Part shown: piece after piece, positions 1-64,000 of the stretch
Layout of the letters: each line of letters starts with the position of its first letter
Numbering within the stretch: position 1 is the stretch's first letter
Notes under the pieces: generated by a model
Told to the model about the DNA's origin: nothing
Seen by the model: the letters and a program-made list of their open reading frames with translations, nothing else
Database searches by the model: none
NCBI GenBank assembly: GCA_034670305.1
Contig: JAXMNT010000028.1
Coordinates: forward strand, 1 to 64,000
Source: Deltaproteobacteria bacterium
GTDB lineage: Bacteria; Myxococcota_A; Polyangia; Polyangiales; Houyiibacteriaceae
Length of the DNA: 64,000 bases
Reading direction: 5' to 3'
Made by a program: the position numbers and the translations under genes

Positions 1-220
1 CTTCGGCTTCGGCTTCGGCTTCGGCTTCGGCTTCGGCTTCGGCTTCGGCTTCGGCTTCGGCTTCGGCTTCGGCTTCGGCTTCGGCTTCGGCTTCGGCTTC
101 GGCTTCGGCTTCGGCTTCGGCTTCGGCATCGGCTTCGGCTTCGGCTTCGGCATCGGCTTCGGATTCGGCTTCGGATTCGGATTCGGATTCGGCATCGGCG
201 TGCGATTCGGATTCGGATTG
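1..220. repeat. Hexamer tandem repeat tract (GGCTTC)n drifting to GGCATC/GGATTC; runs off the left edge
   Basis: Directly visible: about 20 perfect CTTCGG units followed by variants. Confidence 0.97.
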
Positions 221-231
221 GGGCGATCGGG

Positions 232-582
232 ATGGCAGAATCAGTGCGTCGAATCACGCAACCTTCCGTTGCGCGCGCCACCATTGTAATGATGATCGAA
301 CTCTCCCTGCAGCGAACGCACGTGACCAACGTCATCGAAGCGCTGAGCGCCGGTCTCGGGATCACCCTCGCGCGCACAAGCGAAACGCACTGGGAGGGTG
401 AATCGTCCGGTGGGACCTCGTACCTGGTCGAGGCCCATGAGAACACCGTCGTGGTCTCTTGGAAGCCAGACCCCACCCATCACCTTCATACCGACGAGCG
501 CCGGTCCACGGGTGACCTCCAGTCACTGCTCGTGCTCGTCCTGGGCCCCTGGAACCCTCGCATCTCTGGCCAGTGTGGTTAA
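232..582 (+). CDS. Hypothetical protein (116 aa)
   Basis: ATG-start ORF with non-repetitive, globular-looking sequence; no family recognised; start may be the internal Met. Confidence 0.45.
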   Translation: MAESVRRITQPSVARATIVMMIELSLQRTHVTNVIEALSAGLGITLARTSETHWEGESSGGTSYLVEAHENTVVVSWKPDPTHHLHTDERRSTGDLQSLLVLVLGPWNPRISGQCG

Positions 583-597
583 CTGCGCGCGGGAGAT

Positions 598-1086
598 GTG
601 GCGAAGAAACTGGCGAAGGTGTTCACCGAATCGTCCTGGGCCGCACCATCCGGTTCAATGCCCTTGATCGACTACAGCGAGTTCGCAGCCACGGGCGTCG
701 TCGCCGGGATTGGTCGCAAGGCCGACGCCGCGCTGGTCTCGAAGGTGTTGGGCGTACCCGAGCACACCTCCCGCGCATCTCGCGGCGTCACCATCCTCGG
801 CTACTGCAGCCTCGACCTACAAATCACGGTCGCGCATGGGTTCGTCCATCACATCGGAGTCTATTGGACGCACGGCTTCACGGGCGGCCTCGTGTGCTCG
901 CGAACCGACCGCCTACTGACCTCCCAAACAACCGAACCAGACATGGTCGCATGGCTTCGTGACGCCGGGATTTCGTACTCGGTGAAGGACGCGCGCATCG
1001 TGACCGAAGGAACCGTGAGCCCCTACTTCTCCGACCCAGAAGGAACGCTGGAGAGTCTACAGACCTGCGCACGCTACGACCCCTAG
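598..1086 (+). CDS. Hypothetical protein (162 aa)
   Basis: GGGAG just upstream of GTG; globular composition; no family recognised. Confidence 0.55.
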   Translation: MAKKLAKVFTESSWAAPSGSMPLIDYSEFAATGVVAGIGRKADAALVSKVLGVPEHTSRASRGVTILGYCSLDLQITVAHGFVHHIGVYWTHGFTGGLVCSRTDRLLTSQTTEPDMVAWLRDAGISYSVKDARIVTEGTVSPYFSDPEGTLESLQTCARYDP

Positions 1087-1100
1087 GCGAGAACGACTTG

Positions 1101-1162
1101 CGGCACCGGCACCGGCATCGGCTTCGGCATCGGCGTCGTCGGCTTCGGAATCGGCTTCGGCT
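1101..1162. repeat. Short TCGGCN hexamer tract
   Basis: cggcaccggcaccggcatcggcttcggcatcggc... visible. Confidence 0.8.
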
Positions 1163-1180
1163 CCCCTGCGGTCCTGCGAC

Positions 1181-1420
1181 GGAACTCCCCCCCACTCACC
1201 CACAACTCCCCCGAACTCTCCCCAAAACGGAGAGGCCCCTCCAAGTCACGCAACGCCCGCAGGCATGATCACGTGAACGCCAGCGGTCGCGTGGACACCC
1301 CAGAACCGCTGTTCTGTTTCTCGCTGGCGGGGCTCTCCTGCTTGGTGGCCGGTTCTCGTCGGCGCTTGGTTTGGTTTCGGGAGAGTTGGGGGGGGAGTGG
1401 TGGGGGAGTGTGGGGGAGGA
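1181..1420. repeat. Non-coding element bounded by ~45-bp imperfect inverted repeats (C-rich left arm, G-rich right arm)
   Basis: ctcccccccactcacccacaactcccccgaactctccccaaaac (about 1185-1228) matches the reverse complement of gtttcgggagagttgggggggagtggtgggggagtgtgggggag (about 1374-1417). Confidence 0.7.
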
Positions 1421-1430
1421 ACCGCAAAGT

Positions 1431-1734
1431 CGAATCAGTGGCAGATTCAGCGGCAGCATCAGCGGCAGCATCAGCGGCAGAATCAGCGGCAGAATCAGCG
1501 GCAGCTTCGGCATCGGCATCGGCATCGGCATCGGCATCGGCTTCGGCTTCGGCTTCGGCTTCGGCGTCGGCTTCGGCTTCGGCGTCGGCTTCGGCGTCGG
1601 CTTCGGATTCGGATTCGGCTTCGGCGTCGGCTTCGGCGTCGGCTTCGGCGTCGGCTTCGGATTCGCCGTCGGATTCGGCTTCGGCGTCGGATTCGGAACT
1701 CGGGCACGGGCACGGGCACGGGCACGGGCACGGG
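1431..1734. repeat. Composite repeat: (TCAGCGGCAGMA)n + (TCGGCN)n + (CGGGCA)5
   Basis: Three abutting tandem blocks visible in the sequence. Confidence 0.93.
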
Positions 1735-1766
1735 TCCACGCAACCCGTGTCGAGTTGCCCGTCTCG

Positions 1767-2786
1767 CTACGGCAGCTCGACTCGGAAGGGAGGCAATGTT
1801 CCGTTCGGTGCGTTCTCTCCGCCGCGCACCGCGATCCCAATCCCCACCGCCGCGCCCACGACCACCACGCCGACCAGCGTCCAGAACCACCACTTCCGGT
1901 AGAACGCATCCTCCGCCAGCCGCTCTCTGAGCTCGACCACCAGCGGCGCGAGCGGCTCACCCGCGCGCGCGACCACGCGGTCCTGCGCGTCGCGCGCTTG
2001 CACATAGAGATCGAGCGCGCCGGGGGTCGCCGCGACCTCGACCTCGCCCGCGAAGTCGAACCCGTCGCCGCTCAGCCGCACGCTCCGCCACACCGTCTCT
2101 TCGTCGCCGCGCAGGAAGAGATCGAGCCGCGCCATCGGTCGGCGCCCGCTCCCCCGCACCTGCACGCGTAGATCGAACGCGCGCCCCACCCGCGCCGCGC
2201 GGGGCAAGAGCGCGTGCAGCTCGACGCTTGGGTCGAGCGCGGCGTCGGGGACGAAGCTGCGGCGCTCGTTCTCGACGAAGCGTTCGATCTTCGGCGAGCC
2301 GCTCGGTTCCCGGACCCGGTGGTAGGGATCGATCTCGAACATGGACCGGAACGCCGCCGCCGCGTCGGCTTCGCGGTCGAGCACGACGAACGCCGCGCCC
2401 ATCGTCTCGTAGGCCTCGAGCCGGTGGGCATCGAGCACGCCAGGCACATCCAACGCGCGCTGCATGGCTTCGACACAGCCGGGAAAGTCGAGCTGCCGGT
2501 ACAGCTCGTGTCCGCGTTCCAGCAGGCGCCGCACCGAAGCCGCGGCGCTCGGCCGTTCAGACGGAAGCTGCTGGGCCCGGATCGTACGCGCGGGTGCGGG
2601 GGCCGCCTGCGCGTACGCGGGCGCCGCGCACAGCAACGCGCTCAGCAACGCGCTCAGCACGCACGCGCTCAAGCTCAGCACACACGCGCTCGGCACGCGC
2701 GCGCTCAACACACACGCGCACCGGGCCCACGCACGCCGCGCCTCACCCGGCGCACACAGGCCCGCGGCCGACTTCGGCGGCGTCAT
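1767..2786 (-). CDS. Secreted TPR-like protein with C-terminal membrane anchor
   Basis: Signal peptide (…APAYA|Q), helical TPR-like segment, C-terminal FYRKWWFW + TM helix + APNGTL; ATG overlaps the upstream stop (ATGA). Confidence 0.8.
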
Positions 2787-4048
2787 TCGGCCCACGTCGT
2801 CACCCCGCCCGCGGCGTCGAGCAGCAGCAGCTCGGACGCGCCATCGCCGTCCACGTCCGCGCGCGTCGCCGCCACGACTCCGTCGAGCACCGGACCCGCG
2901 CGCAGCGTGCCGAGCTCGGCTCCGAAGAAGAGCGCGCAGCTGCCGGCGCCGAAGACCGCCACGTCCGCGGCGCAGTCCCCGTCGAAGTCGCCCACGACGA
3001 GTTCGGTTCCAGCGGCGGCCACTGCGAACGCCGCTTCGAGCAGCCCGTCGCCGCGGTTGCGCGCCACGCGCAGCATGCCTCCGTCGAGCACGACCAGGTC
3101 GAGCGTGCCGTCTGCGTCGATGTCACCCGCGGCCGCTGCGTCCCCGAGCCAGCCACTCGGCGTCGCACCGTTGACCCGCGTCGGTCCGGAGGTGGCGCCG
3201 ACGAAGAACGCGATGCCCGCTTCGCCAATCGACACGACGTCGTCGAAGCCGTCGCCGGTGAAGTCGTCGACGACGAGCGCCGCGACGGGTGCGCCGTCGA
3301 GGCGCCGCAACGTGCCCGTGCCCCAGCGCAGACCGTCCGGACCACCGAGCGCCACCGCCCTCCCCTGGCCGGCGTCGCCGAACGCGACCGCGCTCGCGGT
3401 GCCGACCAAGGTCGAGCCGACGATGACTTCTCCCCCCACGCGGCGCACGAGCATCGCGTCGCAGGTGCCATCGTCCGGCAGGCCGGCGGCGCCGGACGAC
3501 AAGACCGCCCCCAGCGGCACACCCTCGGCGACCGATGCGCCGCTGGCGACCTCGCGCACTTGGTCCCCGACAGATGCGAACACCTCGTCTCGGCCGTCGC
3601 CGTTCAGGTCCGCGCCGAAGAGCCCGGTCGCGCCAGGCACGCTTCCCATCGCAGCCACCGTGCGCGGCCCCATCAGGGGGTGGCAGCGACGGACCTCGAG
3701 GCGGTGAAGCGGGCCGCCCGTTGCGAAGGGGGCGTCGACCGAGGCGCGGGCCACGGGACGTCCGCCCCGGAAGAGCCGCGCCGACACCCGCACTCGATCG
3801 GCCACCCGCGCGCCTTCGACGAAGGTGAGCGTGCCGCGGGCCTCGGCGGGGTCGAAGCGGGTGCCGAAGACGCGCGCGCCGTCGGAGATCTCGTGGGCCG
3901 AGAGGCACAGCGCGCCGCGTTCGGGCGCGACGTCGACTTCCACCCGCACCGCCCGCTCGTCGGCGCAGCCAAACGCCGCCGACGCGAGCGCCCACACCAG
4001 CGCGGCGCGTGTCGATCGGCGAGTCGTGCGGAAGAACCCCGTGGGCAT
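2783..4048 (-). CDS. FG-GAP/VCBS repeat lipoprotein
   Basis: Lipobox SAAFGC; repeated DxxGDGxxD motifs (DLNGDGRDE, DFTGDGFDD, DIDADGTLD, DFDGDCAAD, DVDGDGASE). Confidence 0.85.
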   Translation of the reverse strand: MPTGFFRTTRRSTRAALVWALASAAFGCADERAVRVEVDVAPERGALCLSAHEISDGARVFGTRFDPAEARGTLTFVEGARVADRVRVSARLFRGGRPVARASVDAPFATGGPLHRLEVRRCHPLMGPRTVAAMGSVPGATGLFGADLNGDGRDEVFASVGDQVREVASGASVAEGVPLGAVLSSGAAGLPDDGTCDAMLVRRVGGEVIVGSTLVGTASAVAFGDAGQGRAVALGGPDGLRWGTGTLRRLDGAPVAALVVDDFTGDGFDDVVSIGEAGIAFFVGATSGPTRVNGATPSGWLGDAAAAGDIDADGTLDLVVLDGGMLRVARNRGDGLLEAAFAVAAAGTELVVGDFDGDCAADVAVFGAGSCALFFGAELGTLRAGPVLDGVVAATRADVDGDGASELLLLDAAGGVTTWAE

Positions 4049-4070
4049 TGGGGGGACGGTACAGTGTGGC

Positions 4071-6044
4071 GTGCCCGACGGCATCCCGCTTGGTCCCTAC
4101 GTGCTGCTGCGCCGTCTGGCGCGGGGCGGGATGGCGGAGATCTTCCTGGCTCGGAAAGACGGCCCGCAGGGCTTCACACGCGACCTCGTCGTCAAGCGGG
4201 TGCTCCCGCATCTGAGCGAAGCGGACGAGTTCCAGCAGATGTTCCGGGAAGAAGCGCGCATCGTCGCGCGACTCACCCATCCGAACGTGGTGCAGGTGTA
4301 CGACTTCGGCGAGGTGGGCGGCACGGCGTACCTGGTGATGGAGCTCGTGCGGGGCGTGGATCTGCGGGCGCTCATCGATCGCGCGATGGCGGTGGCCCAC
4401 GTGCACGGCGCGCCCGGCGCGCTGCCGGCCCACCACGCGGTGAAGATCCTCTCGTTCGTCTGCGAAGGGCTCGCGCAGGCCCACGATCTCGCCGACGAAG
4501 AAGGTCGGGCGCTCGGGCTCGTACACCGCGACGTCACCCCATCCAACGTGCTGATCTCCTTCGACGGCGCGGTGAAGGTCGCCGACTTCGGCATCGCGAA
4601 GCTGCACCGCCGCCGCGACGAGACCCAGGTGGGCAAGGTCCGGGGCAAGTTCGCGTACCTCTCGCCAGAGCAGGCGCGGGGCGAGCCGCTCGATCGCCGG
4701 AGCGATCTGTTCAACGTGGGGAGCCTGCTCTTCGAGTCGCTCACCGGGGACACCCTCTTTCCACACGAAGACCAAGCGCTCGCCCGGGCGTGCGCGGCGG
4801 CCGGCAAGATCCCGGACGCCGATCGCCTCAAGCGGGTGCCACCGGGGCTCTGGCGGGTGCTCGAGAAGGTGCTCGCCGCCGACCGCACGAAACGCCACCC
4901 AGACGCGCTCGCGCTCCGACTGGAGCTCGAAGCGTTTCTGCGGAGCGGCTCCGAACCCTCGGACCAAGTCGAACTCGGCCGCTACGTGCGGGGGCTCTTC
5001 CCCGACGTGCTCGCCCAAGACCGCGCCGCACCGCGCGCGGCCGGCACCGTGCCGCTCACCGCGCACGGCACGCCGATCGCCGAGCAGACCGTGGAACTGC
5101 CCGCGCCGCTCTTCGGAGCACAGGCCGACGGCGACGACCCGTGGACCGAAGCGACCGGTCGACTCTCCGCGCCTTCGGTCCCCGAGTCGAAGCCGGTCCG
5201 GACTTCTCCGTCGCGCTGGCCACTCGCCCTCGGCGCGGTCGTGCTGCTCCTGGCTTCGATGGGCTTCGGGCTGTACTGGTTCGACTCCGGCGGTCCGCCG
5301 GCCGCACCCGCACCAACGCTGCAGCAACCCACGGCAGGAGGGATCCGCGCACCCACTGTGGTCCCGAGCACCGGGCGGCTGCGCATCGCGACCGAGCCCG
5401 CCGGCCTGACGGTTTGGCTCGATGGCGAGGCGCGCGGCCAAGCGCCGCTCCTCCTGGAAGCGGAGGCGGGGCTGCACCAACTCGAAGCGCGTCGCGACGG
5501 CCGCGTCGTGGCCGAGACCAGCCTCACCTTGGCCGCTGGCCAAGACGTCGCCGTCGAACTCTCGGTGCCGACGCCGGCCGTCCTCACGATCGCCAGCATC
5601 CCGGCCGGCGCACGGGTGCGGATCGCATCAGAGCTCGTCGGACACACCCCGCTCGAACTCGAAGTCGAACCCGGAACCCACCAGGTCGAGATCTCCGAAG
5701 TCGGGTTCGAACCGCACCAAGAAGCGGTGTCGGTGACCCAAGGCGGCCGCTCCACCCTCTCGGTCGCCCTGCGTCCCGAGCGCGCCGCGTCCAACGACAT
5801 GGCGGCGATGTCGTCCATGATGGTCATGCGCCGGCCCGGCCCGCCCGGCACGCTCGCGATGGCGACGACGCCGTGGTGCGAGGTATGGCTGCGTGGCCGC
5901 AAGCTCGGCACGACCCCGTTCACGAACGTGTCCCTTCCCGCGGGCCGACATCAACTCGAACTGCGCCGCCCCGGCGCCGCCCCCGTGCGCCGCACGGTGG
6001 TGATCCGATCGGGCGAACAAACCCGCGCCCGCTTCAGCCTCTGA
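4071..6044 (+). CDS. Hanks-type Ser/Thr protein kinase with TM helix and PEGA domains
   Basis: [47 protein letters not shown]-like TEPAG/SIPAG/GTTP; start reassigned to GTG 4071. Confidence 0.93.
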
Positions 6045-6075
6045 GCTGAAGCCCCATGCGGTTGGTGTAACTGCC

Positions 6076-6488
6076 GGTGCGGCTGTCTCTGCCGCTGTCT
6101 GCTGCTGACTCTGCTGCTGTCTCTGCGGCTGACTCTGCCGCTGTCTCTGCTGCTGACTCTGCTGCTGACTCTGCTGCTGACTCTGCTGCTGTCGCTGCTG
6201 CTGACTCTGCTGCTGTCGCTGCTGCTGACTCTGCTGCTGACTCTGCTGCTGACTCTGCTGCTGACTCTGCTGCTGTCGCTGCTGAGGCCGAAGCCGAAGC
6301 CGAACCCGAAGCCGAAGCCGAAGCCGAAGCCGAAGCTGAAGCCGAAGCCGAAGCCGAAGCCGACGCCGAACCCGACGCCGAACCCGAAGCCGAGGCCGAA
6401 GCCGAGGCCGAACCCGAGGCCGAGGCCGAACCCGAGGCCGAACCCGAGGCCGAACCCGAGGCCGAACCCGAGGCCGAACCCGAGGCCC
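6076..6488. repeat. Composite repeat: (GCTGCTGACTCT)n + (GCCGAA/CCCGAG)n
   Basis: Two tandem blocks between the convergent kinase and four-helix-bundle genes. Confidence 0.93.
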
Positions 6489-6514
6489 GCGACTCGCGCG
6501 GGCCTCGCGCCGCT

Positions 6515-6826
6515 CTAGCGACTCAACCGATACAACATCGCGCAAACCTCATCGCAGCGCTGCATCACCTCCTCGCCAACCTCGGCGTACCCAAACAGCC
6601 GCACCAATCGAAGCGCCGCTTTCAGTTCGCTCGCCTCACCGTAGGCAATGGAGAACCGGTCCACGCTCCGCTTCCCGCGAGCGTTCTTCGCTTCCGCGCA
6701 GTTCAGCACGACCGACTGAGCCGCCCGCCGCATCTGCTCACCCAGCGAACGGTCCTTGCGAGAAACAGCCGCCAGCACCCCGCGCAACTCACCAACGAGA
6801 ACGAAACTAGATTCGAGAACAATCAT
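6515..6826 (-). CDS. Four helix bundle protein (23S rRNA IVS protein / Avd-like superfamily)
   Basis: Motif L[17 protein letters not shown]…[22 protein letters not shown] upstream of ATG 6826; 103 aa. Confidence 0.88.
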
Positions 6827-7166
6827 CAGAGCCTCCTCGCGCCGAAGAAAGTGAGCAACGTTGCTCGGCGGCGCACCCCGTGCGCCCCCGGTGGAGAGCG
6901 CAGGGCGGGTCCAGGGCGAAGCCAGCCTTCCGAAGGCTGGGGCCGCAGGCACCCTTGACGCGACCGAGCACTCCTTTGCCGAGGGGATGGGACATCCCCT
7001 CCGACCTCCGGGCAAAGCCCCTCCGGTCTCCTCCCAATCTGGGCCACCATCGAAATCCCGCCGAGCCAGCAAGCCCACCCAAGCATCTCCAAGTCCGAAG
7101 GACGAAGGAGCCGACTTCCGAAGGAGAGGCTACAAACCGTGCGACTCCGAAGGAGAGCATGGCTGG

Positions 7167-7334
7167 GAGCTGCCGCTGTTGCTGTCGCTGCCGCTGTTGC
7201 TGCCGCTGTTGCTGACTCTGCCGCTGCCGCTGTCTCTGCCGCTGACTCTGCCGCTGTCTCTGCCGCTGTCTCTGCCGAACCCGACGCCGAAGCCGAACCC
7301 GACGCCGAAGCCGAGGCCGAAGCCGAAGCCGATC
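7167..7334. repeat. Composite repeat: (GCCGCTGTCTCT)-like + (GCCGAN)n
   Basis: Same two-block layout and orientation as 6076-6488. Confidence 0.9.
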
Positions 7335-8318
7335 TCAGCCGTCGACCGCCGCCGCCACCACCACCGGCTGCGGTTGTTCGCGCAGCCGCACCACCACCCG
7401 GTCGGGGCGGCGCACGTTGTCCAGGAACACGTACACAGGGCGGCTGTCCTGGGCGTCGAGTCGATCGAGCACCCGGCGGAGCTTTCGGAGTTTCTCGAGA
7501 TGCGGTCCGCGACCAAGGCGCACCTGCATCGCGTCTTCGCCGACGAAGAGCGTCGTCTCGTCGGTGTCTGAGAGCACGATCTCACTGATCGGCTCGCGCC
7601 GCCAAAGCCCCGCCGCCCGGTAGTCGTGCAAGAGCGCGACGACCTCGAGCAGGAGCGATCCCCGGTACGCGCGGTCGGCCACGAAGCGGTCGTGGTCGAC
7701 GCCGGTCAGCAGCGGAAGGTCGATCGGGTCGCCCTCTTCCACGCGCTTGAACACGGTCGCGTCCTCGCCGATGAGGTACGGCCCTTCGGGCGCAGTGGCG
7801 ACGCCCTCTCTCGCGCGCTCGTCGGGCGCGCTCGGCGACAAGACCAAGAGGGCGACGGCGTGGCGTTCTTCGATCTCGAGTGTGAATGCGCCGGGCAGCC
7901 GGCGCTCGACCCGCGCCCGCGCGACCCAAGGGTGCCGTTCCAGCGCTGCCCGCACCTGCTCGGGGCCGTGTTCGAAGACGTTGCGGCCGACTTCGAGGCC
8001 TGCCGCCACCCGCACTTCTTCTTCTCCGAGCCGGTCGGCGCCGCGCACGGTGATCTGCTCGATCGCGAACGACGGCGAGGTGTGCAGGTGGTCCCGCGCC
8101 AGGCGGCCCACCGCCACCGCACCGAGCAACCCGCACGCCACCGCCCCAAGCTTCAGGCCGCGGACCACGATCTTCTTGGCGCGCGCGAACGAGGCGGCGC
8201 GACCGGGCGGCGGCATCGACGCCAGCGGGGTGGCGGCGCGGCCGAACTCCTCGAGGTCTTCCTCGGGTTCGACGTCGTCGTCCAGTGGCTCCAGGCGCCT
8301 GTTTCGTTTGGTCGTCAA
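7335..8318 (-). CDS. ftsQ: Cell division protein FtsQ/DivIB
   Basis: TM helix then POTRA signature [10 protein letters not shown]…[18 protein letters not shown]…IEER; TTG start overlaps the murC stop. Confidence 0.88.
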
Positions 8319-9703
8319 GGGGAAGGCAACAGCGCCAGCAACTCTCGGCCGGTCTTCGTGATGTCGCCCGCACCGAGCGTGATCACGATGTCTCCGGGCT
8401 CGAGTCGGGCCCGGATGGTCTCTGCGAGGTTGGTGCGCTCTGGTACGTGGGTCACGTCGCGGTGTCCGTGCGCTCGAATGGCGCGCGTGAGGTGCTCGGA
8501 ATCGGCACCCTCTATCTTCTTTTCGCCCGCCGCGTACACATCGGTCAAAAAGACGACATCCGCGCGGTTGAACGCCCGTGTCAATTCCTCGAAGAGATGG
8601 TGGGTCCGCGAGTACCGATGCGGCTGGAACGCGACCAGGATCCGCCGCCCATACGCCCGTTGCGCGGCCTCCAGGGTCGCCACCACTTCGGTCGGGTGGT
8701 GGCCGTAGTCGTCGACGACCGTGATCACCCCATCCCCCACCGGCGCTTCGCCCACGACCGTGAACCGCCGCTGGACCCCGCCGAACGTGCGCAGCGCGTC
8801 GCGCACTTTGTCGTGCGGCACTTGGAGTTCGTCCGCGACCGCGATCGTCGCGAGCGCGTTCATCACGTTGTGCACGCCCGGCATGCGCACTTCGAACCGG
8901 CCGAGCGCCTCGCCCCGCCGCTCGACTTCGAACGAGACGCTGAGGCCCGTCATCTCGAGGTCGCGGGCGCGGTAGTCCGCCTGCGCCGCCAATCCGTAGG
9001 TCGCCACCCGCTTGTCGATCCGCGGGAGCACCGACTGGAGGTTGGCGTTGTCGAGACATCCGACGACGAGTCCGTAGAACGGCACCCGGTTGGCGAACTC
9101 GACGAATGCGTTCTTCACCGACTCCAGATCGCCGTAGTGATCGAGGTGTTCTGGATCGATGTTGGTGATGACGGCGATGGCCGGCGTCAGATGCAGGAAC
9201 GATCCGTCGGACTCGTCCGCCTCCGCCACGAGCAGGTCGCCCGCACCGTGGGCGGCGCCGCTGCCGAGCGCGTTGAGCTTGCCCCCGATCACGACCGTCG
9301 GGTCGAGTCCTGCATCGCGCAGCACGGTGGCCACGAGCGAGGTCGTCGTGGTCTTGCCATGCGAGCCCGCGATCGCGATGCCGTCTTTGAGGCGCATCAA
9401 CTCGCCGAGCATCTCCGCCCGCGGAATCACCGGAATGCCCTGCACGCGGGCTTCGACGAGCTCTGGGTTCGTGCGCGGCACGGCGCTCGAGAACACCACC
9501 ACGTCGGCGTCTTTCACGTTGGCGGCGGTGTGGCCCCGATGAAGCGTCGCGCCCTTCGACACGAGCCGCGCGGTGTACTCGTTCTCGCGAAGGTCCGACC
9601 CGGTCACGGCGAAGCCGTGGTCGAGCAGAACTTCGGCGATGCCACTCATGCCCACGCCGCCGATCCCGACGAAGTGGATCGATCGAATGCGTCCTCGAAA
9701 CAC
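8315..9703 (-). CDS. murC: UDP-N-acetylmuramate--L-alanine ligase
   Basis: [46 protein letters not shown]. Confidence 0.98.
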
Positions 9704-9799
9704 GGAACCTCCTCAGTGCCGAAGCGTCTGCTCGGCCAATCCTTGCGGCATCGTGTCCGCAGTTCGCGTCGCCGCAACGGGCCACGCATCGAGCCGCGG

Positions 9800-10678
9800 C
9801 TACCGCAGCGTGATCGATCCGAGCGTGCCGTTCGGCGCTTCTTCCCGGAACAGGAAGTAGCCGCCCACCCCAGCCGCAGCGACGATTCCGACGACGATGA
9901 GGGCGATCCACCACTTGGAACCGCCCTCTTCTTCTTCGACGACCGGCACGTCTGGTCCGACGACCACGTTGCTCTGCCCGTTGCCCTCGCCGGACTGCGC
10001 CGGAATCGACAGCTCGAGCGGCTCCGCTTCGTCGCCGAGCTGCCCGAGCGGCGTCATGGAGGGGGCGAGCGCCAGGATGAAGTACTGGACCTCTTGCTCC
10101 GCGTTGGGCGCCCCCACGAGCGGGATGCGTCCACGGGCGACGCCGCGCTCGTCCAGGTTCATCACCAAACGCGCAAACCGTGGTGCGCCACCCGTTCGGT
10201 AGGCCAGGCGCACCTCTTGGACCGCGTGCAGGCCCGCGCCGACCCGAACCTCGACCATCGGAGACTCGCGCTGGGCCACCGAGGGCGGCTCGTGGATCAG
10301 CGTGACCTCGACGGTCTCGGGGTGCCGCTCACGCGCCCGCTGGAAAGCCGCCTGAACGAGCGGACTCGCGTCGGCGTCCGAGAGGCGGTGTCCCGGGTCC
10401 CGGGCATAGAGCTCCGAGAGGACCGCGTCGGCGCGCTCCTGGTCGCGGTGGGCCACATGCGCGGTCGCCAGCACCTCGAGCCCGATGTTGCGATCGTTCG
10501 CGTCCAGATCGCCCCGCTCCAGAAAACGGCCGGCCGCGGTCACGGCGTCGTCGAACCGAGCGAACTGGATCATCTCGCGGATCTCCGCGATCACGACCGA
10601 AGGAGAGTCCTGCGCGTCCGCCAGCTGGCTCGAGGCCAGGCTGGTGAGCAGGATCGCGGAAATCAGCAACAATCGCAT
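9800..10678 (-). CDS. Secreted TPR-like protein with C-terminal membrane anchor
   Basis: Signal peptide MRLLLISAILL…; helical domain; KWWI + TM + APNGTL; same architecture as 1767-2786. Confidence 0.8.
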   Translation of the reverse strand: MRLLLISAILLTSLASSQLADAQDSPSVVIAEIREMIQFARFDDAVTAAGRFLERGDLDANDRNIGLEVLATAHVAHRDQERADAVLSELYARDPGHRLSDADASPLVQAAFQRARERHPETVEVTLIHEPPSVAQRESPMVEVRVGAGLHAVQEVRLAYRTGGAPRFARLVMNLDERGVARGRIPLVGAPNAEQEVQYFILALAPSMTPLGQLGDEAEPLELSIPAQSGEGNGQSNVVVGPDVPVVEEEEGGSKWWIALIVVGIVAAAGVGGYFLFREEAPNGTLGSITLR

Positions 10679-10988
10679 CGCGACCGAAGATAGGCCGACC
10701 GGGCCCCCCCGTCGACGGGTCTTTCTTTCCCACGACGGGCCCTGCGTTGCTCGCGAGTGCTGTCTCGGAATGGCCGTGCCGCCAAGGAATATTGTCTCTC
10801 GCGAGGGAGGCTCTGCTTCAGAGCCGTTTCCCAGGGCCCCAAGAAAGCCGAAGGCGTCTGGGCCCGCAGGAACCCCGCGAGAGACCAGCAATATTCGACA
10901 GCGTGCAGCCTCGCGAAGCGAGCCAGCGGTGTCATCGGGACGGGGTTTGGGGGCCGTGCCCCCAAAGGAATACTGCTATGATGCGGGG

Positions 10989-12851
10989 GTGACCGCCGAG
11001 CGCAGCATGGTGCGCAACCTTCCGGCGATTTGCCCCTTTGGCCGGTACGAACTCCTCGGACGCCTCGCGGTGGGCGGCATGGCGGAGATCTACCTCGCGC
11101 GGGAGCGGCCCACGGTCGCGGGCGCCGAGGCGCGGCACCTGGTCATCAAACGCATCCTCCAGCACGTCGCCGACGACGACGTGTTCCTCCGCATGTTCCT
11201 CGACGAAGCCCGGCTTCAGATGCGGCTGCGCCATCCGTCCATCGTGCACGTGTACGAGTTCGGCGAGGAGCAGGGCTCCTACTACCTGGCCATGGAGTGG
11301 GTGGATGGAGTCGCGCTCGGCAAGCTCATCCGGCGCGCCCGCGAGCAAGGCAACCTGCCGCCGCCGGTGGTGGTGAAGATCATCTCGCGCATCGCCGAAG
11401 CGCTCCACCACGCCCACATGGCGACCGACGACGACGGCTCCTCGCTCGGCATCGTGCACCGCGACGTGAGTCCGCAGAACATCATGGTCAGCTACGACGG
11501 CGCCGTGAAGCTGCTCGACTTCGGCATCGCGAAAGCCACCATTCACCACACCAAGACCCAAGAAGGTCAGGTGAAGGGCAAGTTCGCGTACATGGCCCCC
11601 GAGCAGTGTCTTGGCGAAGCGATGGACGGACGGGCGGACGTCTTCGCGCTCGGCGTCTGTCTGTACGAAGCGCTCACCGGTCGACCGCTCTACCACCGCA
11701 AGACCCAGTACGAGACGATGCGCGCCGTGATCGAGTCGCAGGTGCCCTCGATTCGAAAACTCGAACCGGACCTGCCCGAGGCGCTCGACCTGATCGTGCA
11801 GAAGGCGCTCGCCAAACACGCTTCGGATCGCTTCAGCAGCGCCGGCGAGATGCAGATGGCGCTCGAGCGCTGGCTCCAGTCGGAACAGCACATCGTGGCG
11901 CCGCCGCACATCACCTCGGTGCTCGAGGGCGTCTTCGGCGAGGAGATCCGCCGCGGCCCGATGGTGAGTTCCACTCCATTCGGGGAGTCCTTCAAGATCG
12001 GCGAACGCCCTTCTCTCCCGGGCTCCGATCCACCGCCTGGGCTCGCGTTGCCACCGGCCACCCCTTCCGCCGAGCTCATCAGCGCAGACCTCATCTCGGC
12101 CACGCCGGCGTTGATGGATCTGGATCCGTTGCCTTCGCAACCGCCCCCCAGCAACCGGACCCCACTGATCGTGGGGCTCGTCGTGCTCTTGCTGCTTCTC
12201 GGCGTGGGTGGCGTGGTCGCCTGGCAGTCGATGACCCCTGAGACGTCCCCGCAACTCGGCGTGGTCACCCAAGGGGTGCCGCCCACCGTCGGGGGGCCCG
12301 CCGAATCCGCGACGTCGGGGATGGCCATGCCGGTCCCGGTGCCGACCCACAACCCCGAGGCGACGCCGGCCGCGCGCGGCAGCATCACCTTCCGGAGCGA
12401 TCCACCAGGGGCGGTGGTCTGGCTCGGAGACCGCCAAGTGCCTGGGGTCACGCCGACCTCGCTCGGCGACATCGTGCCCGACCGCTACGAGACTCGACTC
12501 GAGCTCGAGGGGTACCGCGACTGGACCGCGACCGTGGATGTGCAGCCCGGCCGAGAAGCCGAGATCTCGGCCGAACTGCGGCGGCGCCGCGACCCATCGC
12601 GCATGGTGGCCATGATGCGTGCGCAAACCACCGGCGCCGCCGGGAGCATCTCGATCAACACCCGCCCCTGGTCGAAGGTGTACGTCGGCTCTCGACTGCT
12701 CGGCACGACGCCCATCGGCCGGGCGGAAGTCCCGAGTGGTTCCGTGACGCTCCGCATCGTCGACCGAGACGGGAACGAACACCGGCGCCAGGCCAACGTG
12801 GGCGCCGGCGAAGACACCCGCCTGTTCTTCGATCTGAGCGGCGTGCAGTGA
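10989..12851 (+). CDS. Hanks-type Ser/Thr protein kinase with TM helix and PEGA domains
   Basis: LAVGGMAEIY, HRDVSPQN, DFGIAK, YMAPEQ; TM; SDPPGA, GTTP; start GTG 10989 or ATG 11007. Confidence 0.93.
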   Translation: MTAERSMVRNLPAICPFGRYELLGRLAVGGMAEIYLARERPTVAGAEARHLVIKRILQHVADDDVFLRMFLDEARLQMRLRHPSIVHVYEFGEEQGSYYLAMEWVDGVALGKLIRRAREQGNLPPPVVVKIISRIAEALHHAHMATDDDGSSLGIVHRDVSPQNIMVSYDGAVKLLDFGIAKATIHHTKTQEGQVKGKFAYMAPEQCLGEAMDGRADVFALGVCLYEALTGRPLYHRKTQYETMRAVIESQVPSIRKLEPDLPEALDLIVQKALAKHASDRFSSAGEMQMALERWLQSEQHIVAPPHITSVLEGVFGEEIRRGPMVSSTPFGESFKIGERPSLPGSDPPPGLALPPATPSAELISADLISATPALMDLDPLPSQPPPSNRTPLIVGLVVLLLLLGVGGVVAWQSMTPETSPQLGVVTQGVPPTVGGPAESATSGMAMPVPVPTHNPEATPAARGSITFRSDPPGAVVWLGDRQVPGVTPTSLGDIVPDRYETRLELEGYRDWTATVDVQPGREAEISAELRRRRDPSRMVAMMRAQTTGAAGSISINTRPWSKVYVGSRLLGTTPIGRAEVPSGSVTLRIVDRDGNEHRRQANVGAGEDTRLFFDLSGVQ

Positions 12852-12918
12852 TCGCTGCGGCGTCGTGACCATGCATCGGCCCCTCGTAACGCGTCGCACG
12901 CGGGCCCGTACGTGCTCC

Positions 12919-13662
12919 ATGACCCTTCGATTCTTGTTCGTCCTCGTCCTCGCGGGCTGTACTGCAGACCCTGCGTCCGAGGACGCCGGATCCCGTGGCG
13001 ACAGCGGTGCTGCGGACGACAGCGGTCTCGCACTGGATGCGCCCGCCAGCGATGCGGACGACGGTGTGGACGCGCCCGGTTGCCGGCCGTTCTGCGGCGA
13101 GACCGAATGCGGTGACGATGGCTGCGGAGGAAGCTGCGGTACCTGCGAAGCCGGGGAGTCCTGCGCGGAGGGCATGTGCGGACCCCGCACGTTCGGGTGC
13201 CCGCCCACCGCGCCCTTCGGCACCGCCGAAGGCGACGTGGCCGCCGACGCGGTCCTCTTCGATTGCGACGGCAACGAAGTCGCACTCCACACCCTCTGCG
13301 ACGCCGACGTCTCGTGGGTCTTCGAGTTCGCCGACTGGTGCCCGCCCTGTCGCACCTTTGCGCGCGACGACGTGCAGCGCATCTGGACCGAGTACAGCGC
13401 GCGCGGCGTCGAAGGCTACTTCGTCGTTTCGGCGGACGGCAGCTTCAACGCGCCGACCCAGTCGCTCTGCAACGAAGTGCGCGACCGCTACGGGCTGACG
13501 ATGCCGGTGCTCTTCGACCCGACCGGTGCACTCCAGACCGCGCTCGGCATCAACGCGAACGCCTGGAACATCCTCTTCCAGAAGGGCATGGTCATCGACT
13601 GGAAGGGCAAGTACGCCGAAGCCGAAGTCGAAGGCGAGCTCGCCGCCCGCGTCCCTGAGTAG
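12919..13662 (+). CDS. Lipoprotein with Cys-rich linker and thioredoxin-like (redoxin) domain
   Basis: Lipobox LVLAGC; CGDDGCGGSCGTC repeat; FADWCPPC CxxC motif. Confidence 0.85.
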   Translation: MTLRFLFVLVLAGCTADPASEDAGSRGDSGAADDSGLALDAPASDADDGVDAPGCRPFCGETECGDDGCGGSCGTCEAGESCAEGMCGPRTFGCPPTAPFGTAEGDVAADAVLFDCDGNEVALHTLCDADVSWVFEFADWCPPCRTFARDDVQRIWTEYSARGVEGYFVVSADGSFNAPTQSLCNEVRDRYGLTMPVLFDPTGALQTALGINANAWNILFQKGMVIDWKGKYAEAEVEGELAARVPE

Positions 13663-13828
13663 GCGTTGACGCGGTCCCAAGCCTTGCGGTGCGGGTCGGC
13701 TGTGGACGCGTTCCTGCTTTGGATTGGCGCCTACGACGGCACTCGCGCCGCTTTCGTGCCGATGGTGACGCACGCACTCTGGATCGCGCAGTTGGCCTGG
13801 GGCCTACACGCCATCTTCGGCTGACCAC

Positions 13829-15013
13829 TCAGTGCCAGAGCGGCGCGACGTCTTCGAACCGGCGTCGCAGGTCGGTTTCGTCGAGGCCGAAGTCGGCGAG
13901 CCCGTACTCGTGTTTGCCATGCGGATCTCTGGGTTGTGCACTGAGCGTCGAACGAAACGCGTCCGCGAGCGAAGGCTCGAACGGCAAGCCGAAGTGGTCG
14001 TACGCCTTCTCCAGCGCCGCACCCACGTCGGCGGTGAGTGACTTCAGCGAGAGGTCGAAGAAGGGCGACGGGTTGTTCGAGGCCGCGCGACACGCGAAGT
14101 AGCGGTCCATGCCGAGCCGGTAGTAGTCCCGCCAGAACACGCCGAGCGCTTTCTGGTCGACCGGCCCGCCCATCCGGCTGGTCATCGACGAGAGGCTGCA
14201 GTTCGAAGGGAGCGACTTCACCACGTCGCGGTGGGTGACGATCACACAGGCGTCCGGGAACACCCGCAGCAAAACGTCGAGGTTCCACAGATGCCATGGG
14301 CACTTCATCACCCAGCGCGGACGGCCGCGGCTGCGTCGCGCCCCATGGCCGCGCCGCTCGGCGTCCCAGGTCAGAAGCTGCATCTGAGTGCGCAGGAACT
14401 GGTACGTCGGCTCGAGGTCGGTGGCCAGCACCTCGAACCCGTAGTCGTACCCGCCGAAGGTGTTGAACAGGGTGGTGGAGACCATGTCGTTCTCCAGCAG
14501 GAAGAAACACTCCTCGGGTCCGTCCGGCGTGATGTGGTGCGCCCGCTTCTGACCGGGCACGAGCCGGTCGTTCCAGCGGAAGGTGCGCTCGGTGCGGGCG
14601 TAGCGAAGCTCTTCGTCCTTGCGCGGGTCCGGATGAAGCGGTGCCGGATGGCTGAGCTCCCAGGTGAGCGGGATGCGGCAGCTCGGGTCCGCGGCCATCA
14701 ACCGATGCAGCAGAGTGGTGCCGGTGCGGTACCAACCGGTGATGAAGATCGGTCGCTCGATCGGCACGTGGCGGATCTCCGGCACCCGCTCGAGTTGCTG
14801 TACGACCCGCAGCCGGTTTTCGAGGTGCCACCGGTAGTAGGCCCGCGCCATGAACCGGCCTTGGAAGCTCAAGTTCGCGCGTTCGAGCACGCCGCAGACG
14901 GTCCGCAGATGGTTCAGGACGCGCCCGTCGCCCCAGTCGGAGAGCCCGGTCGAACGCTCGGCCCACCGCCGAAAGCTCGGCTCGTCCAATCGGATCAGTC
15001 GTTCAGCCCACAT
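13829..15013 (-). CDS. Sulfotransferase family protein
   Basis: PIFITGWYRTGTT PAPS-binding loop; WVMKCPWH; VTHRD; start uncertain. Confidence 0.88.
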   Translation of the reverse strand: MWAERLIRLDEPSFRRWAERSTGLSDWGDGRVLNHLRTVCGVLERANLSFQGRFMARAYYRWHLENRLRVVQQLERVPEIRHVPIERPIFITGWYRTGTTLLHRLMAADPSCRIPLTWELSHPAPLHPDPRKDEELRYARTERTFRWNDRLVPGQKRAHHITPDGPEECFFLLENDMVSTTLFNTFGGYDYGFEVLATDLEPTYQFLRTQMQLLTWDAERRGHGARRSRGRPRWVMKCPWHLWNLDVLLRVFPDACVIVTHRDVVKSLPSNCSLSSMTSRMGGPVDQKALGVFWRDYYRLGMDRYFACRAASNNPSPFFDLSLKSLTADVGAALEKAYDHFGLPFEPSLADAFRSTLSAQPRDPHGKHEYGLADFGLDETDLRRRFEDVAPLWH

Positions 15014-15087
15014 CTGCCATTCCGTACCGCGGTCCAACTGCGGATCGTGAAGCGGTGCGCCGTGTCGGTTCGTCGTTGGGCACGGAA

Positions 15088-15780
15088 TCAGAAGAACAGC
15101 AAAGAGACCGCGAACTCGAAGACCGGGTACGCGATGCGTCCGAACACGACCCACGCGACCACGAGCCCGACCATGGCCGCACCGCGATCGCGAAAGAGGT
15201 CGTGCCACTTGTGGGTCAGCCGTTCCGACAGGAAGAGCGGCACCACCGCGTGGCCGTCGAGTGGTGGCACCGGGAGCAGGTTGAAGAGCCCGAGCAAGAG
15301 GTTCACGGAGAACAGCACGCTCACAAAGGTGGTGGCCACGGTCGCTTCGCCGGTCGCGCCGACGACCACACCGTCGAGCATGAACCCGCCCCGCGTCCAG
15401 CCCCACCAGGTCAGACCCGCGAAGATGACGCCGGTCGCGATCGCCGCGAGCACGAGGTTGGAGAGTGGTCCCGCCGCCGCCATCCACGCCGCACGTTTGG
15501 GGTGGCGCGCCGCCCAGCCGGGATCGAAAGGCGCGCTCGCGAACGCGATCATCCAGTGGCCGCCGTTGAGCAGGAACGACGCAATGGGCACCAGCAGCAT
15601 GCCGAAGGGCGAACGTTTGATGTGCGGGGTCGGATCCAGGGTGACCTGCTCGTGGGCCGTGTCGTCGCCGCCGAGTTTGCCGGCCAGCGCGTGGGCGGCC
15701 TCGTGCAACGTCACCGAGAACAACGTCGCCACGAACCACACCGGCAACGCCCGCAGCATGTCCGCGTCTAGGTTCGGCAC
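15088..15780 (-). CDS. Site-2 protease (peptidase M50) family protein
   Basis: HEAAH, AAAGPLSN, FNLLPVPPLDG; multiple TM helices. Confidence 0.92.
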   Translation of the reverse strand: MPNLDADMLRALPVWFVATLFSVTLHEAAHALAGKLGGDDTAHEQVTLDPTPHIKRSPFGMLLVPIASFLLNGGHWMIAFASAPFDPGWAARHPKRAAWMAAAGPLSNLVLAAIATGVIFAGLTWWGWTRGGFMLDGVVVGATGEATVATTFVSVLFSVNLLLGLFNLLPVPPLDGHAVVPLFLSERLTHKWHDLFRDRGAAMVGLVVAWVVFGRIAYPVFEFAVSLLFF

Positions 15781-15808
15781 AGTCGCTCCGGAATCGCCAC
15801 GGGGATTC

Positions 15809-17098
15809 CTACCAAACCCCCCGGGGCTGGGCCACTCGCGCGACGTTCTGCATGGACGATGCCGCGGACCGAAGAAACCGGCGCCAGGCACGGCGCGGCC
15901 GCACCCGGTGGCGCACATGCGCAAAGCCCGCGAACGAGAACCCGATGCCGACCGCCGAGCCGAGCAGCATGCCGACCCCGAACGCATCGCCCCCTCCGCC
16001 GCCCCGCGCGATCGTCAACGACCCGAGCACCGCGGCCGCCAACGAGAAGAGAAGCCCGACCGGCGCCGCATACGCGCTTTGAAACGACGCGGCGCCCACG
16101 ACCGCCACCACCAGCCCCATGCCGAGCCCGTAGCCACCAAAGATCCAGTCGGGCGCATCGGCGCGCATGAAGAAGGGCAACGTGGCGAGCAACGACGCAG
16201 CCAGCACCAGCCCCGCACCCACACCCACCGCGCGCACGGGCGTGAGGCTCCGTCGCGGCCACCGTCGCGCCACCGCACGCGGCGGCCGGGCCTGCCGCCA
16301 CAGCCCCAACACATCCAACCAAGACCCCCACCCCCGCAGCGGCGCCACCGCCTCCGCCCACTGCTCGAGCAACGCCACCACCTCCCGCGCCTCCCCATCG
16401 AGCTCCGCCCGCTCCGCCACCCCCGCCAGCCGCCCCAGCTCCGCGATTCGATCGACCAGCGCCGAAGGAACAACCCGCAACCCACACCGCCGCCGCCCAC
16501 CGGCATCGACTACCGCAACCGCAACCGAGTCGGATTCGGCGCCAGCGTCGGATTCGGATTCGGATTCGGATTCGGACTCGGCATCGGATTCGACATCGGC
16601 TTCGGCTTCGGCTTCGGCTTCGGCTTCGGCTTCGGCTTCGGCATCGGCTTCGGCTTCGGATTCGGCATCGGCTTCGGCTTCGGCTTCGGCTTCGGCGTCG
16701 GCTTCGGCGTCGGCCTCGGCATCGGCATCGGCATCGGCATCGGCATCGGCATCGGCATCGGCATCGGCATCGGCATCGGCTTCGGATCCAACCGCCAACG
16801 CCTCGACCATCGCCGCCGCCGTCTCCCGCAGCTGCCGGGGCGTCGTCACCGATCGCGCCGCGAGCTCAGCGACCTTCACGTTGTCGAGCGCACGGGCCAA
16901 ACAACGAAGCGGCAGCGGCGAAGGCCGACCCTCTGCGCGCAGACGTCTCACGCGATCGGTGGCGGTCACCAGGGACTGATCCTCGATCGCGCGCGCGAGG
17001 TCCTGGTGTATGCCGAGTTGTGCGCGCGCCGGGGTTCCGCTGACGAGCGTCGCCAGCACGAGCACCCACCCTGCCCCACGGGCTATTCTTCTGCGCAT
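15809..17098 (-). CDS. Hypothetical membrane protein with in-frame (EA/DA)n acidic linker
   Basis: Signal peptide [15 protein letters not shown]…; hexamer tract read in frame; about 4 C-terminal TM helices. Confidence 0.6.
16525..16787. repeat. TCGGCN/TCGGAT hexamer tract within CDS
   Basis: Directly visible. Confidence 0.93.
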
Positions 17099-17955
17099 TG
17101 GCGCCTCCGAGCGAGGTCGGTCGAGGCGCGCCGACAGCGCACCACCCGCGCGATGGCGCCGAGCGCGAGCGGGGCGTCGGCGAGTGCGCCCCCGAGCACG
17201 CTCTGACCGAAGACGCGCAGCTCCTGGCTCGCTCTCGGCGCGAAGGCCGTGAGGGCCCCGAGCGCCAGGCCGACGCCCCAAGCGAGCACGCCGCGCAGCA
17301 GCGGGGTGAGCGAACCGCGGCGCCACGCACGACCAAACCCCAGACCGAGGAGCGCGCCGACGGAGATGCCTGCCAGGCCCAACACATGCCGGCGGTCTCC
17401 CGTGCGTTCCCGCAGCAACACGAACTGTCCGAAGACGCTCGCAAACAGCAGCGGCCCCGCGGTGAGCTGCGGCGTGTACCGCCAAGTCTTCATCGGCGGG
17501 CGACGCAGCCGCCGCGCGTCATGGAAGCGGCGCACGTCGTCCCAGTCGGTTGGAGGTCCCACCGTCGGCAGGGGCCGCCGCGGGTCCCAGTCCTCTAGGG
17601 CGGCGGCGCGGTCGCCCATCGAGGGCAACCCGAAGTCCGTGGACGCACAGATCTCGTAGGTCTGTCGGGCCACCTCGGCGTGGGTCCGGAGCGTCGCCCG
17701 GAGCGCGCGGTCGAGGTCGGCGGCAAGCTCCGAGGACTCGTCGAAGGGGGACCAGGCTTCCGTCAGCGCCTGGTCGTGCACCAGGCCGAGGACGCATGCG
17801 AGGAGGGGGTCACTCTGTGCCGTTTCGAGCGGAGTGGCCAGCAAGCTGGCCCGATCGTGGATTCGGATGTCCCGTTCGAGCGACTGCGCGTGGGCGCGGA
17901 GGGGGGTGACACAGGTCCACGTGAGAAGGAGAACAAGCAAGTAATTATGAAGCAT
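17083..17955 (-). CDS. Hypothetical secreted/membrane protein
   Basis: Signal peptide MLHNYLLVLLL…AHA|Q; C-terminal hydrophobic helices; overlaps the next gene by 16 bp. Confidence 0.6.
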   Translation of the reverse strand: MLHNYLLVLLLTWTCVTPLRAHAQSLERDIRIHDRASLLATPLETAQSDPLLACVLGLVHDQALTEAWSPFDESSELAADLDRALRATLRTHAEVARQTYEICASTDFGLPSMGDRAAALEDWDPRRPLPTVGPPTDWDDVRRFHDARRLRRPPMKTWRYTPQLTAGPLLFASVFGQFVLLRERTGDRRHVLGLAGISVGALLGLGFGRAWRRGSLTPLLRGVLAWGVGLALGALTAFAPRASQELRVFGQSVLGGALADAPLALGAIARVVRCRRASTDLARRRQCAEE

Positions 17956-18071
17956 CTTGACGTCCAGAACCAAGGCAGAAGCCAAGTGGACGTTGGAACA
18001 TGGCACTAGATTCTCTGCTCAGGCACAGAAAGACACTATTCGACACGAATCGGCCATTTTCGGCGATGCGA

Positions 18072-18453
18072 TGCCCTTGCCCTTGCTTGTCCGAAGCCGA
18101 AGCCGAAGCCGAAGCCGAATCCGAAGCCGAAGCCGAATCCGAAGCCGAAGCCGAAGCCGAAGCCGAAGCCGAAGCCGAAGCCGAAGCCGAATCCGAAGCC
18201 GAATCCGCTGACCGCTGCCGCTGACCGCTGACCGCTGCCGCTGCCTCTGCCGCTGCCGCTGCCGCTGCCTCTGCCTCTGCCTCTGCCGCTGACCGCTGCC
18301 GCTGCCGCTGCCGCTGCCTCTGCCTCTGCCTCTGCCTCTGCCGCTGACCGCTGCCCCTGCCCCTGCCGCTGACCGCTGCCGCTGCCGCTGCCGCTGCCGC
18401 TGCCGCTGCCGCTGCCGCTGCCGCTGCCGCTGCCGCCGCCGCCGCCGCCGCTG
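18072..18453. repeat. Composite repeat: (GCCCTT)2 + (GCCGAA)n + (GCCGCT/GCCTCT)n
   Basis: Directly visible blocks. Confidence 0.93.
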
Positions 18454-18706
18454 ACCACGGCGGGACGCTCGATCTTCGGCCGAAATTAATGCCGACCCGC
18501 CTTCTACGCTCTTGTCTTGGGGGGTCCGAGCGGGGAAGACGGGTCGTTCTGAGAACCGAAGAGAGTGCCGGGTTGGTGGGCCCGACACCCAGTCACTTTG
18601 CAAGGGGAAGGCCAAGTGCAAAGGCCGGCATTTGTTGGTGTTTTGGGCCCTCGAGTGTGGGAAGAAACCCACATCGGGGGTGGTCTCCATCCTACGAACG
18701 GAGCCC

Positions 18707-19636
18707 TCAGGGATCCCAGTCGAAGCCGATGCGGGTACCGAAGAGGATGCCGTGTTCGATGGGCAGCCCATGGGCGGCGGGCACGACGCGGTAGCCCACC
18801 CAGAGCACCGCGTAGGGCATGAAGCTGGAGACGCGTGGAGTGGTCAGCCCGTAGCCCACGGTGAACCGAACCCCGTGCCGTGTGTCGTCCGCGAAGCGCG
18901 CCGTGTAGGCCGCTTCGAAGTCGATGACCCGATCGTTGTTGGCGATCCGCAGCAGCAGCGGTGCGCCCGCCGCAAGGACCGCCTGAAACGACCGACGGCC
19001 CCCCGGCTCCTCCGGAAGTTCTCCATCCACCGCCACCTCCGCGCCGACCGCCAAGGTCAGTCGCGGGCCGATCCCGCCACCCAAGAAGAGTCGGCCGCCG
19101 CCGCCGCCGCCGATCGCCGCCTCCCCATCCGCGAAAAGCAGCGACGCGCCGCCCCGGCTCTCGAGCAGCACGACGAAGCGCCCCTCATCGCCCTCGAGGC
19201 CCGCGAACGCCTCGTCTTGCGCGATCCAGTACGGACACCTGCGCGCCTCGTCCCGTCCGCGCCGAAGCACCTCGGTGATGCGCTCGAGCCGCCGAGTCTC
19301 CCGGATCGAGCGGTTCAGCGAGGCGCCGTTCCGCTCGAACTGAAGACGGGAGGGGCCGCCTCGGCGTTCGATCTCGGTGGCGAGCCAGAGTTCGAGATCC
19401 TCGCGCGCTGCCTCTTGTGTCGAGCAGATGCTGCGCATGACGCCGCTGAGCGCATCGGCCACCTCGAGGTCGTCGATGACCCAGTCGTCGTTCTCCCGGA
19501 ACTCCACCGTCTTGCGCAGGTCGCGGTAGAGCCCGCGCGACGCGGTTTGAGGAGGCAACGGCGCGCACCCGAACAGCACCGCCCCTACCAGAAGCGACAC
19601 GAAGCAGCGGAGGCGGGGCGAAGGGCTCGACGACAT
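18707..19636 (-). CDS. Hypothetical lipoprotein with possible C-terminal beta-strand/barrel region
   Basis: Lipobox VLFGC; alternating hydrophobic strands; ends …IGFDWDP. Confidence 0.65.
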   Translation of the reverse strand: MSSSPSPRLRCFVSLLVGAVLFGCAPLPPQTASRGLYRDLRKTVEFRENDDWVIDDLEVADALSGVMRSICSTQEAAREDLELWLATEIERRGGPSRLQFERNGASLNRSIRETRRLERITEVLRRGRDEARRCPYWIAQDEAFAGLEGDEGRFVVLLESRGGASLLFADGEAAIGGGGGGRLFLGGGIGPRLTLAVGAEVAVDGELPEEPGGRRSFQAVLAAGAPLLLRIANNDRVIDFEAAYTARFADDTRHGVRFTVGYGLTTPRVSSFMPYAVLWVGYRVVPAAHGLPIEHGILFGTRIGFDWDP

Positions 19637-19667
19637 GGGCGGAGCATAGTCGCCGCCGTCGATCCCG

Positions 19668-20237
19668 CTACGGGGCGGGTTCGGCCAGCAGCGTCTGCAC
19701 CACCCGCTCGAGCTGCGCCATCTCGTTCGCACCCGCGCCCGAACCCACGTGCCGCACCTTGCCACTTCGGTCGATGACGAAAAGCGTCGGCAACGCCCGC
19801 ACCGAATAGGCGCGGTGCGTGTTGCGTGCGTTGCCCGCCAAGGTGTAGCCGACCGGATGCGCACCGGCGTGCCTTCGAACCGTGGCGGCGGACTCGTCGC
19901 TGAGCCCGACCACAGTCAGCCCTGCGGCGTGGTGCTGCTGGTGCAGTCGCTCGAGAACCGGTGAGATCATGCGGCAGGGTCCGCACCAGGTGGCCCAGAA
20001 ATCGAGCACCACCACGCGGCCCTGAAGGTCTTCGAGGCGGACCGGATCGGTGCCGCTGACCCGCTGACCGTTGATCTCCGGCGCGACGCTCCCCTGCTGG
20101 ACGAGCGAAGGCTGCGACGCACCGGTGAAATGACCGGCGCGCGGTGGAGCGGCTTGCGCCACCGAGACCGCCGCGACGACGAGCACCAGGACGCCCGTCC
20201 TCGTGGCCCTCGTCCCGCGCCCTTGCCGAAACCCCAT
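19668..20237 (-). CDS. TlpA-like thiol:disulfide oxidoreductase
   Basis: [24 protein letters not shown]. Confidence 0.93.
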
Positions 20238-20270
20238 CGTTCGAGTCTACCGCACCAAGGCCCGAGGGGC

Positions 20271-22046
20271 TCAGCCGGCCTGCGCTGCTTCGGGTGCGGC
20301 TTGTCCGTTCGCCCACAGTCCCTTGCGGAGCGCGGCCATGCGCTGCTCCACGTCGATGAGGCGCGCGAGGCTCATGCCCGTGCTGGCGCGCAGCTCCTCG
20401 GAGGCGTCTTCGCCGCTGGTGTGTGCGTCGCGCGCCACGCGGACGAGCTCCGCGATGCTGCGGCTCATCTCTTCGTTGGCTGCCGTGACGAACTCGATCA
20501 GCTTCTCGCCGAACTGATCGATGCGTTCGTCGAACGCGTCCGCCATCTTGCCGGCCGCGTCGCGCACCGCCTTCGGAGCCTCTTCCTTCGCGCGCTCTTT
20601 GACCTGCTTGTCGGCGCGGCCACGGAACACGTACGCGAGCACCGGCGCCGCGAGGGTCAGCGCGCCGCCGACGAGCACGTTGGAGAGCACCATCAGCGTG
20701 ACGCCAAAGGCACCGACCGCGAACACCCCGACGTCGTAGGCGAACGTATTCACGTCGAGGTCGAGCGCGGGTGCATCTTCGCCGAGCACCTGCTTGAGTT
20801 GGTCGACCCGGGCGCTCGCGTCTTCCGTGACGAACGCGATCGCCTCTTCGGCGACCTTCTCGAGTCGCACCGCGATCTGCTGCGCCTGACCTTCGGCGAG
20901 CTCTTTGAACCGCTCCTCGATGAACCCGCTGAGGTACTTCCGCAGATCCTTCGCGTCGCTCTGTTCGATCTCGTCCGGCAACTGCTGCGCGAAACGTTTG
21001 GCGAACCCTTCGACGTCCGCGCGCACCACCGCTTTGACGGCGCTGAGCGACTCTCGAATGCGCACTTTGCGCTCGGCCATGCGGGCGTCGCTGCCTTCGA
21101 GATCGGCTTCGAGCGTCTCGAGGCGCCGCTCGAGTTCGCCCTGGTCCATCGCGAGCGCGCGCTTCTGGATCTCGATGCCGGTGCGCAGCGTGGCGGCGGT
21201 GCGAAGACCGGCGTCGAGCGCGTTGTCGAGCAGCACTCGGCCACGCTCGTCTTGGAGGAACCGCTTGAGCTCCGCTTCGAGCGCTTCCATGCCCGCACCC
21301 TCGCGGTCTCCGTCGAGCGCGCGTTCGGCGCTGATGCCGAACACCTTCGGATCAGGGATGAGCTTGCCGAGGTTGAGCCGCGCATACGCCAGCGCCTCTT
21401 GGCGCTCTTCGTCGTCGAGCAGATCCATCTTGTTGACGATGAAGATCACCTTGTCCCGGGACTGGGCGAGCAACTTCGTGGAGACGAACTGCCGCTCGCT
21501 CTCTTTGAGAATCTGCCCCGCGTCGAGCAGGAACAGAATGGCGTCCGAGCGCGGAATGTACCCGTAGGTGATCTCCGCCCGCGCTTCGTTGAGGTCGTTC
21601 ACGCCTGGCGTGTCGACCAGCACCACACCCGCGGCCAAGAACGGGGCCGGGTAGTAGACGTCGAGGTGCTGGACCGACTCCGCGAGCGCGGTTCCGTCCA
21701 CTTCGTACTCCTCGAGCTTCTCCATCGGCACGCTCTTCTCGCTGCCGTCTTCTGCGAATGCCTTCGCGGACTTCACCTCACCGTGGTGGATGCGGTGAAT
21801 GATCGCGGTGGTCGGTGTGACGCCCATGGGCAGCACCGGCGCGCCGAGCAACGCGTTCACGAACGTCGTCTTGCCGTGGTTGAACTCGCCGAGCACCACC
21901 AGGTGAAACCGCTCGTCCTCGAGTCTCGGGATCCGATCCTCGCGCAGCTTCTTGGCGAGCGTGATCGCGCCCGCCTGTTCGGCAAGCCCCGCAACCTCTC
22001 GCAGACCACCCAGGGCCTTCGCCTTCTGTTCCCCAAAATCCGACAA
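20271..22046 (-). CDS. Bacterial dynamin-like GTPase
   Basis: G1 GEFNHGKTT, G2 TPTT, G3 DTPG, G4 NKMD; helical stalk and hydrophobic paddle; GGAGG RBS before TTG 22046. Confidence 0.92.
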   Translation of the reverse strand: MSDFGEQKAKALGGLREVAGLAEQAGAITLAKKLREDRIPRLEDERFHLVVLGEFNHGKTTFVNALLGAPVLPMGVTPTTAIIHRIHHGEVKSAKAFAEDGSEKSVPMEKLEEYEVDGTALAESVQHLDVYYPAPFLAAGVVLVDTPGVNDLNEARAEITYGYIPRSDAILFLLDAGQILKESERQFVSTKLLAQSRDKVIFIVNKMDLLDDEERQEALAYARLNLGKLIPDPKVFGISAERALDGDREGAGMEALEAELKRFLQDERGRVLLDNALDAGLRTAATLRTGIEIQKRALAMDQGELERRLETLEADLEGSDARMAERKVRIRESLSAVKAVVRADVEGFAKRFAQQLPDEIEQSDAKDLRKYLSGFIEERFKELAEGQAQQIAVRLEKVAEEAIAFVTEDASARVDQLKQVLGEDAPALDLDVNTFAYDVGVFAVGAFGVTLMVLSNVLVGGALTLAAPVLAYVFRGRADKQVKERAKEEAPKAVRDAAGKMADAFDERIDQFGEKLIEFVTAANEEMSRSIAELVRVARDAHTSGEDASEELRASTGMSLARLIDVEQRMAALRKGLWANGQAAPEAAQAG

Positions 22047-22167
22047 CCTGACCTCCGGTATCTCTCTGCATCGGTCGCCCGATGATGTGAATGCGGCTCC
22101 GTGGAGCCAGCCCCTGTGGGCGGATGTTCTGGCGCGCGTGGAGGCTACCCCCTCCGCCCACCCGTCG

Positions 22168-23112
22168 TCACTCGGCACCCTCGCCGGCCGGGGCCGCGTC
22201 GCGTCCCCGGAGGATCCGCAGGATCTCTCCCGTCTTGGCATCGACCGCGTCGAGTTCGAGTCCGCCTTCGAGCCCGAGCTCGTTCCGGTAGAGCCGGCTC
22301 TCCGCGAAGAGCTGCAGCGCCCGGATGCGTTTGGGCAGGTACGGATGCGACGCGAGCAGCTCACCGAAGCGGCCGAGCCCATCGCGGCCCGCCTCGAGCT
22401 GCTCGATGTACGTCTCCACGTTGAGCTCCTCATAGAGCGTGGTGGACCCGCAGGCCATCTTCACGAAACTCGACATCGCCGCGTCGAGGTTGCGGCAGCA
22501 GATGAGACCCGCGCGGTCGCAGGTGATCTCTGCTTTGCGGGACCAGTCCTTCAGCATCGCTTCCGCAGGCGGCATCAGGATCCGGAACAGCATCAGCAGG
22601 TTGCCCTTGAGCAGCCGAAGCGCGGTCCCGTAGACCACATGGTTGTTCTGCACATGGCCCATCTCGTGGCCGATGACGAAGCGCAGCTCGTCGTCGGAGA
22701 AGTCGTCGACCAGCCGCGCGTGCACCACGATGAACGAGTCCTCGTTGGTCCCGAACGTGTACGCGTTCATGAACGGACTGTTCGCCACGTAGACCGTCGG
22801 CATCGGCACGCCGAGCGTGAACGCGCACTCTTTCGCAATGGTGTGGATGCGAGCGAGCTGGTTCGGCCCCACCCGCACCGTGGTGCCGAGGTACTGGTTG
22901 CGCAGCAGGTCCTTGTAGGTCCGCACGACCGCACTCACCGCCAGCTCGATGGGCGGGATCTTCTCGAACGTGCGCAGCATCGCCAGATCGGCCCCGTACG
23001 CGTAGCGCCGATCCTCCCGCGTTCCGCCACGGACCTTCGCCTGCCGATCCTGGACGTACCCCGCAAAGCCCGAACCCAGGATGGATGGAGTGTCTGGGGT
23101 GGGGTCGCTCAT
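22168..23112 (-). CDS. M48 family zinc metallopeptidase
   Basis: NAYTFG, ELRFVIGHEMGH, EITCDRAG, SHP. Confidence 0.92.
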   Translation of the reverse strand: MSDPTPDTPSILGSGFAGYVQDRQAKVRGGTREDRRYAYGADLAMLRTFEKIPPIELAVSAVVRTYKDLLRNQYLGTTVRVGPNQLARIHTIAKECAFTLGVPMPTVYVANSPFMNAYTFGTNEDSFIVVHARLVDDFSDDELRFVIGHEMGHVQNNHVVYGTALRLLKGNLLMLFRILMPPAEAMLKDWSRKAEITCDRAGLICCRNLDAAMSSFVKMACGSTTLYEELNVETYIEQLEAGRDGLGRFGELLASHPYLPKRIRALQLFAESRLYRNELGLEGGLELDAVDAKTGEILRILRGRDAAPAGEGAE

Positions 23113-23169
23113 CGGGTCACGGTACGCACGTGCGCTCGAAGGAGCAACGGCTCTCGCCCGCGAGATGTT

Positions 23170-23688
23170 TCACGAGGGCGCACGAACGAAGGTTCCGCGG
23201 GCCCGGTCTTTCACCACGCCTGGGAACGCCAGCACCTTGTTGTGCATCACGACGTACACCCCCGGCGACGCGAGCTGCACCGCCAGCAGCGCCTCGGTCA
23301 GATTCTGCATGGCGTCGGTGTTGCGGAGCTGGAACGGACGCATGGCACCGGTGAGTACGATCGGCACTCGAATGCCCTTGGCGGTGGCGGCGATCCGCTC
23401 GCCCGTCACATGGAGTCGATCCGTGCCATGCACGATGACCACCCCGTCGTGCTGCTGGCTCATCACATCCGCGGTCTCGGCGATGAGCGCATGGTCCCCC
23501 TCGGACATCTCGAGCGAGTCCTTGTTCATCAGCGGAATGCGGACGATCTCCACCCCATCGAGCTCCAGCTGCGCCAGCATGATGTCGAGGTTCGAGAGGT
23601 TCTCGTTCACCAGCACGCCTTGCAGCTCGTCGTAGGTCTTCTCGATGGTCCCACCCGTCGAGATCATTGCGATTCTGGCGCGTTTCAC
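23170..23688 (-). CDS. Short asparaginase-family protein (N-terminal domain only)
   Basis: STGGTI, DSLEM, HGTD, VLTGAM; 172 aa. Confidence 0.88.
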   Translation of the reverse strand: MKRARIAMISTGGTIEKTYDELQGVLVNENLSNLDIMLAQLELDGVEIVRIPLMNKDSLEMSEGDHALIAETADVMSQQHDGVVIVHGTDRLHVTGERIAATAKGIRVPIVLTGAMRPFQLRNTDAMQNLTEALLAVQLASPGVYVVMHNKVLAFPGVVKDRARGTFVRAPS

Positions 23689-23800
23689 CGGACGAGCCTA
23701 GCAGCCGCCGAGGCGGAAGGAATGCGTCGTTCGCGCAACGCCGCCAGGCAACGGACGACCGGCCGGGCAAAACCCGACCCACGGCTGACCTTCGCCGGGT

Positions 23801-25051
23801 GTGGGGGTTATGATGCGGGGGCTCGTGTCGAAGAAACCAGGCAACATCGTGGTCGGCCGTTCCCGCGACTGCGACATCGTGCTCCGCGACCCCACCGTGT
23901 CCGGACGGCATGGCCGGCTCGCCTGGGAGGGCGACCGCATCCTGGTCGAGGACCTCGGGAGTGCGAACGGAACGTTCGTCGACGACAAGCGGATCGAACA
24001 CGCCCACATTCGGCCGGGCGACGACGTGCGGTTCGGGCGTGCGCCGTTGCGGTGGAGCGAACCGGTCCTGCGTCCGTTCTTGAGGCGGGGTGGCAAGGAC
24101 ACGGTGCTCGGCGAGTCGATTCCGGGCCGCCGCTTCATCTGCGGGCAGTGCGGCACCCGAGGGATCATGCCCGGCGGCTTCCGGGGCGGCGTGCTGCGCT
24201 GCGGCGCCTGCAACCAGCGCCTCATCGTCTCCAAACCGAAACGGCGCAAGGGCGGATGGGTCGGGGTCACCCTACTCGCCGCGGTCGCAGCCGTCGGGCT
24301 GCTCTTCTTGTTTCGCTCGGGCGGCGACCAACCGCTTCGGCGCGCCGCCGAACGACTCGGCATCCCGGACCCGGGGGCGCCGTTGTCGGCAAGCCCGCAG
24401 GAAGCCTCGATCCGGATGCACACCCTCTCGCAGGTCGTGGGCGCGATCGACGCGAGCACCCCTTCGACCCGCAACGCCGCCGCACAGATCGCAGCGGAGG
24501 ACGAAGGCCCGTTCCACATCGAGCAGGTCGCACGGATCTGGAGCCGGGTCCGTTCCGAGTGGCGCTATGTCAACGACCCGCGCGGCGACGAGTACTTTGC
24601 CACCGCGAGCGAGAGCATCGACAACGGCTACATCGGGGACTGCGACGACTTCGCGATCGTCCTGGTCGCGATGATCTCAGCGATCGGAGGCGATGCGCGC
24701 ATCGTCATGATGGACGGCCCGCAAGGCGGCCACGCGTACGCCGAGGTCTGCATCCCCGAGGACTCCGACACGATCCGAGACCGCCTCGCCACCCACTACC
24801 GCGCGCACCGCGACCAGAACCTCGGCGTCCAGCGCGTCACCGCAGTGCACTACCGCCCCGGCCACGATTGCAACGTCTGGCTCAACCTCGACTGGAACGC
24901 CGGCGTCCCGGGCGGCGAGTACGAAGCCGAACAATGGGCCGTCGCCATCTACCCCGACGGCCGCACCGAAACCCTCGCCCCCGCCGGCGTCGCCCGCCCC
25001 TCCGCCGGCTCGTCCAGCGCCAGCACCGGCATGGTCGCCGCCCCCCCCTGA
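23801..25051 (+). CDS. FHA + Zn-ribbon + TM + transglutaminase-like domain protein
   Basis: FHA GR…SGRH…GSANGT; CGQC/CGAC; TM; YVNDP…GDCDD…GHAY; start probably 23810-23825. Confidence 0.82.
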
Positions 25052-25077
25052 CCCAAGCGAAGTAGCGGCATCCAGCG

Positions 25078-25372
25078 CTTCGGATTCGGCTTCGGATTCG
25101 GCTCCGGATTCGGATTCGGCCTCGGATTCGGCCTCGGCTTCGGCGTCGGCTTCGGCCTCGGCTTCGGCGTCGGATTCGGCTTCGGCGTCGGATTCGGCTT
25201 CGGCGTCGGCGTCGGCCTCGGCGTCGGCTTCGGCTTCGGCTTCGGCGTCGGCTTCGGCGTCGGATTCGGCCTCGGCCTCGGCGTCGGCCTCGGCTTCGGC
25301 GTCGGCCTCGGCTTCGGCGTCGGCCTCAGCGTCGGCCTCAGCGTCGGCTCCGGCGTCGGCCTCAGCGTCCGC
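25078..25372. repeat. TCGGCN hexamer tract between convergent genes
   Basis: Directly visible. Confidence 0.93.
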
Positions 25373-25852
25373 TCAGACCGGCTCGTCTTCGGCTTCCGGG
25401 ACGTCGGGCGGAACCGCCCAGCGCTCCCGCTGCGACGGCGTGCCGAGGTCCCGGTCAAGAAGCCAGTGCACCAGATCGTCGTCCAGAAGATCCACCACCG
25501 CGTCGGCCCGTTCGACCACGCTCGCGCCGAGCGCGTCGAGGTCCGCGCCTTCTTCGGCATCGAGGTCGCTGTGCACGAGCAGGTGACCGCTCGCATCGAT
25601 CCCGGTCTTCACATCCCAGTACTTCGCGTTGAGCGCGAGACACCACGCGAGAAAGCTCCGCCCCGCGCCCGCCGGCGGGGGCACCGCGGCGCTCACGCGC
25701 AACATCTGCTCTTCGGGATCGTGTTCGATCGCAACCGACACCTCCCCGTATCGACCATCGAACACCGCGATCAATCCGTCGGGGGTGATGGTGAGCCCAT
25801 CGAGTTCGTCTTCGATTCGGTCGAAGAGCTCCGTGAGCAAGTCGTTCGCCAT
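25373..25852 (-). CDS. YbjN/type III chaperone-like domain protein
   Basis: Small acidic protein with CLALNA…KTGID…G pattern typical of the YbjN-like fold. Confidence 0.6.
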
Positions 25853-25914
25853 GCTCAGCTATGCGGCCGCTCGCGGTCCGGCGCCAGCCGAGCGCGGCGA
25901 CGGGCTCCCTGAGC

Positions 25915-26985
25915 TCACATGCGCAGCAGGGTCGCGCCCCAGTTCAGACCGCTGCCAAGCGCGAGGAAACAGATCAGCTGCCCCTCCTTCACCTTGCCGT
26001 CTTTGCGCAGCTCGTTGAGGAGGATGCCGATCGTTGCGGCGGAGGTGTTGCCGTACCGCTCGATGTTCGAGGGCACCTTCGATTCTGGGATCTTGAGCGC
26101 CTGTCGGACCGCGGCGTTGATCCGGTCGTTCGCCTGGTGCGCGAGAAACCAGTCCACCTCGTCGAGGGTCACGGAGTGCTTCGCGCAGAGTGATCGGACG
26201 GTGCGGGAGAGTTCGGTCACCGCCGTTTTGAACAAGTCGCGCCCCTGCATCCGGGGAATGTGTTCTTCGCGCTCGAACATCTCCGGCGTGAAGTACGGAC
26301 GGCTGCGGAACCCGCCGGACGGAATGTAGATCCGGTCGAACATGCGGCCGTCGGTGTGCAGCTCCGCGCCGATGAAGCCCGCGTCGCGCGGCTCGCCGGT
26401 GTCCGTCGTCGCTTTGCGCAGCACCATCGCCGCGGCGCCGTCGCCGAAGAGCACCGCGAGGGCGCGGTGCCGCGTGCCGCGGTCGAAGGCTTCTTTGGTC
26501 ACTTCTCGGTCGGACTCGCCGTAAAGCACGTCCCAGTCCTCCCAAGGCATGAACCCGGCATGCGCGTCCGCACCGACCAGCAACACGGTGCTCGCCGCGC
26601 CCGTCTCGACAAGACCGCTCGCCACCTGCAGCCCAAACGGCATCGCCGCGCATTGCTGCCGGATGTCGAGGGCCGGGATCCGCGGAATGCCGAGCTTCGC
26701 CCCGAGCAGGCCACCCGATCCGGGGAACACGTACTCGGGGGTCATCGTGGCGAAGATGATGAAATCGATCTCCTCCAGTTCGATGCCCGAATCCTTGACC
26801 GCCCGCTGCGCTGCGATGAGGGCCAGGTCGCTGACGCCTTCGCCCTCGCTCACGAAGTGCCGCTGCCCGATGCCGGTGCGCGGGCGGATCCACTCGTCGT
26901 TGGTTTCCATGACCCGCGAGAGCGAATCGTTGGGCACGGGTGGTCCGGGAACGTAGTGGCCGGTACCGATGATGGTGATCCCCAT
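25915..26985 (-). CDS. 3-oxoacyl-ACP synthase III (FabH-like) family protein
   Basis: WIRPRTGI, catalytic C (QQCA), LFGDGA, HQAN, GNTSAA. Confidence 0.93.
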   Translation of the reverse strand: MGITIIGTGHYVPGPPVPNDSLSRVMETNDEWIRPRTGIGQRHFVSEGEGVSDLALIAAQRAVKDSGIELEEIDFIIFATMTPEYVFPGSGGLLGAKLGIPRIPALDIRQQCAAMPFGLQVASGLVETGAASTVLLVGADAHAGFMPWEDWDVLYGESDREVTKEAFDRGTRHRALAVLFGDGAAAMVLRKATTDTGEPRDAGFIGAELHTDGRMFDRIYIPSGGFRSRPYFTPEMFEREEHIPRMQGRDLFKTAVTELSRTVRSLCAKHSVTLDEVDWFLAHQANDRINAAVRQALKIPESKVPSNIERYGNTSAATIGILLNELRKDGKVKEGQLICFLALGSGLNWGATLLRM

Positions 26986-27060
26986 CGACGGCCCATAAAC
27001 GATTCACGCCCCGGAGCAATGACGCATCGCGGCATCCGGGCATTCGGGTAGTGTTCCGGC

Positions 27061-27828
27061 GTGGACTTCGTGGTTGCGATCGGCCGACTGGCGCTGAGCG
27101 TGTGGAACTACCTCGCACGTTTTGCGGCGCTGCTGAGGCGCACGCTGAGCGGCAGCCTGGGCATCGGTCGCCACAACCTGCCCACGGTGCTGCGCATCAC
27201 GATGATGCAGATCTTCTTCACCGGGTTTCAGGCCGTCATCCCGGTGACCGTGGCGGCGGTGGCGATCGGCATCCTCGTGCTCACGGTCGCGCTCCAGTAC
27301 CTGCCGGTGGACTACGTCCAAGGCGTCGCGTCGCTCGTCATCGTCCGGGAGGTCGTGCCGCTCATCTTGGCGTTCCTGATCATCGGACGGTCAGGCACCG
27401 CGATCACGATCGAGATCGGCCACATGCAGTTGCACGACGAGCTGCGGGCACTCGAGGTCATGGGCATCCCCATCGAGCAGTACGTGATGCTCCCGCGGTT
27501 GGTCGGCTGCGTGGTCGCGTTCCTCATGCTTCAGATCTACGCCGACCTGTTCGGACTGATCGGCGGCTACTACGGGTCGGCGATGATCGACATGCACCTG
27601 CCCGCGTACCCGGTGGCCGATCTACTCAGCGGCATCGAACCATCGGACTTCGTGCTCGCCTGCGTCAAAGCCACCCTGTTCGGCACCGTGGTCTCGATCA
27701 CCGCCATGCAGCACGGCATGGAGGTCACCCATTCCGCCCGCGAGATCCCCATCGCCACGAGCCGCGCGGTGGTCCGGTCGCTCTTGCTCTGCCTGCTGTT
27801 GAACACGGTGATCTCCGTCAGCGCGTGA
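27061..27828 (+). CDS. MlaE-family ABC transporter permease
   Basis: REVVP…GRSGTAITIEIGHM…ELRALEVMGI…PR; ATSRAVV. Confidence 0.9.
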   Translation: MDFVVAIGRLALSVWNYLARFAALLRRTLSGSLGIGRHNLPTVLRITMMQIFFTGFQAVIPVTVAAVAIGILVLTVALQYLPVDYVQGVASLVIVREVVPLILAFLIIGRSGTAITIEIGHMQLHDELRALEVMGIPIEQYVMLPRLVGCVVAFLMLQIYADLFGLIGGYYGSAMIDMHLPAYPVADLLSGIEPSDFVLACVKATLFGTVVSITAMQHGMEVTHSAREIPIATSRAVVRSLLLCLLLNTVISVSA

Positions 27829-27849
27829 GCGGGCGGGTGGCGCGGAGAC

Positions 27850-28551
27850 TCAGCTCGGGGGCGCGCCGAGCAGGCTCGGCCGGTCGAGTTCGAGCACCGC
27901 GCCGTGGTCCACGAGACAGAGCCGGTCGGCCACGCCGAAGTCGTCCGGCGCCGCTTCCATCACGAGCAGGAACGCGGTCTCGTACGCTTCGCGGGCGAGA
28001 CCGATGGTTTCACTCATCCGATGAAACGCATCCGCGTCGGTGCCGATGAAGTAGTCGTCGATGAAGATGAGTTCCGGCTCGTAGACGAGCGCACGAGCGA
28101 GCGCGACCAGTCGCTGGCGGTCCCGGGTCAGCTGCCAGGGAAGCTGTTTGGCCGAGCCGTCCATGCCGGTCACCGCCAGCACCTCTTCGACCTTGGTCCG
28201 GATCTCCTCCTCGGATCGGTCGGTGTGAAACCGGAGCGGAAGCGCGATGTTGTCGTACACGCTCAGGTTCGCGAGCAGCCCGCCGTCGCCTTCGAACACG
28301 AGCCCGATCTTCGGCGGCACGCGCGGCAGGTCGGAGAGCCGTTTGCCGCGGTAGACGACCTCCCCCGCGGTGGGTTCGATCAGCCCCGCCCCCGCGTAGA
28401 GCAGATGGGTCTTGCCCATGCCTTGCTGGAACACGAGCCCCACGATCTCCGCCTCGTGCACCGTCAGCGACACCTCGGTGAGGATCGGCTCGTCCCCGTC
28501 TCGGATCGAGACGCGGTGAAACTCGAGCAGGGGATCGCCGGGCACCCGCAC
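27850..28551 (-). CDS. MlaF-like ABC ATP-binding protein with degenerate motifs
   Basis: GMGKT; GLVFE…LSVYDNIALPL; ALARAL…PELIFIDD. Confidence 0.82.
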   Translation of the reverse strand: MRVPGDPLLEFHRVSIRDGDEPILTEVSLTVHEAEIVGLVFQQGMGKTHLLYAGAGLIEPTAGEVVYRGKRLSDLPRVPPKIGLVFEGDGGLLANLSVYDNIALPLRFHTDRSEEEIRTKVEEVLAVTGMDGSAKQLPWQLTRDRQRLVALARALVYEPELIFIDDYFIGTDADAFHRMSETIGLAREAYETAFLLVMEAAPDDFGVADRLCLVDHGAVLELDRPSLLGAPPS

Positions 28552-28612
28552 GTTCTAGCAGCACTCAGCCGGCGCAGGCGAACCCGACACCGACCGCAGC
28601 GGTGCCGAGCGC

Positions 28613-29476
28613 TCAGGCCGCGGCCAATCCGAGCATCTCTCTCGCACGCGCGGGTGAGGCCACTTCGCGACCGGCGTTGCGGGCGCAGGTCGCGAGCGCT
28701 TCGATGAGCGCCCCGTTGCCGCTCGTCTTGTCGCCGTTCGGAAGATAGAAGGTGTCTTCGACGCCGGTCCGCAACATGCCGCCGAGCTCCGCCGTGCGCT
28801 GGTGCACCGGCCAGATCTCCGCACGTCCGATCAACGTGCACTGCCACGGCGCGCCCTCGCGTCGGTACTCGAGCAAGAGTTCCAGAAGGCGCGCGTCCAC
28901 GGGCATGCCGGACGCGACCCCCATCACGAAGTTGTAGTGGGTGTGCTCGGTCATGCCGCTGCGGCGGTAGAGATCGATCGACCGGGCGATGCCGACGTCG
29001 AAACACTCGAACTCCGGAATCGCGCCGATCGCGTCCATCGCCGTGATCATCTCCTGGACCTTGTCGACCGTGTTGTCGAAGAGCATCGGCGGCCACGCCC
29101 ACTGTCCGTTGCTGCGCAGCTTCAGGTAGTTGAGGCTGCCGGCATTGCAGGCCGCGATCTCAGGGCGCACCGTCTGAAGGCACGCCACCGGGCCGGACAC
29201 ATCGCGGCCGAACACACCCGTCGTCTGGTTGATGATCACCCCCGGACACGCCGCGCGGATCGCCTCGCTGCAAGCCCCCGCGACCTCTGGGTCCCACGAG
29301 GGGAAATGACCTTGGTCGGGCTCCTGGCGCCGAAAGTGGATGTGCATGATCGACGCGCCCTGGTCGTAGGCTTGCTTCGCCGAAGCTGCCATCTCCGCGG
29401 GGGTGACCGGCACCGGGTGTTGTTTGGGGTTCGTGAGCACGCCGTTGAGGGCGCAGGTGAGGATCGCTTCGTTCAT
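28613..29476 (-). CDS. Beta-keto acid cleavage enzyme (3-keto-5-aminohexanoate cleavage / BKACE family)
   Basis: ILTCALNG…PVTPAE…HIHFR…PEFECFD…RTGVEDT. Confidence 0.92.
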   Translation of the reverse strand: MNEAILTCALNGVLTNPKQHPVPVTPAEMAASAKQAYDQGASIMHIHFRRQEPDQGHFPSWDPEVAGACSEAIRAACPGVIINQTTGVFGRDVSGPVACLQTVRPEIAACNAGSLNYLKLRSNGQWAWPPMLFDNTVDKVQEMITAMDAIGAIPEFECFDVGIARSIDLYRRSGMTEHTHYNFVMGVASGMPVDARLLELLLEYRREGAPWQCTLIGRAEIWPVHQRTAELGGMLRTGVEDTFYLPNGDKTSGNGALIEALATCARNAGREVASPARAREMLGLAAA

Positions 29477-29480
29477 CGGT

Positions 29481-30464
29481 CTACGCTTCGCTTTCGTCTG
29501 GGGCGGGTTCGTCGGTCTTGGGCAGCGCGGACACGTCTGCGTCGGGCAGCGGGGTCGGCTTGGCCTCGGGCACAGCGGTCAGATCGGCGGGCGCCATCGG
29601 CACCGCGGCGGCGCCGCCCGCAGGCAAAGGCGCGATCGCGCCGGCCATCGGGTCGCCCAGCGCGGCCGCTTCCAGCGCGGAGGGTCTCCAACCGGGCGCG
29701 CGCTTCGCAAGAAACGCCCCCATACCTTCGGCCGCTTCGGGTGCGCGGGTGCTGGCCGCGAACACCGCCGCCGCGTGTTCGATCTGGGCCTCCGTCACGC
29801 CCTCGCAGAGGCGGTGCAGAAGGCGCTTCGTCGTCGCGGTCGCGTGCGGCGCACACCGCAGGATGTCGCCGAGGGTCTTCCCGAGGGCCGCCTGAACCGC
29901 CGATGGCTCCACCACTTCGTGCACGAGCCCGATGCGCAGCGCCGCATCCGCCGAGAGGCGCGCGCCAGTCACCGCGAGCCGCTTGGCTTCGCTGTACCCG
30001 AGCCGCTCGATGAGAAACGGCGCGATCTGGGCCGGGACGAGGCCGAGCGAGGTCTCGGGCAGCCGGAAGTCCGCGGTCGTCGATGCAAGCACCACGTCGG
30101 CCACGCATGCGAGTCCGAACCCGCCGCCCATCACCGCGCCCTCCACGACCGCGACCACCGGGATCGGCGTGCGGGCGTAGGCGCGGGCCAGGTGTCCGAA
30201 CTGGGCGTTGAGCTCCGCGACCGCGTCCTTCTCCGGCGTCGCCGCGCCGCGCGCGCCGGCCATGTCCTTGATGTCGCCACCCGCGCAGAAGTGTCCGCCC
30301 GCGCCCCGCAACACGATCACACGCACCCCCGAGTCGTCGGCTTCCGCCTCCGAGAGCGCGGCACGAAGCGCGTCGACCATCGCTCGGCTCATCGCGTTCC
30401 GCGCTTCGGGTCGATTCAGGGTGATGTGGAGAATGCCGCCGTCGGTCCGGGTTTGAATGCTCAC
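29481..30464 (-). CDS. Enoyl-CoA hydratase/isomerase (crotonase) family protein
   Basis: LNRPEARNA, FCAGGDI, GGGFGL, LPETSLG. Confidence 0.92.
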   Translation of the reverse strand: MSIQTRTDGGILHITLNRPEARNAMSRAMVDALRAALSEAEADDSGVRVIVLRGAGGHFCAGGDIKDMAGARGAATPEKDAVAELNAQFGHLARAYARTPIPVVAVVEGAVMGGGFGLACVADVVLASTTADFRLPETSLGLVPAQIAPFLIERLGYSEAKRLAVTGARLSADAALRIGLVHEVVEPSAVQAALGKTLGDILRCAPHATATTKRLLHRLCEGVTEAQIEHAAAVFAASTRAPEAAEGMGAFLAKRAPGWRPSALEAAALGDPMAGAIAPLPAGGAAAVPMAPADLTAVPEAKPTPLPDADVSALPKTDEPAPDESEA

Positions 30465-30482
30465 GCCGCCAGGTTGGGCCGA

Positions 30483-30500
30483 CTTGACGTATACGTCAAG
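30483..30500. promoter_or_regulatory. Perfect 18-bp palindrome CTTGACGTATACGTCAAG; LiuR-like MerR-family operator
   Basis: Perfect dyad between the divergent crotonase and MerR genes; resembles the TTACGT-NN-ACGTAA LiuR-type motif. Confidence 0.85.
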
Positions 30501-30558
30501 CGAGAGCATCCGCGGCAAGTTCCTTGCCCATGCGTCCGTTCGCGGCTACTGCGTTGGA

Positions 30559-30981
30559 ATGGCCGCGACCACGACGCTCTCCGATGCCCAACAGCCTCGG
30601 GCAGAAGACGCGATCTGGGGCATCGGCGAACTCGCCACGGAGCTCGGGGTCACGGCGCGCGCGATCCGTTTCTACGAGTCGAAGGGGCTGCTCTCGCCGA
30701 GACGGGTCGGCACCACGCGCGTCTATGGCCGCCGCGAGCGCGCCCGCCTGATTCTCATTCTGCGCGGCAAGACACTCGGACTCTCGCTTCGGCAGATCCA
30801 GGAGTACTTGGAGCTCTACGGAGAGCGCGGCTCGGGCCGGAAGAAGCAGCTGGAGCACGTGGTCGAGAACACAGAGCGGTGGCTCACGAAGCTCGAGAAG
30901 AAGAAGCAGGACCTCGAGCGCACCATCGCGGAGCTGCGCACCATCCGCCGCGAAAGCAAGAAGAAGCTCGCAGGGTTGTAG
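30559..30981 (+). CDS. MerR-family (LiuR-like) transcriptional regulator
   Basis: IGELATELGVTARAIRFYESKGLL…RLILILRGKTLGLSL. Confidence 0.92.
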   Translation: MAATTTLSDAQQPRAEDAIWGIGELATELGVTARAIRFYESKGLLSPRRVGTTRVYGRRERARLILILRGKTLGLSLRQIQEYLELYGERGSGRKKQLEHVVENTERWLTKLEKKKQDLERTIAELRTIRRESKKKLAGL

Positions 30982-31016
30982 CCGAGGAGCGACGCGCCCC
31001 AAAGAAGCGTGGACAC

Positions 31017-31711
31017 TCAGAGCGGGAACTGGGCGATGAGCGCCTCCACCCGCGTCCTCCAGTCGTCGCCGACCGGGATCTGGTGGAACTCCTCGAACTC
31101 CTGCAGCAGGCACGCGATGTGGCCGTGTTCCAGCACGGCGAGGTCGACCACCGCGTCCTCGTCGTAGGCCTCCTGCTCGACGGTCGAGTCCGCGTCCGGG
31201 TTGGCCAGATCCGGATGGGCGACCACGAGCGCTTCGAGAAACGGCACCACGGTCTCGGTGAACCGACCGCGGCTCCACTCGTGCCACGGGCTGCCTTGGC
31301 TGCGGCACGGTCCCATGAAGAACAAGAACCCGGCACCATGGCGGGATGGGACCGGATCGGCCAGAGCGCGTGCATGTCGTTGGCCCACGACTCGACGTCT
31401 TCGGCGAACTTGGCCGCGGTCTCGGCGCCGAACACTGCGTCGCCCGATGCCTCACAAGCCCGTCGTTCGACCTCCGTGCCGTAGACCTCGAGTACCTCGA
31501 AGTCGAACACGTCGCCCGGTGACTCGATTGAGAGCAACCCACCGGCGAAGGAAGCGAACCCACGGATCGGAGCCGGAGCTTCCGCCACCAACTTCATCCG
31601 AAGGTCGCGGGGCACCGGATCGACAAAGCCCACGTAGGCACCGTCACACCGGCCCATCGACTCGAGCAGCAAGCGACCGTGGTTCAAGTAGAGGTAGGGG
31701 TACTCGGCCAT
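31017..31711 (-). pseudogene. Hypothetical protein split by a frameshift near 31330-31355
   Basis: Protein-like frame MAEYPYLYL…WPI switches to FLFFMGP…AQFPL*; total 695 nt is not a multiple of 3. Confidence 0.65.
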
Positions 31712-31736
31712 CAAGGGAGCATACACAGAGAAGGTT

Positions 31737-33128
31737 TCAGGAGCCGTCCGAACGCGCCTGCGGCGGTGTGGTCTGGGCTTCGAGGACGCGCAGTACGTTC
31801 TCGCCGAAGATCGGGCGCACCGGCAGGCCGCGCGCCGCGAGCGCGTCTTTGAGCGCGCCGAGGTCCGAGACGTCCCGCATCCCGACCGGCAACTCTGGCA
31901 CCCCGTCGAAGTCCGAACCCAGACACGCGCCGCCGGGACCCGCCAACGCGACGACCTTCTCGAAATGATCGGCCAGCGTTTGTAAGGTCGGTGGGTCGAG
32001 GTCCGGGTCGAGTTCCTGCGCGAGTTCGAATGCGGCCTGCCCGCGGTCGACCCAGTTCGGGTACCGCGCTTCAAGCGGCTCGAAGGCGCGGCGCCGGCGG
32101 AACTCGATCGCGCGCCGCCGGCCTCGGTAGTCGGCGTCGATGAACTGGGTATAGAAGTTCACGCACACCGCGCCGCCGTTCTCACCGACCGCGCGGATCA
32201 TCTCATCCCGCATGTTGCGGGGATGGTCGGCGAGCGAGCGGACCGAGGAGTGGCTCGCGAGCACCGGGCGGGTGGTGGTCTCCATGACGTCCCAGAACGT
32301 CTGGTCGGACACGTGCGAGATGTCGACGATCATGCCGAGCTCGTTCATCAGACGGACCGCGCGCGTGCCGAGTGAGGTCAGCCCGGCGGCAGGATTGCTG
32401 CCACTCGACGAGTGACCGAGCGGGCTGTCCACCGACCAGGTGATCGTGATGTAGCGGCACCCGAGCCGGTGCAGTTCCCGAATGCGTTCGATCACGAGGT
32501 CGGGGTCGTCCGTGCCGAGCGCGTGGGCGCCCTCCACCCCCATCAGCATCGCGATCTTGTCCTCGCGCGCCGCCTCGCGGACGCACGGCGCGTCGGTGCA
32601 GAGAGACGCTTGCTCTGGGTGTGCTTCGGCGACTTCGCGCACCCGCCCGATCAAGGCCAGCGCGCGCTGCCACGCGGCTTCGCCGCGGTAGTCCGATGGC
32701 CGCACGTAGATGCTGAAAAACGCTGCGGTCAGTCCGCCCGCACGCATCCGAGGGACGTCGAGGTGACCGCCTTCCAACGCAGAGAAGGGATCGTCGCCGT
32801 CGTCCAGCATACGCTGCGTGGTGTCCACGTGGGTGTCGATGGCCACCATCGGTGCGTCCGCCCGCGCTTGCAGCGCGGCGAGCTCCGCAGCCCGTCGCGC
32901 TTCTGCGCGCTCGTCTGCTGCGCGGGCCGCGACGGAGGCCAAGTCGAGGGCGGCTTCGTCCTCGGCTTGCACAGCGTCTTCGTCGCGACCGCACCCCGCT
33001 TCGCGACACCCCCCAGCGGTGCACAGCAGCAGCAGGCCAGCCAGAATCGAACCCCACGTGGAGCTCGGCGCACGGGCCCTCGACGGGCAAGAGGATTGGA
33101 CCCACGAAGGCACCCTTTCCACTACCAT
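31737..33128 (-). CDS. Membrane dipeptidase (peptidase M19) family lipoprotein
   Basis: IDTHVDT, MGVEG, VDISH, ASHS, GSDFDG; lipobox-like LLLCTAGGC; start uncertain. Confidence 0.9.
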   Translation of the reverse strand: MVVERVPSWVQSSCPSRARAPSSTWGSILAGLLLLCTAGGCREAGCGRDEDAVQAEDEAALDLASVAARAADERAEARRAAELAALQARADAPMVAIDTHVDTTQRMLDDGDDPFSALEGGHLDVPRMRAGGLTAAFFSIYVRPSDYRGEAAWQRALALIGRVREVAEAHPEQASLCTDAPCVREAAREDKIAMLMGVEGAHALGTDDPDLVIERIRELHRLGCRYITITWSVDSPLGHSSSGSNPAAGLTSLGTRAVRLMNELGMIVDISHVSDQTFWDVMETTTRPVLASHSSVRSLADHPRNMRDEMIRAVGENGGAVCVNFYTQFIDADYRGRRRAIEFRRRRAFEPLEARYPNWVDRGQAAFELAQELDPDLDPPTLQTLADHFEKVVALAGPGGACLGSDFDGVPELPVGMRDVSDLGALKDALAARGLPVRPIFGENVLRVLEAQTTPPQARSDGS

Positions 33129-33140
33129 GCCGCCGGACCC

Positions 33141-36100
33141 ATGGTCGCGTCCAAGAAGCAGAAGCACACCCAGCTCGCCCTCTCCACCCTCGTGGTGGTC
33201 GACGAGCTTCCCGACGGAACGTGTCTCGTCTACCCGGTGGTCGAACCGCAGACGATTGCGGCGGGGCTCGAGGACAACGCCCTCACCGAGCTGCGTCTGT
33301 TTTTGAGCGAAGACCTCCAGGATGCGGAGGCCGAGCGCATCGCGCGATTCTCCCTGCCCGAAGATGCGTTCGAACAAACGTTTCAGATCGAGCTGCCTCA
33401 GCATGACGTCCCGAAGAACATGCGGCAGAGCGTGCGCGTTCCCGTGCAAACGGTGGTGGTGCCGCACGGCGACGCGCGGTGGGTGCTGATCCCGGCGCTG
33501 AAACACACGATCTACGTGAGCGCGACAGAGGCGCTCGAGGACATCGTCGCGAGCGAACTGGAGCGGCACCTGCTCGCCCGCCAACCCGACGCGTTCGCGC
33601 GACTCTCGCTCTTCGTGACCAGCCACCTGCGGGTGGAACGCATCGCGATTCACGTCGATCTGCCCGCCGCCCTCGCCGACGGCACCCGCGCGCTGCGATC
33701 CAAACTCGCCACCGCCCGCAAGCGGCGCCACGCGCTCGATGTGCTCGCCTCGGTGGGGGTCGCGGTGCACGACGAATCGTTCCTCGCGGGCCCGCCGGTG
33801 GTGGGGCGTACGAACGAGATCGCTGCGCTCGACGCGCTGCTCACTGCAGGCCGCCGCCAGTCGGTGCTGCTGGTCGGTCCCGAGCGCGTCGGCAAGACGA
33901 GCGTGCTGCTCGAGTGGTTGCGCACGAAGGGCGAGTCGCAACGGGTCTTCGGCACCAGCGGCGCGCAGCTGATCGCCGGCATGAGCGGACTCGGCCAGTG
34001 GCAAGCCAGGGTTCAGCGCGTCGTCGAAGCGGCAGAGACGCTCGACGCGATCCTCTACTTCGACGACCTGCGCGATCTGTTCGACCAGCGCGGCGCGAGT
34101 GGCGTCGACATCCCAGCCGCGATGAAGTCGGCGATCGAAGAGGGGCGGATTCGAATCGTCGGCGAGCTCACCGAAGAAGCGGCCGACTTGCTCTCCAGCC
34201 AGCGCGAGGGGTTCTTCCAATCGCTGCACACCATCCGCGTGCCCACGCTCGACCGCGCGGTCTCCGCGACGATGCTCGCGCAGCGCGCCGAGTACACCAA
34301 GACCCACCGCGACCACCTCCCCGAGGTTCAGCCGAGCGCGCTCGAGGCGATGCTCGCGCTGTGCGAGCGCTACCTTCCCTACCGCCCCTTCCCTGGGAAA
34401 GCCGCAGAGCTCTTCGATCAGGTCGTGCAGAGCGCCGAACGCCCCGGGGTGGTGCTCGACGCCGAATCGGAGATACGGGCCAGCGACGTCTACCGTCTGT
34501 TCAGCATCCAGTCCGGCATCCCGGAGTTCCTGCTCCGGGACGACCGCAGCCTCGACCCCGCACGGCTCACCGCACGGTTTCAGTCGCGGCTCATCGGCCA
34601 GACGAACGCTGTGTCGGCGGTGGTGGACACGCTCTGTGTGGTGAAGGCCGGACTGCAGCCCGCTGAGAAACCGCTCGCCACGTTCCTCTTCGTCGGCCCG
34701 ACCGGTGTCGGCAAGACCGAACTCGCGCGCGCGCTCGCGGAGATCCTCTACGGCGCGGAAGACCGGCTCATCCGCTTCGACATGAGCGAGTACGCGGACC
34801 CCTCGGCTGCCCAGCGGCTGATCGCGGGTGGCGACGGCGGCCGCGACGGTCTGTTGACCCGCAAGGTCCGCGAGCAACCATTCGCCGTGATCCTCCTCGA
34901 TGAGATCGAGAAGGCGCATCCCTCCGTGTTCGATCTGTTGCTGCAGGTCACCGGCGAAGGCCGGCTCACCGACGCCCGCGGGCGCACCGCGTTCTTCCAG
35001 AACTCGATCGTCATCATGACCAGCAACCTCGGCGCGACCCACCGGCGCACGCGGGTCGGCATCGAGTCCGCGCCGGACCTCGAGGGTCACTACCTCGACG
35101 AAGTTCGAAAGTGGTTCCGCCCCGAGTTCGTGGGTCGGCTCGACCGGGTGATCCCGTTCCGTCCCCTCGACCGCGACGAAGTCCGGACCATCGCCACGCT
35201 GATGCTCGAACGCATCCGCGGCCGCCGCGGCTTGCAGGATCGCGGCAGCGCGCTCGAGCTGACCGACGCGGCGCTCACCGCCCTCGCCGAAGGCGGCTTC
35301 CACGAAGCGTACGGCGCACGCGCGCTGCGCCGGCACGCCGAAGAAGCGCTGGTGGCACCCATCGCGACCGCGATCGCGCACGCACCGCGCGGCGCCCAGC
35401 TTCACGTCCGGCTCGAAGACGAACCGCCACCCGGCGAACCACTTCAGAAGGCGGTCCGCAACGGGCTGGTGGTTGAAGTGTTGCCCGCCGAACACAAGGT
35501 CAGCCTGAGCGAACTCCAGGTGCTGAACGAAGTGCTTCTGCTTCGTCGTCAGGCCGGTCAGTGGATGGAGCTGCCGGCGGTCGAAGCCCACCGAGAAGAG
35601 ATGTTCACGACGCTCGCCCGGCTGAGCATGCCGCGCTCCAAGAAGGAGCAAGCCCGGGCTGGTCAAGAGATGGCGCGGCTGCAACACCGCCACGCGCAGT
35701 TGAGCGCCTCCTGGGCCCCGGTCCAGGCGGTGCGCGACGAGATCCACGATCTGGAGGAGCTGGTGTTCGCGGCGTGGATGGAACGCGATCGGTACGAGGG
35801 CGCCAAAGAAGAGATCGTGCGGCTGCGACATGAGATGCGCATGGCGCTCTTCCAGATCTACCTAGAGCTCGACGCGCAGCACGAAGCGACCGCCATGCTC
35901 GTCGAACAGGACGAGGGACGCACGTTGGAGCACTGGCTCCTCCCCCTCTACGCCGACGCCGAACGCCGTGGGTGGGAGATCGCGGTGCACCGGTTCAAGG
36001 ATCCGATCGCCAGCCCGGACTGGCCCAAGGAGCGGGGTTTCGGTCCGCCCCGCACCCGGGCGGAGATCACCGAGTGGCTGCAAGAGCCCGCCCGCGATCG

Positions 36101-36533
36101 CGCGGTGCTCTTGATGCGCGTCCGCGGTCGCCACGCCGGCACGCAGATCGCCGCCGAGAAGGGGCTGCACCGTTTTCTGGGTGTGCCTCCGAAGGCGGCC
36201 GGCGCGCACCACATGGTCAAACTTCTCTCGATGCGCTTCGACCTCAAAGCCGACGACTGGTTGCGTGGCCCGATGCAACCGGACGCCCCCGGCGTAAGCA
36301 GCGCGCTCCTGAAAGGCGGCTGCACCCGCTACACCGACGAACGTCCGGACCAGAAGCTGCCCGACGCCTACGTCGAGGTCCCGCTGGACCAATACTGGTC
36401 TCCCTTCAACGCGGACGAACTCTGTCTGCGCGAACTCATCACGCTCGACATCTCTCCGAACCGGGACCGGAGCGGCCTCTGCGACGCGCCGCTCGACCGG
36501 GGGCCGAAGTCGGAGTCGGAGGCGAACGCATGA
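33141..36533 (+). CDS. ClpA/B-like double AAA+ ATPase 1 with C-terminal release-factor-like region
   Basis: D1 GPERVGKT; D2 GPTGVGKTE, FDMSEY, LLDEIEKAH, TSNLG, YGARALRR; extra ~330-aa C-terminus. Confidence 0.92.
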   Translation: MVASKKQKHTQLALSTLVVVDELPDGTCLVYPVVEPQTIAAGLEDNALTELRLFLSEDLQDAEAERIARFSLPEDAFEQTFQIELPQHDVPKNMRQSVRVPVQTVVVPHGDARWVLIPALKHTIYVSATEALEDIVASELERHLLARQPDAFARLSLFVTSHLRVERIAIHVDLPAALADGTRALRSKLATARKRRHALDVLASVGVAVHDESFLAGPPVVGRTNEIAALDALLTAGRRQSVLLVGPERVGKTSVLLEWLRTKGESQRVFGTSGAQLIAGMSGLGQWQARVQRVVEAAETLDAILYFDDLRDLFDQRGASGVDIPAAMKSAIEEGRIRIVGELTEEAADLLSSQREGFFQSLHTIRVPTLDRAVSATMLAQRAEYTKTHRDHLPEVQPSALEAMLALCERYLPYRPFPGKAAELFDQVVQSAERPGVVLDAESEIRASDVYRLFSIQSGIPEFLLRDDRSLDPARLTARFQSRLIGQTNAVSAVVDTLCVVKAGLQPAEKPLATFLFVGPTGVGKTELARALAEILYGAEDRLIRFDMSEYADPSAAQRLIAGGDGGRDGLLTRKVREQPFAVILLDEIEKAHPSVFDLLLQVTGEGRLTDARGRTAFFQNSIVIMTSNLGATHRRTRVGIESAPDLEGHYLDEVRKWFRPEFVGRLDRVIPFRPLDRDEVRTIATLMLERIRGRRGLQDRGSALELTDAALTALAEGGFHEAYGARALRRHAEEALVAPIATAIAHAPRGAQLHVRLEDEPPPGEPLQKAVRNGLVVEVLPAEHKVSLSELQVLNEVLLLRRQAGQWMELPAVEAHREEMFTTLARLSMPRSKKEQARAGQEMARLQHRHAQLSASWAPVQAVRDEIHDLEELVFAAWMERDRYEGAKEEIVRLRHEMRMALFQIYLELDAQHEATAMLVEQDEGRTLEHWLLPLYADAERRGWEIAVHRFKDPIASPDWPKERGFGPPRTRAEITEWLQEPARDRAVLLMRVRGRHAGTQIAAEKGLHRFLGVPPKAAGAHHMVKLLSMRFDLKADDWLRGPMQPDAPGVSSALLKGGCTRYTDERPDQKLPDAYVEVPLDQYWSPFNADELCLRELITLDISPNRDRSGLCDAPLDRGPKSESEANA

Positions 36534-39500
36534 ACGTCGTGCTCCACCTCTTCGAACGGAAGGCCAACGGGGTGTTGAGTTGGTCCACGGTCGGCCTCGG
36601 TCCGCTGAACCAGCAGCTCACCATGCGCAGCCAAGCGAAGATGCGCGCGAAGATGACCGAGGCCGTGAAGACAGCGGTGGGCGGCGCGTCCCACCACGCG
36701 CTTCGATTGCTCGCCGGGCCCTCGCCGAAGCTGCAGCGGGTGCGGCTCGAACTCGTGCTCAAGGGCGAGCGCGGCAAACGCAAGAAGCCCGGCGTCTTTC
36801 CGATCGTGTTCGACACGCGCCGGATCGGTGCCACCGAACGGGTGACCCTCGCGTACCACCCCATCCGTCAACAAGACGTCCAGGTCCTGGACCCCACCGA
36901 GTCGACCGAATCGCAGCTCAGCCGGTTCTTCTCCAAGCAGTGGGCCGAACTCGACGACGAAGCGATCACCGCGCTCGCGGGACGCAAAGGCGACCTCATT
37001 CGGGCGCTTTCGATCACCGTGCGGCCGAAGTCGTTGCTCGACACGCTCGAATCCCGCCGAGGACTGTGGGCCGATCTCGAAGTCGATCCTGACCGTCGGC
37101 GCGACGGTTCCAAGAAGTCGAAGAAGACCAAGTCCAAAGCGGCCGGCAACCCCTCCCTCCTTCAGCGCCTGGGCGCGGACCAGACCGCGCGGGCCGCCGA
37201 CGAGTCCCTCGAGATCGGGCGGCCACGCGAACCACTGCGCGGACAGTTGGGTCAGCTTCTTGGCGGGCCCCGCCGGCAGAGCACGGTGATTCTCGGCGCC
37301 CCGGGCGTCGGCAAACGAACCGCGCTCCGGCACCTGGTCGCCGATCTGCTAGAACACGACGGCTACCCAAGCCACCGCAACCTCGACCGCGTCACCCACG
37401 TCTGGACGGTGCAAGCGAGCCACCTCATCGCGGGCATGAGCTACCTCGGCGAATGGGAGAAGCGCGTCGTCGAACTCGTCGACGAAGTGCGCGGCCGACC
37501 CATCCTCGTGTGGATCGAGGATCTGCATACGCTTGGCCGCGTGGGGCGCAGCCGCGACAGCGAGCGGTGCATGGCCGACGTCTTGCGCGGCCCTGTCCAG
37601 CGCGGCGAGGTCGTGCTCGTCGGCAGCTGTACCCCGTCCCAGTGGCACCGGCTCGAAGAGGACGCGCCTGGGCTCGCCGCCGCCTTCACGACGTTGAGGC
37701 TGGACCCGGCCACCGAACGCGAGACGCTGCAGATGATCTTGCACGAGGTTCGGGTGCTCGAATCCGAAGAGCGCTGCGTGCTCCCTCCCGCGGTCTTGCG
37801 CGGCGTCCTCGAGGAAGGCGCCATCCTCGCCGACCAGTCGCTGCCTGGACGAGCGCTCGACCTCTTGCGCTCACTCGGACGCGGACGGGTCGGCCCTGTG
37901 CACTTCGACGAGCTGGTCGGGGTGCTCGCGCAACGCACCGGTTTGCCGAGCACCATCCTCGACTGGGACGACGGCGAGTCCCGCGAGGAGGTGCTGCACG
38001 AGCTCGGCGAATCCGTGATGGGTCAACCGGACGCGCTCGAAGCTGCGGCCGATCTCATTCTCCGGATCCAGACCGGCCTGACCGATCCCAAGCGCCCCTT
38101 CGGCGCGTTCCTCTTCACCGGTCCGACGGGCACCGGCAAGACGCAGCTGGCCAAGACCATCGCGAGCGCACTCTTCGGGGTCAGCCGACTCGTGCGCTTC
38201 GACATGGGCGAGTTCTCGGGCGCCGATGCGGTGCCGCGCCTGATGGGCGACCGCTGGAACCCGCGGGGACGGCTGACCGAAGCGATTCGCCAGCAGCCGT
38301 TCAGCGTGCTCTTGCTCGACGAGATCGAGAAAGCCCATCCGTCCGTGCTCTACCTGCTCTTGCAGCTGCTCGACGACGGTCGGCTGACGGACGCCACCGG
38401 CGAGCGCGTCGACTTCACCCGCAGCGTGGTGATCCTCACCAGCAACCTCGGCGCACGCACACGTCCCTCGCTCGGATTCAAGGACGCCAACGACGCCGCC
38501 GGCCAGGCGCGCGAGGCCACCCGGACCGCGCAGGACGTCGACAAAGCGGTGAAGGAGTTCTTTCCGCCGGAACTCTTCAACCGGATCGAGAAGGTCGTCT
38601 CCTTCAACCCGCTCAGCGAGACCACCGCGCGCGCCATCGCCGATCGAGAGCTCGCGATGTTGCTCGCACGCCGTGGCCTGCAGGAACGGAACGTCTTCGT
38701 CATTCCGCACGAGTCCGCCATCACCCACATGGCGCGCGCGGCGTTCGACTCGCGCGCCGGCGCGCGCAGCGTGAAGCGCTACCTGGAGACCCACGTCGCC
38801 TCGCTCTTGGCTGAACACCTCGCCTCGCGGGCCCGCCCGGAGATGGAGCTCATTCGCCTCTACCACGAGGGCGACGCCTACCGAATTGCCGCGAGCGCGT
38901 TGACCGAAGACGAACCGCTCGCCGGCGACTCTCCCCTGCGCCCGCTCCTCGACGCCAGCACCGCCCAACTCGCGGCGCATTTGCCCGATGCGCTGTCCCG
39001 CATCGACGCGCTTCGTTCCGACGGTTCGTTGGCGGCGCTCTCGGACCGGCTTCAAACCCACCTCGGCAAAGCCACCTCCAGCGCTGGCGACGCAGACGCC
39101 GTCTACTTCATCGACGTGCTGCGCAAGGAGCTCGACGAGTTCCGCGAACACCTCGAGACCTGGGCGGAGGCAGACGCAATCATTGAAGAGCGCGAGCAGT
39201 TGATCGCGGTCGAGCAGTACGACCGCAGCCCCGCGAGTGAGGGGGACCCGCCGGCGCGGGTGCGCCTGCTTCACCGCCGGTGGATGCGCCCTCCCCTGCC
39301 GCGCCACGACCGCCGCGAGATGCTGGCCGCATTCGCCGATCTGGCGTTCCTCGAACGCGCCGTACGCTCTGGCGCTCCGCTCGGCGGGGACGCGCTCGCG
39401 AGCCACCGGGTGCACGTCGAACTGCTTCGCGTCGGACGGGCGTACGGCGGGAACGCCTCCCTTCTCCCGACCTTGGCCACCTTCTACGCATCGTTGCGCG

Positions 39501-39997
39501 GCGAGTTCGTCTCGGCCGCGTCCTGGGGACCGAACTCCGAACTCTGCACGGGCAGCCTGTCCAAGGTCACCCAGCACCACGCAACCACCTACGTGCTGGA
39601 GCTCGCCGGCATCGACTTGCTCACGGCGTTGTCGGGTGAGACTGGGTGTCACCTGCGGGTCTCGCCCGATGGAGAGTCCGAGGTGGTCCGGGTTCAGCTG
39701 CGGCCCGCCGCGGAAGGTGGACCGGGAGCGGCGATCGAGAAGCTCCTCTCCGACCGCGAACGGTACGCCTCCGCACTCGAGCGAGGTGTGCACCCCGACG
39801 TGGAGGATCCGGACCGACTGCTCCCCGTCGTGCGGCGCATCACGGGCGACCGCCCCACCCGCCAGCCAGCGCTCGTCCAGGTCGAAGACTACCGGGTGCA
39901 GCACGCCGAGCAGGGCCGGGTCCTCAAGATCGAAGAGCTGCTCTTGCCCATGACCTGGCTCCATACGACGTGGTCCGCAGATGGGGTGCCGTCGTGA
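36530..39997 (+). CDS. ClpA/B-like double AAA+ ATPase 2 with C-terminal release-factor-like region
   Basis: ATGA overlap with gene 1; D1 GAPGVGKR; D2 GPTGTGKT, LLDEIEKAH, TSNLG, GARSVKR; extra C-terminus. Confidence 0.92.
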   Translation: MNVVLHLFERKANGVLSWSTVGLGPLNQQLTMRSQAKMRAKMTEAVKTAVGGASHHALRLLAGPSPKLQRVRLELVLKGERGKRKKPGVFPIVFDTRRIGATERVTLAYHPIRQQDVQVLDPTESTESQLSRFFSKQWAELDDEAITALAGRKGDLIRALSITVRPKSLLDTLESRRGLWADLEVDPDRRRDGSKKSKKTKSKAAGNPSLLQRLGADQTARAADESLEIGRPREPLRGQLGQLLGGPRRQSTVILGAPGVGKRTALRHLVADLLEHDGYPSHRNLDRVTHVWTVQASHLIAGMSYLGEWEKRVVELVDEVRGRPILVWIEDLHTLGRVGRSRDSERCMADVLRGPVQRGEVVLVGSCTPSQWHRLEEDAPGLAAAFTTLRLDPATERETLQMILHEVRVLESEERCVLPPAVLRGVLEEGAILADQSLPGRALDLLRSLGRGRVGPVHFDELVGVLAQRTGLPSTILDWDDGESREEVLHELGESVMGQPDALEAAADLILRIQTGLTDPKRPFGAFLFTGPTGTGKTQLAKTIASALFGVSRLVRFDMGEFSGADAVPRLMGDRWNPRGRLTEAIRQQPFSVLLLDEIEKAHPSVLYLLLQLLDDGRLTDATGERVDFTRSVVILTSNLGARTRPSLGFKDANDAAGQAREATRTAQDVDKAVKEFFPPELFNRIEKVVSFNPLSETTARAIADRELAMLLARRGLQERNVFVIPHESAITHMARAAFDSRAGARSVKRYLETHVASLLAEHLASRARPEMELIRLYHEGDAYRIAASALTEDEPLAGDSPLRPLLDASTAQLAAHLPDALSRIDALRSDGSLAALSDRLQTHLGKATSSAGDADAVYFIDVLRKELDEFREHLETWAEADAIIEEREQLIAVEQYDRSPASEGDPPARVRLLHRRWMRPPLPRHDRREMLAAFADLAFLERAVRSGAPLGGDALASHRVHVELLRVGRAYGGNASLLPTLATFYASLRGEFVSAASWGPNSELCTGSLSKVTQHHATTYVLELAGIDLLTALSGETGCHLRVSPDGESEVVRVQLRPAAEGGPGAAIEKLLSDRERYASALERGVHPDVEDPDRLLPVVRRITGDRPTRQPALVQVEDYRVQHAEQGRVLKIEELLLPMTWLHTTWSADGVPS

Positions 39998-42243
39998 CCG
40001 AGCCGAACAGCAAGAGCTCGCTGCGGGTCTACTTCATCGAACACGCGGATGGTCGCCGGACCGGGCATTTGATGCGGCGGCTGCGGACCTTCTTCGATCC
40101 CCCGGCGCCGACCGCGTACGGAGAGACCGAAGAAGAGGTGTACGGACGCATCGAAGCCGAGCTTCAGGAGCGCATCGTCCGGGGCGATGTGATCGAGCGG
40201 TACCTCTGGAACGAACACTTCGAGACCCGGACCGTGTCGCTGGAGGTCTACCCGGTCGCGATGATCGAGCAGCAACCGGTGGTCGGCGCACGGGAACTCC
40301 CACTCCGTCTGACGTACGCGTACGCCAAGACCGAGAGCGGCGCGTACCGAGTGATGCTGCCGCGCTTCGAGTGGTGGCTGGTGCTCGAGAGCCTCGACAC
40401 CGCCAAACACGCGATCAGCCATGCGGTGGCCGCCGCGATGCTCGGCGCCGAACCGGCGTGGCTCTACGACTTCCGGCGCGAAGGCAACGAGTACGTCCGG
40501 GAGTGGGCGCCGCCCATGGTCCGCGACCGCAGCAAGAAGCCGGCGGCCCGCGCGCGCGAGGAACGACCCACGCTCGCGGCCGTCGCTGACGACTGGGTCG
40601 AACGCGCGTCGAAGGGCAAGCTGCCGAAGCCCGTCGGTGAGGCGCGCCTCAAGCCGCACTGGAACGCCTTCAAACGCACCCCCTACTCGGCGCTCCTCGT
40701 GGGCGGCCCCGGCGTGGGCAAGACCTGCGAGGTGCAACACCTCGCTCGGATCCTTCTTCAGGCCCGCCGCGCGAACGAGAAGGACGTGCCCGGCCTCTTC
40801 GCCACCCGGGCCGACCGCCTCATCTCGGGCATGATCTACGTCGGCATGTGGCAGGAGCGGATGCTGAAACTCGTGGAGGAGCTTCGCCACGAGAACGAGG
40901 TCCTCTACGTCGACCGGCTCGATGGGTTGCTCCGCCCGCAGCCCGACGGCGCGTCGCTCGCGGACATGCTCGCGCCGGCACTCGCCGCGCGCGAGATCTT
41001 CTTGATGGCGGAGTGCACCCCGGCCGAGCTGGTCGAAGCGCGCCGCTTGAACGCGTCGTTCGTCGACTTGCTCACGACCATCCACCTGCGCGAACCGCAC
41101 GCGGCTTGGATGCTCCCACACCTCACCGAGTACGCGCGCCGCGGCAAGAAGTCCTTCGAACGCCGCTCGATGAAGCGCTCGCTGGAGCTTCTGGGCGCCT
41201 ACCGCCGCGACCGGCGCTTCCCTGGCAAAGCGTTCCGGTTCATCGACGCGATCGAGCGGGACGACCAGACCCCGCGCGCCCTCTACCCGAACGACGTGGA
41301 GCAGGCGTTCTCTCGCCAGACCGGGTTGCCGATCGAACTCATCAGCGACAGCCACGCAGCGAGCGTCGAACACGTGGGCGCAGCCCTTCAGAAGTGGGTG
41401 ATCGGGCAGGACGGCGCGTGCCTGCGCGCCGCCCGCGCCATCGCGCCCTTCAAAGCCGGACTCAACCCGCCCGATCGCCCGCTGGCCAGCTTGCTCTTCG
41501 CAGGTCCGACCGGCGTCGGCAAAACCGAGCTCGCCAAGACGATGACGCGCTACCTCTTCGGCGGCACCCACCGGCTGGTGCGCATCGACATGAGCGAGCT
41601 CAATGCCCGCGGCGCCTCGCACCGGCTCCTGGCGGCGGGCCGCGGTGTGCGAAGCCTGGCCGAGTCGGTCCGCCGGGAGCCCCTGTCGGTCGTGCTCTTC
41701 GACGAGGTCGAGAAGGCCGCCAGCGACGCGTTCGACGTCTTGCTCGGCATCCTCGGAGAGGGCCGCCTGACCGACGCGCTCGGGCGGTTCGTCGACTTCC
41801 GCATGACGCTCATCGTGATGACGTCCAACCTCGGCGTGCGGGCCTCGGGACCGGTCGGGTTCGGTGGAGCCGCCACCGGTGAGGACTTCTTGCGCGCGGT
41901 ACGGGATCACTTCCGGCCAGAGTTCGTGGGCCGCATCGATCAGCTCGTGCCCTTCTCGCACCTCGAGCCCGAAGACGTCCGCAAGATCGTCGACCTGCAG
42001 CTGGCGCTCGTGGAAAAGCGCGAGGGCTTCGCTCGGAGAGGCATTCGCATCGAAGTCTCGGGCGACGCCCGCACCCGCCTGGCCGAGCTCGGCTACGACC
42101 GCCGCTTCGGCGCCCGCCCCCTCAAGCGCGTCATCGAAGCCCACGTCGTGACCCCGATCGCCGTCCGGCTCAGCGCCGATCCGAAACTCGCCAACACCAC
42201 CCTGCACATCGGCACGACCAGCGCGGCGGACGTCGTCGTCTGA
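39994..42243 (+). CDS. ClpA/B-like double AAA+ ATPase 3 (no C-terminal extension)
   Basis: GTGA overlap with gene 2; D1 GGPGVGKT; D2 GPTGVGKTE, FDEVEKA, TSNLG, FGARPLKR. Confidence 0.92.
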   Translation: MTEPNSKSSLRVYFIEHADGRRTGHLMRRLRTFFDPPAPTAYGETEEEVYGRIEAELQERIVRGDVIERYLWNEHFETRTVSLEVYPVAMIEQQPVVGARELPLRLTYAYAKTESGAYRVMLPRFEWWLVLESLDTAKHAISHAVAAAMLGAEPAWLYDFRREGNEYVREWAPPMVRDRSKKPAARAREERPTLAAVADDWVERASKGKLPKPVGEARLKPHWNAFKRTPYSALLVGGPGVGKTCEVQHLARILLQARRANEKDVPGLFATRADRLISGMIYVGMWQERMLKLVEELRHENEVLYVDRLDGLLRPQPDGASLADMLAPALAAREIFLMAECTPAELVEARRLNASFVDLLTTIHLREPHAAWMLPHLTEYARRGKKSFERRSMKRSLELLGAYRRDRRFPGKAFRFIDAIERDDQTPRALYPNDVEQAFSRQTGLPIELISDSHAASVEHVGAALQKWVIGQDGACLRAARAIAPFKAGLNPPDRPLASLLFAGPTGVGKTELAKTMTRYLFGGTHRLVRIDMSELNARGASHRLLAAGRGVRSLAESVRREPLSVVLFDEVEKAASDAFDVLLGILGEGRLTDALGRFVDFRMTLIVMTSNLGVRASGPVGFGGAATGEDFLRAVRDHFRPEFVGRIDQLVPFSHLEPEDVRKIVDLQLALVEKREGFARRGIRIEVSGDARTRLAELGYDRRFGARPLKRVIEAHVVTPIAVRLSADPKLANTTLHIGTTSAADVVV

Positions 42244-42333
42244 CGCTCGCATGCACCCAGCGAGGGCCTCGTGTCGTGACCCGGGGTGAGGGTCGGATGT
42301 CGCCGCGCGATCCGATGTGGTAGACGCCCGCGC

Positions 42334-43440
42334 ATGGAACTCGTGCGCCCGGCCCTCTCCCGCGATCCCCTCAGTGGCGACACCGACTGGTTCGCCGTCG
42401 AGTACGACCCCGAGACCCGCGAGGTCGTCATGCTCGAGCAGCGCGCCCTCCCGAGCGAGGTGAACTACCACCGCTACCGGACGGTCGACGAGATCGCCGA
42501 TTCCATCCGGGACATGGTGGTGCGCGGCGCCCCGGCGATCGGGATCGCGGCGGCCTACGGGCTCGTGCTGCTCGCTGGAAAAGAGAAGGGAGACGCACCG
42601 ACCTTCCTCATGGCGAACGGGGTCGCGGGCAAACACCTCAACGCGACGCGTCCGACCGCCGTGAACCTGGCCTGGGCCATCGCCCGCATGTCCCGCAAAG
42701 CCGCGGACGTGGCCGCGCTCGATCCCGACGCGCGCTACGCGGCGATGCTGGAAGAGGCCGAGAACATCCACCGCGAAGACGTCGCCTCGTGCCGCGCGAT
42801 GGGGGCCCTGGGCGCCGCCGATGTCCCTGAGGGCGCGACCATCCTCACCCACTGCAACGCGGGGGCGCTGGCGACCGGTGGCTACGGCACCGCGCTCGGC
42901 GTCATTCGCGCCGCCCACGAGGCGGGCAAGAAGATCCGCGTGCTGGCCGACGAGACCAGGCCCTACCTGCAAGGTGCGCGGCTCACCGCGTGGGAACTCT
43001 TCGCGGACGACATCCCCGTTGAAGTCATCACCGACAACATGGCCGGGCACTTCTTCCAGAAAGGCGAGATCGACTTCGTCGTGGTCGGCTCCGACCGCAT
43101 CGCCGCCAACGGAGACGTCGCCAACAAGATCGGCACCTACAGCGTGGCCGTGCTCGCCCGCGCCCACGAGGTCCCCTTCACCGTCGCCGCGCCCTGGAGC
43201 ACGATCGATCTCTCGATGCCCACCGGCGAAGGCATCCCCATCGAACAGCGCAGCCGCGAAGAGGTCGCGGTGGTGGGTCAGCGCACCCTCGTCGCCGATG
43301 GCATCCCCTGCCGACACCCTGCGTTCGATGTGACCCCGGCCCGGCTGGTCGACGCGATCTACACGGAACGCGGCGTCATCCGCCCAGCCAAGGGCGAGTC
43401 GCCCGCCTCCGTGATCGCAGAGAAGAAGGCGCAGGGATGA
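42334..43440 (+). CDS. mtnA: S-methyl-5-thioribose-1-phosphate isomerase
   Basis: [51 protein letters not shown]. Confidence 0.96.
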
Positions 43441-43961
43441 AGCTGACCGAAGCGGAGGTCCGCCACATCGCGCAGCTCGCCCGCATCCAACTCGACGACG
43501 AAGAGATCGCCCGCACCGCATCCGAACTCACCGCCATCCTCACCCACGTCGCCGAGCTCGACCGCTTCCAAGAAGGCGCAGCTTCGCAGTCGGATTCGGC
43601 AACGGATTCGGCATCGGCTCCAGCATCGGCTTCAGATTCGGCATCGGATTCGGCATCGGCTTCGGCTTCGGCATCGACTTCGGATTCGGATTCGGATTCG
43701 GCATCGGCTGCGGCGTCGGCGTCGGCTTCGGCATCGGAATCGGCTTCGGATTCGGCTTCGGATTCGGCTTCGGCTTCGGATTCGGCGTCGGATTCGGCAT
43801 CGGATTCGGCTTCGGCGTCGGCTTCGGCTTCGGCTTCGGATTCGGCATCGGCATCGGCATCGGCTCCGGCTCCCCCAGCAGACCCCGCCGCCCTCACCGC
43901 CGCCGCGCCCGCGTTCGTCTCCGACGGCTTCCTCTTCCCACGCGCGGTGAAATCGAAATGA
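43437..43961 (+). CDS. gatC: Asp/Glu-tRNA amidotransferase subunit C with internal Ser-rich repeat insertion
   Basis: [12 protein letters not shown]-terminus; AP…DGFLFPR C-terminus; directly upstream of gatA. Confidence 0.85.
43588..43870. repeat. TCGGCN/TCGGAT hexamer tract in frame within gatC
   Basis: Encodes about 94 aa of (SA/SD)n. Confidence 0.93.
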
Positions 43962-45325
43962 CCGACGCCATGACGGCGGCCGAGATCGTCGAAGAAGCCC
44001 AGACCGGCGACCCGTTGCGTTTCGCGATCGCCGCCCACGCGCGTCTGTCGAACACAGACACCCACCACACCACGCTCCAGATTCTCGAGCCCGAGCAGCC
44101 GCCCGCACCCGGCCCGCTGACCGGCGTCGCGATCGCGCTCAAGGACAACATCTGCCAACGCGGCACCCGCACGACCTGCGCGTCGCGCTTGCTCGAACAC
44201 TGGGAAGCCCCCTACGACGCGACCGTCGCCAAGCGGCTGCGAGACGCCGGCGCGTTGCTGGTCGCCAAGACCAACATGGACGAGTTCGGCATGGGCTCTT
44301 CCACCGAGAACAGCGCGTTCGGTCCCACGACCCACCCGCTCGACGCCACTCGAGTGCCCGGCGGATCGAGCGGGGGCTCCGCCGCAATCGTCGCCGCCGC
44401 GCTCGTCCCGATCGCGCTCGGCAGCGACACTGGCGGGTCGGTGCGCCAGCCCGCGGCGTTCTGTGGCGTGTTCGGCCTCAAACCCACCTACGGGGCGGTG
44501 TCGCGCTTCGGGCTCGTCGCCTTCGGTTCCAGCCTCGACCAGATTGGGCCGCTCGCCACGACCTCGCGCGATTGCGCGCGCACCTTCGACGTGATCGCCG
44601 GACACGACCCGGCCGACGCAACATCCGCCAAGCACGCCCACGCTTCCACCGAACAAGCGTGCGGGCGCTCGGTCGTCGGTGAGCGGATCGGTGTGCCGCG
44701 CGCGCTCCTCGAAGGCGCGAGCGACGAAGTCCTTCGCGCGTTCGACGAGGGCCTGTCCGAGCTCCGGGAGGCCGGCGCCGAGGTGGTCGACATCGAGCTG
44801 CCGAACGCCGCGCTCTCGGTCAGCGCCTACTACGTTCTCGCCACCGCGGAGGCGTCGAGCAACCTCGCGCGCTTCGACGGCGGCCGGTACGGCCTGCGGG
44901 TCGACGCGCCCGATCTGCAGTCGATGTACGAACGCACACGCGCGTGTTTCGGAGCCGAGGTGAAGCGGCGCATCTTGCTCGGCACCTTCGCGCTCTCGGC
45001 CGGCTACCACGACCGGTTCTACGCCAAAGCGCAGGCGGTGCGACACGCGATCGCGGCCGACTTCGCGACGGCTTTCGCAGCGGGCTGCACCGCCGTCGCC
45101 ACGCCCACGACACCCACGGTCGCGTTCGAACTGGGCAGCTACGAGGGCGACCCACTCGCGATGTACCTCTCGGACCTCTACACCCTGCCCGCGAGCCTTG
45201 CCGGACTACCCGCCTTGAGCGCGCCCTTGCGCCGACCCCGCGGCGCGCTCCCCGCCGGGTTGCAGCTCGTTGCGCCGGCGTTTCAGGAAGCGACGCTCTT
45301 CGCACTCGGGTCGGTGTTCGGATGA
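43958..45325 (+). CDS. gatA: Asp/Glu-tRNA amidotransferase subunit A
   Basis: ALKDN, KTNMDEFGMGSSTENS, PGGSSGGS, GSDTGGSVRQPA, EVKRRILLGT. Confidence 0.95.
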   Translation: MTDAMTAAEIVEEAQTGDPLRFAIAAHARLSNTDTHHTTLQILEPEQPPAPGPLTGVAIALKDNICQRGTRTTCASRLLEHWEAPYDATVAKRLRDAGALLVAKTNMDEFGMGSSTENSAFGPTTHPLDATRVPGGSSGGSAAIVAAALVPIALGSDTGGSVRQPAAFCGVFGLKPTYGAVSRFGLVAFGSSLDQIGPLATTSRDCARTFDVIAGHDPADATSAKHAHASTEQACGRSVVGERIGVPRALLEGASDEVLRAFDEGLSELREAGAEVVDIELPNAALSVSAYYVLATAEASSNLARFDGGRYGLRVDAPDLQSMYERTRACFGAEVKRRILLGTFALSAGYHDRFYAKAQAVRHAIAADFATAFAAGCTAVATPTTPTVAFELGSYEGDPLAMYLSDLYTLPASLAGLPALSAPLRRPRGALPAGLQLVAPAFQEATLFALGSVFG

Positions 45326-46761
45326 CCGAGTTCGAAACCGTCATCGGACTCGAAGTCCACGCGCAACTCCGCACGGGCCGCAAACTCTTCTGCCGGTGCG
45401 CCACCTCGTTCGGCGCGCCGCCCAACACGCAGATCTGTCCGGTGTGTCTCGGACTGCCCGGCGCGCTCCCGGTGGTGGATCCAGCCGCGGTGGACCTCGC
45501 GATCGCGGCTGGGCTCGCGCTCGATTGCGAGGTGCGCGCCCGGAGCGTGTTCGCGCGCAAGAGCTACTTCTATCCGGACCTCGCCAAGGGCTACCAGATC
45601 ACGCAGTTCGAGCGCCCCTTGCTCGAACGGGGGCACCTCCAAATCGGTGACCAGCGCACGCGCATTCTGCGCATCCACATGGAGGAGGACGCCGCGAAGA
45701 GTGGCCACTCGTCCGCGGGGACGGTGGTGGACTTCAACCGCGCGGGCGTCGCGTTGATCGAGATCGTCTCCGAACCGGATCTCAGGTCCGCCGAAGATGC
45801 CGAAGCGTACCTGCGCGCCCTGCGCGAGATCTTGCTCCACGTCGGCGCATGCGACGGCAACCTGGAAGAAGGGTCCTTCCGCTGCGACGCCAACGTTTCG
45901 GTGCGGCCCGCGGGGGATCCAGTGCTCGGGACCCGCGTCGAGCTCAAGAACATCAACTCGTTCCGATTCGTCCGACTCGCGATCGACAACGAAGCGGCGC
46001 GCCAGCGCGCCATCGTCTCGAGCGGCGGCACGGTCGTGCAGCAGACCCGCAGCTGGGACGAGGCGAAGCAGTCCACGTTCTTGATGCGCACCAAAGAAGA
46101 AGCGGAGGACTACCGCTACTTCCCCGATCCGGATCTGCCGACGCTCGTCGTCTCGCAGGGCCGCATCCGCGCCATCGAATCGACGCTGCCCGAGCGTCCT
46201 GCGGCGCGCCGCCTCCGCTGGCAGGCCACCTACGGCGTCTTGCCCGAACAATCCGAACCGCTCGGCGCCCATCCCCAGGTGGCGAACTACGTCGACGAGG
46301 TCGTGTCCAAGGTGCTCGAGTCCACCGAAGACAACCACGCCGACGCGGGCCGAAGGGTGCTGCTCTTCTTGCTCGGCGAGGTGCTTCGACACATCCCACT
46401 CGACGGGGTTCACGCGCGCTTCGCGGTGGACGCTGAGCGCCTGAGCGAGCTGCTCGTGCTGGTCGAGCGAGGCACCATTCACGTCGGCGTCGCCAAGGAC
46501 GTGTTTCAGCGACTCCTCGAGACCGACGCGCGGCCAGCAGACATCGTCGAAGCCGAAGGTCTCGCACAGCTCACGGACGCGAACGCCATCGCGGACGTCG
46601 TCGCGAAGATCGTCGCCGATCATCCCGCGCAGCTGGCGCAATACCGGGCGGGCAAGACCAAGGTGTTCGGCTTCTTCGTCGGCCAGGTGATGAAGGCCAC
46701 CCGCGGGCGGGCAAACCCGGCCCAGGTGCAGGCCGCGGTGCGCGCCGCGCTCGACTCATAG
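45322..46761 (+). CDS. gatB: Asp/Glu-tRNA amidotransferase subunit B
   Basis: VIGLEVHAQL, CPVCLGLPG, YFYPDL, RCDANVS, DYRYFPDPDL, FFVGQVMK. Confidence 0.97.
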   Translation: MTEFETVIGLEVHAQLRTGRKLFCRCATSFGAPPNTQICPVCLGLPGALPVVDPAAVDLAIAAGLALDCEVRARSVFARKSYFYPDLAKGYQITQFERPLLERGHLQIGDQRTRILRIHMEEDAAKSGHSSAGTVVDFNRAGVALIEIVSEPDLRSAEDAEAYLRALREILLHVGACDGNLEEGSFRCDANVSVRPAGDPVLGTRVELKNINSFRFVRLAIDNEAARQRAIVSSGGTVVQQTRSWDEAKQSTFLMRTKEEAEDYRYFPDPDLPTLVVSQGRIRAIESTLPERPAARRLRWQATYGVLPEQSEPLGAHPQVANYVDEVVSKVLESTEDNHADAGRRVLLFLLGEVLRHIPLDGVHARFAVDAERLSELLVLVERGTIHVGVAKDVFQRLLETDARPADIVEAEGLAQLTDANAIADVVAKIVADHPAQLAQYRAGKTKVFGFFVGQVMKATRGRANPAQVQAAVRAALDS

Positions 46762-46844
46762 TCGCGCATCTCCGGGCGCGGCGTCGCGCGCTCAGAAACA
46801 GAAGCTCGACGCGTGGTCGCGCATCTCCGCTTCGTCGGGTGCGC

Positions 46845-47999
46845 TCAGAAGCAGAAGCCGACGCAGGAGCCGCCGGGGAAACAAGCGCAGGGTCCAGCGG
46901 GCGCACACGCGCTCGACGACCCGCACATGCAGTTCCCAGACGTGCACCGATCGGTCGAGTCGCCGTCGCACGCGCGGCCACACGCGCCGCAGTGGTCGAA
47001 GTTGTTGGTGGTGTTGGTGCAGAGCGTGCCGCAGCACGCCTCAGACGCCGCGCAGGTTCGACCGCACGCGCCGCAGTGCTCGACGTTGTTCTCGACCGTC
47101 ACACAGCTTCCCCCGCAGCAGCGCTGCGTGCCCAGGCATGCGACGCCTGCGCCGCACCGGCAGACGCCAGCCACGCAACTCTCGCCCGCCGCACAGGCAG
47201 GCTCGCAAGGAACGTCGGTGGTGCACGTGCCCGCCAAGCAGACCTCTTCGCCGCTGCAGGTCACGCCGCATGCCCCGCAGTTCGCGGAGTCGGCGGACGT
47301 ATCGAGGCACGCGCCGTCGCAGCAAGACTGTCCGGTGGTGCATGCCGCGCCCGCGCCGCACATGCAGGTGCGCGTGGTGGCTTCACAGGTCTCGCCATCG
47401 GCGCACGCAGGGTCGCAGGGAGGAATCACGCACGCGCCGGCCTCGCACACCTGACCCACCTCGCAGGCGCGCCCGCAGGTGCCGCAGTTGAGCGCGTCGG
47501 TCATGATCTCTTGGCAGCCGTCTTCGCAGCAGACGCTTCCGTCCACGCACTGAGGATCTTCGCCGCAGCGGCACTGGCCCGAAGCGCAGGTCGTGCCGCG
47601 CGTGCCGCACATGCGACCGCACGCGCCACAGTGAACCGGGTCCGTCGGCAAGCTCGCGCACACGCCATCGCAACACGACTGGCCACTCGGACACGGCGTG
47701 TCCGGTCCGCATCCCGGATCGACACACGTGCCGAGCCGACAGATCTGTTCGCCCACACAGTCGGGCACACACGCGAAGCCGGTGTCGGCCGCGTCCACAC
47801 CCGGGACATCTTCGGGCACACCCATGTCGGGGGTGCCTGTGTCGGTGCGCGCGGCGTCGACGCGGGTTCCGCTGTCTTCGCGAATGGTGCCGGACGCACA
47901 GCCAAGCGCGAACAGCCCAGTGGCCAGGACCCCCACGACCCCCAGAAAAGAGGCCGAAGCCAGCGCAGTGGAAGGTGGGCGAGTGGAAAGAGAAGTCAT
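46845..47999 (-). CDS. Cys-rich repeat lipoprotein (myxobacterial DxxNCGxCGxxC repeats)
   Basis: Lipobox FALGC; repeated HCGACG/NCGTCG units. Confidence 0.88.
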   Translation of the reverse strand: MTSLSTRPPSTALASASFLGVVGVLATGLFALGCASGTIREDSGTRVDAARTDTGTPDMGVPEDVPGVDAADTGFACVPDCVGEQICRLGTCVDPGCGPDTPCPSGQSCCDGVCASLPTDPVHCGACGRMCGTRGTTCASGQCRCGEDPQCVDGSVCCEDGCQEIMTDALNCGTCGRACEVGQVCEAGACVIPPCDPACADGETCEATTRTCMCGAGAACTTGQSCCDGACLDTSADSANCGACGVTCSGEEVCLAGTCTTDVPCEPACAAGESCVAGVCRCGAGVACLGTQRCCGGSCVTVENNVEHCGACGRTCAASEACCGTLCTNTTNNFDHCGACGRACDGDSTDRCTSGNCMCGSSSACAPAGPCACFPGGSCVGFCF

Positions 48000-48163
48000 G
48001 GCGTCCGAAGTGTGCAGGAAGGGTACGGGGCGCGCCTGTCAGTTGCTGCGACATTCCGCACGAACCTCATGTTTCTGAGATGCTCCGGAGCGCGAACGCT
48101 GCTCACCCGGCATTGACGTGTGGGTGAAACCCCGGCATCTTCCGTTCTAGGTAAACCTTTCCA

Positions 48164-49198
48164 GTGACCGATTCCGACGACGAGGCGCTCCGAGAGGGCG
48201 CAGCGCACGACATCCGCAACGTGCTCGCGACCATCGCGGGCTGGGCGGACCTCGCTCGCGCGAAGCAAGTCCCGATCGAAGAAGCGTTGGCCGCGATCCA
48301 AGCCGCCGCCCTCACGGGCCAGCGCACCGCCGACGTGCTGATGGGTGCGGCCACCGACGAGCCGGACGTCTGCGACCTCGGAGCGGTGGCGGAGGACGTC
48401 GTTCGGCTGCTCGGTCCCACCGCCCGCGCCAAGAAGGTGCAGCTCCAAGTCCGTTCCACGTTTGGTCCCGTCTACGCTGCGCTTGGCCGCACCGACGCGA
48501 CCCGCATCGCGTGGAACCTGGCGCTCAATGCGATTCAGGTCCTCCGAACCGGCGAGCAGGTCACTCTGGTGGTCGAAAGCACCTCGCAGACGGGTTCGCT
48601 CCGGGTCGAGGACAACGGACCGGGCATGGACCGGCAGACCCAGGCCCGCGTTCTGCAGCACCGCCAGAGCGAACGCCCCGGCGGTCGCGGCATCGGCCTC
48701 TCGGCGGTGCGCCAACTGGTCAAGGCAGCGGGCGGCACGGTGAGTCTGGACTCTGCGCCTGGACGTGGGACCTCGTTTCGCATCGACCTCCCACTCGGAA
48801 CGCCCGCGCGTCGAAGCTCGGCGAGCGGCGTGACCCGCGCGGTGCAATCGGTGCTCGTCGTCGAGGACGACGCCGGTGTGCGCGAGCTCGTGTGCACCAC
48901 CCTCGCGCTTCGCGACCTCAACGTCGTCGCGGTGGGTTCGGCTTCGGAAGCCGCCAAGATGGAAGGTTCGTTCGACGTCGCCCTCGTCGATCTCACCCTC
49001 GGAGACGGCTCGGGCGACGACGTGATCGCCGACCTTCGTGCCCGGCGGGTCGCGCAACGATGCGTGCTGATGAGTGGCATGCCGTCGAGCCCGACGCCGA
49101 CCTTAGACGGCCGGCCGGATCACTGGCTCCGAAAGCCATTCGACTCCCGCCAACTGTTGGACGCCCTGGGCGTGGCCGCGGTCGAAGCCGCCGTCTGA
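48164..49198 (+). CDS. Hybrid histidine kinase-response regulator without sensor domain
   Basis: H-box AHDIRNVL, N-box NLALNA, DNGPG, GIGL; receiver VLVVEDD…VD…RKPF. Confidence 0.88.
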   Translation: MTDSDDEALREGAAHDIRNVLATIAGWADLARAKQVPIEEALAAIQAAALTGQRTADVLMGAATDEPDVCDLGAVAEDVVRLLGPTARAKKVQLQVRSTFGPVYAALGRTDATRIAWNLALNAIQVLRTGEQVTLVVESTSQTGSLRVEDNGPGMDRQTQARVLQHRQSERPGGRGIGLSAVRQLVKAAGGTVSLDSAPGRGTSFRIDLPLGTPARRSSASGVTRAVQSVLVVEDDAGVRELVCTTLALRDLNVVAVGSASEAAKMEGSFDVALVDLTLGDGSGDDVIADLRARRVAQRCVLMSGMPSSPTPTLDGRPDHWLRKPFDSRQLLDALGVAAVEAAV

Positions 49199-49222
49199 CC
49201 TCTCCGCCGTGCGCCCCCGAAC

Positions 49223-49243
49223 TTCCGGGGTGGTCCCCCGGAA
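49223..49243 (+). terminator. GC-rich hairpin TTCCGGGG-tggtc-CCCCGGAA
   Basis: Perfect 8-bp stem just downstream of the hybrid kinase; no clear U-tract. Confidence 0.4.
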
Positions 49244-49324
49244 ACGACCTGGTATCGTCGAACCCGTGCACTGCGACTCCCACAGCCAGCACTGCGATTC
49301 CCGAAGCCAGCACCGCTGCATCCC

Positions 49325-50764
49325 ATGGCTTCGCCTCCCGCTGGAGCCGGCCGCGTGAAGGAACGTTCGGGGTGGACCACCGCCAGCGTGGAGGCGGTGC
49401 CGCGGTTGGATGGGGACAGCGACCCGACACCGGGTCTCGTACTGGTGTACTCCCGGCTGCACGAACACCTGCCCGCGGCGCTCCCGTTCACCGGCGCGTT
49501 GACGACGCTCGGGCGAGAATCCGACAACACATTGTCGATCCCGGAAGCGGCGGTCAGCCGACACCACGCACGGGTCGAGATGCGCGGAGACCGGTACTGG
49601 ATCGTCGATCAGGGATCGACGAACGGGACCGTGATCAATGGAACCAAAGTTCCTGAGCACTGTCTCCGAGAACACGACATCGTGCGCGTCGGTGACACAA
49701 TCTTTCGACACGTCGAGCGTGGCGTCTACGGGTATGGCGCGTACCGGCTCGATGGCACCACCGTCGACACCGCCCGCCCGTTTCCCCATTCGGTAAGCGG
49801 CTCGCCGATCGTGGGTGGGCTCCAGGTCGACGCGCTGCTGGCACAACTGGAGAAGGTCGCGAACACCGCACTGTCGGTGGTCATCCACGGCGAGAGCGGC
49901 ACCGGCAAAGAGTTGGTCGCGCAAGAGCTGCATCGGCTCAGCCGACGCGAGGGGCCGCTGCAGGCGATCAACTGCGCCGCCCTTCCGGCCAACCTTCTGG
50001 AAAGCGAACTGTTCGGATACCGAAAGGGTGCATTCACGGGCGCTACTTCGGACAAGCTCGGACTGATTCAGGCGGCCCACCGAGGCACGCTCTTTCTGGA
50101 TGAGATCGGGGACATGCCGCTGGACGCGCAGGCCAAACTCCTGCGGGTGCTTCAGGAGAAGAAGGTCCTCCCGATCGGCGCGACGAGTCCGATTCAAGTC
50201 GATGTGCGGGCGGTCTGTGCGACCCACCGCAACCTGGACCAGTTCGTCGCGGACGGGCGCTTCCGAGGGGACCTCCTCGCTCGACTGCGGGAGTACGCCG
50301 TGGTGTTGCCGCCCTTGCGCGAGCGCCGCGAAGATCTGTGTCGCCTGGTCGCGCATTTTCTCGAGCGCAGCGGGCACCCCAAGACGCGGCTGAGCTTTCC
50401 GTACATGCTCGCGCTCGCCCACTACGACTGGCCCTACAACGTGCGAGAGCTCGAGAGCGCTGTGAAGCTATCGCTCGCGCTCTCGGATGGGAGCGAACTC
50501 GATCTGGTGCACTTGCCCGCGGGCATTCAGGCAGCGCTCGATCGCCACGGCGAACCGGCGCGCGACAGCATCCGCCCGCCGACTCCGTCCAAGCCGCCCG
50601 CCAAGAAACCTCGAGGGACGACCCCGACCGAAGAGGAGCTGCGTGCGCTCTTGACGGAACATCAGGGCAACATCGCGGCGGTCGGCCGGGAGCTCGGCAA
50701 GAAGCGGATGCAGATCCACCGCTGGCTCAAGCGCTACGACATCGACATCGAAGAATACCGCTAG
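49325..50764 (+). CDS. FHA-domain sigma54-dependent enhancer-binding protein
   Basis: FHA GR…SRHH…[36 protein letters not shown]-terminal HTH. Confidence 0.95.
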
Positions 50765-50920
50765 CAGGTCGCTGAAAAGCGACCTGCGCCGTTGCCCTTG
50801 CCGTTGCCCTTGCCCGTGCCCCTGCCCGCGTCGTGGACGGCACCGATACCAACCTACCGTCAAGATCCGCACAGCCCCCTGTCCGCCGGCCGTCGCCCTT
50901 GATATCGTTGGTCTTTTCGG

Positions 50921-50936
50921 GGGAACGGTTGTTGCT
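50921..50936 (+). promoter_or_regulatory. Putative sigma54 (-24/-12) promoter
   Basis: GGGAACGGTTGTTGCT with exact GG-N10-GC spacing upstream of the next EBP gene. Confidence 0.55.
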
Positions 50937-51048
50937 CTAGTCAACCGACGTGGGTGACGTACTGCCATTTCCGGGAGGGACGCTTGATGAGGTCCCCTCC
51001 ACCCCCTATCTTGAGCGCCATCGACTCGGCTCCTCCGGTCCATCCCCC

Positions 51049-54000
51049 ATGGCTTCCACTACCCACGGCCGCGCGCTGCCCAGTCCCGTTTGCGTTGGAC
51101 GCGAACCGGAACTCGATCGACTGACCGAGTTCCATCGCGACGCAGAGCGCAGCGGGGAACGGCTGGTGCTCGTGGAGGGCCCTTCGGGAAGCGGCAAGTC
51201 CCGCCTGCTGGCCGAGCTCGCCCGCCGAACCCGCCTCGACGGTGGCGTCGTGCTCGAGGGCCGCTGCGATCCCGGCCGTGCGTTCGGTGCATTTGCCACC
51301 ATCGTCGAACGGGCGCTTCGCTTTCTCGACGACATGAGCGTCACGACCACCGTCGACCTGCGCGACCTCGCGTGCTCGAGTGGCTGCCACCGGTTCTGGC
51401 ATCAGCACGTCCAAGAGGCGGGCAACCGTCTGGACGAAGACACCCGAGAAGCGAAAGAGCGCAGGCTCCGCTTCTTCGATGCGGTGCGCGGTGTGCTCCG
51501 CGATGTCTCTCGCGTCCGTGCGCCACTGGTGCTGTTGCACGACCTCGAGCGAAGCGACGAAGCCACGCTTCAGCTCCTCCGCTTCCTCTTCGCCGGTGCA
51601 GGACCCTGGACCGACGGCGTCGACCCGGGCCAGTCGATGCACGCGCTCGTGCTCGCGAGCGTGGGCCCCGGTGAGAGCCGCCTGAACACACTCCGCGACC
51701 AAGACACCACGACCGTGATGAAGGTCGGGAAACTCGACGCCGACGGAGTGCGGGCGCTCTTGCAGAGCGAGACGATGGTGCGCCGGGTGCTCGAACGCAC
51801 CGGCGGACTTCCAGAGCGGATCGAACTGCTGCTCGAGGCGGACCCGCTCAGCCCGCGCCAAGCGCTGACGCGTCGACTCGACGTGCTCTCGGACGGAGCG
51901 CGGGCGCTGCTCGAAGCCCTCTCGGTGTTGGAGCATCCGTCGGACCTGGAGCTCGTCGGCAAGGTGGCCGCGGTGGACATCTCGCCGGCAGACCGACAGG
52001 CCATCGCGCAGTCGGGGCTCGTCGACCAGACCGTGCTCGACGGCAAGATCCTCTTCGCGTTCAACCGCGAAAGCCAGCGGGCGCTCGCCTACGAGAGCAT
52101 GCCCGAAGCGCGGCGCCGCGAGATGCACCGCACCTGCGCCAAACTCTTCGTGGACGAACACCGACGCGAACAAGCCGCGCGCCACGCGCTCGATGCGGGC
52201 GACTTCGAACAAGCCGTGCCGATGTCGCTCGAGGACGCGCAGGCACTCGCCGCCCGCCACGCCCACGCCGAGGCCGCCGCGCTGCTCGAGCGGGTGCTGG
52301 AACGCGCCCCGGCCGAGGCGATTCCGCCCGAACTGCGCGAGTACCTCTCCGAACTCTACCGAGTGGTCGGTGAGTACAAGAACGCCCTCACCCACGCGGA
52401 AGTGCTGCGGGATCAATTTCCGCGAGACGCCATGGCGGCCCACCGGGTCGGCCGGCTGCTCACGCTCTCCGGTCAGCTCGACGAGGCCGCCAAGTCTTTG
52501 CGCGCCGCCCACGAACTCGCGGTGCGGGTCGAGGTTCGGGTCCTGGTCGAAACGGCGCTTGCCGAACTCGACTACCAACGCGGCCGTTTCGACGACGCCG
52601 CGAACTGGGCCAACCAAGCACTCGAGGCCAAGCTCGAAGCCGAAGAACTGCCGCTGATGATCCACGCCCGCAACACGCTGGGCAAAGTGGCACTCGCGCG
52701 AAAAGAAGCCGCGAGCGCATCGGTCTTCTTCGAAGCGAACCGCCTCGCCGCGGAGGCTGCCGGCCTCGGCCACGAAGAAGCCCAGGCGCGCACGAACTTG
52801 GGCGTGGCACGGATGCGGGAGCAGCGTCTCGACGAAGCCCGGGAATGCTTCGCGCGGGCGATCGAAGTGGCCGCCGCGGTCAACGACTCGCGCGACTTGG
52901 CGATCGCCACCGAGAACCTCGCGGTCCTGGCCCACCTGCGCCGGAACTACAAAGAGGCCCTCGACAGCTACCACGAAGCCGTCACCTTGCTGAAACGCCT
53001 CGGCAACCGAGCGATGCTCGCGCGGGTGGGCATCAACTTGGGCGAGCTCTACCTCAGCCTTGGCGACGCCCGACGCGCCGGCGCGCTGTGCGACTTTGCC
53101 CAGCACATCGGGGGCCAAGACCTGCCTCCCGTGCGCGCTGGTGAATGTCTGTTGCTCCGCGGCCGCGTCGAAGCGCGACGCGGGGAGATCGACCGGAGCC
53201 GGGCCAGCCTCGAAGCGGCACACGCGTCCTTCGCGAGCGTCGAATCCACCAAAGCCAGCCAGCCGCTGGTGGAGCTCGTCCGACTTTCCCTGGTCGAGGG
53301 CGACCTTCAGGCGGCACGCAAGTTCATCGCTGCGCTTCCGGAGACCGAGTCCCCGAAACAGGCAGCCGAGCTCGCCATCCTCGACGCAGACCTCGAACGA
53401 GCCGCCGGCGGCGACACGCTCTTGGTCGCCCAGCGCGCGATGGCCGCCGCTGCTCGCGCCGAAGACGATGAGCTGCGGCTCGAAGCCCTCATCCGCCTTT
53501 GCAAAGCCCAGTGCGACGCATCGGATTTGAGCGCCGCCCATACCTTGCACGAAGCGTTCGCGCTCGAGGACGCGCTCACCGCCCGCGTGCCCGACGAAGC
53601 CAAGGACGCGTGGCGCGGCCGCCCGACCCGCCTCGAACTCTCCGAGCTCGACTCGCGAACCGCACGCCTCGGCGGACGGCGTCCCTCGCAGATCCCCACG
53701 CCGCGCACGCGCTCGGTGGAGATGGATCGCCGCTACCCGGTGATCGCCGGAACGTCGGATCGCACCGTCCACCTGCTCGAGGTGCTGGACAAGGTCGCGC
53801 CGAGCGACGCCACCGTGCTCGTCCGCGGCGAGAGCGGTACCGGCAAGGAACTCGTCGCGGACGCGCTCCACCGTCACTCCTCCCGCAGCGACCGCCCGCT
53901 GGTGAAGGTCAACTGCGCCGCCCTGGTGGAGACGCTGTTGCTCAGCGAACTCTTCGGCCACGAGCGCGGGGCGTTCACGGGTGCGAGCGCCCGCAAGAAG

Positions 54001-54738
54001 GGCCGGTTCGAGCTCGCCGACGGCGGCACCCTCTTTCTCGATGAGATCGGCGACATCTCGCCGAAGACTCAGGTCGCGTTGCTTCGGGTCCTCCAGGAGC
54101 GCGAGTTCGAGCGTGTCGGCGGCACCCAAGCCATCAAGGTAGACGTCCGCATCATCTGCGCGACCCACCGCAACCTCGAGGCCATGGTCCAGGACGGTTC
54201 GTTCCGCGAGGACCTCTACTACCGCCTTCGCGGCGTCTCCATCGATGTGGCACCCCTCCGTGACCGGATCGGCGATCTGCCCGAGCTGGCGCACCATCTG
54301 CTCACCCGAATTGCGGCCGAGCGGGGCGACGAGCCCCGACAGGCGTCCCCCAAGGTGCTGGAGATGCTCGAGCGCCATGCCTGGCCGGGCAACGTGCGGG
54401 AGCTCGAGAACGTGCTCCGCAGCGCCACGCTGTTCGCGGAAGGCGCCTGGCTAGAACCCAGTGATTTCGCGGCTTTGGGCGAGTCTTTCCTCCCGGTCGA
54501 GAAGCCGGTCGAGGTTCCCCAGAGCCAGTCGGTCGAAGACTCGATCTACGACCGCATCCGAAGCGGGGACAACTCGCTCCTCGAGATCAAGAAAGTCATC
54601 GAACGCGAGTGCATCGCACGCGCCTTGATGGATGCGGACGGGAACATTACCCGCGCCGCGGAGTTGTTGGGAATGAAGCGGCCTAGACTTTCACAATTAG
54701 TGAAGCAATACAGTCTGGGATCGTATAAGAAGGTGTGA
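51049..54738 (+). CDS. Large sigma54 enhancer-binding protein: N-terminal STAND-like AAA + TPR + AAA+ EBP + HTH
   Basis: CVGREPEL…[11 protein letters not shown]-like [39 protein letters not shown]. Confidence 0.93.
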
Positions 54739-55322
54739 AGATGAACCGGGTTAGGCACATCCTCGTCTTGACCATGCTGGCCGCCACGGCCTGCGCGGGC
54801 AGTGAGACGCAGACCGTGTCCGGGTCGTTTGAAAACGACGCGGCGCCGCTGCCCACGATCGAGCGGGACGTCTGGCAGACTGCCTTGGCTGGCTGCGAAG
54901 CCCAGCTCGAGGGCATCGAGTTGCAGTTCGGCATCGCGGCTGGCGCGCCCGAACTCGTGGTCGCGTTCGGCGAGGACAGCGTTCTCTGCGTCGACTCCTA
55001 CGCCGCGGTCGAATCGGAACTCGACCTCGTCGATCCGCGACGCATCGACAGCCTCTGGCTCGGCTACGTGTCGGCGCTTCAGGAAGCCGAGCCGTTCTCT
55101 GGCGACTACGCCCACAGCGAAGAGTCGGATGCGCTGCCGGCTGAGATCGCCGAGCGGGTGCGTGCCGCCCAGGCCGATCCGCACCCGGAGCCCAACCTCG
55201 TCGGTGAGGGGCTGCCGGACCTGGGCGTCGTCATGGCGGATCCGCATCCGGTCCCGAACGACGATCCCAACTCCGAGGATCCGATGACCGACAACGGTTC
55301 GCAGCCGCCCGCCGGCCCCTAG
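54735..55322 (+). CDS. Hypothetical acidic lipoprotein with repeated ADPHPxP motif
   Basis: GTGA overlap with the EBP gene; lipobox LAATAC; ADPHPEP and ADPHPVP. Confidence 0.7.
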   Translation: MKMNRVRHILVLTMLAATACAGSETQTVSGSFENDAAPLPTIERDVWQTALAGCEAQLEGIELQFGIAAGAPELVVAFGEDSVLCVDSYAAVESELDLVDPRRIDSLWLGYVSALQEAEPFSGDYAHSEESDALPAEIAERVRAAQADPHPEPNLVGEGLPDLGVVMADPHPVPNDDPNSEDPMTDNGSQPPAGP

Positions 55323-55330
55323 GCGGCGTC

Positions 55331-56143
55331 GTCGGATTCACGATTCTGGATGGGCCACTCGGCAGCGAGTTGGCCCATCATGGTGTGTCGACCACCCTTC
55401 CCCGCTGGAGTGCGTCGGCACTCGAGACGGATCCGGAGGTGGTCCTGGCCATCCACACCGCCTATCGGGAAGCGGGCGCCACCGTCCACACCACCAACAC
55501 GTTTCGCACCCGCGAACGAACCTGCGGCACCGGCTGGCGCGTACTGGCCGAACGCGCTGCGGAGCTCGCTCGGGCAGGCGCGGGGGACGGACGCGTCGCC
55601 GGCTCCATCGCGCCCCTCGAGGACTGCTACGAGCCGGAGCGGAGCATCGGCGCCGCATCCGAAACCGAGCACCAGCGCCTCGCGGAGGTGCTTGCGCCGC
55701 ACTGCGACCTGTTGTTGTGCGAGACCTTTGCGCATCCGGACGAGGCGCTCGCCGCCGTCCGCGCCGCGACCTCCACGGGTCGGCCGGTGTGGCTGGCTTT
55801 GACGGCAGGGCCCGAGGCCTCGCTGCTCACCCCCGACCTGATGGCAGAGGTCGCGCGCCGGGCGGTCGGTCTCGGCGTGGGGGCCGTCCTCGTCAACTGC
55901 ACGCCGGCGCTCGATACCCGGCGCTTCCTCGACGCCATCGCCGGGTGCGGCGTGCCCATCGGCGCGTACGCCAATGCCGGCCACGCCAACGATGAGATCG
56001 GGTGGACCGCGTCGCCCGAGCCCGGCGCCGAGCGCTACGCGGAGCTCGCGTCCAGCTGGGTGGATGCCGGCGCGGAGATCCTCGGGTCGTGCTGTGGGAC
56101 GGGCCCGGCGCACATCCGCGCGCTGGCGGAGCGCTTCACGTAG
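55331..56143 (+). CDS. Homocysteine S-methyltransferase family protein (start codon unclear)
   Basis: ILDGPLGSEL…WSA…HTAYREAGA…TNTF…VNC…GSCCG; conserved ILDG lies upstream of the first canonical start (55370). Confidence 0.88.
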   Translation, partial: VGFTILDGPLGSELAHHGVSTTLPRWSASALETDPEVVLAIHTAYREAGATVHTTNTFRTRERTCGTGWRVLAERAAELARAGAGDGRVAGSIAPLEDCYEPERSIGAASETEHQRLAEVLAPHCDLLLCETFAHPDEALAAVRAATSTGRPVWLALTAGPEASLLTPDLMAEVARRAVGLGVGAVLVNCTPALDTRRFLDAIAGCGVPIGAYANAGHANDEIGWTASPEPGAERYAELASSWVDAGAEILGSCCGTGPAHIRALAERFT

Positions 56144-56154
56144 TAGCCGAAACG

Positions 56155-56300
56155 GCGTCGCGGCGTCGGCGTCGACGCCGAAGCCGATCCCGAAGCCGAA
56201 GCCGAAGCCGACGCCGAAGCCGAAGCCGAAGCCGACCCCGACCCCGACCCCGAAGCCGACGCCGACGCCGAAGCCGAGCCGAGCCGAGCCGATCCCGAAG
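56155..56300. repeat. GCCGAN hexamer tract between convergent genes
   Basis: Directly visible. Confidence 0.88.
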
Positions 56301-56314
56301 CTCGACTCGTTCGT

Positions 56315-57826
56315 TCAGGCGGCTTGGCGGGCTTCCGCTTTCGCGGCGAGGGCTTCGGCGGCGCGGTAGACGACGGCCATGATCGAGTGTTGCGGGTTCA
56401 CGCCCATGTTGGTCGGGAAGATGCTCGCGTCCATCACGTAGAGGCCGCGCACTTCGTGCGACTGAAGCTCCGCGTCCACCACGCTTCGGCTCGGATCGCT
56501 GCCAGCGACCGCGGTGCCGAACAGGTGCGAGGCGACCAGGTGGACTTGGCCCCGCTTCCAGGGCGTGTTCTCGAGCGCGTCGACTTCGGAGACGTCGCGG
56601 ATGATCTCCGGCACTCCGTCGATGCCGGGGTAGACCTCCACCGCACCGGCGGCGAACATCATCCGGCAGATGAGGGTCAGCGCCTCCTGCACCTTGGCGA
56701 GGTCGCGTTCGGTCGGTTCGAAGAAGATGAGCGGGCCGAAGGGACCGCCGCGGACGCGGCCCTTGGCCTCCATGCGGACCTGCGAACACCACTGCGCGAA
56801 GTGATCGAGGTTGGCCACGCGCTCTTGCCATGCGCGCCCCGCGCCGGGCAGCCGCGCACCCAGCATCTCAGGCGGCAGCGAGAGCGACTCGAGTTTGAAG
56901 CCACGGTCGCGCATCGGCACCTCGTAGCCCTGCGTGGCGCCGAAGCTCATGCGCACCGGCTCCGGAAAACGGCCCACGATCGCGGTGCCGGGATGCGACT
57001 GAAACCGTTCGCCGACGAGGCCACGCAGACCGCTCTTTCGGAGAATGATCGGCGTGTGCACGACGCCGGCAGAGACGATGACGTGTTCGGCGCGGACGCG
57101 GAAACGTCCCACCGGTTTGCGGGTCCGAAGGTCGATCCGCGATCCCATCACCCCGACCGCGCGACCGGCTTCGATCCACACCTTCTCGACCCGGCATCCA
57201 GTGGTCAGTCGCGCTCCGTCTGCAATCGCGCGCGGCACGTAGGAGACGTCCATGCTCTGGCGGCGTTCGCCCGAACAGCCCTGCAGACACTCGCCCTTGC
57301 CCTGACAGCGGCGGGCGTTGCGCTGCATCGGCTTGCCCGGCAGACCGAGCGCCTCGGCGCCCTTTTGCATGAGCAGCGCGTTGCCGCCGCGGACTTCGTC
57401 CTGGGTCGATTCGACCTCGAGTTCGTCTTCGATGACCTCGTAGATGCGGTTGAGCTCCGCGTCGTCCACGAGCCAGTCGAGTCCATGCTCGGCCATCCAC
57501 TCGTCGCGCACGTCTTCGGGCATGCGCCAGATGATGCCGGAGTTGATCGCCGTGCTTCCGCCCACACAGACGCCCTGCAGGACCGGGATCGGCATCGTGC
57601 CCGTGGTGGTCTGCGATCCCGCCATGCGCATCGCGGAGCTCATCGCGCCGATGGCATCGCGGCGACGTTCGGCGTTGTCGAGCTTCGGCCCTTCTTCGAG
57701 CATCAGCACATCGCGGCCCGCCGCGGCCAACACCCGCGCCGCGGTCGCGCCGCCTGCACCGGTGCCGACGATCACGATCTCGGCTTGGTCTTCGTACACG
57801 TACTTCCGGAACGACTCGAACATCAC
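56315..57826 (-). CDS. GMC family oxidoreductase
   Basis: GTGAGG FAD motif, VGGSTAINSG, SHLFGT, GVNPQHSIMA. Confidence 0.94.
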   Translation of the reverse strand: MMFESFRKYVYEDQAEIVIVGTGAGGATAARVLAAAGRDVLMLEEGPKLDNAERRRDAIGAMSSAMRMAGSQTTTGTMPIPVLQGVCVGGSTAINSGIIWRMPEDVRDEWMAEHGLDWLVDDAELNRIYEVIEDELEVESTQDEVRGGNALLMQKGAEALGLPGKPMQRNARRCQGKGECLQGCSGERRQSMDVSYVPRAIADGARLTTGCRVEKVWIEAGRAVGVMGSRIDLRTRKPVGRFRVRAEHVIVSAGVVHTPIILRKSGLRGLVGERFQSHPGTAIVGRFPEPVRMSFGATQGYEVPMRDRGFKLESLSLPPEMLGARLPGAGRAWQERVANLDHFAQWCSQVRMEAKGRVRGGPFGPLIFFEPTERDLAKVQEALTLICRMMFAAGAVEVYPGIDGVPEIIRDVSEVDALENTPWKRGQVHLVASHLFGTAVAGSDPSRSVVDAELQSHEVRGLYVMDASIFPTNMGVNPQHSIMAVVYRAAEALAAKAEARQAA

Positions 57827-58293
57827 GCCACCTGCTTCTTGGATTTGGATCCCACGAGGCGAAGTCGGACCGGAGTCTGCCCTTCGCGGTTTCGGTCGTA
57901 CCCGGAGCGCGCCCGGATGCTCTTGGTGCCGAAGAGCGTCATCGACGCCTGCACCTTCATCAGCCAGGTGAGCTCGCGAACGAGACCCAGCCGGTGTTCA
58001 CTCAGGGCGTCGAGCAGTTCGGCGCGTTCGTTCGCGCTCAACCGGTCGATGCCCTTGGCTGCCTTGCCGGTCCAGATGGGCGAGGTGCCCACCAGCGCAC
58101 ACGCGAACCGCATGCCCACCTTGGCGATGGGGCTGGCGTGTTCGTTCGCCTCCAGGAACCCGCCGACGTAGTCGACCTCGCCGGGCCGGGGCGTGAGCAC
58201 CCGGTCGTCCGCGGAAGACTCGTCCGCAGGTGGTGCGAACCCTTCGAAGATGGCGTGCATCCAACGCCGCTCGATCCAAGACAATCGCATCAT
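57823..58293 (-). CDS. Hypothetical GMC partner protein
   Basis: Coupled to both neighbours by 4-bp overlaps; helical, LSANERAELL…SGY, resembling small subunits preceding GMC enzymes. Confidence 0.7.
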   Translation of the reverse strand: MMRLSWIERRWMHAIFEGFAPPADESSADDRVLTPRPGEVDYVGGFLEANEHASPIAKVGMRFACALVGTSPIWTGKAAKGIDRLSANERAELLDALSEHRLGLVRELTWLMKVQASMTLFGTKSIRARSGYDRNREGQTPVRLRLVGSKSKKQVA

Positions 58294-59123
58294 TCCTCCA
58301 GCTCTTTGGCGCGCACGGAGCGCGACGACTTCGGTTCGGCGGGGGCAGAAGGCGTTTTGGCCTCCGGCGTTCCTGCCGTCTTCTTGAGTTGGCCGGCGCC
58401 CTCGAGCGCGCGGGCGACTTCTTCCAGCCGGTCCATCGTGCGGCGATCGAGCGGCTCGAAGGCGGAGCGCGCGAACGCTCGGACCTGATCCGGGTCGCGG
58501 GACTCGAGCAGCTCGAGGACCCGGTCGTACGTCTTCAACGTCGCGGGTGCGTTGACCCCGAACGCGGCCTCGAGCCCAGGGTGATCCATCACCATGCGCT
58601 GCACCGTGTTGTAGAGCAGCTCGAGCGTCAGGTTGTGCGCCGCCCGAACGAGCAGGCGCGCGAACTGGAGGTCGGCGCGCATGAACGCGTCCGCGTCGCC
58701 GAGCAGCGGCCCCATGGTCGCGCGGTGGGTTCGGAGCCCGCGAAGTTCTTCCGAGGTCGCACGCGCCGCGACCAGACCGAGCAGCTCGGTCGCGATGAGG
58801 CGCCGAAACTCGAGCAGGTCGCCCAGCAGCGAGAGCGGCACCTTGCCGCCTTCGATCGCGTGCCGCGCGAGGTGGGCGATCAGCTCCACCCCACCCCGCT
58901 CCCGGTAATCGAGCACGAGGTTGCCCGACCCATGCACCTTCTCGATGAGCCCCTGCGCCTGAAGGTTGGCGAGCGCGCTTCGGAGCGTGAGTCGGCTGAC
59001 CCCGAGCCGCTCCGAGAGGTCTCGCTCCCCTGGCAACGTGGTCCCAGCGGGGAACTCCCCACCCAGAATCCCCTTGCGAATGCGGTCTGCGGCTTGATCC
59101 GCGGCGTTTTGTTTGAGGGCCAT
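58290..59123 (-). CDS. GntR/FadR-subfamily transcriptional regulator
   Basis: LPGERDLSERLGVSRLTLRSAL…HGSG; FCD-like ADLQF…AAHN. Confidence 0.93.
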   Translation of the reverse strand: MALKQNAADQAADRIRKGILGGEFPAGTTLPGERDLSERLGVSRLTLRSALANLQAQGLIEKVHGSGNLVLDYRERGGVELIAHLARHAIEGGKVPLSLLGDLLEFRRLIATELLGLVAARATSEELRGLRTHRATMGPLLGDADAFMRADLQFARLLVRAAHNLTLELLYNTVQRMVMDHPGLEAAFGVNAPATLKTYDRVLELLESRDPDQVRAFARSAFEPLDRRTMDRLEEVARALEGAGQLKKTAGTPEAKTPSAPAEPKSSRSVRAKELEE

Positions 59124-59127
59124 AGAT

Positions 59128-59154
59128 TGGTATTACCAGTAAGTGGTATTACCA
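59128..59154. promoter_or_regulatory. Two tandem TGGTATTACCA palindromes; FadR-type operator
   Basis: Copies at 59128-59138 and 59144-59154, immediately upstream of the GntR start. Confidence 0.85.
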
Positions 59155-59220
59155 GTAACCCACCCTTCTCCACCGCGCAAGATCATTTTCCGGCCACCCG
59201 GCCAAAAATCCGCCAAACGG

Positions 59221-59522
59221 TTCTGCGGTTCCCTTGCCAGCGCCAAAGGCGCGATGCCCTTGCCCCTGCCCTTGCCCTTGGTGCGGTTCTGCGGTCCTGC
59301 GGTTCTGCAGCTCCCTTGCCAGCGCCAAAGGCGCGATGCCCTTGCCCCTGCCCTTGCCCTTGGTGCGGTTCGGTCAGTTCTGAGGAAGGGCACGGGTCCG
59401 TAAGGGCAAGGGCAGGGGCAAGGGCAGGGGCAAGGGTCCGTAGCCCGTAACGGCAAGCCTCGACTTCGGCTTCGCCATCGGCATCGGCATCGGCATCGGC
59501 ATCGGCGTCGCCTCCGGCTTCG
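59221..59522. repeat. Composite repeat: ~60-bp direct repeat with (GCCCTT/GCCCCT) units, inverted (AAGGGC) arm and TCGGCA tract
   Basis: tcccttgccagcgccaaaggcgcgatgcccttgcccctgcccttgcccttggtgcggttc occurs twice; 59403-59436 is complementary to it. Confidence 0.88.
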
Positions 59523-59539
59523 CTGCTACGCTTCACCCC

Positions 59540-61969
59540 ATCGATCTTCGCGTCCAGATCTCCCTCATCGCCGCCATCGTCTCGCTCGCGCTCGCGGGCA
59601 GCGTGCTGCTGCGTTCCGGCAAGCGGCGCGATCACTGGCCCTTCGCGCTCTTGGCGCTGAACGCGGGGCTCTGGTACCTCACCACGTTCTTCACGAAGTT
59701 GCTGCCGCACCCGTTCTTCACGCGGCTCAACCTCGCGTTCGGTGTGCTCTTGCCGCTCGCCGCGGTGCAGTTCTTCCGTGCCTTCATCGCGGACGAGAAC
59801 CGGTTGATGCAGCAGATCAACCGCGCGGCGTTGTTCATCGCGGCGCTGATCATCGCGACGACCGCCACCCCCTTCTACCAACACATCGTCGTGCGCACCG
59901 CGGTGCTCGCGTACGTGATCGTGTTCCTCGTCGCGCCGCTCGCGATGCTCTTCGTGCGTTCGCGCCAAGCGACCTCGCGGTTCGAAGGCGGGCGGCTCGC
60001 GTTCCTCACCGCGGTCGGCGGCCTGGCCGCGTTCTTCACCCTGATCGAATACCTGCCCTACCTCGGCGTCGAGATCCCGCCGGTGGGCACCGTGCTGGTG
60101 CTGGTCTTCCTCTACATGCTCTACCAGTCGGTGCTGCAGTACCGGCTGATCGATCTGTACGAGCTGGCCGGGCGGCTCGGTGTCTTGACCGCGCTCTCGT
60201 TCACGCTCGCCGCCATCCTGTGGTTGCTCGTGCACTTCGGGGGTCAGCGGTACTTCCTGCATGCCGTCGTCGCGTCCCTCGCGGTGCTGGTCCTGGTCGA
60301 TCCGGTGCGCTCGCGGGTGCGAGAGAAGATCGGCCAGGTGCTGTTTCGGGACCGCTTCGACCTCGAGGGCCACGTGCTCGCGCTCCGTCGCACGGTCGCG
60401 CACGTGCTCGAGAGCAACGATCTCTCCATCGTCTTGATGAACGGACTCGAACAGTCCCGCCGCGTCACGCACGCGAGCCTGTACCTTCTTCGCGAAGGCC
60501 GCCGGCACTACGATCTGGTCGGACATCTGGGTCCCGAACCGGTCCCGCGGCTCGAGATGGCGCCGGCGGGTCCACTGCTCGAACGGCTGAAGCGCGACGG
60601 ATTCGTCATCCTCGAGAACGTCGAACGCGCCCTCTCGGAGCAGCGCCACATCGGCGAGGATCGCGAAGCCGAGACGCTCTACGAGATCGCCCAGACCATG
60701 CGCGCGATGCACTCCTCGGTGTGCTTGCCGGTCGAGTCGCAAGAAGGGGATCTCTACGGGATCCTCTCGGTGCGCGACGAGCGGCTGCTCGACGCGTTCA
60801 GCCCCGAAGAAGTGCAGCTCCTCGCCGGGCTCGCCGCGCAGGCCGCCATCGCGCTCGAGAACTCCCGCCAGTACCAGCAACTCAAGGAGCGCGACCGCCT
60901 CGCGGCGATGGGTGAGATGGCGGCGGGTCTCGCGCACGAGATCCGCAACCCGCTCGGCGCCATCAAAGCCAGCGCGCAGTTCCTCACCGAGACCGGGCTC
61001 AGCACGCCCGGAGACGAGGACCCGGACGAGTTCCTCGACATCATCGTCGAGGAAGTCGACCGGTTGAATCGGGTGGTCTCGACCTTCCTGGACTACGCCA
61101 AACCGAGCAAGGGCGACCCACGGCCGACCGATGTGAACCTGGCCCTGGATCGAACGGCGCACTTCATCCGGCCGGAGTGTCAGGCGGTCGGGACCGAGTT
61201 GACCGTCGAGCTCGACCCCGAGCTGCCGCTCGTGCGCATCGACCTCGAGCAGTTTCGTCAGGTCTTGCTCAACCTCACGCAGAACGCGCTTCAAGCCATG
61301 GCCGGCGGCGGCTCCCTGCGGCTCGAGACCGCGCGTGTGATGCGGGCCGGCGAGGCGTGGGCGGAGATCGCGGTGCGCGACACCGGTCCTGGCATCACCG
61401 ACGACGTGCTCCCGAAACTCTTCGTTCCGTTCGTCACGACGAAGGAGCGCGGCACAGGTCTCGGGCTCGCGCTCTCCCAGCGCATCATCGCGGCGGCCGG
61501 GGGGCGCATCCTGGTTCGGACCCGGATTGGCGAAGGCACGACCTTCCTGGTGCGCCTGCCCGGCAGCGTGGAGCGCACGTCCCGGGTGGAGCTCCCCGAA
61601 ACGGTGGAGCCCGAGGAAGCCGAAGCCGCGGACGTGGAACGCTCGGGCCGCCGAGAACCGGTGGAGACGACGCCGGACACCGCGGGCCCAGAATCACCGC
61701 ACCCAGAATCACCGGACCCAGAATCACCGCACCCAGAATCACCGCACCCAGAATCACCGCACCCAGAATCACCGCACCCAGAATCACCGCACCCAGAATC
61801 ACCGGACCCAGAATCACCGCACCCAGAATCACCGCACCCAGAATCACCGGACGCCGAGGCCGAGGTTCAGAGCAGGTCGTCGACCACGTCCAGCACCGCG
61901 TCGGGCCCCAAACCATCGGTGGAGAAGGGCGCGGGAGAACGCCCAACCGACGCGGTCACGAGCCGGTAG
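59540..61969 (+). CDS. Membrane sensor histidine kinase (multi-TM + GAF + HisKA + HATPase)
   Basis: About 9 TM helices, GAF …AAIALEN, AHEIRNPL, NLTQNA, DTGPG, GTGLGL; N-terminal TM begins at ATC 59540 (first canonical start 59603). Confidence 0.93.
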   Translation: MDLRVQISLIAAIVSLALAGSVLLRSGKRRDHWPFALLALNAGLWYLTTFFTKLLPHPFFTRLNLAFGVLLPLAAVQFFRAFIADENRLMQQINRAALFIAALIIATTATPFYQHIVVRTAVLAYVIVFLVAPLAMLFVRSRQATSRFEGGRLAFLTAVGGLAAFFTLIEYLPYLGVEIPPVGTVLVLVFLYMLYQSVLQYRLIDLYELAGRLGVLTALSFTLAAILWLLVHFGGQRYFLHAVVASLAVLVLVDPVRSRVREKIGQVLFRDRFDLEGHVLALRRTVAHVLESNDLSIVLMNGLEQSRRVTHASLYLLREGRRHYDLVGHLGPEPVPRLEMAPAGPLLERLKRDGFVILENVERALSEQRHIGEDREAETLYEIAQTMRAMHSSVCLPVESQEGDLYGILSVRDERLLDAFSPEEVQLLAGLAAQAAIALENSRQYQQLKERDRLAAMGEMAAGLAHEIRNPLGAIKASAQFLTETGLSTPGDEDPDEFLDIIVEEVDRLNRVVSTFLDYAKPSKGDPRPTDVNLALDRTAHFIRPECQAVGTELTVELDPELPLVRIDLEQFRQVLLNLTQNALQAMAGGGSLRLETARVMRAGEAWAEIAVRDTGPGITDDVLPKLFVPFVTTKERGTGLGLALSQRIIAAAGGRILVRTRIGEGTTFLVRLPGSVERTSRVELPETVEPEEAEAADVERSGRREPVETTPDTAGPESPHPESPDPESPHPESPHPESPHPESPHPESPHPESPDPESPHPESPHPESPDAEAEVQSRSSTTSSTASGPKPSVEKGAGERPTDAVTSR
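61687..61852 (+). repeat. 15-bp VNTR (CCCAGAATCACCGSA)x11 encoding (PESPH/D)n
   Basis: Directly visible near-perfect tandem units. Confidence 0.95.
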
Positions 61970-62916
61970 AACCGAAGGTCCGCGCGACGAAGGCTGTCTT
62001 CGGGGAGCGCGTTGTCCTGAAACAACTTCTCATAGGCCCGCACCGCAGATCCTTCGCCTGCCACCCGCGTGGCGTCCGGCAGTTGATAACGCCAAGCGCC
62101 GGGCGACTCGTACGCGACCCCGTGGTCCTCGTAGAACGCGCGTTCGACGAACGCAGGCGCCGTGACCCCGAGGGTTCCGTCTTCCTCGAGCAGCGTGACT
62201 TCGACGTCGAGGTGCGGAAGTCGTCCGTCGAGCGGGCCGCCGAGTGCCTGCTCCCGCTCTTCCCACCGCTGGCGCGCGACCACGGCGGCCGTCACCAAGG
62301 CCCGGCCCACCGAGCTCCCGCGGGCGCTTCGCCAGAGCCTGGCTCGGCCGCGGTCTCGGAGCAGCACCATCACCTCCACGCTTCGAATCCGGCGGAGAGG
62401 CTCTGGAAAACGGCTGACCCGCGGCGGGTCGTTTCCCTCGAGGATGGTGCGGGCCACCTGCGGCAACATGACCGAGGCCTCTTCGCCGAGGTCCGCCGAG
62501 ATGGCCGGTTCGTAGAGCCCGAAGGTCGGCGTCAGGTAGATGCCGCGCAGCCCGTCCACGTGCCGGTACTGCACCAGGGCCTCACGCAGGGTGGCGGGTG
62601 TCTCCTCGGTCCGTCGGCCCGCCGCGACCAGGAGGGCGTCCAAGCCAGCGTCGGACATCGCCTCCCGGAGCGCGATGGGATCGTCGGCGTCCAATGCTTT
62701 GAGCATGGCTTCCGAATCGACCGGGCGCAGCGTCGTCTCGGGCAGTTCGAGTTCGAAGAGGTCCGGGGGCGTTTCGCCGAGCACGCCAATCACTCCGCGC
62801 CGCTCGAGCTGGGTGAGCAGCCCGCGGTCGATGTCCGGCCCAGACGTGAGGAGCACGAAGGCCGCCACGGTGGCGCCAAGCACCACGACGGCTGTCGCGG
62901 TCAGACCGCGGGACAA
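61867..62916 (-). CDS. Membrane-anchored protein with AMMECR1-like C-terminal domain
   Basis: N-terminal TM; ARTIL…LDVEVTLL…HGV…LP pattern; 3' end overlaps the kinase gene by about 100 bp. Confidence 0.55.
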   Translation of the reverse strand: MSRGLTATAVVVLGATVAAFVLLTSGPDIDRGLLTQLERRGVIGVLGETPPDLFELELPETTLRPVDSEAMLKALDADDPIALREAMSDAGLDALLVAAGRRTEETPATLREALVQYRHVDGLRGIYLTPTFGLYEPAISADLGEEASVMLPQVARTILEGNDPPRVSRFPEPLRRIRSVEVMVLLRDRGRARLWRSARGSSVGRALVTAAVVARQRWEEREQALGGPLDGRLPHLDVEVTLLEEDGTLGVTAPAFVERAFYEDHGVAYESPGAWRYQLPDATRVAGEGSAVRAYEKLFQDNALPEDSLRRADLRFYRLVTASVGRSPAPFSTDGLGPDAVLDVVDDLL

Positions 62917-63010
62917 CGACGCGCCCCCCGACTGCCAGCGTTGCCCGCCCCGACTCGCGCTGGACCACAGGCGTGGGCACCGGCAGAGGCGGGGGCAAAC
63001 AACAGCATGC

Positions 63011-64000
63011 CTACTTCAGAACTTGGGACAGCGGGGTGTATTCCACCCCCACTCCGTCCGCGACCGCCTGGTAGGTGCACGCGCCATCCCAGCAGTTGAC
63101 GCCGAGCGCCAGACCGGGGTCGTCCTTCACGCACTTCTCGACGCCGAGCGACGCCATGCGTTCGGCGTACTTGAGGGTGACGTTCGTGAGCGCGAACGTG
63201 CTCGTCTGCGCAACCGCGCCCGGCATGTTCGGCACGCAGTAGTGCACCACGCCCTCGACCACGTAGGTCGGGTTGTCGTGGCTGGTGGGGCGACAGGTCT
63301 CGATGCAGCCGCCCTGGTCCACCGCGACGTCGACGACGGCCGAGCCGTCTTCCATCGTCTTGAGGGCTTCTTCGGTCACGAGGCGCGGCGCGCGCGCGCC
63401 GGTGACCAGCACCGCCCCGATGAGCAGGTCCGCCCACTCCACCGCGTAGGCGACGTTCTTCGGATCCGAGTACAGGGTCTCGATCGCGCCCTGGAAGACG
63501 TCCTCGAGGTAGCCCATGCGGGTCGCGTCGATGTCGAGCACGGTCACATGCGCGCCCATGCCCACCGCGATGCGCGCGGCGTTGGAGCCCACGATGCCAC
63601 CGCCGAGAATGGCGACGCGGCCACGACGGGTGCCCGGCACGCCGCCGAGCAACAGGCCCTTGCCGCCGTGTTCCTTCTCGAGGCACCACGCGCCCACCTG
63701 AACGGCCATGCGGCCAGCCACTTCACTCATCGGCCGCAAGAGCGGAAGCGATCCACCCGGTCCTTCGATCGTCTCGTACGCGATCGCGCGCACCTTCTTC
63801 GCCATGAGCTGCTTGGTGAGCTCCTCGAGGGGCGCGAGGTGCAAGTAGGTGAAGAGCGTCAGGCCTTCGCGGAAGTACTGGAACTCCGCTTCGAGCGGCT
63901 CTTTGACCTTGATGACCATCTCCGCGCCCCAGGCGTCGGCAGCGGTCGGAACGATCGTGGCCCCCGCGAGGGCGAGTTCTTCGTCCGAGAAGCCGGAGCC
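63011..64000 (-). CDS. ald: Alanine dehydrogenase (5'-truncated by the window edge)
   Basis: [44 protein letters not shown]. Confidence 0.97.

Follow-up and report, generated by a model that had tools for sequence, protein, structure and literature searches.

Stop codons are read in the bacterial class-I release factors RF1 and RF2 by two elements, the PxT or SPF tripeptide loop and the helix-5 tip with its Gly..Glu motif. The dead release factor relatives known to us so far are all of the archaeo-eukaryotic release factor (aeRF1) fold. Each catalytically dead relative of this kind, Pelota and Balon, uncovered a new pathway of ribosome rescue or hibernation. In the sections of the published accounts that deal with these proteins, Balon is described as an aeRF1 homologue that has neither NIKS nor GGQ and whose binding to the A site nevertheless does not depend on mRNA (PMC10901736), and both Balon and Dom34/Pelota appear as release factor relatives devoid of catalytic and codon-reading motifs that act in the A site during hibernation or rescue (PMC10901736, PMC6514570). 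Their fold is unrelated to that of the bacterial release factors, and they are free-standing proteins, with EF-Tu-like GTPases as partners and no fused ATPase.

A release factor family protein and a double-ring AAA+ ATPase come together at the ribosome in the case of Vms1/ANKZF1 and Cdc48, as outlined in the corresponding part of PMC6514570. A member of the aeRF1 superfamily, Vms1 is described there as a release factor peptidyl hydrolase, hence presumably active, and binds Cdc48 non-covalently by a VIM motif (PMC6514570). Section 2.4 of that paper presents PrfH and ArfB as truncated RF1/RF2 derivatives serving outside normal termination (PMC6514570); in these the GGQ domain was kept and domain 1 is absent. 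On the ATPase side, the closest described proteins are ClpA and ClpC, Clp/Hsp100 unfoldases of class 1 that dock on ClpP, with two AAA+ modules, AAA_2 and D2-small domains and no M-domain.

The window analyzed here, a 64,000-nucleotide stretch of contig JAXMNT010000028.1 from a Deltaproteobacteria bacterium (GCA_034670305.1), encodes three tandem ATPases. The first, ATPase 1, is a ClpA/C-like double AAA+ ATPase that shares the features listed above with ClpA and ClpC. Homology to class-I release factors covers its last ~320 residues, and the protein is laid out as an N-domain, a degenerate D1, an active-looking D2, a D2-small domain and an RF-derived C-terminal module. The coordinates of the parts were calculated from residue numbers, and those of D1 and of the domain borders are approximate:

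33141..36533, + strand: ATPase 1 gene, 1130 aa, from the ORF and its start
33141..33755, + strand: N-terminal domain of ~205 aa, family-less, without a Pfam match
33771..34550 (approximate), + strand: D1 AAA+ ring, aligned with the four Clp/Hsp100 proteins that the genome encodes and with the wider clade
34668..35381, + strand: D2 AAA+ ring and D2-small, from Pfam coordinates and motif columns
35571..35855, + strand: RF domain-1-like helical part, residues ~811-905, site of the Pfam PCRF match
35856..36245, + strand: RF domain-2-like core (helix-5 equivalent and beta-sheet), residues ~906-1035
36021..36053, + strand: family-specific conserved insert in domain 2 (W961, P962, R965, aromatic-G-P-P-R at 967-971)
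36126..36173, + strand: shared RF signature Gly...Glu-x-Gly-x-His-Arg, residues 996-1011
36246..36530, + strand: C-terminal tail, residues 1036-1130; the local hhalign alignment reaches RF1 residue 252

Pfam placed AAA_2 at residues 510-669 (E 1.5e-43) and ClpB_D2-small at residues 676-747 (E 3.6e-13), so the RF-like region does follow D2, as the initial annotation had it. The peptides quoted there were all found in the translation of 35601-36533 (frame 2 of 35600-36533), that is, in the last 310 aa. In NCBIfam the protein was ClpA/ClpB-like, the ClpA model spanning residues 219-745, with scores of about one third or less of the equivalog cut-offs (303 of 1232 bits for ClpB, 297 of 993 for ClpA and 231 of 885 for ClpV), so that no equivalog level was reached. 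Clp_N was not found among the best 25 of the 31 Pfam families matched by the full-length protein, and a profile of the N-domain found nothing in the PDB. The N-domains of ATPases 1 and 3 gave an hhalign probability of 78% (g1N against g3N) and are probably related, as judged from this profile comparison. The ESM Atlas gave low recognition and no informative neighbours, and scanning the window for Rfam families and tRNAs yielded nothing relevant. The stretch was present in four DNA sequencing runs of one study, which may come from the source sample, and no RNA run was listed.

The motor differs from ClpA and ClpC in several respects besides the absent Clp_N, the RF-like module and the co-encoded paralogues. 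D1 of ATPase 1 retains Walker A, has Asp-Asp in place of the Asp-Glu of Walker B and carries a derived loop of the Tyr-Leu-Gly-Glu-Trp type; the D1 pore-loop Tyr (Lys-Tyr/Phe-Arg in Clp/Hsp100 proteins) is lost, being kept in ATPases 2 and 3 only. D2 has canonical Walker A and B motifs and no GYVG pore loop. The alignment showed that the D1 Walker-B Glu and the D2 GYVG are missing from all three paralogues, and the same holds clade-wide, where (L/V/I)GF loops remain. Such ClpP-type loops were seen in 10 of 12 aligned clade proteins; ATPase 1 has a Val-Gly-Ile variant at this position, and the fusion protein of genome G005 has none. The genome's own ClpA/C-like proteins also have a hydrophobic-Gly-Phe loop at this ClpP-docking position. 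The name unfoldase, used in the initial annotation, is not established for ATPase 1, because D1 is devoid of the Walker-B Glu and D2 of the GYVG loop. Since the D2 pore-loop Tyr is missing throughout the clade and hydrolysis in D1 is not expected, classical threading would be doubtful.

The relationship of the C-terminal module to release factors is faint when single sequences are used. PCRF (PF03462) matched ATPase 1 with E 0.0072 and 16.6 bits, below the gathering cut-off of 24 bits, and was found at E <1 in 6 of 41 family members, the best reaching 2.3e-4 and 21.4 bits; all listed scores lay under the cut-off. A phmmer search of the PDB gave no matches, NCBIfam found no family in the modules of ATPases 1 and 2, and in BLASTP comparisons the RF2 and RF1 of the genome aligned over just a segment of 23-24 aa (E 0.033 and 0.072). 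With profiles, the similarity stood well above chance. Against 177,635 PDB sequences, RF1 and RF2 made up 27 of the 35 matches of a family profile, including the top 19, with a best E of 1.1e-4. In the six-frame translation of its own 7.9-Mb genome, which encodes a normal RF1 and RF2, the profile found itself, RF2 (E 7.4e-4) and RF1 (E 0.5) and nothing else. An hhalign comparison of 119 family sequences with 46 RF1/RF2 sequences gave probabilities of 96.5% in local (E 1e-9) and 97.7% in global mode (E 9e-12). The family HMM gave a listed colinear match to all 28 release factors tested, 23 of them at a whole-sequence E <=0.01. A search of 301 phylum genomes gave weak matches in nine of them, and those inspected, from three genomes, were genuine release factors. 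The homology to RF domains 1 and 2 claimed earlier was thus borne out as colinear similarity at the profile level, and the E. coli RF2 strings quoted with that claim were recovered, whole or in part, in the alignment to PDB 1gqe_A.

It was also considered that a coiled coil and a short motif might resemble a release factor by chance or composition. The weak single-sequence statistics would fit such a reading, as would the coiled-coil proteins that appeared in the PDB list of the profile at E >=0.014. Most of the score, however, came from the domain-2 part rather than from the coiled coil, with a bias of 0.0. Reversed query profiles gave hhalign probabilities of 0.2-2.3% and 20 column shuffles scored 9.7-15, both at background, whereas the unshuffled domain-2 part reached 41.6; profiles of the N-domain, used as a negative control, found no release factor. 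RF2 and RF1 being the sole matches besides the family itself in 7.9 Mb, and intermediate proteins tying the family to RF2 at E 5e-28, also speak against it. A chance resemblance is thus close to refuted and is held to be very improbable. The profile comparisons show that the last ~320 aa of ATPase 1 are a genuine, though highly diverged, derivative of a class-I release factor.

Further, the parts of the module were compared with those of RF1 and RF2. In the hhalign alignment, query positions 62-324 (protein residues 811-1073) pair with RF1 residues 4-252. Taken alone, the domain-1-like part gave a probability of 66% and the domain-2-like part 76-84%, and in the searches of the PDB, of the own genome and of the phylum the highest score fell on the latter. 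The module and the release factors share an amphipathic helix-5 pattern and the Gly...Glu-x-Gly-x-His-Arg signature, which pairs with the corresponding RF1/RF2 motif; its columns are strongly conserved in the family (G996 in 119/119, E1006 in 107/119, G1008 in 118/119, H1010 in 94/119 and R1011 in 95/119). An insert of 11 residues falls in a gap on the release factor side and is absent from RF1 and RF2, and it is conserved as well (W961 in 98/114, G968 in 97/119 and P969 in 99/119).

Several elements of RF1 and RF2 are missing, and the module is fused behind a 750-aa AAA+ ATPase. The absence of GGQ noticed at the outset holds for the whole family, all 119 members lacking the motif at the aligned loop, where conserved prolines are found; seven members contain the string elsewhere, at scattered non-homologous positions, and ATPase 1 had no PF00472 (RF-1) match in Pfam. 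The columns of the PxT/SPF loop and of the Gly..Glu helix-5 tip are not conserved across the family, and no domain 4 was recognized in it. The tail alone gave no signal against release factors (0.2%). Because the local profile alignment enters the first strands of domain 3, the tail may possibly be a GGQ-less remnant of that domain. Net charge and pI do not discriminate, since the module is RF-like and acidic. From the aligned columns, it is concluded that the module kept the helical domain 1 and a domain-2 core and lost GGQ and the stop-codon-reading parts; in keeping domain 1 and lacking GGQ it is the reverse of PrfH and ArfB. Compared with Vms1, the RF part of ATPase 1 is of the bacterial type, without the catalytic motif and covalently fused; the likeness to the Vms1-Cdc48 pair is an analogy of logic only.

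The intermediate proteins mentioned above are clearer fusions of an AAA+ ATPase with a release factor from the same phylum. Of the nine closest relatives of one such fusion, eight had RF-like C-termini. The profile of these modules matched RF2 at E 5e-28 and RF1 at 2e-19, all of its 39 PDB matches being release factors, and it aligned over RF2 residues 13-360, nearly full-length. It paired with the family of the window with a probability of 88%, and the family HMM matched four of the clearer fusions (E 5e-9 to 2e-6). The fusions at loci L044, L098-L104 and L106 resemble ATPase 1 in the GGQ-less module, which always stands after D2-small, and in the derived ATPase motifs. They differ from it in being single genes rather than part of a triad and in an RF part that is far less diverged, being either four-domain with GGQ replaced or cleanly deprived of domain 3 with domain 4 kept. 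Around ten single-gene fusions no conserved neighbours other than antisense shadow ORFs were seen, and a word-index search with the G005 fusion found only G005 itself. By these comparisons, ATPase 1 is one member of a larger clade, found in genomes of the same phylum, in which Clp-like ATPases carry GGQ-less, RF2-like C-termini. For the family of the window itself the preference for RF2 is only slight (hhalign score 68.9, with 59.3 for RF1). The naming of RF2 in the initial annotation was supported by the clearer relatives, and RF2 is the most likely source.

ATPase 1 is followed by two paralogues:

36530..39997, + strand: ATPase 2, 1155 aa, 4-base overlap with gene 1, Leu-Gly-Phe at the ClpP-loop position
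38987..39715, + strand: C-terminal module of ATPase 2, residues ~820-1062, homologous to the ATPase 1 module and more diverged
39994..42243, + strand: ATPase 3, 749 aa, 4-base overlap with gene 2, Val-Gly-Phe at the ClpP-loop position

The three tandem paralogous ATPases are translationally coupled. ATPase 2 is 31% identical to ATPase 1 over the AAA core. Its module, represented by nine orthologues, aligned colinearly with the ATPase 1 family (hhalign 91%, E 1e-6) and gave probabilities of 14-27% directly against release factors, whereas ATPase 3 stops after D2-small and has no RF-like module. Of nine loci whose context could be seen, eight kept the three-gene order, across several families of the phylum, and the family comprises 153 clusters at 50% identity. 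The named family records are Myxococcota MAGs (labelled Myxococcota, Myxococcales or Myxococcaceae), and the names found for the proteins are ClpA, ClpC, 'ATP-dependent Clp protease ATP-binding subunit' or 'AAA family ATPase'. A genome-contig search with a single protein as the query found no relative. The triad occurs patchily, in 12 of 301 phylum genomes, in differing neighbourhoods, and antisense shadow ORFs were its only conserved neighbours. Neither the triad nor the fusions have a conserved neighbour among ribosomal, tRNA, ClpP, rescue, nuclease, toxin or mobile-element genes. In the window, the triad lies among housekeeping genes (M19 dipeptidase, mtnA and gatCAB); the genome has two clpP genes, both away from the triad, and encodes RF3 and a PrfH-like ORF.

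A tail of ~40 aa resembling the C-terminal domain of L7/L12 was observed at the end of 15 of the 158 family proteins examined, ATPase 1 not among them. The only match of an HMM of this tail in its own genome was rplL. The C-terminal domain of L7/L12 is a surface that binds GTPases.

An RF-derived tail on a Clp-like ATPase suggests an ATP-driven machine that would dock on ribosomes. It was proposed that the arm is a stop-codon-independent mimic of tRNA or a release factor, which would bind the ribosomal A site or factor-binding site and would not release the peptide. Through this docking, an ATPase ring that is probably heteromeric would be tethered to ribosomes, ATP hydrolysis would be confined to D2, and the ring might couple to ClpP through the (L/V/I)-Gly-Phe loops. 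On stalled or idle ribosomes, the machine would then remodel, extract or degrade a target. Counted in favour of this proposal are the homology to release factors, the linking fusions, the missing GGQ, the conservation of the triad (8/9 loci, 153 clusters), the L7/L12-like tails as a second link to translation, the precedent of Balon and the ClpP-type loops. The initial annotation had suggested a dead A-site-binding module that could deliver an unfoldase, or a decoy; the unconserved stop-codon-reading elements and the atypical motor complicate this reading. Against the docking proposal stand the unconserved stop-codon-reading residues, the undetected domain 4, which completes a domain 2/4 unit in release factors, a C-terminal tail with no significant similarity to other proteins, the missing L12-like tail of ATPase 1 itself, the lack of a translation, ClpP or rescue neighbour and the doubtful threading motor. 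We consider tethering of the ring to ribosomes by such an arm to be the best explanation and give it an even chance. In its fullest form, the proposal would be that RF2 fused behind a ClpC-like ATPase became a codon-blind tRNA-mimic arm, joined in some members by an L7/L12-like GTPase-binding tail, which plugs an ATP-driven, ClpP-coupled hetero-hexamer into the A/factor site of stalled or hibernating ribosomes. Such an unrecognized class of Clp machine is put forward tentatively, and we regard it as rather doubtful.

The RF fold might also serve a purpose away from the ribosome, either in ring assembly or autoregulation, like the M-domain of ClpB/ClpC, or as a bait handing binders of RF2 or of the L7/L12 stalk (RF3, other translational GTPases or RF-modifying enzymes) to the motor. 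Such a use would agree with the loss of all ribosome-reading elements while the hydrophobic core and the Trp/Pro/Arg insert were conserved, and with the presence of the module in two of the three subunits, as is expected of a structural element; the L7/L12-CTD-like tail of some members and the RF3 encoded in the genome would suit a bait. Yet the nearly full-length RF2 module of the closer relatives (residues 13-360) exceeds what a scaffold needs, and no partner gene is nearby. We take a non-ribosomal use to be possible and somewhat unlikely. The triad might alternatively be a conflict or defence module. The dead release factor would then serve as a decoy or sensor for agents that trap or attack release factors (phage proteins, toxins, peptide antibiotics), with the ATPase as effector or remover. 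Its self-contained and patchy occurrence (12/301 genomes) in varied neighbourhoods would be in line with this, and the AAA core resembles ClpB-like ATPases of PADLOC candidate systems (PDC-M37B at 1e-23, DolB at 3e-22). The PADLOC matches are limited to the generic ATPase core, however, and the housekeeping neighbours and the absence of a conserved nuclease, toxin or mobile-element gene also make a defence role improbable.

This architecture was not found described in searches of the full-text literature. It is not mentioned in section 2.4 or in the AAA+ and fusion passages of PMC6514570, the main survey of bacterial release factor diversity, the supplementary lists of which may contain such proteins. 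What is described here is a GGQ-less derivative of the bacterial release factor fold fused to a Clp-type motor, in a conserved set of three subunits and in more than 150 sequence clusters, and the finding corrects the database names ClpA, ClpC and AAA family ATPase for these proteins. Should the ribosome-docking proposal be true, the codon-blind Clp machine would give bacteria a covalent equivalent of Vms1-Cdc48 or of Pelota-type rescue, and would link AAA+ remodelling or proteolysis directly to the A site. If the module does not bind ribosomes, the release factor fold would have been reused for another purpose.

The interval 35600-36533 was found to form the 3'-terminal part of a long ORF, which most likely starts with the ATG at 33141 and ends with the stop at 36533, giving a product of 1130 aa. 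All peptides quoted for this region in the initial annotation were recovered in the translation from 35601. The ORF is the first of three tandem genes encoding paralogous ATPases. The genes and the Pfam domains of ATPase 1 were placed as follows; the borders of D1 and those between the sub-domains resembling a release factor (RF) are approximate coordinates:

33141-36533, forward strand: ATPase 1 (gene 1), the RF-like module being its C-terminal ~320 residues
ATPase 1 residues 510-669: AAA_2 (Pfam, E 1.5e-43)
ATPase 1 residues 676-747: ClpB_D2-small (Pfam, E 3.6e-13)
36530-39997: ATPase 2, 1155 aa, paralogue of gene 1, overlapping gene 1 by 4 bases
39994-42243: ATPase 3, 749 aa, paralogue of gene 1, overlapping gene 2 by 4 bases

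The NCBIfam ClpA model covered residues 219-745 of ATPase 1 with a score of less than one third of the model cut-off. Based on the Pfam and NCBIfam positions, the ~380 residues past D2-small were recognized as extending a ClpA/B-like double AAA+ protein at its C-terminus. The earlier placement of the region after D2 was thus borne out, as the D2-small domain ended at residue 747.

Taken as a lone sequence, the extension gave only a hint of RF resemblance. The Pfam PCRF model, suggested by the initial annotation as a check, matched ATPase 1 with an E-value of 0.0072 and 16.6 bits (cut-off 24), and a phmmer search against the PDB gave no match. When the PCRF model was run over the 7.9-Mb genome of the same organism, it recovered the genuine RF1 and RF2 along with a third, short ORF, and the ATPase 1 gene was not among the matches. 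The BLASTP comparison with RF2 and RF1 of this genome returned one common stretch of 23-24 residues (E 0.033 and 0.072, respectively). The genome contains a 229-aa ORF (L003:1078-1767, reverse strand, contig C14) with a PCRF end and a GGQ domain and without domain 1, which looks like PrfH (RFH).

Since the single-sequence signal was weak, relatives were collected for profile work by an exhaustive HMMER search with ATPase 1 residues 750-1130 as the query. The search yielded 153 representatives (50% clusters) at E ≤1e-3, 107 of them at ≤1e-10; most were ~1100 aa long and matched in their C-terminal region. The profile A1, built from 41 of these representatives, was compared with all PDB sequences, and RF2 or RF1 accounted for 27 of the 35 matches and filled the first 19 ranks (best E 1.1e-4), while the remaining matches, at E ≥0.014, were to proteins with coiled coils and to some unrelated chains. 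In the six-frame translation of the organism's own genome, A1 found three matches only: besides the ATPase 1 module itself, these were RF2 (E 7.4e-4) and, more weakly, RF1 (E 0.5). Among 301 genomes of the phylum, strong family members were present in 12, and weak matches (~1e-6) occurred in 9 more, being genuine release factors in the three of three checked.

The family HMM (119 sequences) matched 28 of 28 release factors at colinear positions, with a whole-sequence E ≤0.01 in 23 of them. By hhalign, the family was aligned to 26 clean RFs with a probability of 95.9% (local) and 97.0% (global), and to a set of 25 RF1 and 21 RF2 sequences with 96.5% (local, E 1e-9) and 97.7% (global, E 9e-12), residues 811-1073 of ATPase 1 pairing with RF1 residues 4-252. 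Reversed query profiles gave probabilities of 0.2-2.3%, and 20 column shuffles of the domain-2 part scored 9.7-15 compared with 41.6 before shuffling. On its own, the helical part reached 66% and the domain-2 part 76-84%, hence both parts contribute to the signal, and in the correct order. Profiles made from the N-terminal domains served as a negative control for the PDB comparison, and no release factor was among their matches. On these sequence-profile comparisons, it was concluded that the module is homologous to domains 1-2 of RF1/RF2, in support of the likeness to RF domains 1 and 2 proposed by the initial annotation.

The module retained the helical domain 1 of the RF, an amphipathic helix aligned with RF helix 5 (W932, L933, L936, R943 and W945) and a strand-turn signature consisting of G996 (119/119 members), E1006 (107/119), G1008 (118/119), H1010 (94/119) and R1011 (95/119). 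The GGQ motif, already reported missing from ATPase 1, was absent from the aligned loop in all 119 family members, where two conserved prolines stood in its place; the GGQ string occurred elsewhere, by chance, in 7 of the 119. Neither the tripeptide loop nor the tip of helix 5 is conserved in the family. A conserved insert (residues 961-971) was gained. Inside the long local alignment, the last ~95 residues aligned weakly with the strands and the helix at the start of RF domain 3, of which they may be a remnant; a similarity search with these residues on their own gave no significant result. RF domain 4 was not detected in the family.

Clearer AAA-RF fusions were found elsewhere in the phylum. 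The first was a 922-aa AAA+ protein from another genome, which scored 62 bits with PCRF, above the Pfam cut-off. The single-gene fusions, all of them Clp-like ATPases of 922-1393 aa, were the following:

L044:3854-6622, reverse strand: fusion with a much clearer RF2-like C-terminus
L098-L104 and L106, from further genomes in the phylum: fusions with much clearer RF2-like C-termini

Linking proteins were found by a search with the ATPase part of the 922-aa fusion, and the best 9 loci of many were taken. An RF HMM matched the C-termini of 8 of these 9 (ORFs of 936-1393 aa, E 5e-17 to 2e-5), and the family HMM of the ATPase 1 module matched 4 of these fusions (E 5e-9 to 2e-6). The clearer fusions, when aligned (A5), fell into three forms. 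In one, the RF-like module has four domains, a replaced GGQ tripeptide and a shortened anticodon-mimic loop. In the second (two proteins), domain 3 is cleanly missing and domain 4 is present. The third is the 922-aa protein, which reads Gly-Gly-Pro where RFs have GGQ. Against the PDB, all 39 matches of A5 were release factors (RF2 E 5e-28 over residues 13-360, RF1 2e-19), and A5 was aligned to A1 with a probability of 88%. The fusion-type module in an ORF of ≥900 aa was present in at least 9 of 121 sampled genomes, and no conserved neighbour was found around the single-gene fusions. Because the RF-derived module directly follows D2-small in all these fusions, the ATPase 1 module is best interpreted as the most divergent representative of a Clp-like ATPase clade that once gained an RF2 copy.

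The gene order 1-2-3 was kept in 8 of 9 related loci with enough context, and no flanking gene of these loci was conserved. A distant variant of the three-ATPase cluster (L067, G201:C13:31000-49000) carried two genes on one strand and the third on the opposite one, and matched the RF-like family profile weakly (E 2.3e-8). The C-terminal ~370 aa of ATPase 2 were homologous and colinear to the ATPase 1 C-terminus (probability 91%, E 1e-6) and gave a weak signal (14-27%) directly against RFs, while ATPase 3 stops after D2-small. In the window, the set is flanked upstream by a divergent M19 dipeptidase gene and downstream by mtnA and gatCAB. The neighbouring genes were read as follows:

31737 to ~32850, reverse strand: M19-like membrane-dipeptidase gene, hidden within a 1364-aa antisense shadow ORF that crosses gene 1
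43437-43961, forward strand: gatC-like gene, a long Ser/Asp/Ala-rich low-complexity stretch preceding its conserved end
43958-45325: gatA, after the gatC-like gene
ending at 46761: gatB, after gatA
46845-47999, reverse strand: 384-aa protein with many cysteine-rich repeats and a signal-peptide-like N-terminus
49325-50764, forward strand: predicted sigma-54-activator-type regulator, ~479 aa
50950-54738, forward strand: consecutive predicted regulator of the same type, 1262 aa, its long N-terminal region being ATPase/TPR-like

The motor was examined in an alignment of the three paralogues, nine relatives and, for comparison, three of the four ordinary Clp/Hsp100 proteins encoded by the genome. 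The D1 Walker A motif was intact in 10 of the 12 clade proteins, being altered in ATPase 2 and the G005 protein, and the D2 Walker A and B motifs were canonical except in the latter. The D1 Walker-B glutamate, the D2 GYVG pore loop and the M-domain were missing throughout the clade. The D1 pore loop was derived, its tyrosine being lost only in ATPase 1 and the G005 protein. In 10 of the 12 clade proteins, a hydrophobic-Gly-Phe loop occupied the position at which the ClpA/C-like proteins of this genome have their ClpP-docking loop; ATPases 2 and 3 read Leu-Gly-Phe and Val-Gly-Phe there, and ATPase 1 reads Val-Gly-Ile. The genome encodes two clpP genes and prfC, none of them adjoining the triad, and PADLOC matches were confined to the AAA core. 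ATPase 1 is a fusion of an RF-derived module to an atypical ClpA/C-like ATPase, and it belongs to a three-gene set that is conserved as well as to a broader clade of AAA-RF fusions.

A terminal tail of ~40 aa, matching the Pfam L7/L12 C-terminal domain and resembling its helix-hairpin, was observed in 15 of 158 family proteins examined (P0017, P0020, P0022, P0024, P0027, P0030, P0037, P0048, P0052, P0100, P0103, P0129, P0133, P0145 and P0155). Four of six tested tails were at or above the Pfam cut-off (Ribosomal_L12, up to 32.7 bits), and DUF6793 weakly matched the same segment. ATPase 1 of the window has no such tail. In the organism's own genome, the tail HMM found only rplL. Besides rplL, an apparently stand-alone small ORF of ~85 aa there (L005, C5:70848-71045, forward strand) matched the L7/L12 C-terminal domain above the cut-off (E 2.2e-8).

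The family proteins were seen in databases as ClpA, ClpC, "ATP-dependent Clp protease ATP-binding subunit" or "AAA family ATPase". In full-text literature searches, neither a fusion of a Clp/AAA+ protein with a release factor nor a bacterial-type RF1/RF2 module lacking GGQ was found to be described. Burroughs and Aravind, in their survey of release-factor diversity, cover RF1, RF2, ArfB, PrfH and eukaryotic derivatives, and, its supplementary lists aside, the survey names Cdc48 as the only AAA+ protein (PMC6514570).

Docking of the module on the ribosome was weighed against other uses of the RF fold. Four points count against docking: none of the known ribosome-reading residues is retained, domain 4 was not detected, the pore loops are unusual, and no neighbour gene is telling. 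The main rival explanation is a reuse of the fold as an assembly or regulatory element or as bait. The module might also serve as a decoy or in defence, for which little speaks here. Ribosome docking is suggested by the nearly full RF2 shape retained in closer relatives, by the L7/L12-like tail of some members and by the precedent of Balon. According to its description, Balon, a homologue of aeRF1, occupies the A site although it lacks the codon-reading and GGQ motifs (PMC10901736). We proposed that the RF-derived module may still be directed to the A site or the factor site of the ribosome, where it would dock without stop-codon reading and without peptide release and would bring the ATPase, perhaps with ClpP, to ribosomes.

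Follow-up and report, generated by a model that had tools for sequence, protein, structure and literature searches.

A conserved trio of Clp-type ATPase genes, two of them carrying release-factor-like C-terminal domains

The closest described relatives of the three genes reported here, A, B and C, are ClpA and ClpC. With these the products share tandem AAA+ modules, an AAA_2-type second module (D2) accompanied by a D2-small domain, and an hGF/hGI-type loop; as in ClpA, there is no M-domain. They differ from ClpA and ClpC in lacking Clp_N and having a new N-domain, in a degenerate first module (D1), in the deletion of GYVG from D2, in the presence of three apparently obligate paralogues instead of one gene, and in a 375-residue release-factor-like C-domain that A and B carry. 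Pex1/Pex6 is a hetero-hexameric double-ring AAA+ complex; its two-module subunits are paralogues, required jointly, with D1 degenerate and D2 active. A, B and C likewise are paralogous two-module proteins with a degenerate D1 and an active-looking D2, and may co-assemble in a similar manner, whereas Pex1/Pex6 is eukaryotic, has two paralogues, falls in another AAA+ clade and has retained aromatic residues in its D2 pore loops.

The C-domain of A (C1) resembles RF1 and RF2 in that it spans their GTPase-interacting helical and codon-recognition domains and keeps the G..A...L..E.G.HR motif. It resembles PrfB3 of plant chloroplasts, as described in an excerpt of PMC5897788, in having neither GGQ nor the SPF/PxT motif. 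In contrast to RF1/RF2 and PrfB3, C1 is the C-terminal part of a fusion with a Clp-type ATPase, contains a family-specific insert and falls below the PCRF cut-off. A works-like analogy, and only that, can be drawn with Vms1/ANKZF1-Cdc48, which also combines a double-ring AAA+ ATPase with a release-factor-type module (PMC6514570, in part). The fold of Vms1 is that of the unrelated archaeo-eukaryotic eRF1, and a VIM motif mediates its non-covalent binding to Cdc48, while A and B carry a bacterial-type, apparently catalytically dead release-factor domain that is covalently fused.

The locus lies in a 64,000-nucleotide stretch of DNA (the window, contig C28 of the host genome). A (33141-36533, 1130 residues), B (36530-39997, 1155 residues) and C (39994-42243, 749 residues) are all on the + strand, as are the features given below. 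Each encodes a two-module Clp/Hsp100-like ATPase, and pairwise identity among the three is 31-38% across both ATPase modules. A consists of an N-domain, the degenerate D1, D2 and the C-domain; B has the same architecture, and C has the N-domain, D1 and D2 without a C-terminal extension. The start codon of B overlaps the stop codon of A (gcATGAacg, ATG and TGA at 36530-36533), and that of C overlaps the stop of B (tcGTGAcc, GTG and TGA at 39994-39997). The original prediction of three consecutive Clp-type ATPase genes with ATGA/GTGA overlaps was confirmed by these open reading frame positions and junction sequences. It had also placed clpP, clpS and type VI secretion genes away from the trio. 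This is the case: two clpP genes are present in the genome, on contigs C16 and C4, clpS adjoins a canonical clpA on C17, and TssC/VipB was not found in the host genome, which is 96% complete. The neighbors of the trio in the window are housekeeping genes.

Pfam AAA_2 matched A, B and C with E-values of 1.5e-43, 4.6e-39 and 1.7e-37, respectively, and ClpB_D2-small matched all three; the first module of each gave weak, generic P-loop matches only. The NCBIfam models for ClpA, ClpB, ClpK, ClpG and TssH all gave matches, but at 195-318 bits, well short of the 885-1900 bits required by their cut-offs, and the ClpA match ran in one stretch from about 190 to 760. The spacing between the two Walker A motifs is 266-274 residues (A 243/515, B 253/527, C 234/500) compared to 402 in the host's own ClpB (201/603), from which we conclude that the M-domain is absent. 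Pfam gave no Clp_N at E<=0.01, so that the predicted lack of both Clp_N and the ClpB M-domain was borne out. The N-domains of A (33141..33785, residues 1-215, family-specific), B (36530..37204, residues 1-225) and C (39994..40608, residues 1-205) are homologous to one another (hhalign 93%, E 3.2e-7 for A and C; 88%, E 3.4e-6 for A and B). A search with the C N-domain returned 45 orthologues only, every one of 484-828 residues. Identification of the A N-domain as Clp_N was rejected, the comparison with the host's own Clp_N yielding only 0.1% (hhalign).

Inspection of motifs in the ATPase cores (A, 33786..35405; B, 37205..38854) showed that D1 is degenerate in all three proteins, the Walker B glutamate and the arginine fingers being missing. 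D1 of A has the Walker A motif GPERVGKT, FDD at the Walker B position and glycine in place of the pore-loop tyrosine. In B the Walker A motif reads GKRT (threonine to arginine in 6 of 9 orthologues) and IED occupies the Walker B position; the pore-loop tyrosine is retained in B and C. The ATPase motifs of D2 are complete in A (Walker A and B, sensor-1, arginine finger and sensor-2), B and C. In the whole family, the D2 pore-1 loop has 4-6 residues fewer and no GYVG tyrosine. GYVG is deleted from A, and an aromatic residue is retained in B only, as the conserved W/F of a short loop, GDRW.P.G. The label "double AAA+" therefore holds by homology but has to be qualified for the first module. The description of the system as an unfoldase of the classical threading type is open to doubt, since the tyrosine motif of the D2 pore loop has been deleted; judged from these motifs, the loss speaks against processive threading into ClpP in the classical way.

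A, B and C nevertheless all retain, by alignment, an hGF/hGI-type loop at the ClpP-docking position of ClpA/ClpC. The alignment pairs the loop with VGF in the ClpA (C17) of the host and in its Clp on contig C6; the host's own ClpB-type genes lack such a loop. In A the tripeptide is VGI (35055..35063); its glycine is present in 10/10 orthologues, and the next residue is F, I, L or P. In B it is LGF (38471..38479; GF in 9/9 orthologues, G649 and F650 invariant in alignment A1) and in C it is VGF (41854..41862; GF in 9/9). Given these loops and the two clpP genes of the genome, the lack of an adjacent clpP is no evidence that the machine is independent of ClpP.

The A/B/C family was monophyletic in a tree with the host's four canonical Clp genes (support 100), which upholds the predicted divergence from canonical Clp. 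Clades A, B and C had support of 100 each (22, 17 and 21 rows) with matching sister pairs, and their distance matrices correlate (r 0.88-0.91). On this phylogenetic evidence, A, B and C are three old clades that arose by an old triplication.

Marker domains of A, B and C were present in 14, 14 and 16, respectively, of the genomes in a 401-genome sample from the phylum; these were the same genomes apart from individual exceptions. The C-type N-domain was also present in 6 of 201 genomes of a planctomycete order, and, in that order, a Pirellulaceae MAG carries a set with the same gene sizes (1184/1147/779 residues). A full-length C orthologue had A and B alongside in 10 of 30 relatives. The tandem A-B-C order was seen in all eight complete loci of relatives (L007-L014), two of them with seemingly split or truncated genes, and again in 11 of another 12 genomes; the 4-nt overlap was kept at 11/14 A-B junctions and 13/18 B-C junctions. 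There is no conserved fourth gene, as no flanking gene was common to more than 4 of 25 loci. The distribution is patchy and mostly confined to large genomes (4.8-11.1 Mb). The exceptions are of several kinds. All three genes are kept in G224 although A lies apart from B-C, and in the planctomycete G490 the three markers are on different contigs. Typical A was not found in G302, where, as in some other genomes, the set looks incomplete or damaged; in G477 the A marker was not found and the B-type match sits in a 333-residue open frame; and genes appear split or truncated in G030 and G198. Within 7 kb of the C-type genes at L141 and L143 there is neither A nor B. The trio is thus a real, conserved and self-contained unit, retained by some myxobacteria and planctomycetes and mostly in tandem, rather than the single homologues that had been named as the case against it. 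A literature search found no published description of a three-gene Clp system with release-factor-like tails, as the original prediction had likewise known of none, and we regard the layout of three Clp ATPases with two such tails as undescribed.

The C-domains of A (C1, 35406..36530, residues 756-1130) and B (C2, 38855..39994, residues 776-1155) are about 375 residues each. Compared with 28 RF1/RF2 sequences, C1 gave an hhalign score of 96.8% (E 3e-10, 232 columns, RF positions 5-256), covering RF domains 1-2 and reaching into domain 3. RF2 and RF1 made up 11 of its 20 PDB profile matches, including the top 8, and these were collinear. C1 and C2 matched one another at 87% (E 4e-6, 197 columns). 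C2 matched RF1/RF2 at 66% (E 5.6e-5, 78 columns), which is weak taken alone; unrelated control comparisons scored under 1%. Pfam PCRF matched 5 of 20 C1 members weakly, single C1 sequences falling below the cut-off (15.5 vs 24 bits), and the nearest named ESM clusters were all PCRF, which we treat as a lead only. GGQ was present in 0/20 C1 and 1/18 C2 sequences compared to 28/28 release-factor controls, and the stop-codon-reading motifs are also lost. C2 keeps GE.GCH, with G264 invariant and H266 nearly so (G1039 and H1041 in full-length B). These comparisons show that the C-domains of A and B are homologous to class-I release factors, of which they appear to be a catalytically dead copy, and the link to translation that had been suspected is strengthened. 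An L7/L12 C-terminal-like tail is added to A in 26 of the 150 relatives listed by an A-tail profile search, and Pfam Ribosomal_L12 matched 3 of 20 tails (E 6e-5). The C-domains lie at the ClpP-proximal end of the proteins, an awkward geometry for a substrate-recognition module.

We propose, with slightly less than even confidence, that the trio encodes an obligate three-paralogue machine derived from ClpA/ClpC and aimed at the translation apparatus, probably hetero-hexameric and possibly feeding ClpP. A, B and C would be subunits of one AAA+ assembly whose amounts are coupled through the overlaps of stop and start codons. Taken together, the co-occurrence of the genes, their coupling by overlaps and the motifs specific to each paralogue suggest a mixed hexamer, most simply A2B2C2. 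Its D1 ring, having no catalytic glutamate or arginine fingers, would probably be a nucleotide-binding assembly ring with pore-loop tyrosines contributed by B and C, and the D2 ring would be the sole motor. Through the hGF-type loops the machine may hand substrates to one of the two ClpP proteases.

The sequences do not by themselves demand a mixed ring, since the D2 motifs are complete in every paralogue. Each of these also has its own hGF loop and could in principle form a working ring, so that A, B and C might be three separate homo-hexamers serving one pathway from a co-regulated operon. The genes can be unlinked (G224, G490, G302), and C-type genes sometimes occur apart from A and B, as at L141 and L143. 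We think this arrangement unlikely: the three are retained jointly in nearly every genome having any, the 4-nt overlaps are widely conserved, and the D1 tyrosine (B, C), the D2 aromatic residue (B) and the release-factor-like tail (A, B) are divided among the paralogues, which is the pattern expected for subunits of a single assembly.

In the proposed mixed machine, the C-domains of A and B, together with the L7/L12-like tail found on A in about one-sixth of the listed relatives, would direct the complex to the ribosome or to translation GTPases, with stalled or damaged ribosomes among the conceivable targets. If so, it would be a translation quality-control device and not a general chaperone. 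Having lost the stop-codon and GGQ motifs, the C-domains may have lost ribosome binding as well; a GGQ-less RF2 relative, plant PrfB3, has become an mRNA-binding protein, a precedent for a role outside termination (excerpt of PMC5897788). The trio might then be a machine for proteostasis or remodelling that has nothing to do with ribosomes, its release-factor-like domains serving as M-domain-like coiled-coil arms, inter-subunit clamps or RNA-binding modules. The conserved insert within the release-factor-like fold (W-P...W-G-P-P-R) would fit such a change of use, and no translation gene consistently adjoins the trio; gatCAB does so in the window and in its close kin only. However, the joining of an RF1/RF2-like domain and an L7/L12-like tail in one family is hardly chance, and structural core motifs such as G..A...L..E.G.HR remain invariant, for which reasons we consider a non-ribosomal machine improbable.

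A role in defence or biological conflict had been raised as well; an anti-phage or other conflict system might sense or attack an invader's translation or shut down host ribosomes (abortive infection). D2 matches the PADLOC models of the ClpB-like defence ATPases DolB (Dodola) and PDC-M37B at 51-82 bits, and IetA weakly; the distribution is patchy; behind the single-gene relative L066 comes an overlapping subtilase, an arrangement like that of IetAS-type pairs; and release-factor paralogues have been proposed to stem from ribosome-targeting conflicts (PMC6514570, in part). This role nonetheless has no specific support and is very unlikely, as the matches are confined to D2, a generic module (model positions about 125-430 of 375-518), the domain layout differs from that of the defence ATPases, Pfam detected no nuclease, protease or toxin effector domain in A, B or C, a conserved partner gene is absent with housekeeping genes as neighbors, and the matching topologies of the three clades are consistent with long vertical co-inheritance.

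Genes A (33141-36533), B (36530-39997) and C (39994-42243) lie consecutively on the + strand and encode proteins of 1130, 1155 and 749 aa. The ATG of B sits on the TGA of A in the ATGA at 36530-36533, and the GTG of C sits on the TGA of B in the GTGA at 39994-39997. The open frames and both junctions thus bear out the original prediction of three consecutive ORFs joined by ATGA/GTGA stop-start overlaps. A divergent membrane-dipeptidase-like gene with a lipoprotein-like signal sequence (31737-33130, - strand; translation read by eye) is located upstream of A. Its possible starts are only ~10-40 nt from the ATG of A, so that the promoter of the trio must be inside or overlap this gene. A promoter and terminator scan of the locus gave nothing above shuffled expectation and no sigma-70-like site. 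Directly downstream of C, the + strand carries an MtnA-like gene of the IF-2B family, a small ORF that may be gatC, and the gatA and gatB genes (42286-46761). This adjacency is common only to the closest relatives (loci L008 and L013, and partly L007) and falls outside the conserved unit.

The genome that contains the window (7.9 Mb, 105 contigs) carries four canonical Clp genes, all on contigs other than that of the window and its trio (C28). Two clpP genes are found on contigs C16 and C4, clpS adjoins the canonical clpA on contig C17, and TssC was not detected in this 96% complete genome, which agrees with the earlier claim that no clpP, clpS or T6SS genes are near the trio.

A, B and C, ATPases derived from ClpA/C, are a conserved, self-contained set, inherited and retained together. 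The neighbourhood check, which could have returned homologues that occur singly, instead returned tandem trios in the relatives, in a sample of the phylum and in planctomycetes. A full-length C orthologue (partial in one case) with A- and B-like genes alongside was present in 10 of 30 relatives, and the remaining 20 gave matches at the level of canonical Clp only. Public-source names for the C orthologues point to Polyangiales and Myxococcota. All eight complete loci fetched from relatives have the order A-B-C and are orthologous over the full length, N- and C-terminal domains included, with a G+C content of 60-75%. The 4-nt overlap, judged from heuristic start calls, recurs at 11 of 14 A-B junctions and 13 of 18 B-C junctions. 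There is no conserved fourth gene: flanking genes are common only to close kin, and each flanking family is confined to at most 4 of 25 loci. Two loci look damaged. In L014 (genome G030), B is broken into two ORFs and the first ~130 residues of C are missing; in L117 (genome G198), A lacks its N-domain and B its first half. Gene decay or assembly error could be responsible.

Three markers, the C-terminal domains of A and B and the N-terminal domain of C, were searched for in 401 genomes drawn evenly from the phylum. The markers matched in 14, 14 and 16 genomes, respectively (16 genomes in union), and the trio is in tandem in 13 of the 16, namely the window's own genome, G012 and 11 of the 12 newly fetched genomes. 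In G173 and G267 the single-sequence B marker was missed, yet tblastn placed B in tandem. A and B-C are on different contigs in G224, and the fragmented G323 (87% complete) retains B and C together with an A-type N-domain at the end of a contig. In G302 (loci L177, at G302:C152:4500-18500, L178 and L179), typical B and C genes sit on two different contigs, and a typical A was not found. This genome carries, on a third contig, another tandem trio, which is more divergent and nearer to the planctomycete type, so that two systems may coexist there.

Outside the phylum, a MAG assigned to the Pirellulaceae shows the identical layout (1184, 1147 and 779 aa). Of 201 genomes sampled from that order, 6 matched the planctomycete C-type N-domain. 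Among the five beyond the source genome, a tandem trio is seen in one; another has its A, B and C markers on three separate contigs (that bearing C is 107 kb); two have the markers spread over two or three contigs; and in the last, the B-type match is inside an open frame of 333 aa and the A marker was not detected. Three tandem genes (1202, 1194 and 1015 aa) are also present in a 'Deltaproteobacteria' MAG (locus L017). The distant trios L017 and L026 surfaced in a contig search with the B alignment, in which generic peptide patterns matched mostly canonical Clp.

A maximum likelihood tree was built from 72 D1-D2 cores (the first and second AAA+ modules); an ORF was left out if its best match to protein C covered less than ~420 residues (four are named). 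The family is split from the four canonical Clp proteins of the same genome by a branch with support 100, so the proteins form a clade of their own, apart from these canonical Clp proteins. Myxobacterial clades A (22 rows), B (17 rows) and C (21 rows) each have support 100, and the same sister pairs of loci recur in all three (e.g. L116 with L120, L112 with L113, L115 with L118). Of the planctomycete genes, the third groups with C (support 98) and the first with A (support 80); the tree gives no firm placement to the second or to the three L017 genes. On this tree the three paralogues are the outcome of an old triplication. Over 16 loci, the matrices of pairwise distances for A, B and C are correlated at r 0.88-0.91, which is expected of co-inherited genes and is not proof of interaction.

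All three proteins have the two-module core of Clp/Hsp100 class I. Pfam identifies AAA_2 (E 1e-37 to 1e-43) and ClpB_D2-small in each, with a weak P-loop module upstream; this D1 aligns with canonical D1, and pairwise identity among A, B and C over both modules is 31-38%. Five NCBIfam models (ClpA, ClpB, ClpK, ClpG and TssH) match the proteins, but their scores of 195-318 bits fall short of the cut-offs (885-1900). The equivalog cut-offs missed include those of ClpA (TIGR02639, 286-297 vs 993 bits), ClpB (TIGR03346, 301-318 vs 1232 bits) and ClpV/TssH (TIGR03345, 195-258 vs 885 bits). The ClpA model aligns to A, B and C in one stretch. Pfam detected no Clp_N in them at E<=0.01, and the distance from Walker A to Walker A is 266-274 residues, compared to 402 in the ClpB of the same genome, so that an M-domain is absent as well; on both domains the first reading of the sequence was correct.

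The description of the proteins as double AAA+ ATPases needs to be qualified. Two modules are indeed present, but D1 is degenerate in all three relative to the canonical Clp proteins of the same genome. The D1 Walker-B 'IDE' is replaced by 'FDD' in A, 'IED' in B (where a variable residue precedes the Asp) and 'VDR' in C, and the Arg-finger segment 'ALARRFQ' by the Arg-free 'GFFQSL', 'GLAAAF' and 'SFVDLL'. The D1 Walker A of B reads 'GKRT' in 6 of 9 orthologues. The aromatic residue of the D1 pore loop is kept in B ('SYLG') and C ('IYVG') and is Gly in A. In D2, the Walker A, Walker B (DE), sensor-1, Arg finger and sensor-2 are all present in A, B and C. The D2 pore-1 loop, canonically 'GAPPGYVGY', is 4-6 residues shorter and lacks the Tyr in every family member examined, and a conserved W/F is found only in myxobacterial B. 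Judged by these motifs, the trio has one intact ATPase tier, D2.

Loops of the hGF type (IGF/IGL/VGF) are the ClpP-docking site of ClpA, ClpC and ClpX. A tripeptide of this type follows sensor-1 in A (VGI), B (LGF) and C (VGF), aligned with the VGF of the canonical ClpA (C17) and of the Clp on contig C6, while the two ClpB-type proteins of the same genome have a gap at this position. GF is conserved in 9/9 B and 9/9 C orthologues, and the Gly in 10/10 A orthologues. A candidate ClpP-docking motif is thus retained in all three proteins.

The N-terminal domains of A, B and C (N1, N2 and N3, ~200 aa each) are homologous to one another by hhalign (N1 to N3, 93%, E 3e-7; N1 to N2, 88%, E 3e-6; N2 to N3, 60%, E 8.5e-5). 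Pfam contained no significant match to them, the C-type domain matched PDB sequences at chance level only, and the ESM Atlas gave no usable match. Their profiles scored 0.1% against the N-termini (Clp_N) of the four canonical Clp proteins. A tandem HicB-like fold was considered for the N-domain and set aside.

Residues 756-1130 of A make up its C-terminal domain, C1, which by profile comparison is a diverged class-I release factor (RF). In a search of PDB with a profile of 20 orthologues, RF2/RF1 made up 11 of 20 matches, including the top eight (E 0.016-0.11); these were collinear, and the other matches were coiled coils. Compared by hhalign with RF1 and RF2 of the same genome, C1 gave 78% (E 1.8e-5), and with 28 RF1/RF2 sequences of the phylum 96.8% (E 3e-10; 232 columns, C1 57-322 to RF 5-256), an alignment that covers RF1/RF2 domains 1-2 and indicates homology there. 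Unrelated control comparisons stayed below 1%. The Pfam release-factor domain PCRF was weakly matched in 5 of 20 C1 members (E<=0.1), the C1 of the window reaching 15.5 bits, short of the gathering score of 24, and PCRF was not among the 25 families listed for 43 full-length A relatives, where P-loop families dominate. As a lead only, the nearest named ESM clusters to C1 are all PCRF, one of them 'ClpB_D2-small + PCRF'. The C-terminal domain of B (C2) is homologous to C1 (87%, E 4e-6, 197 columns) and, taken by itself, has only a weak link to RF (66%, E 5.6e-5); 18 C2 members gave no PCRF and nothing consistent in Pfam, and the C2 profile matched PDB sequences at chance level. The RF genes of this genome are on contigs C40 (RF1) and C4 (RF2). 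A third PCRF match is partial (G000:C14:139850-140213; 37.6 bits, model 154-194) and falls in an open frame of 254 aa, possibly a paralogue resembling PrfH or ArfB.

The RF-like domains have in common an invariant core motif, G..A...L..E.G.HR. GGQ, present in 28/28 RF controls, was found in 0/20 C1 and 1/18 C2 members, and the aligned position is not conserved; its occurrence in 8 of 85 full-length relatives is about the estimated chance rate. The C1 columns aligned with the stop-codon motifs PxT/SPF and the helix-tip G..E are variable (by eye). By these motifs, the modules on A and B are shown as catalytically dead RF domains. A profile search of 1.84 billion representatives returned 292 C1-domain proteins (155 at E<=1e-30); among the 150 listed, C1 is always C-terminal in the long proteins, from ~residue 680-830, and the shorter entries look like fragments. 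The tail of the planctomycete first gene resembles C1 (64%, E 6.6e-5). The third gene of L017 (L017:8929-11976, 1015 aa) ends in a 270-aa extension that is RF-like (hhalign 46%, E 2e-4), which suggests that the ancestor may have had the tail on all three subunits.

A, B and C share the two-module core and the hGF loop with class I Clp, and differ from ClpA, ClpB, ClpC and ClpV in score cut-offs, Clp_N, M-domain, catalytic D1 and D2 pore loop. Likewise, their C-domains are homologous to RF1/RF2 but are without GGQ, codon motifs and a score above the Pfam cut-off. Pex1/Pex6 consists of paralogous subunits with a dead D1 and a live D2, a layout that the trio recalls. Literature searches found no published RF/PCRF-Clp ATPase fusion or three-paralogue Clp operon. 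The available portions of PMC7159879 and PMC6514570 mention no such architecture, and their supplementary lists might include it. An RF domain fused to a Clp-type ATPase in a three-paralogue system is apparently undescribed.

We suggest that A, B and C form one mixed ring, co-occurrence and coupling being what is observed. Clp/Hsp100 proteins are textbook homo-hexamers from single genes. Three separate homo-hexamers are an alternative. With a mixed ring, the trio, whose co-inherited paralogues divide their features among them, would represent in bacteria a double-ring AAA+ machine of the hetero-oligomeric kind. The RF-like and L12-like modules would bring such a ring to ribosomes or translation GTPases, where the D2 motor would remodel or extract something, perhaps into ClpP. 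A non-ribosomal use of the RF fold, as the available portion of a report describes for plant PrfB3 (PMC5897788), is the rival reading of these modules. Some A proteins also carry an L7/L12 C-terminal-like tail (Pfam, 3/20, E 6e-5; phmmer, 26 of the 150 representatives listed), and a dead RF, sometimes with this tail, on an ATPase suggests a new ribosome coupling of an ATP-driven remodeller and, perhaps, of proteolysis by ClpP. A conflict system is a further alternative. Against it, matches of A, B and C to the ATPase models of Dodola (DolB), PDC-M37 and IetAS are limited to the D2 part of those models, and no conserved neighbour that could be the partner gene occurs in 25 loci.

The ribosomal reading can be taken further by analogy with Vms1-Cdc48, to which the trio bears a functional likeness so far as the available part of PMC6514570 describes it. 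In a rather improbable elaboration, the trio would be the bacterial counterpart, assembled from bacterial components, of this eukaryotic step of ribosome quality control. It would form an A2B2C2 ring derived from ClpA/C, and its GGQ-less RF mimics would plug into ribosomes that are stalled or damaged, at the A site or the GTPase centre. With one of its ATPase rings active, it would pull out the nascent chain, or else a component of the ribosome, for delivery to ClpP via the hGF loops.

The missing D2 pore-loop Tyr and the position of the RF-like domains at the ClpP-proximal end argue against simple threading by a mixed ring. The trio may be a natural ring in which the inactive tier keeps the pore-loop Tyr and the active tier has lost it, which bears on how AAA+ proteins grip substrate.

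A lone A-like member was seen in the MAG 'bacterium isolate bin.35' (L066:2504-7133). This 1072-aa ATPase is followed by an overlapping gene for a 476-aa Peptidase_S8 subtilase (E 3e-42), a pair reminiscent of IetAS-type candidate defence pairs. In the grouping of the family, the ATPase falls next to clade A, together with the first gene of the planctomycete trio.
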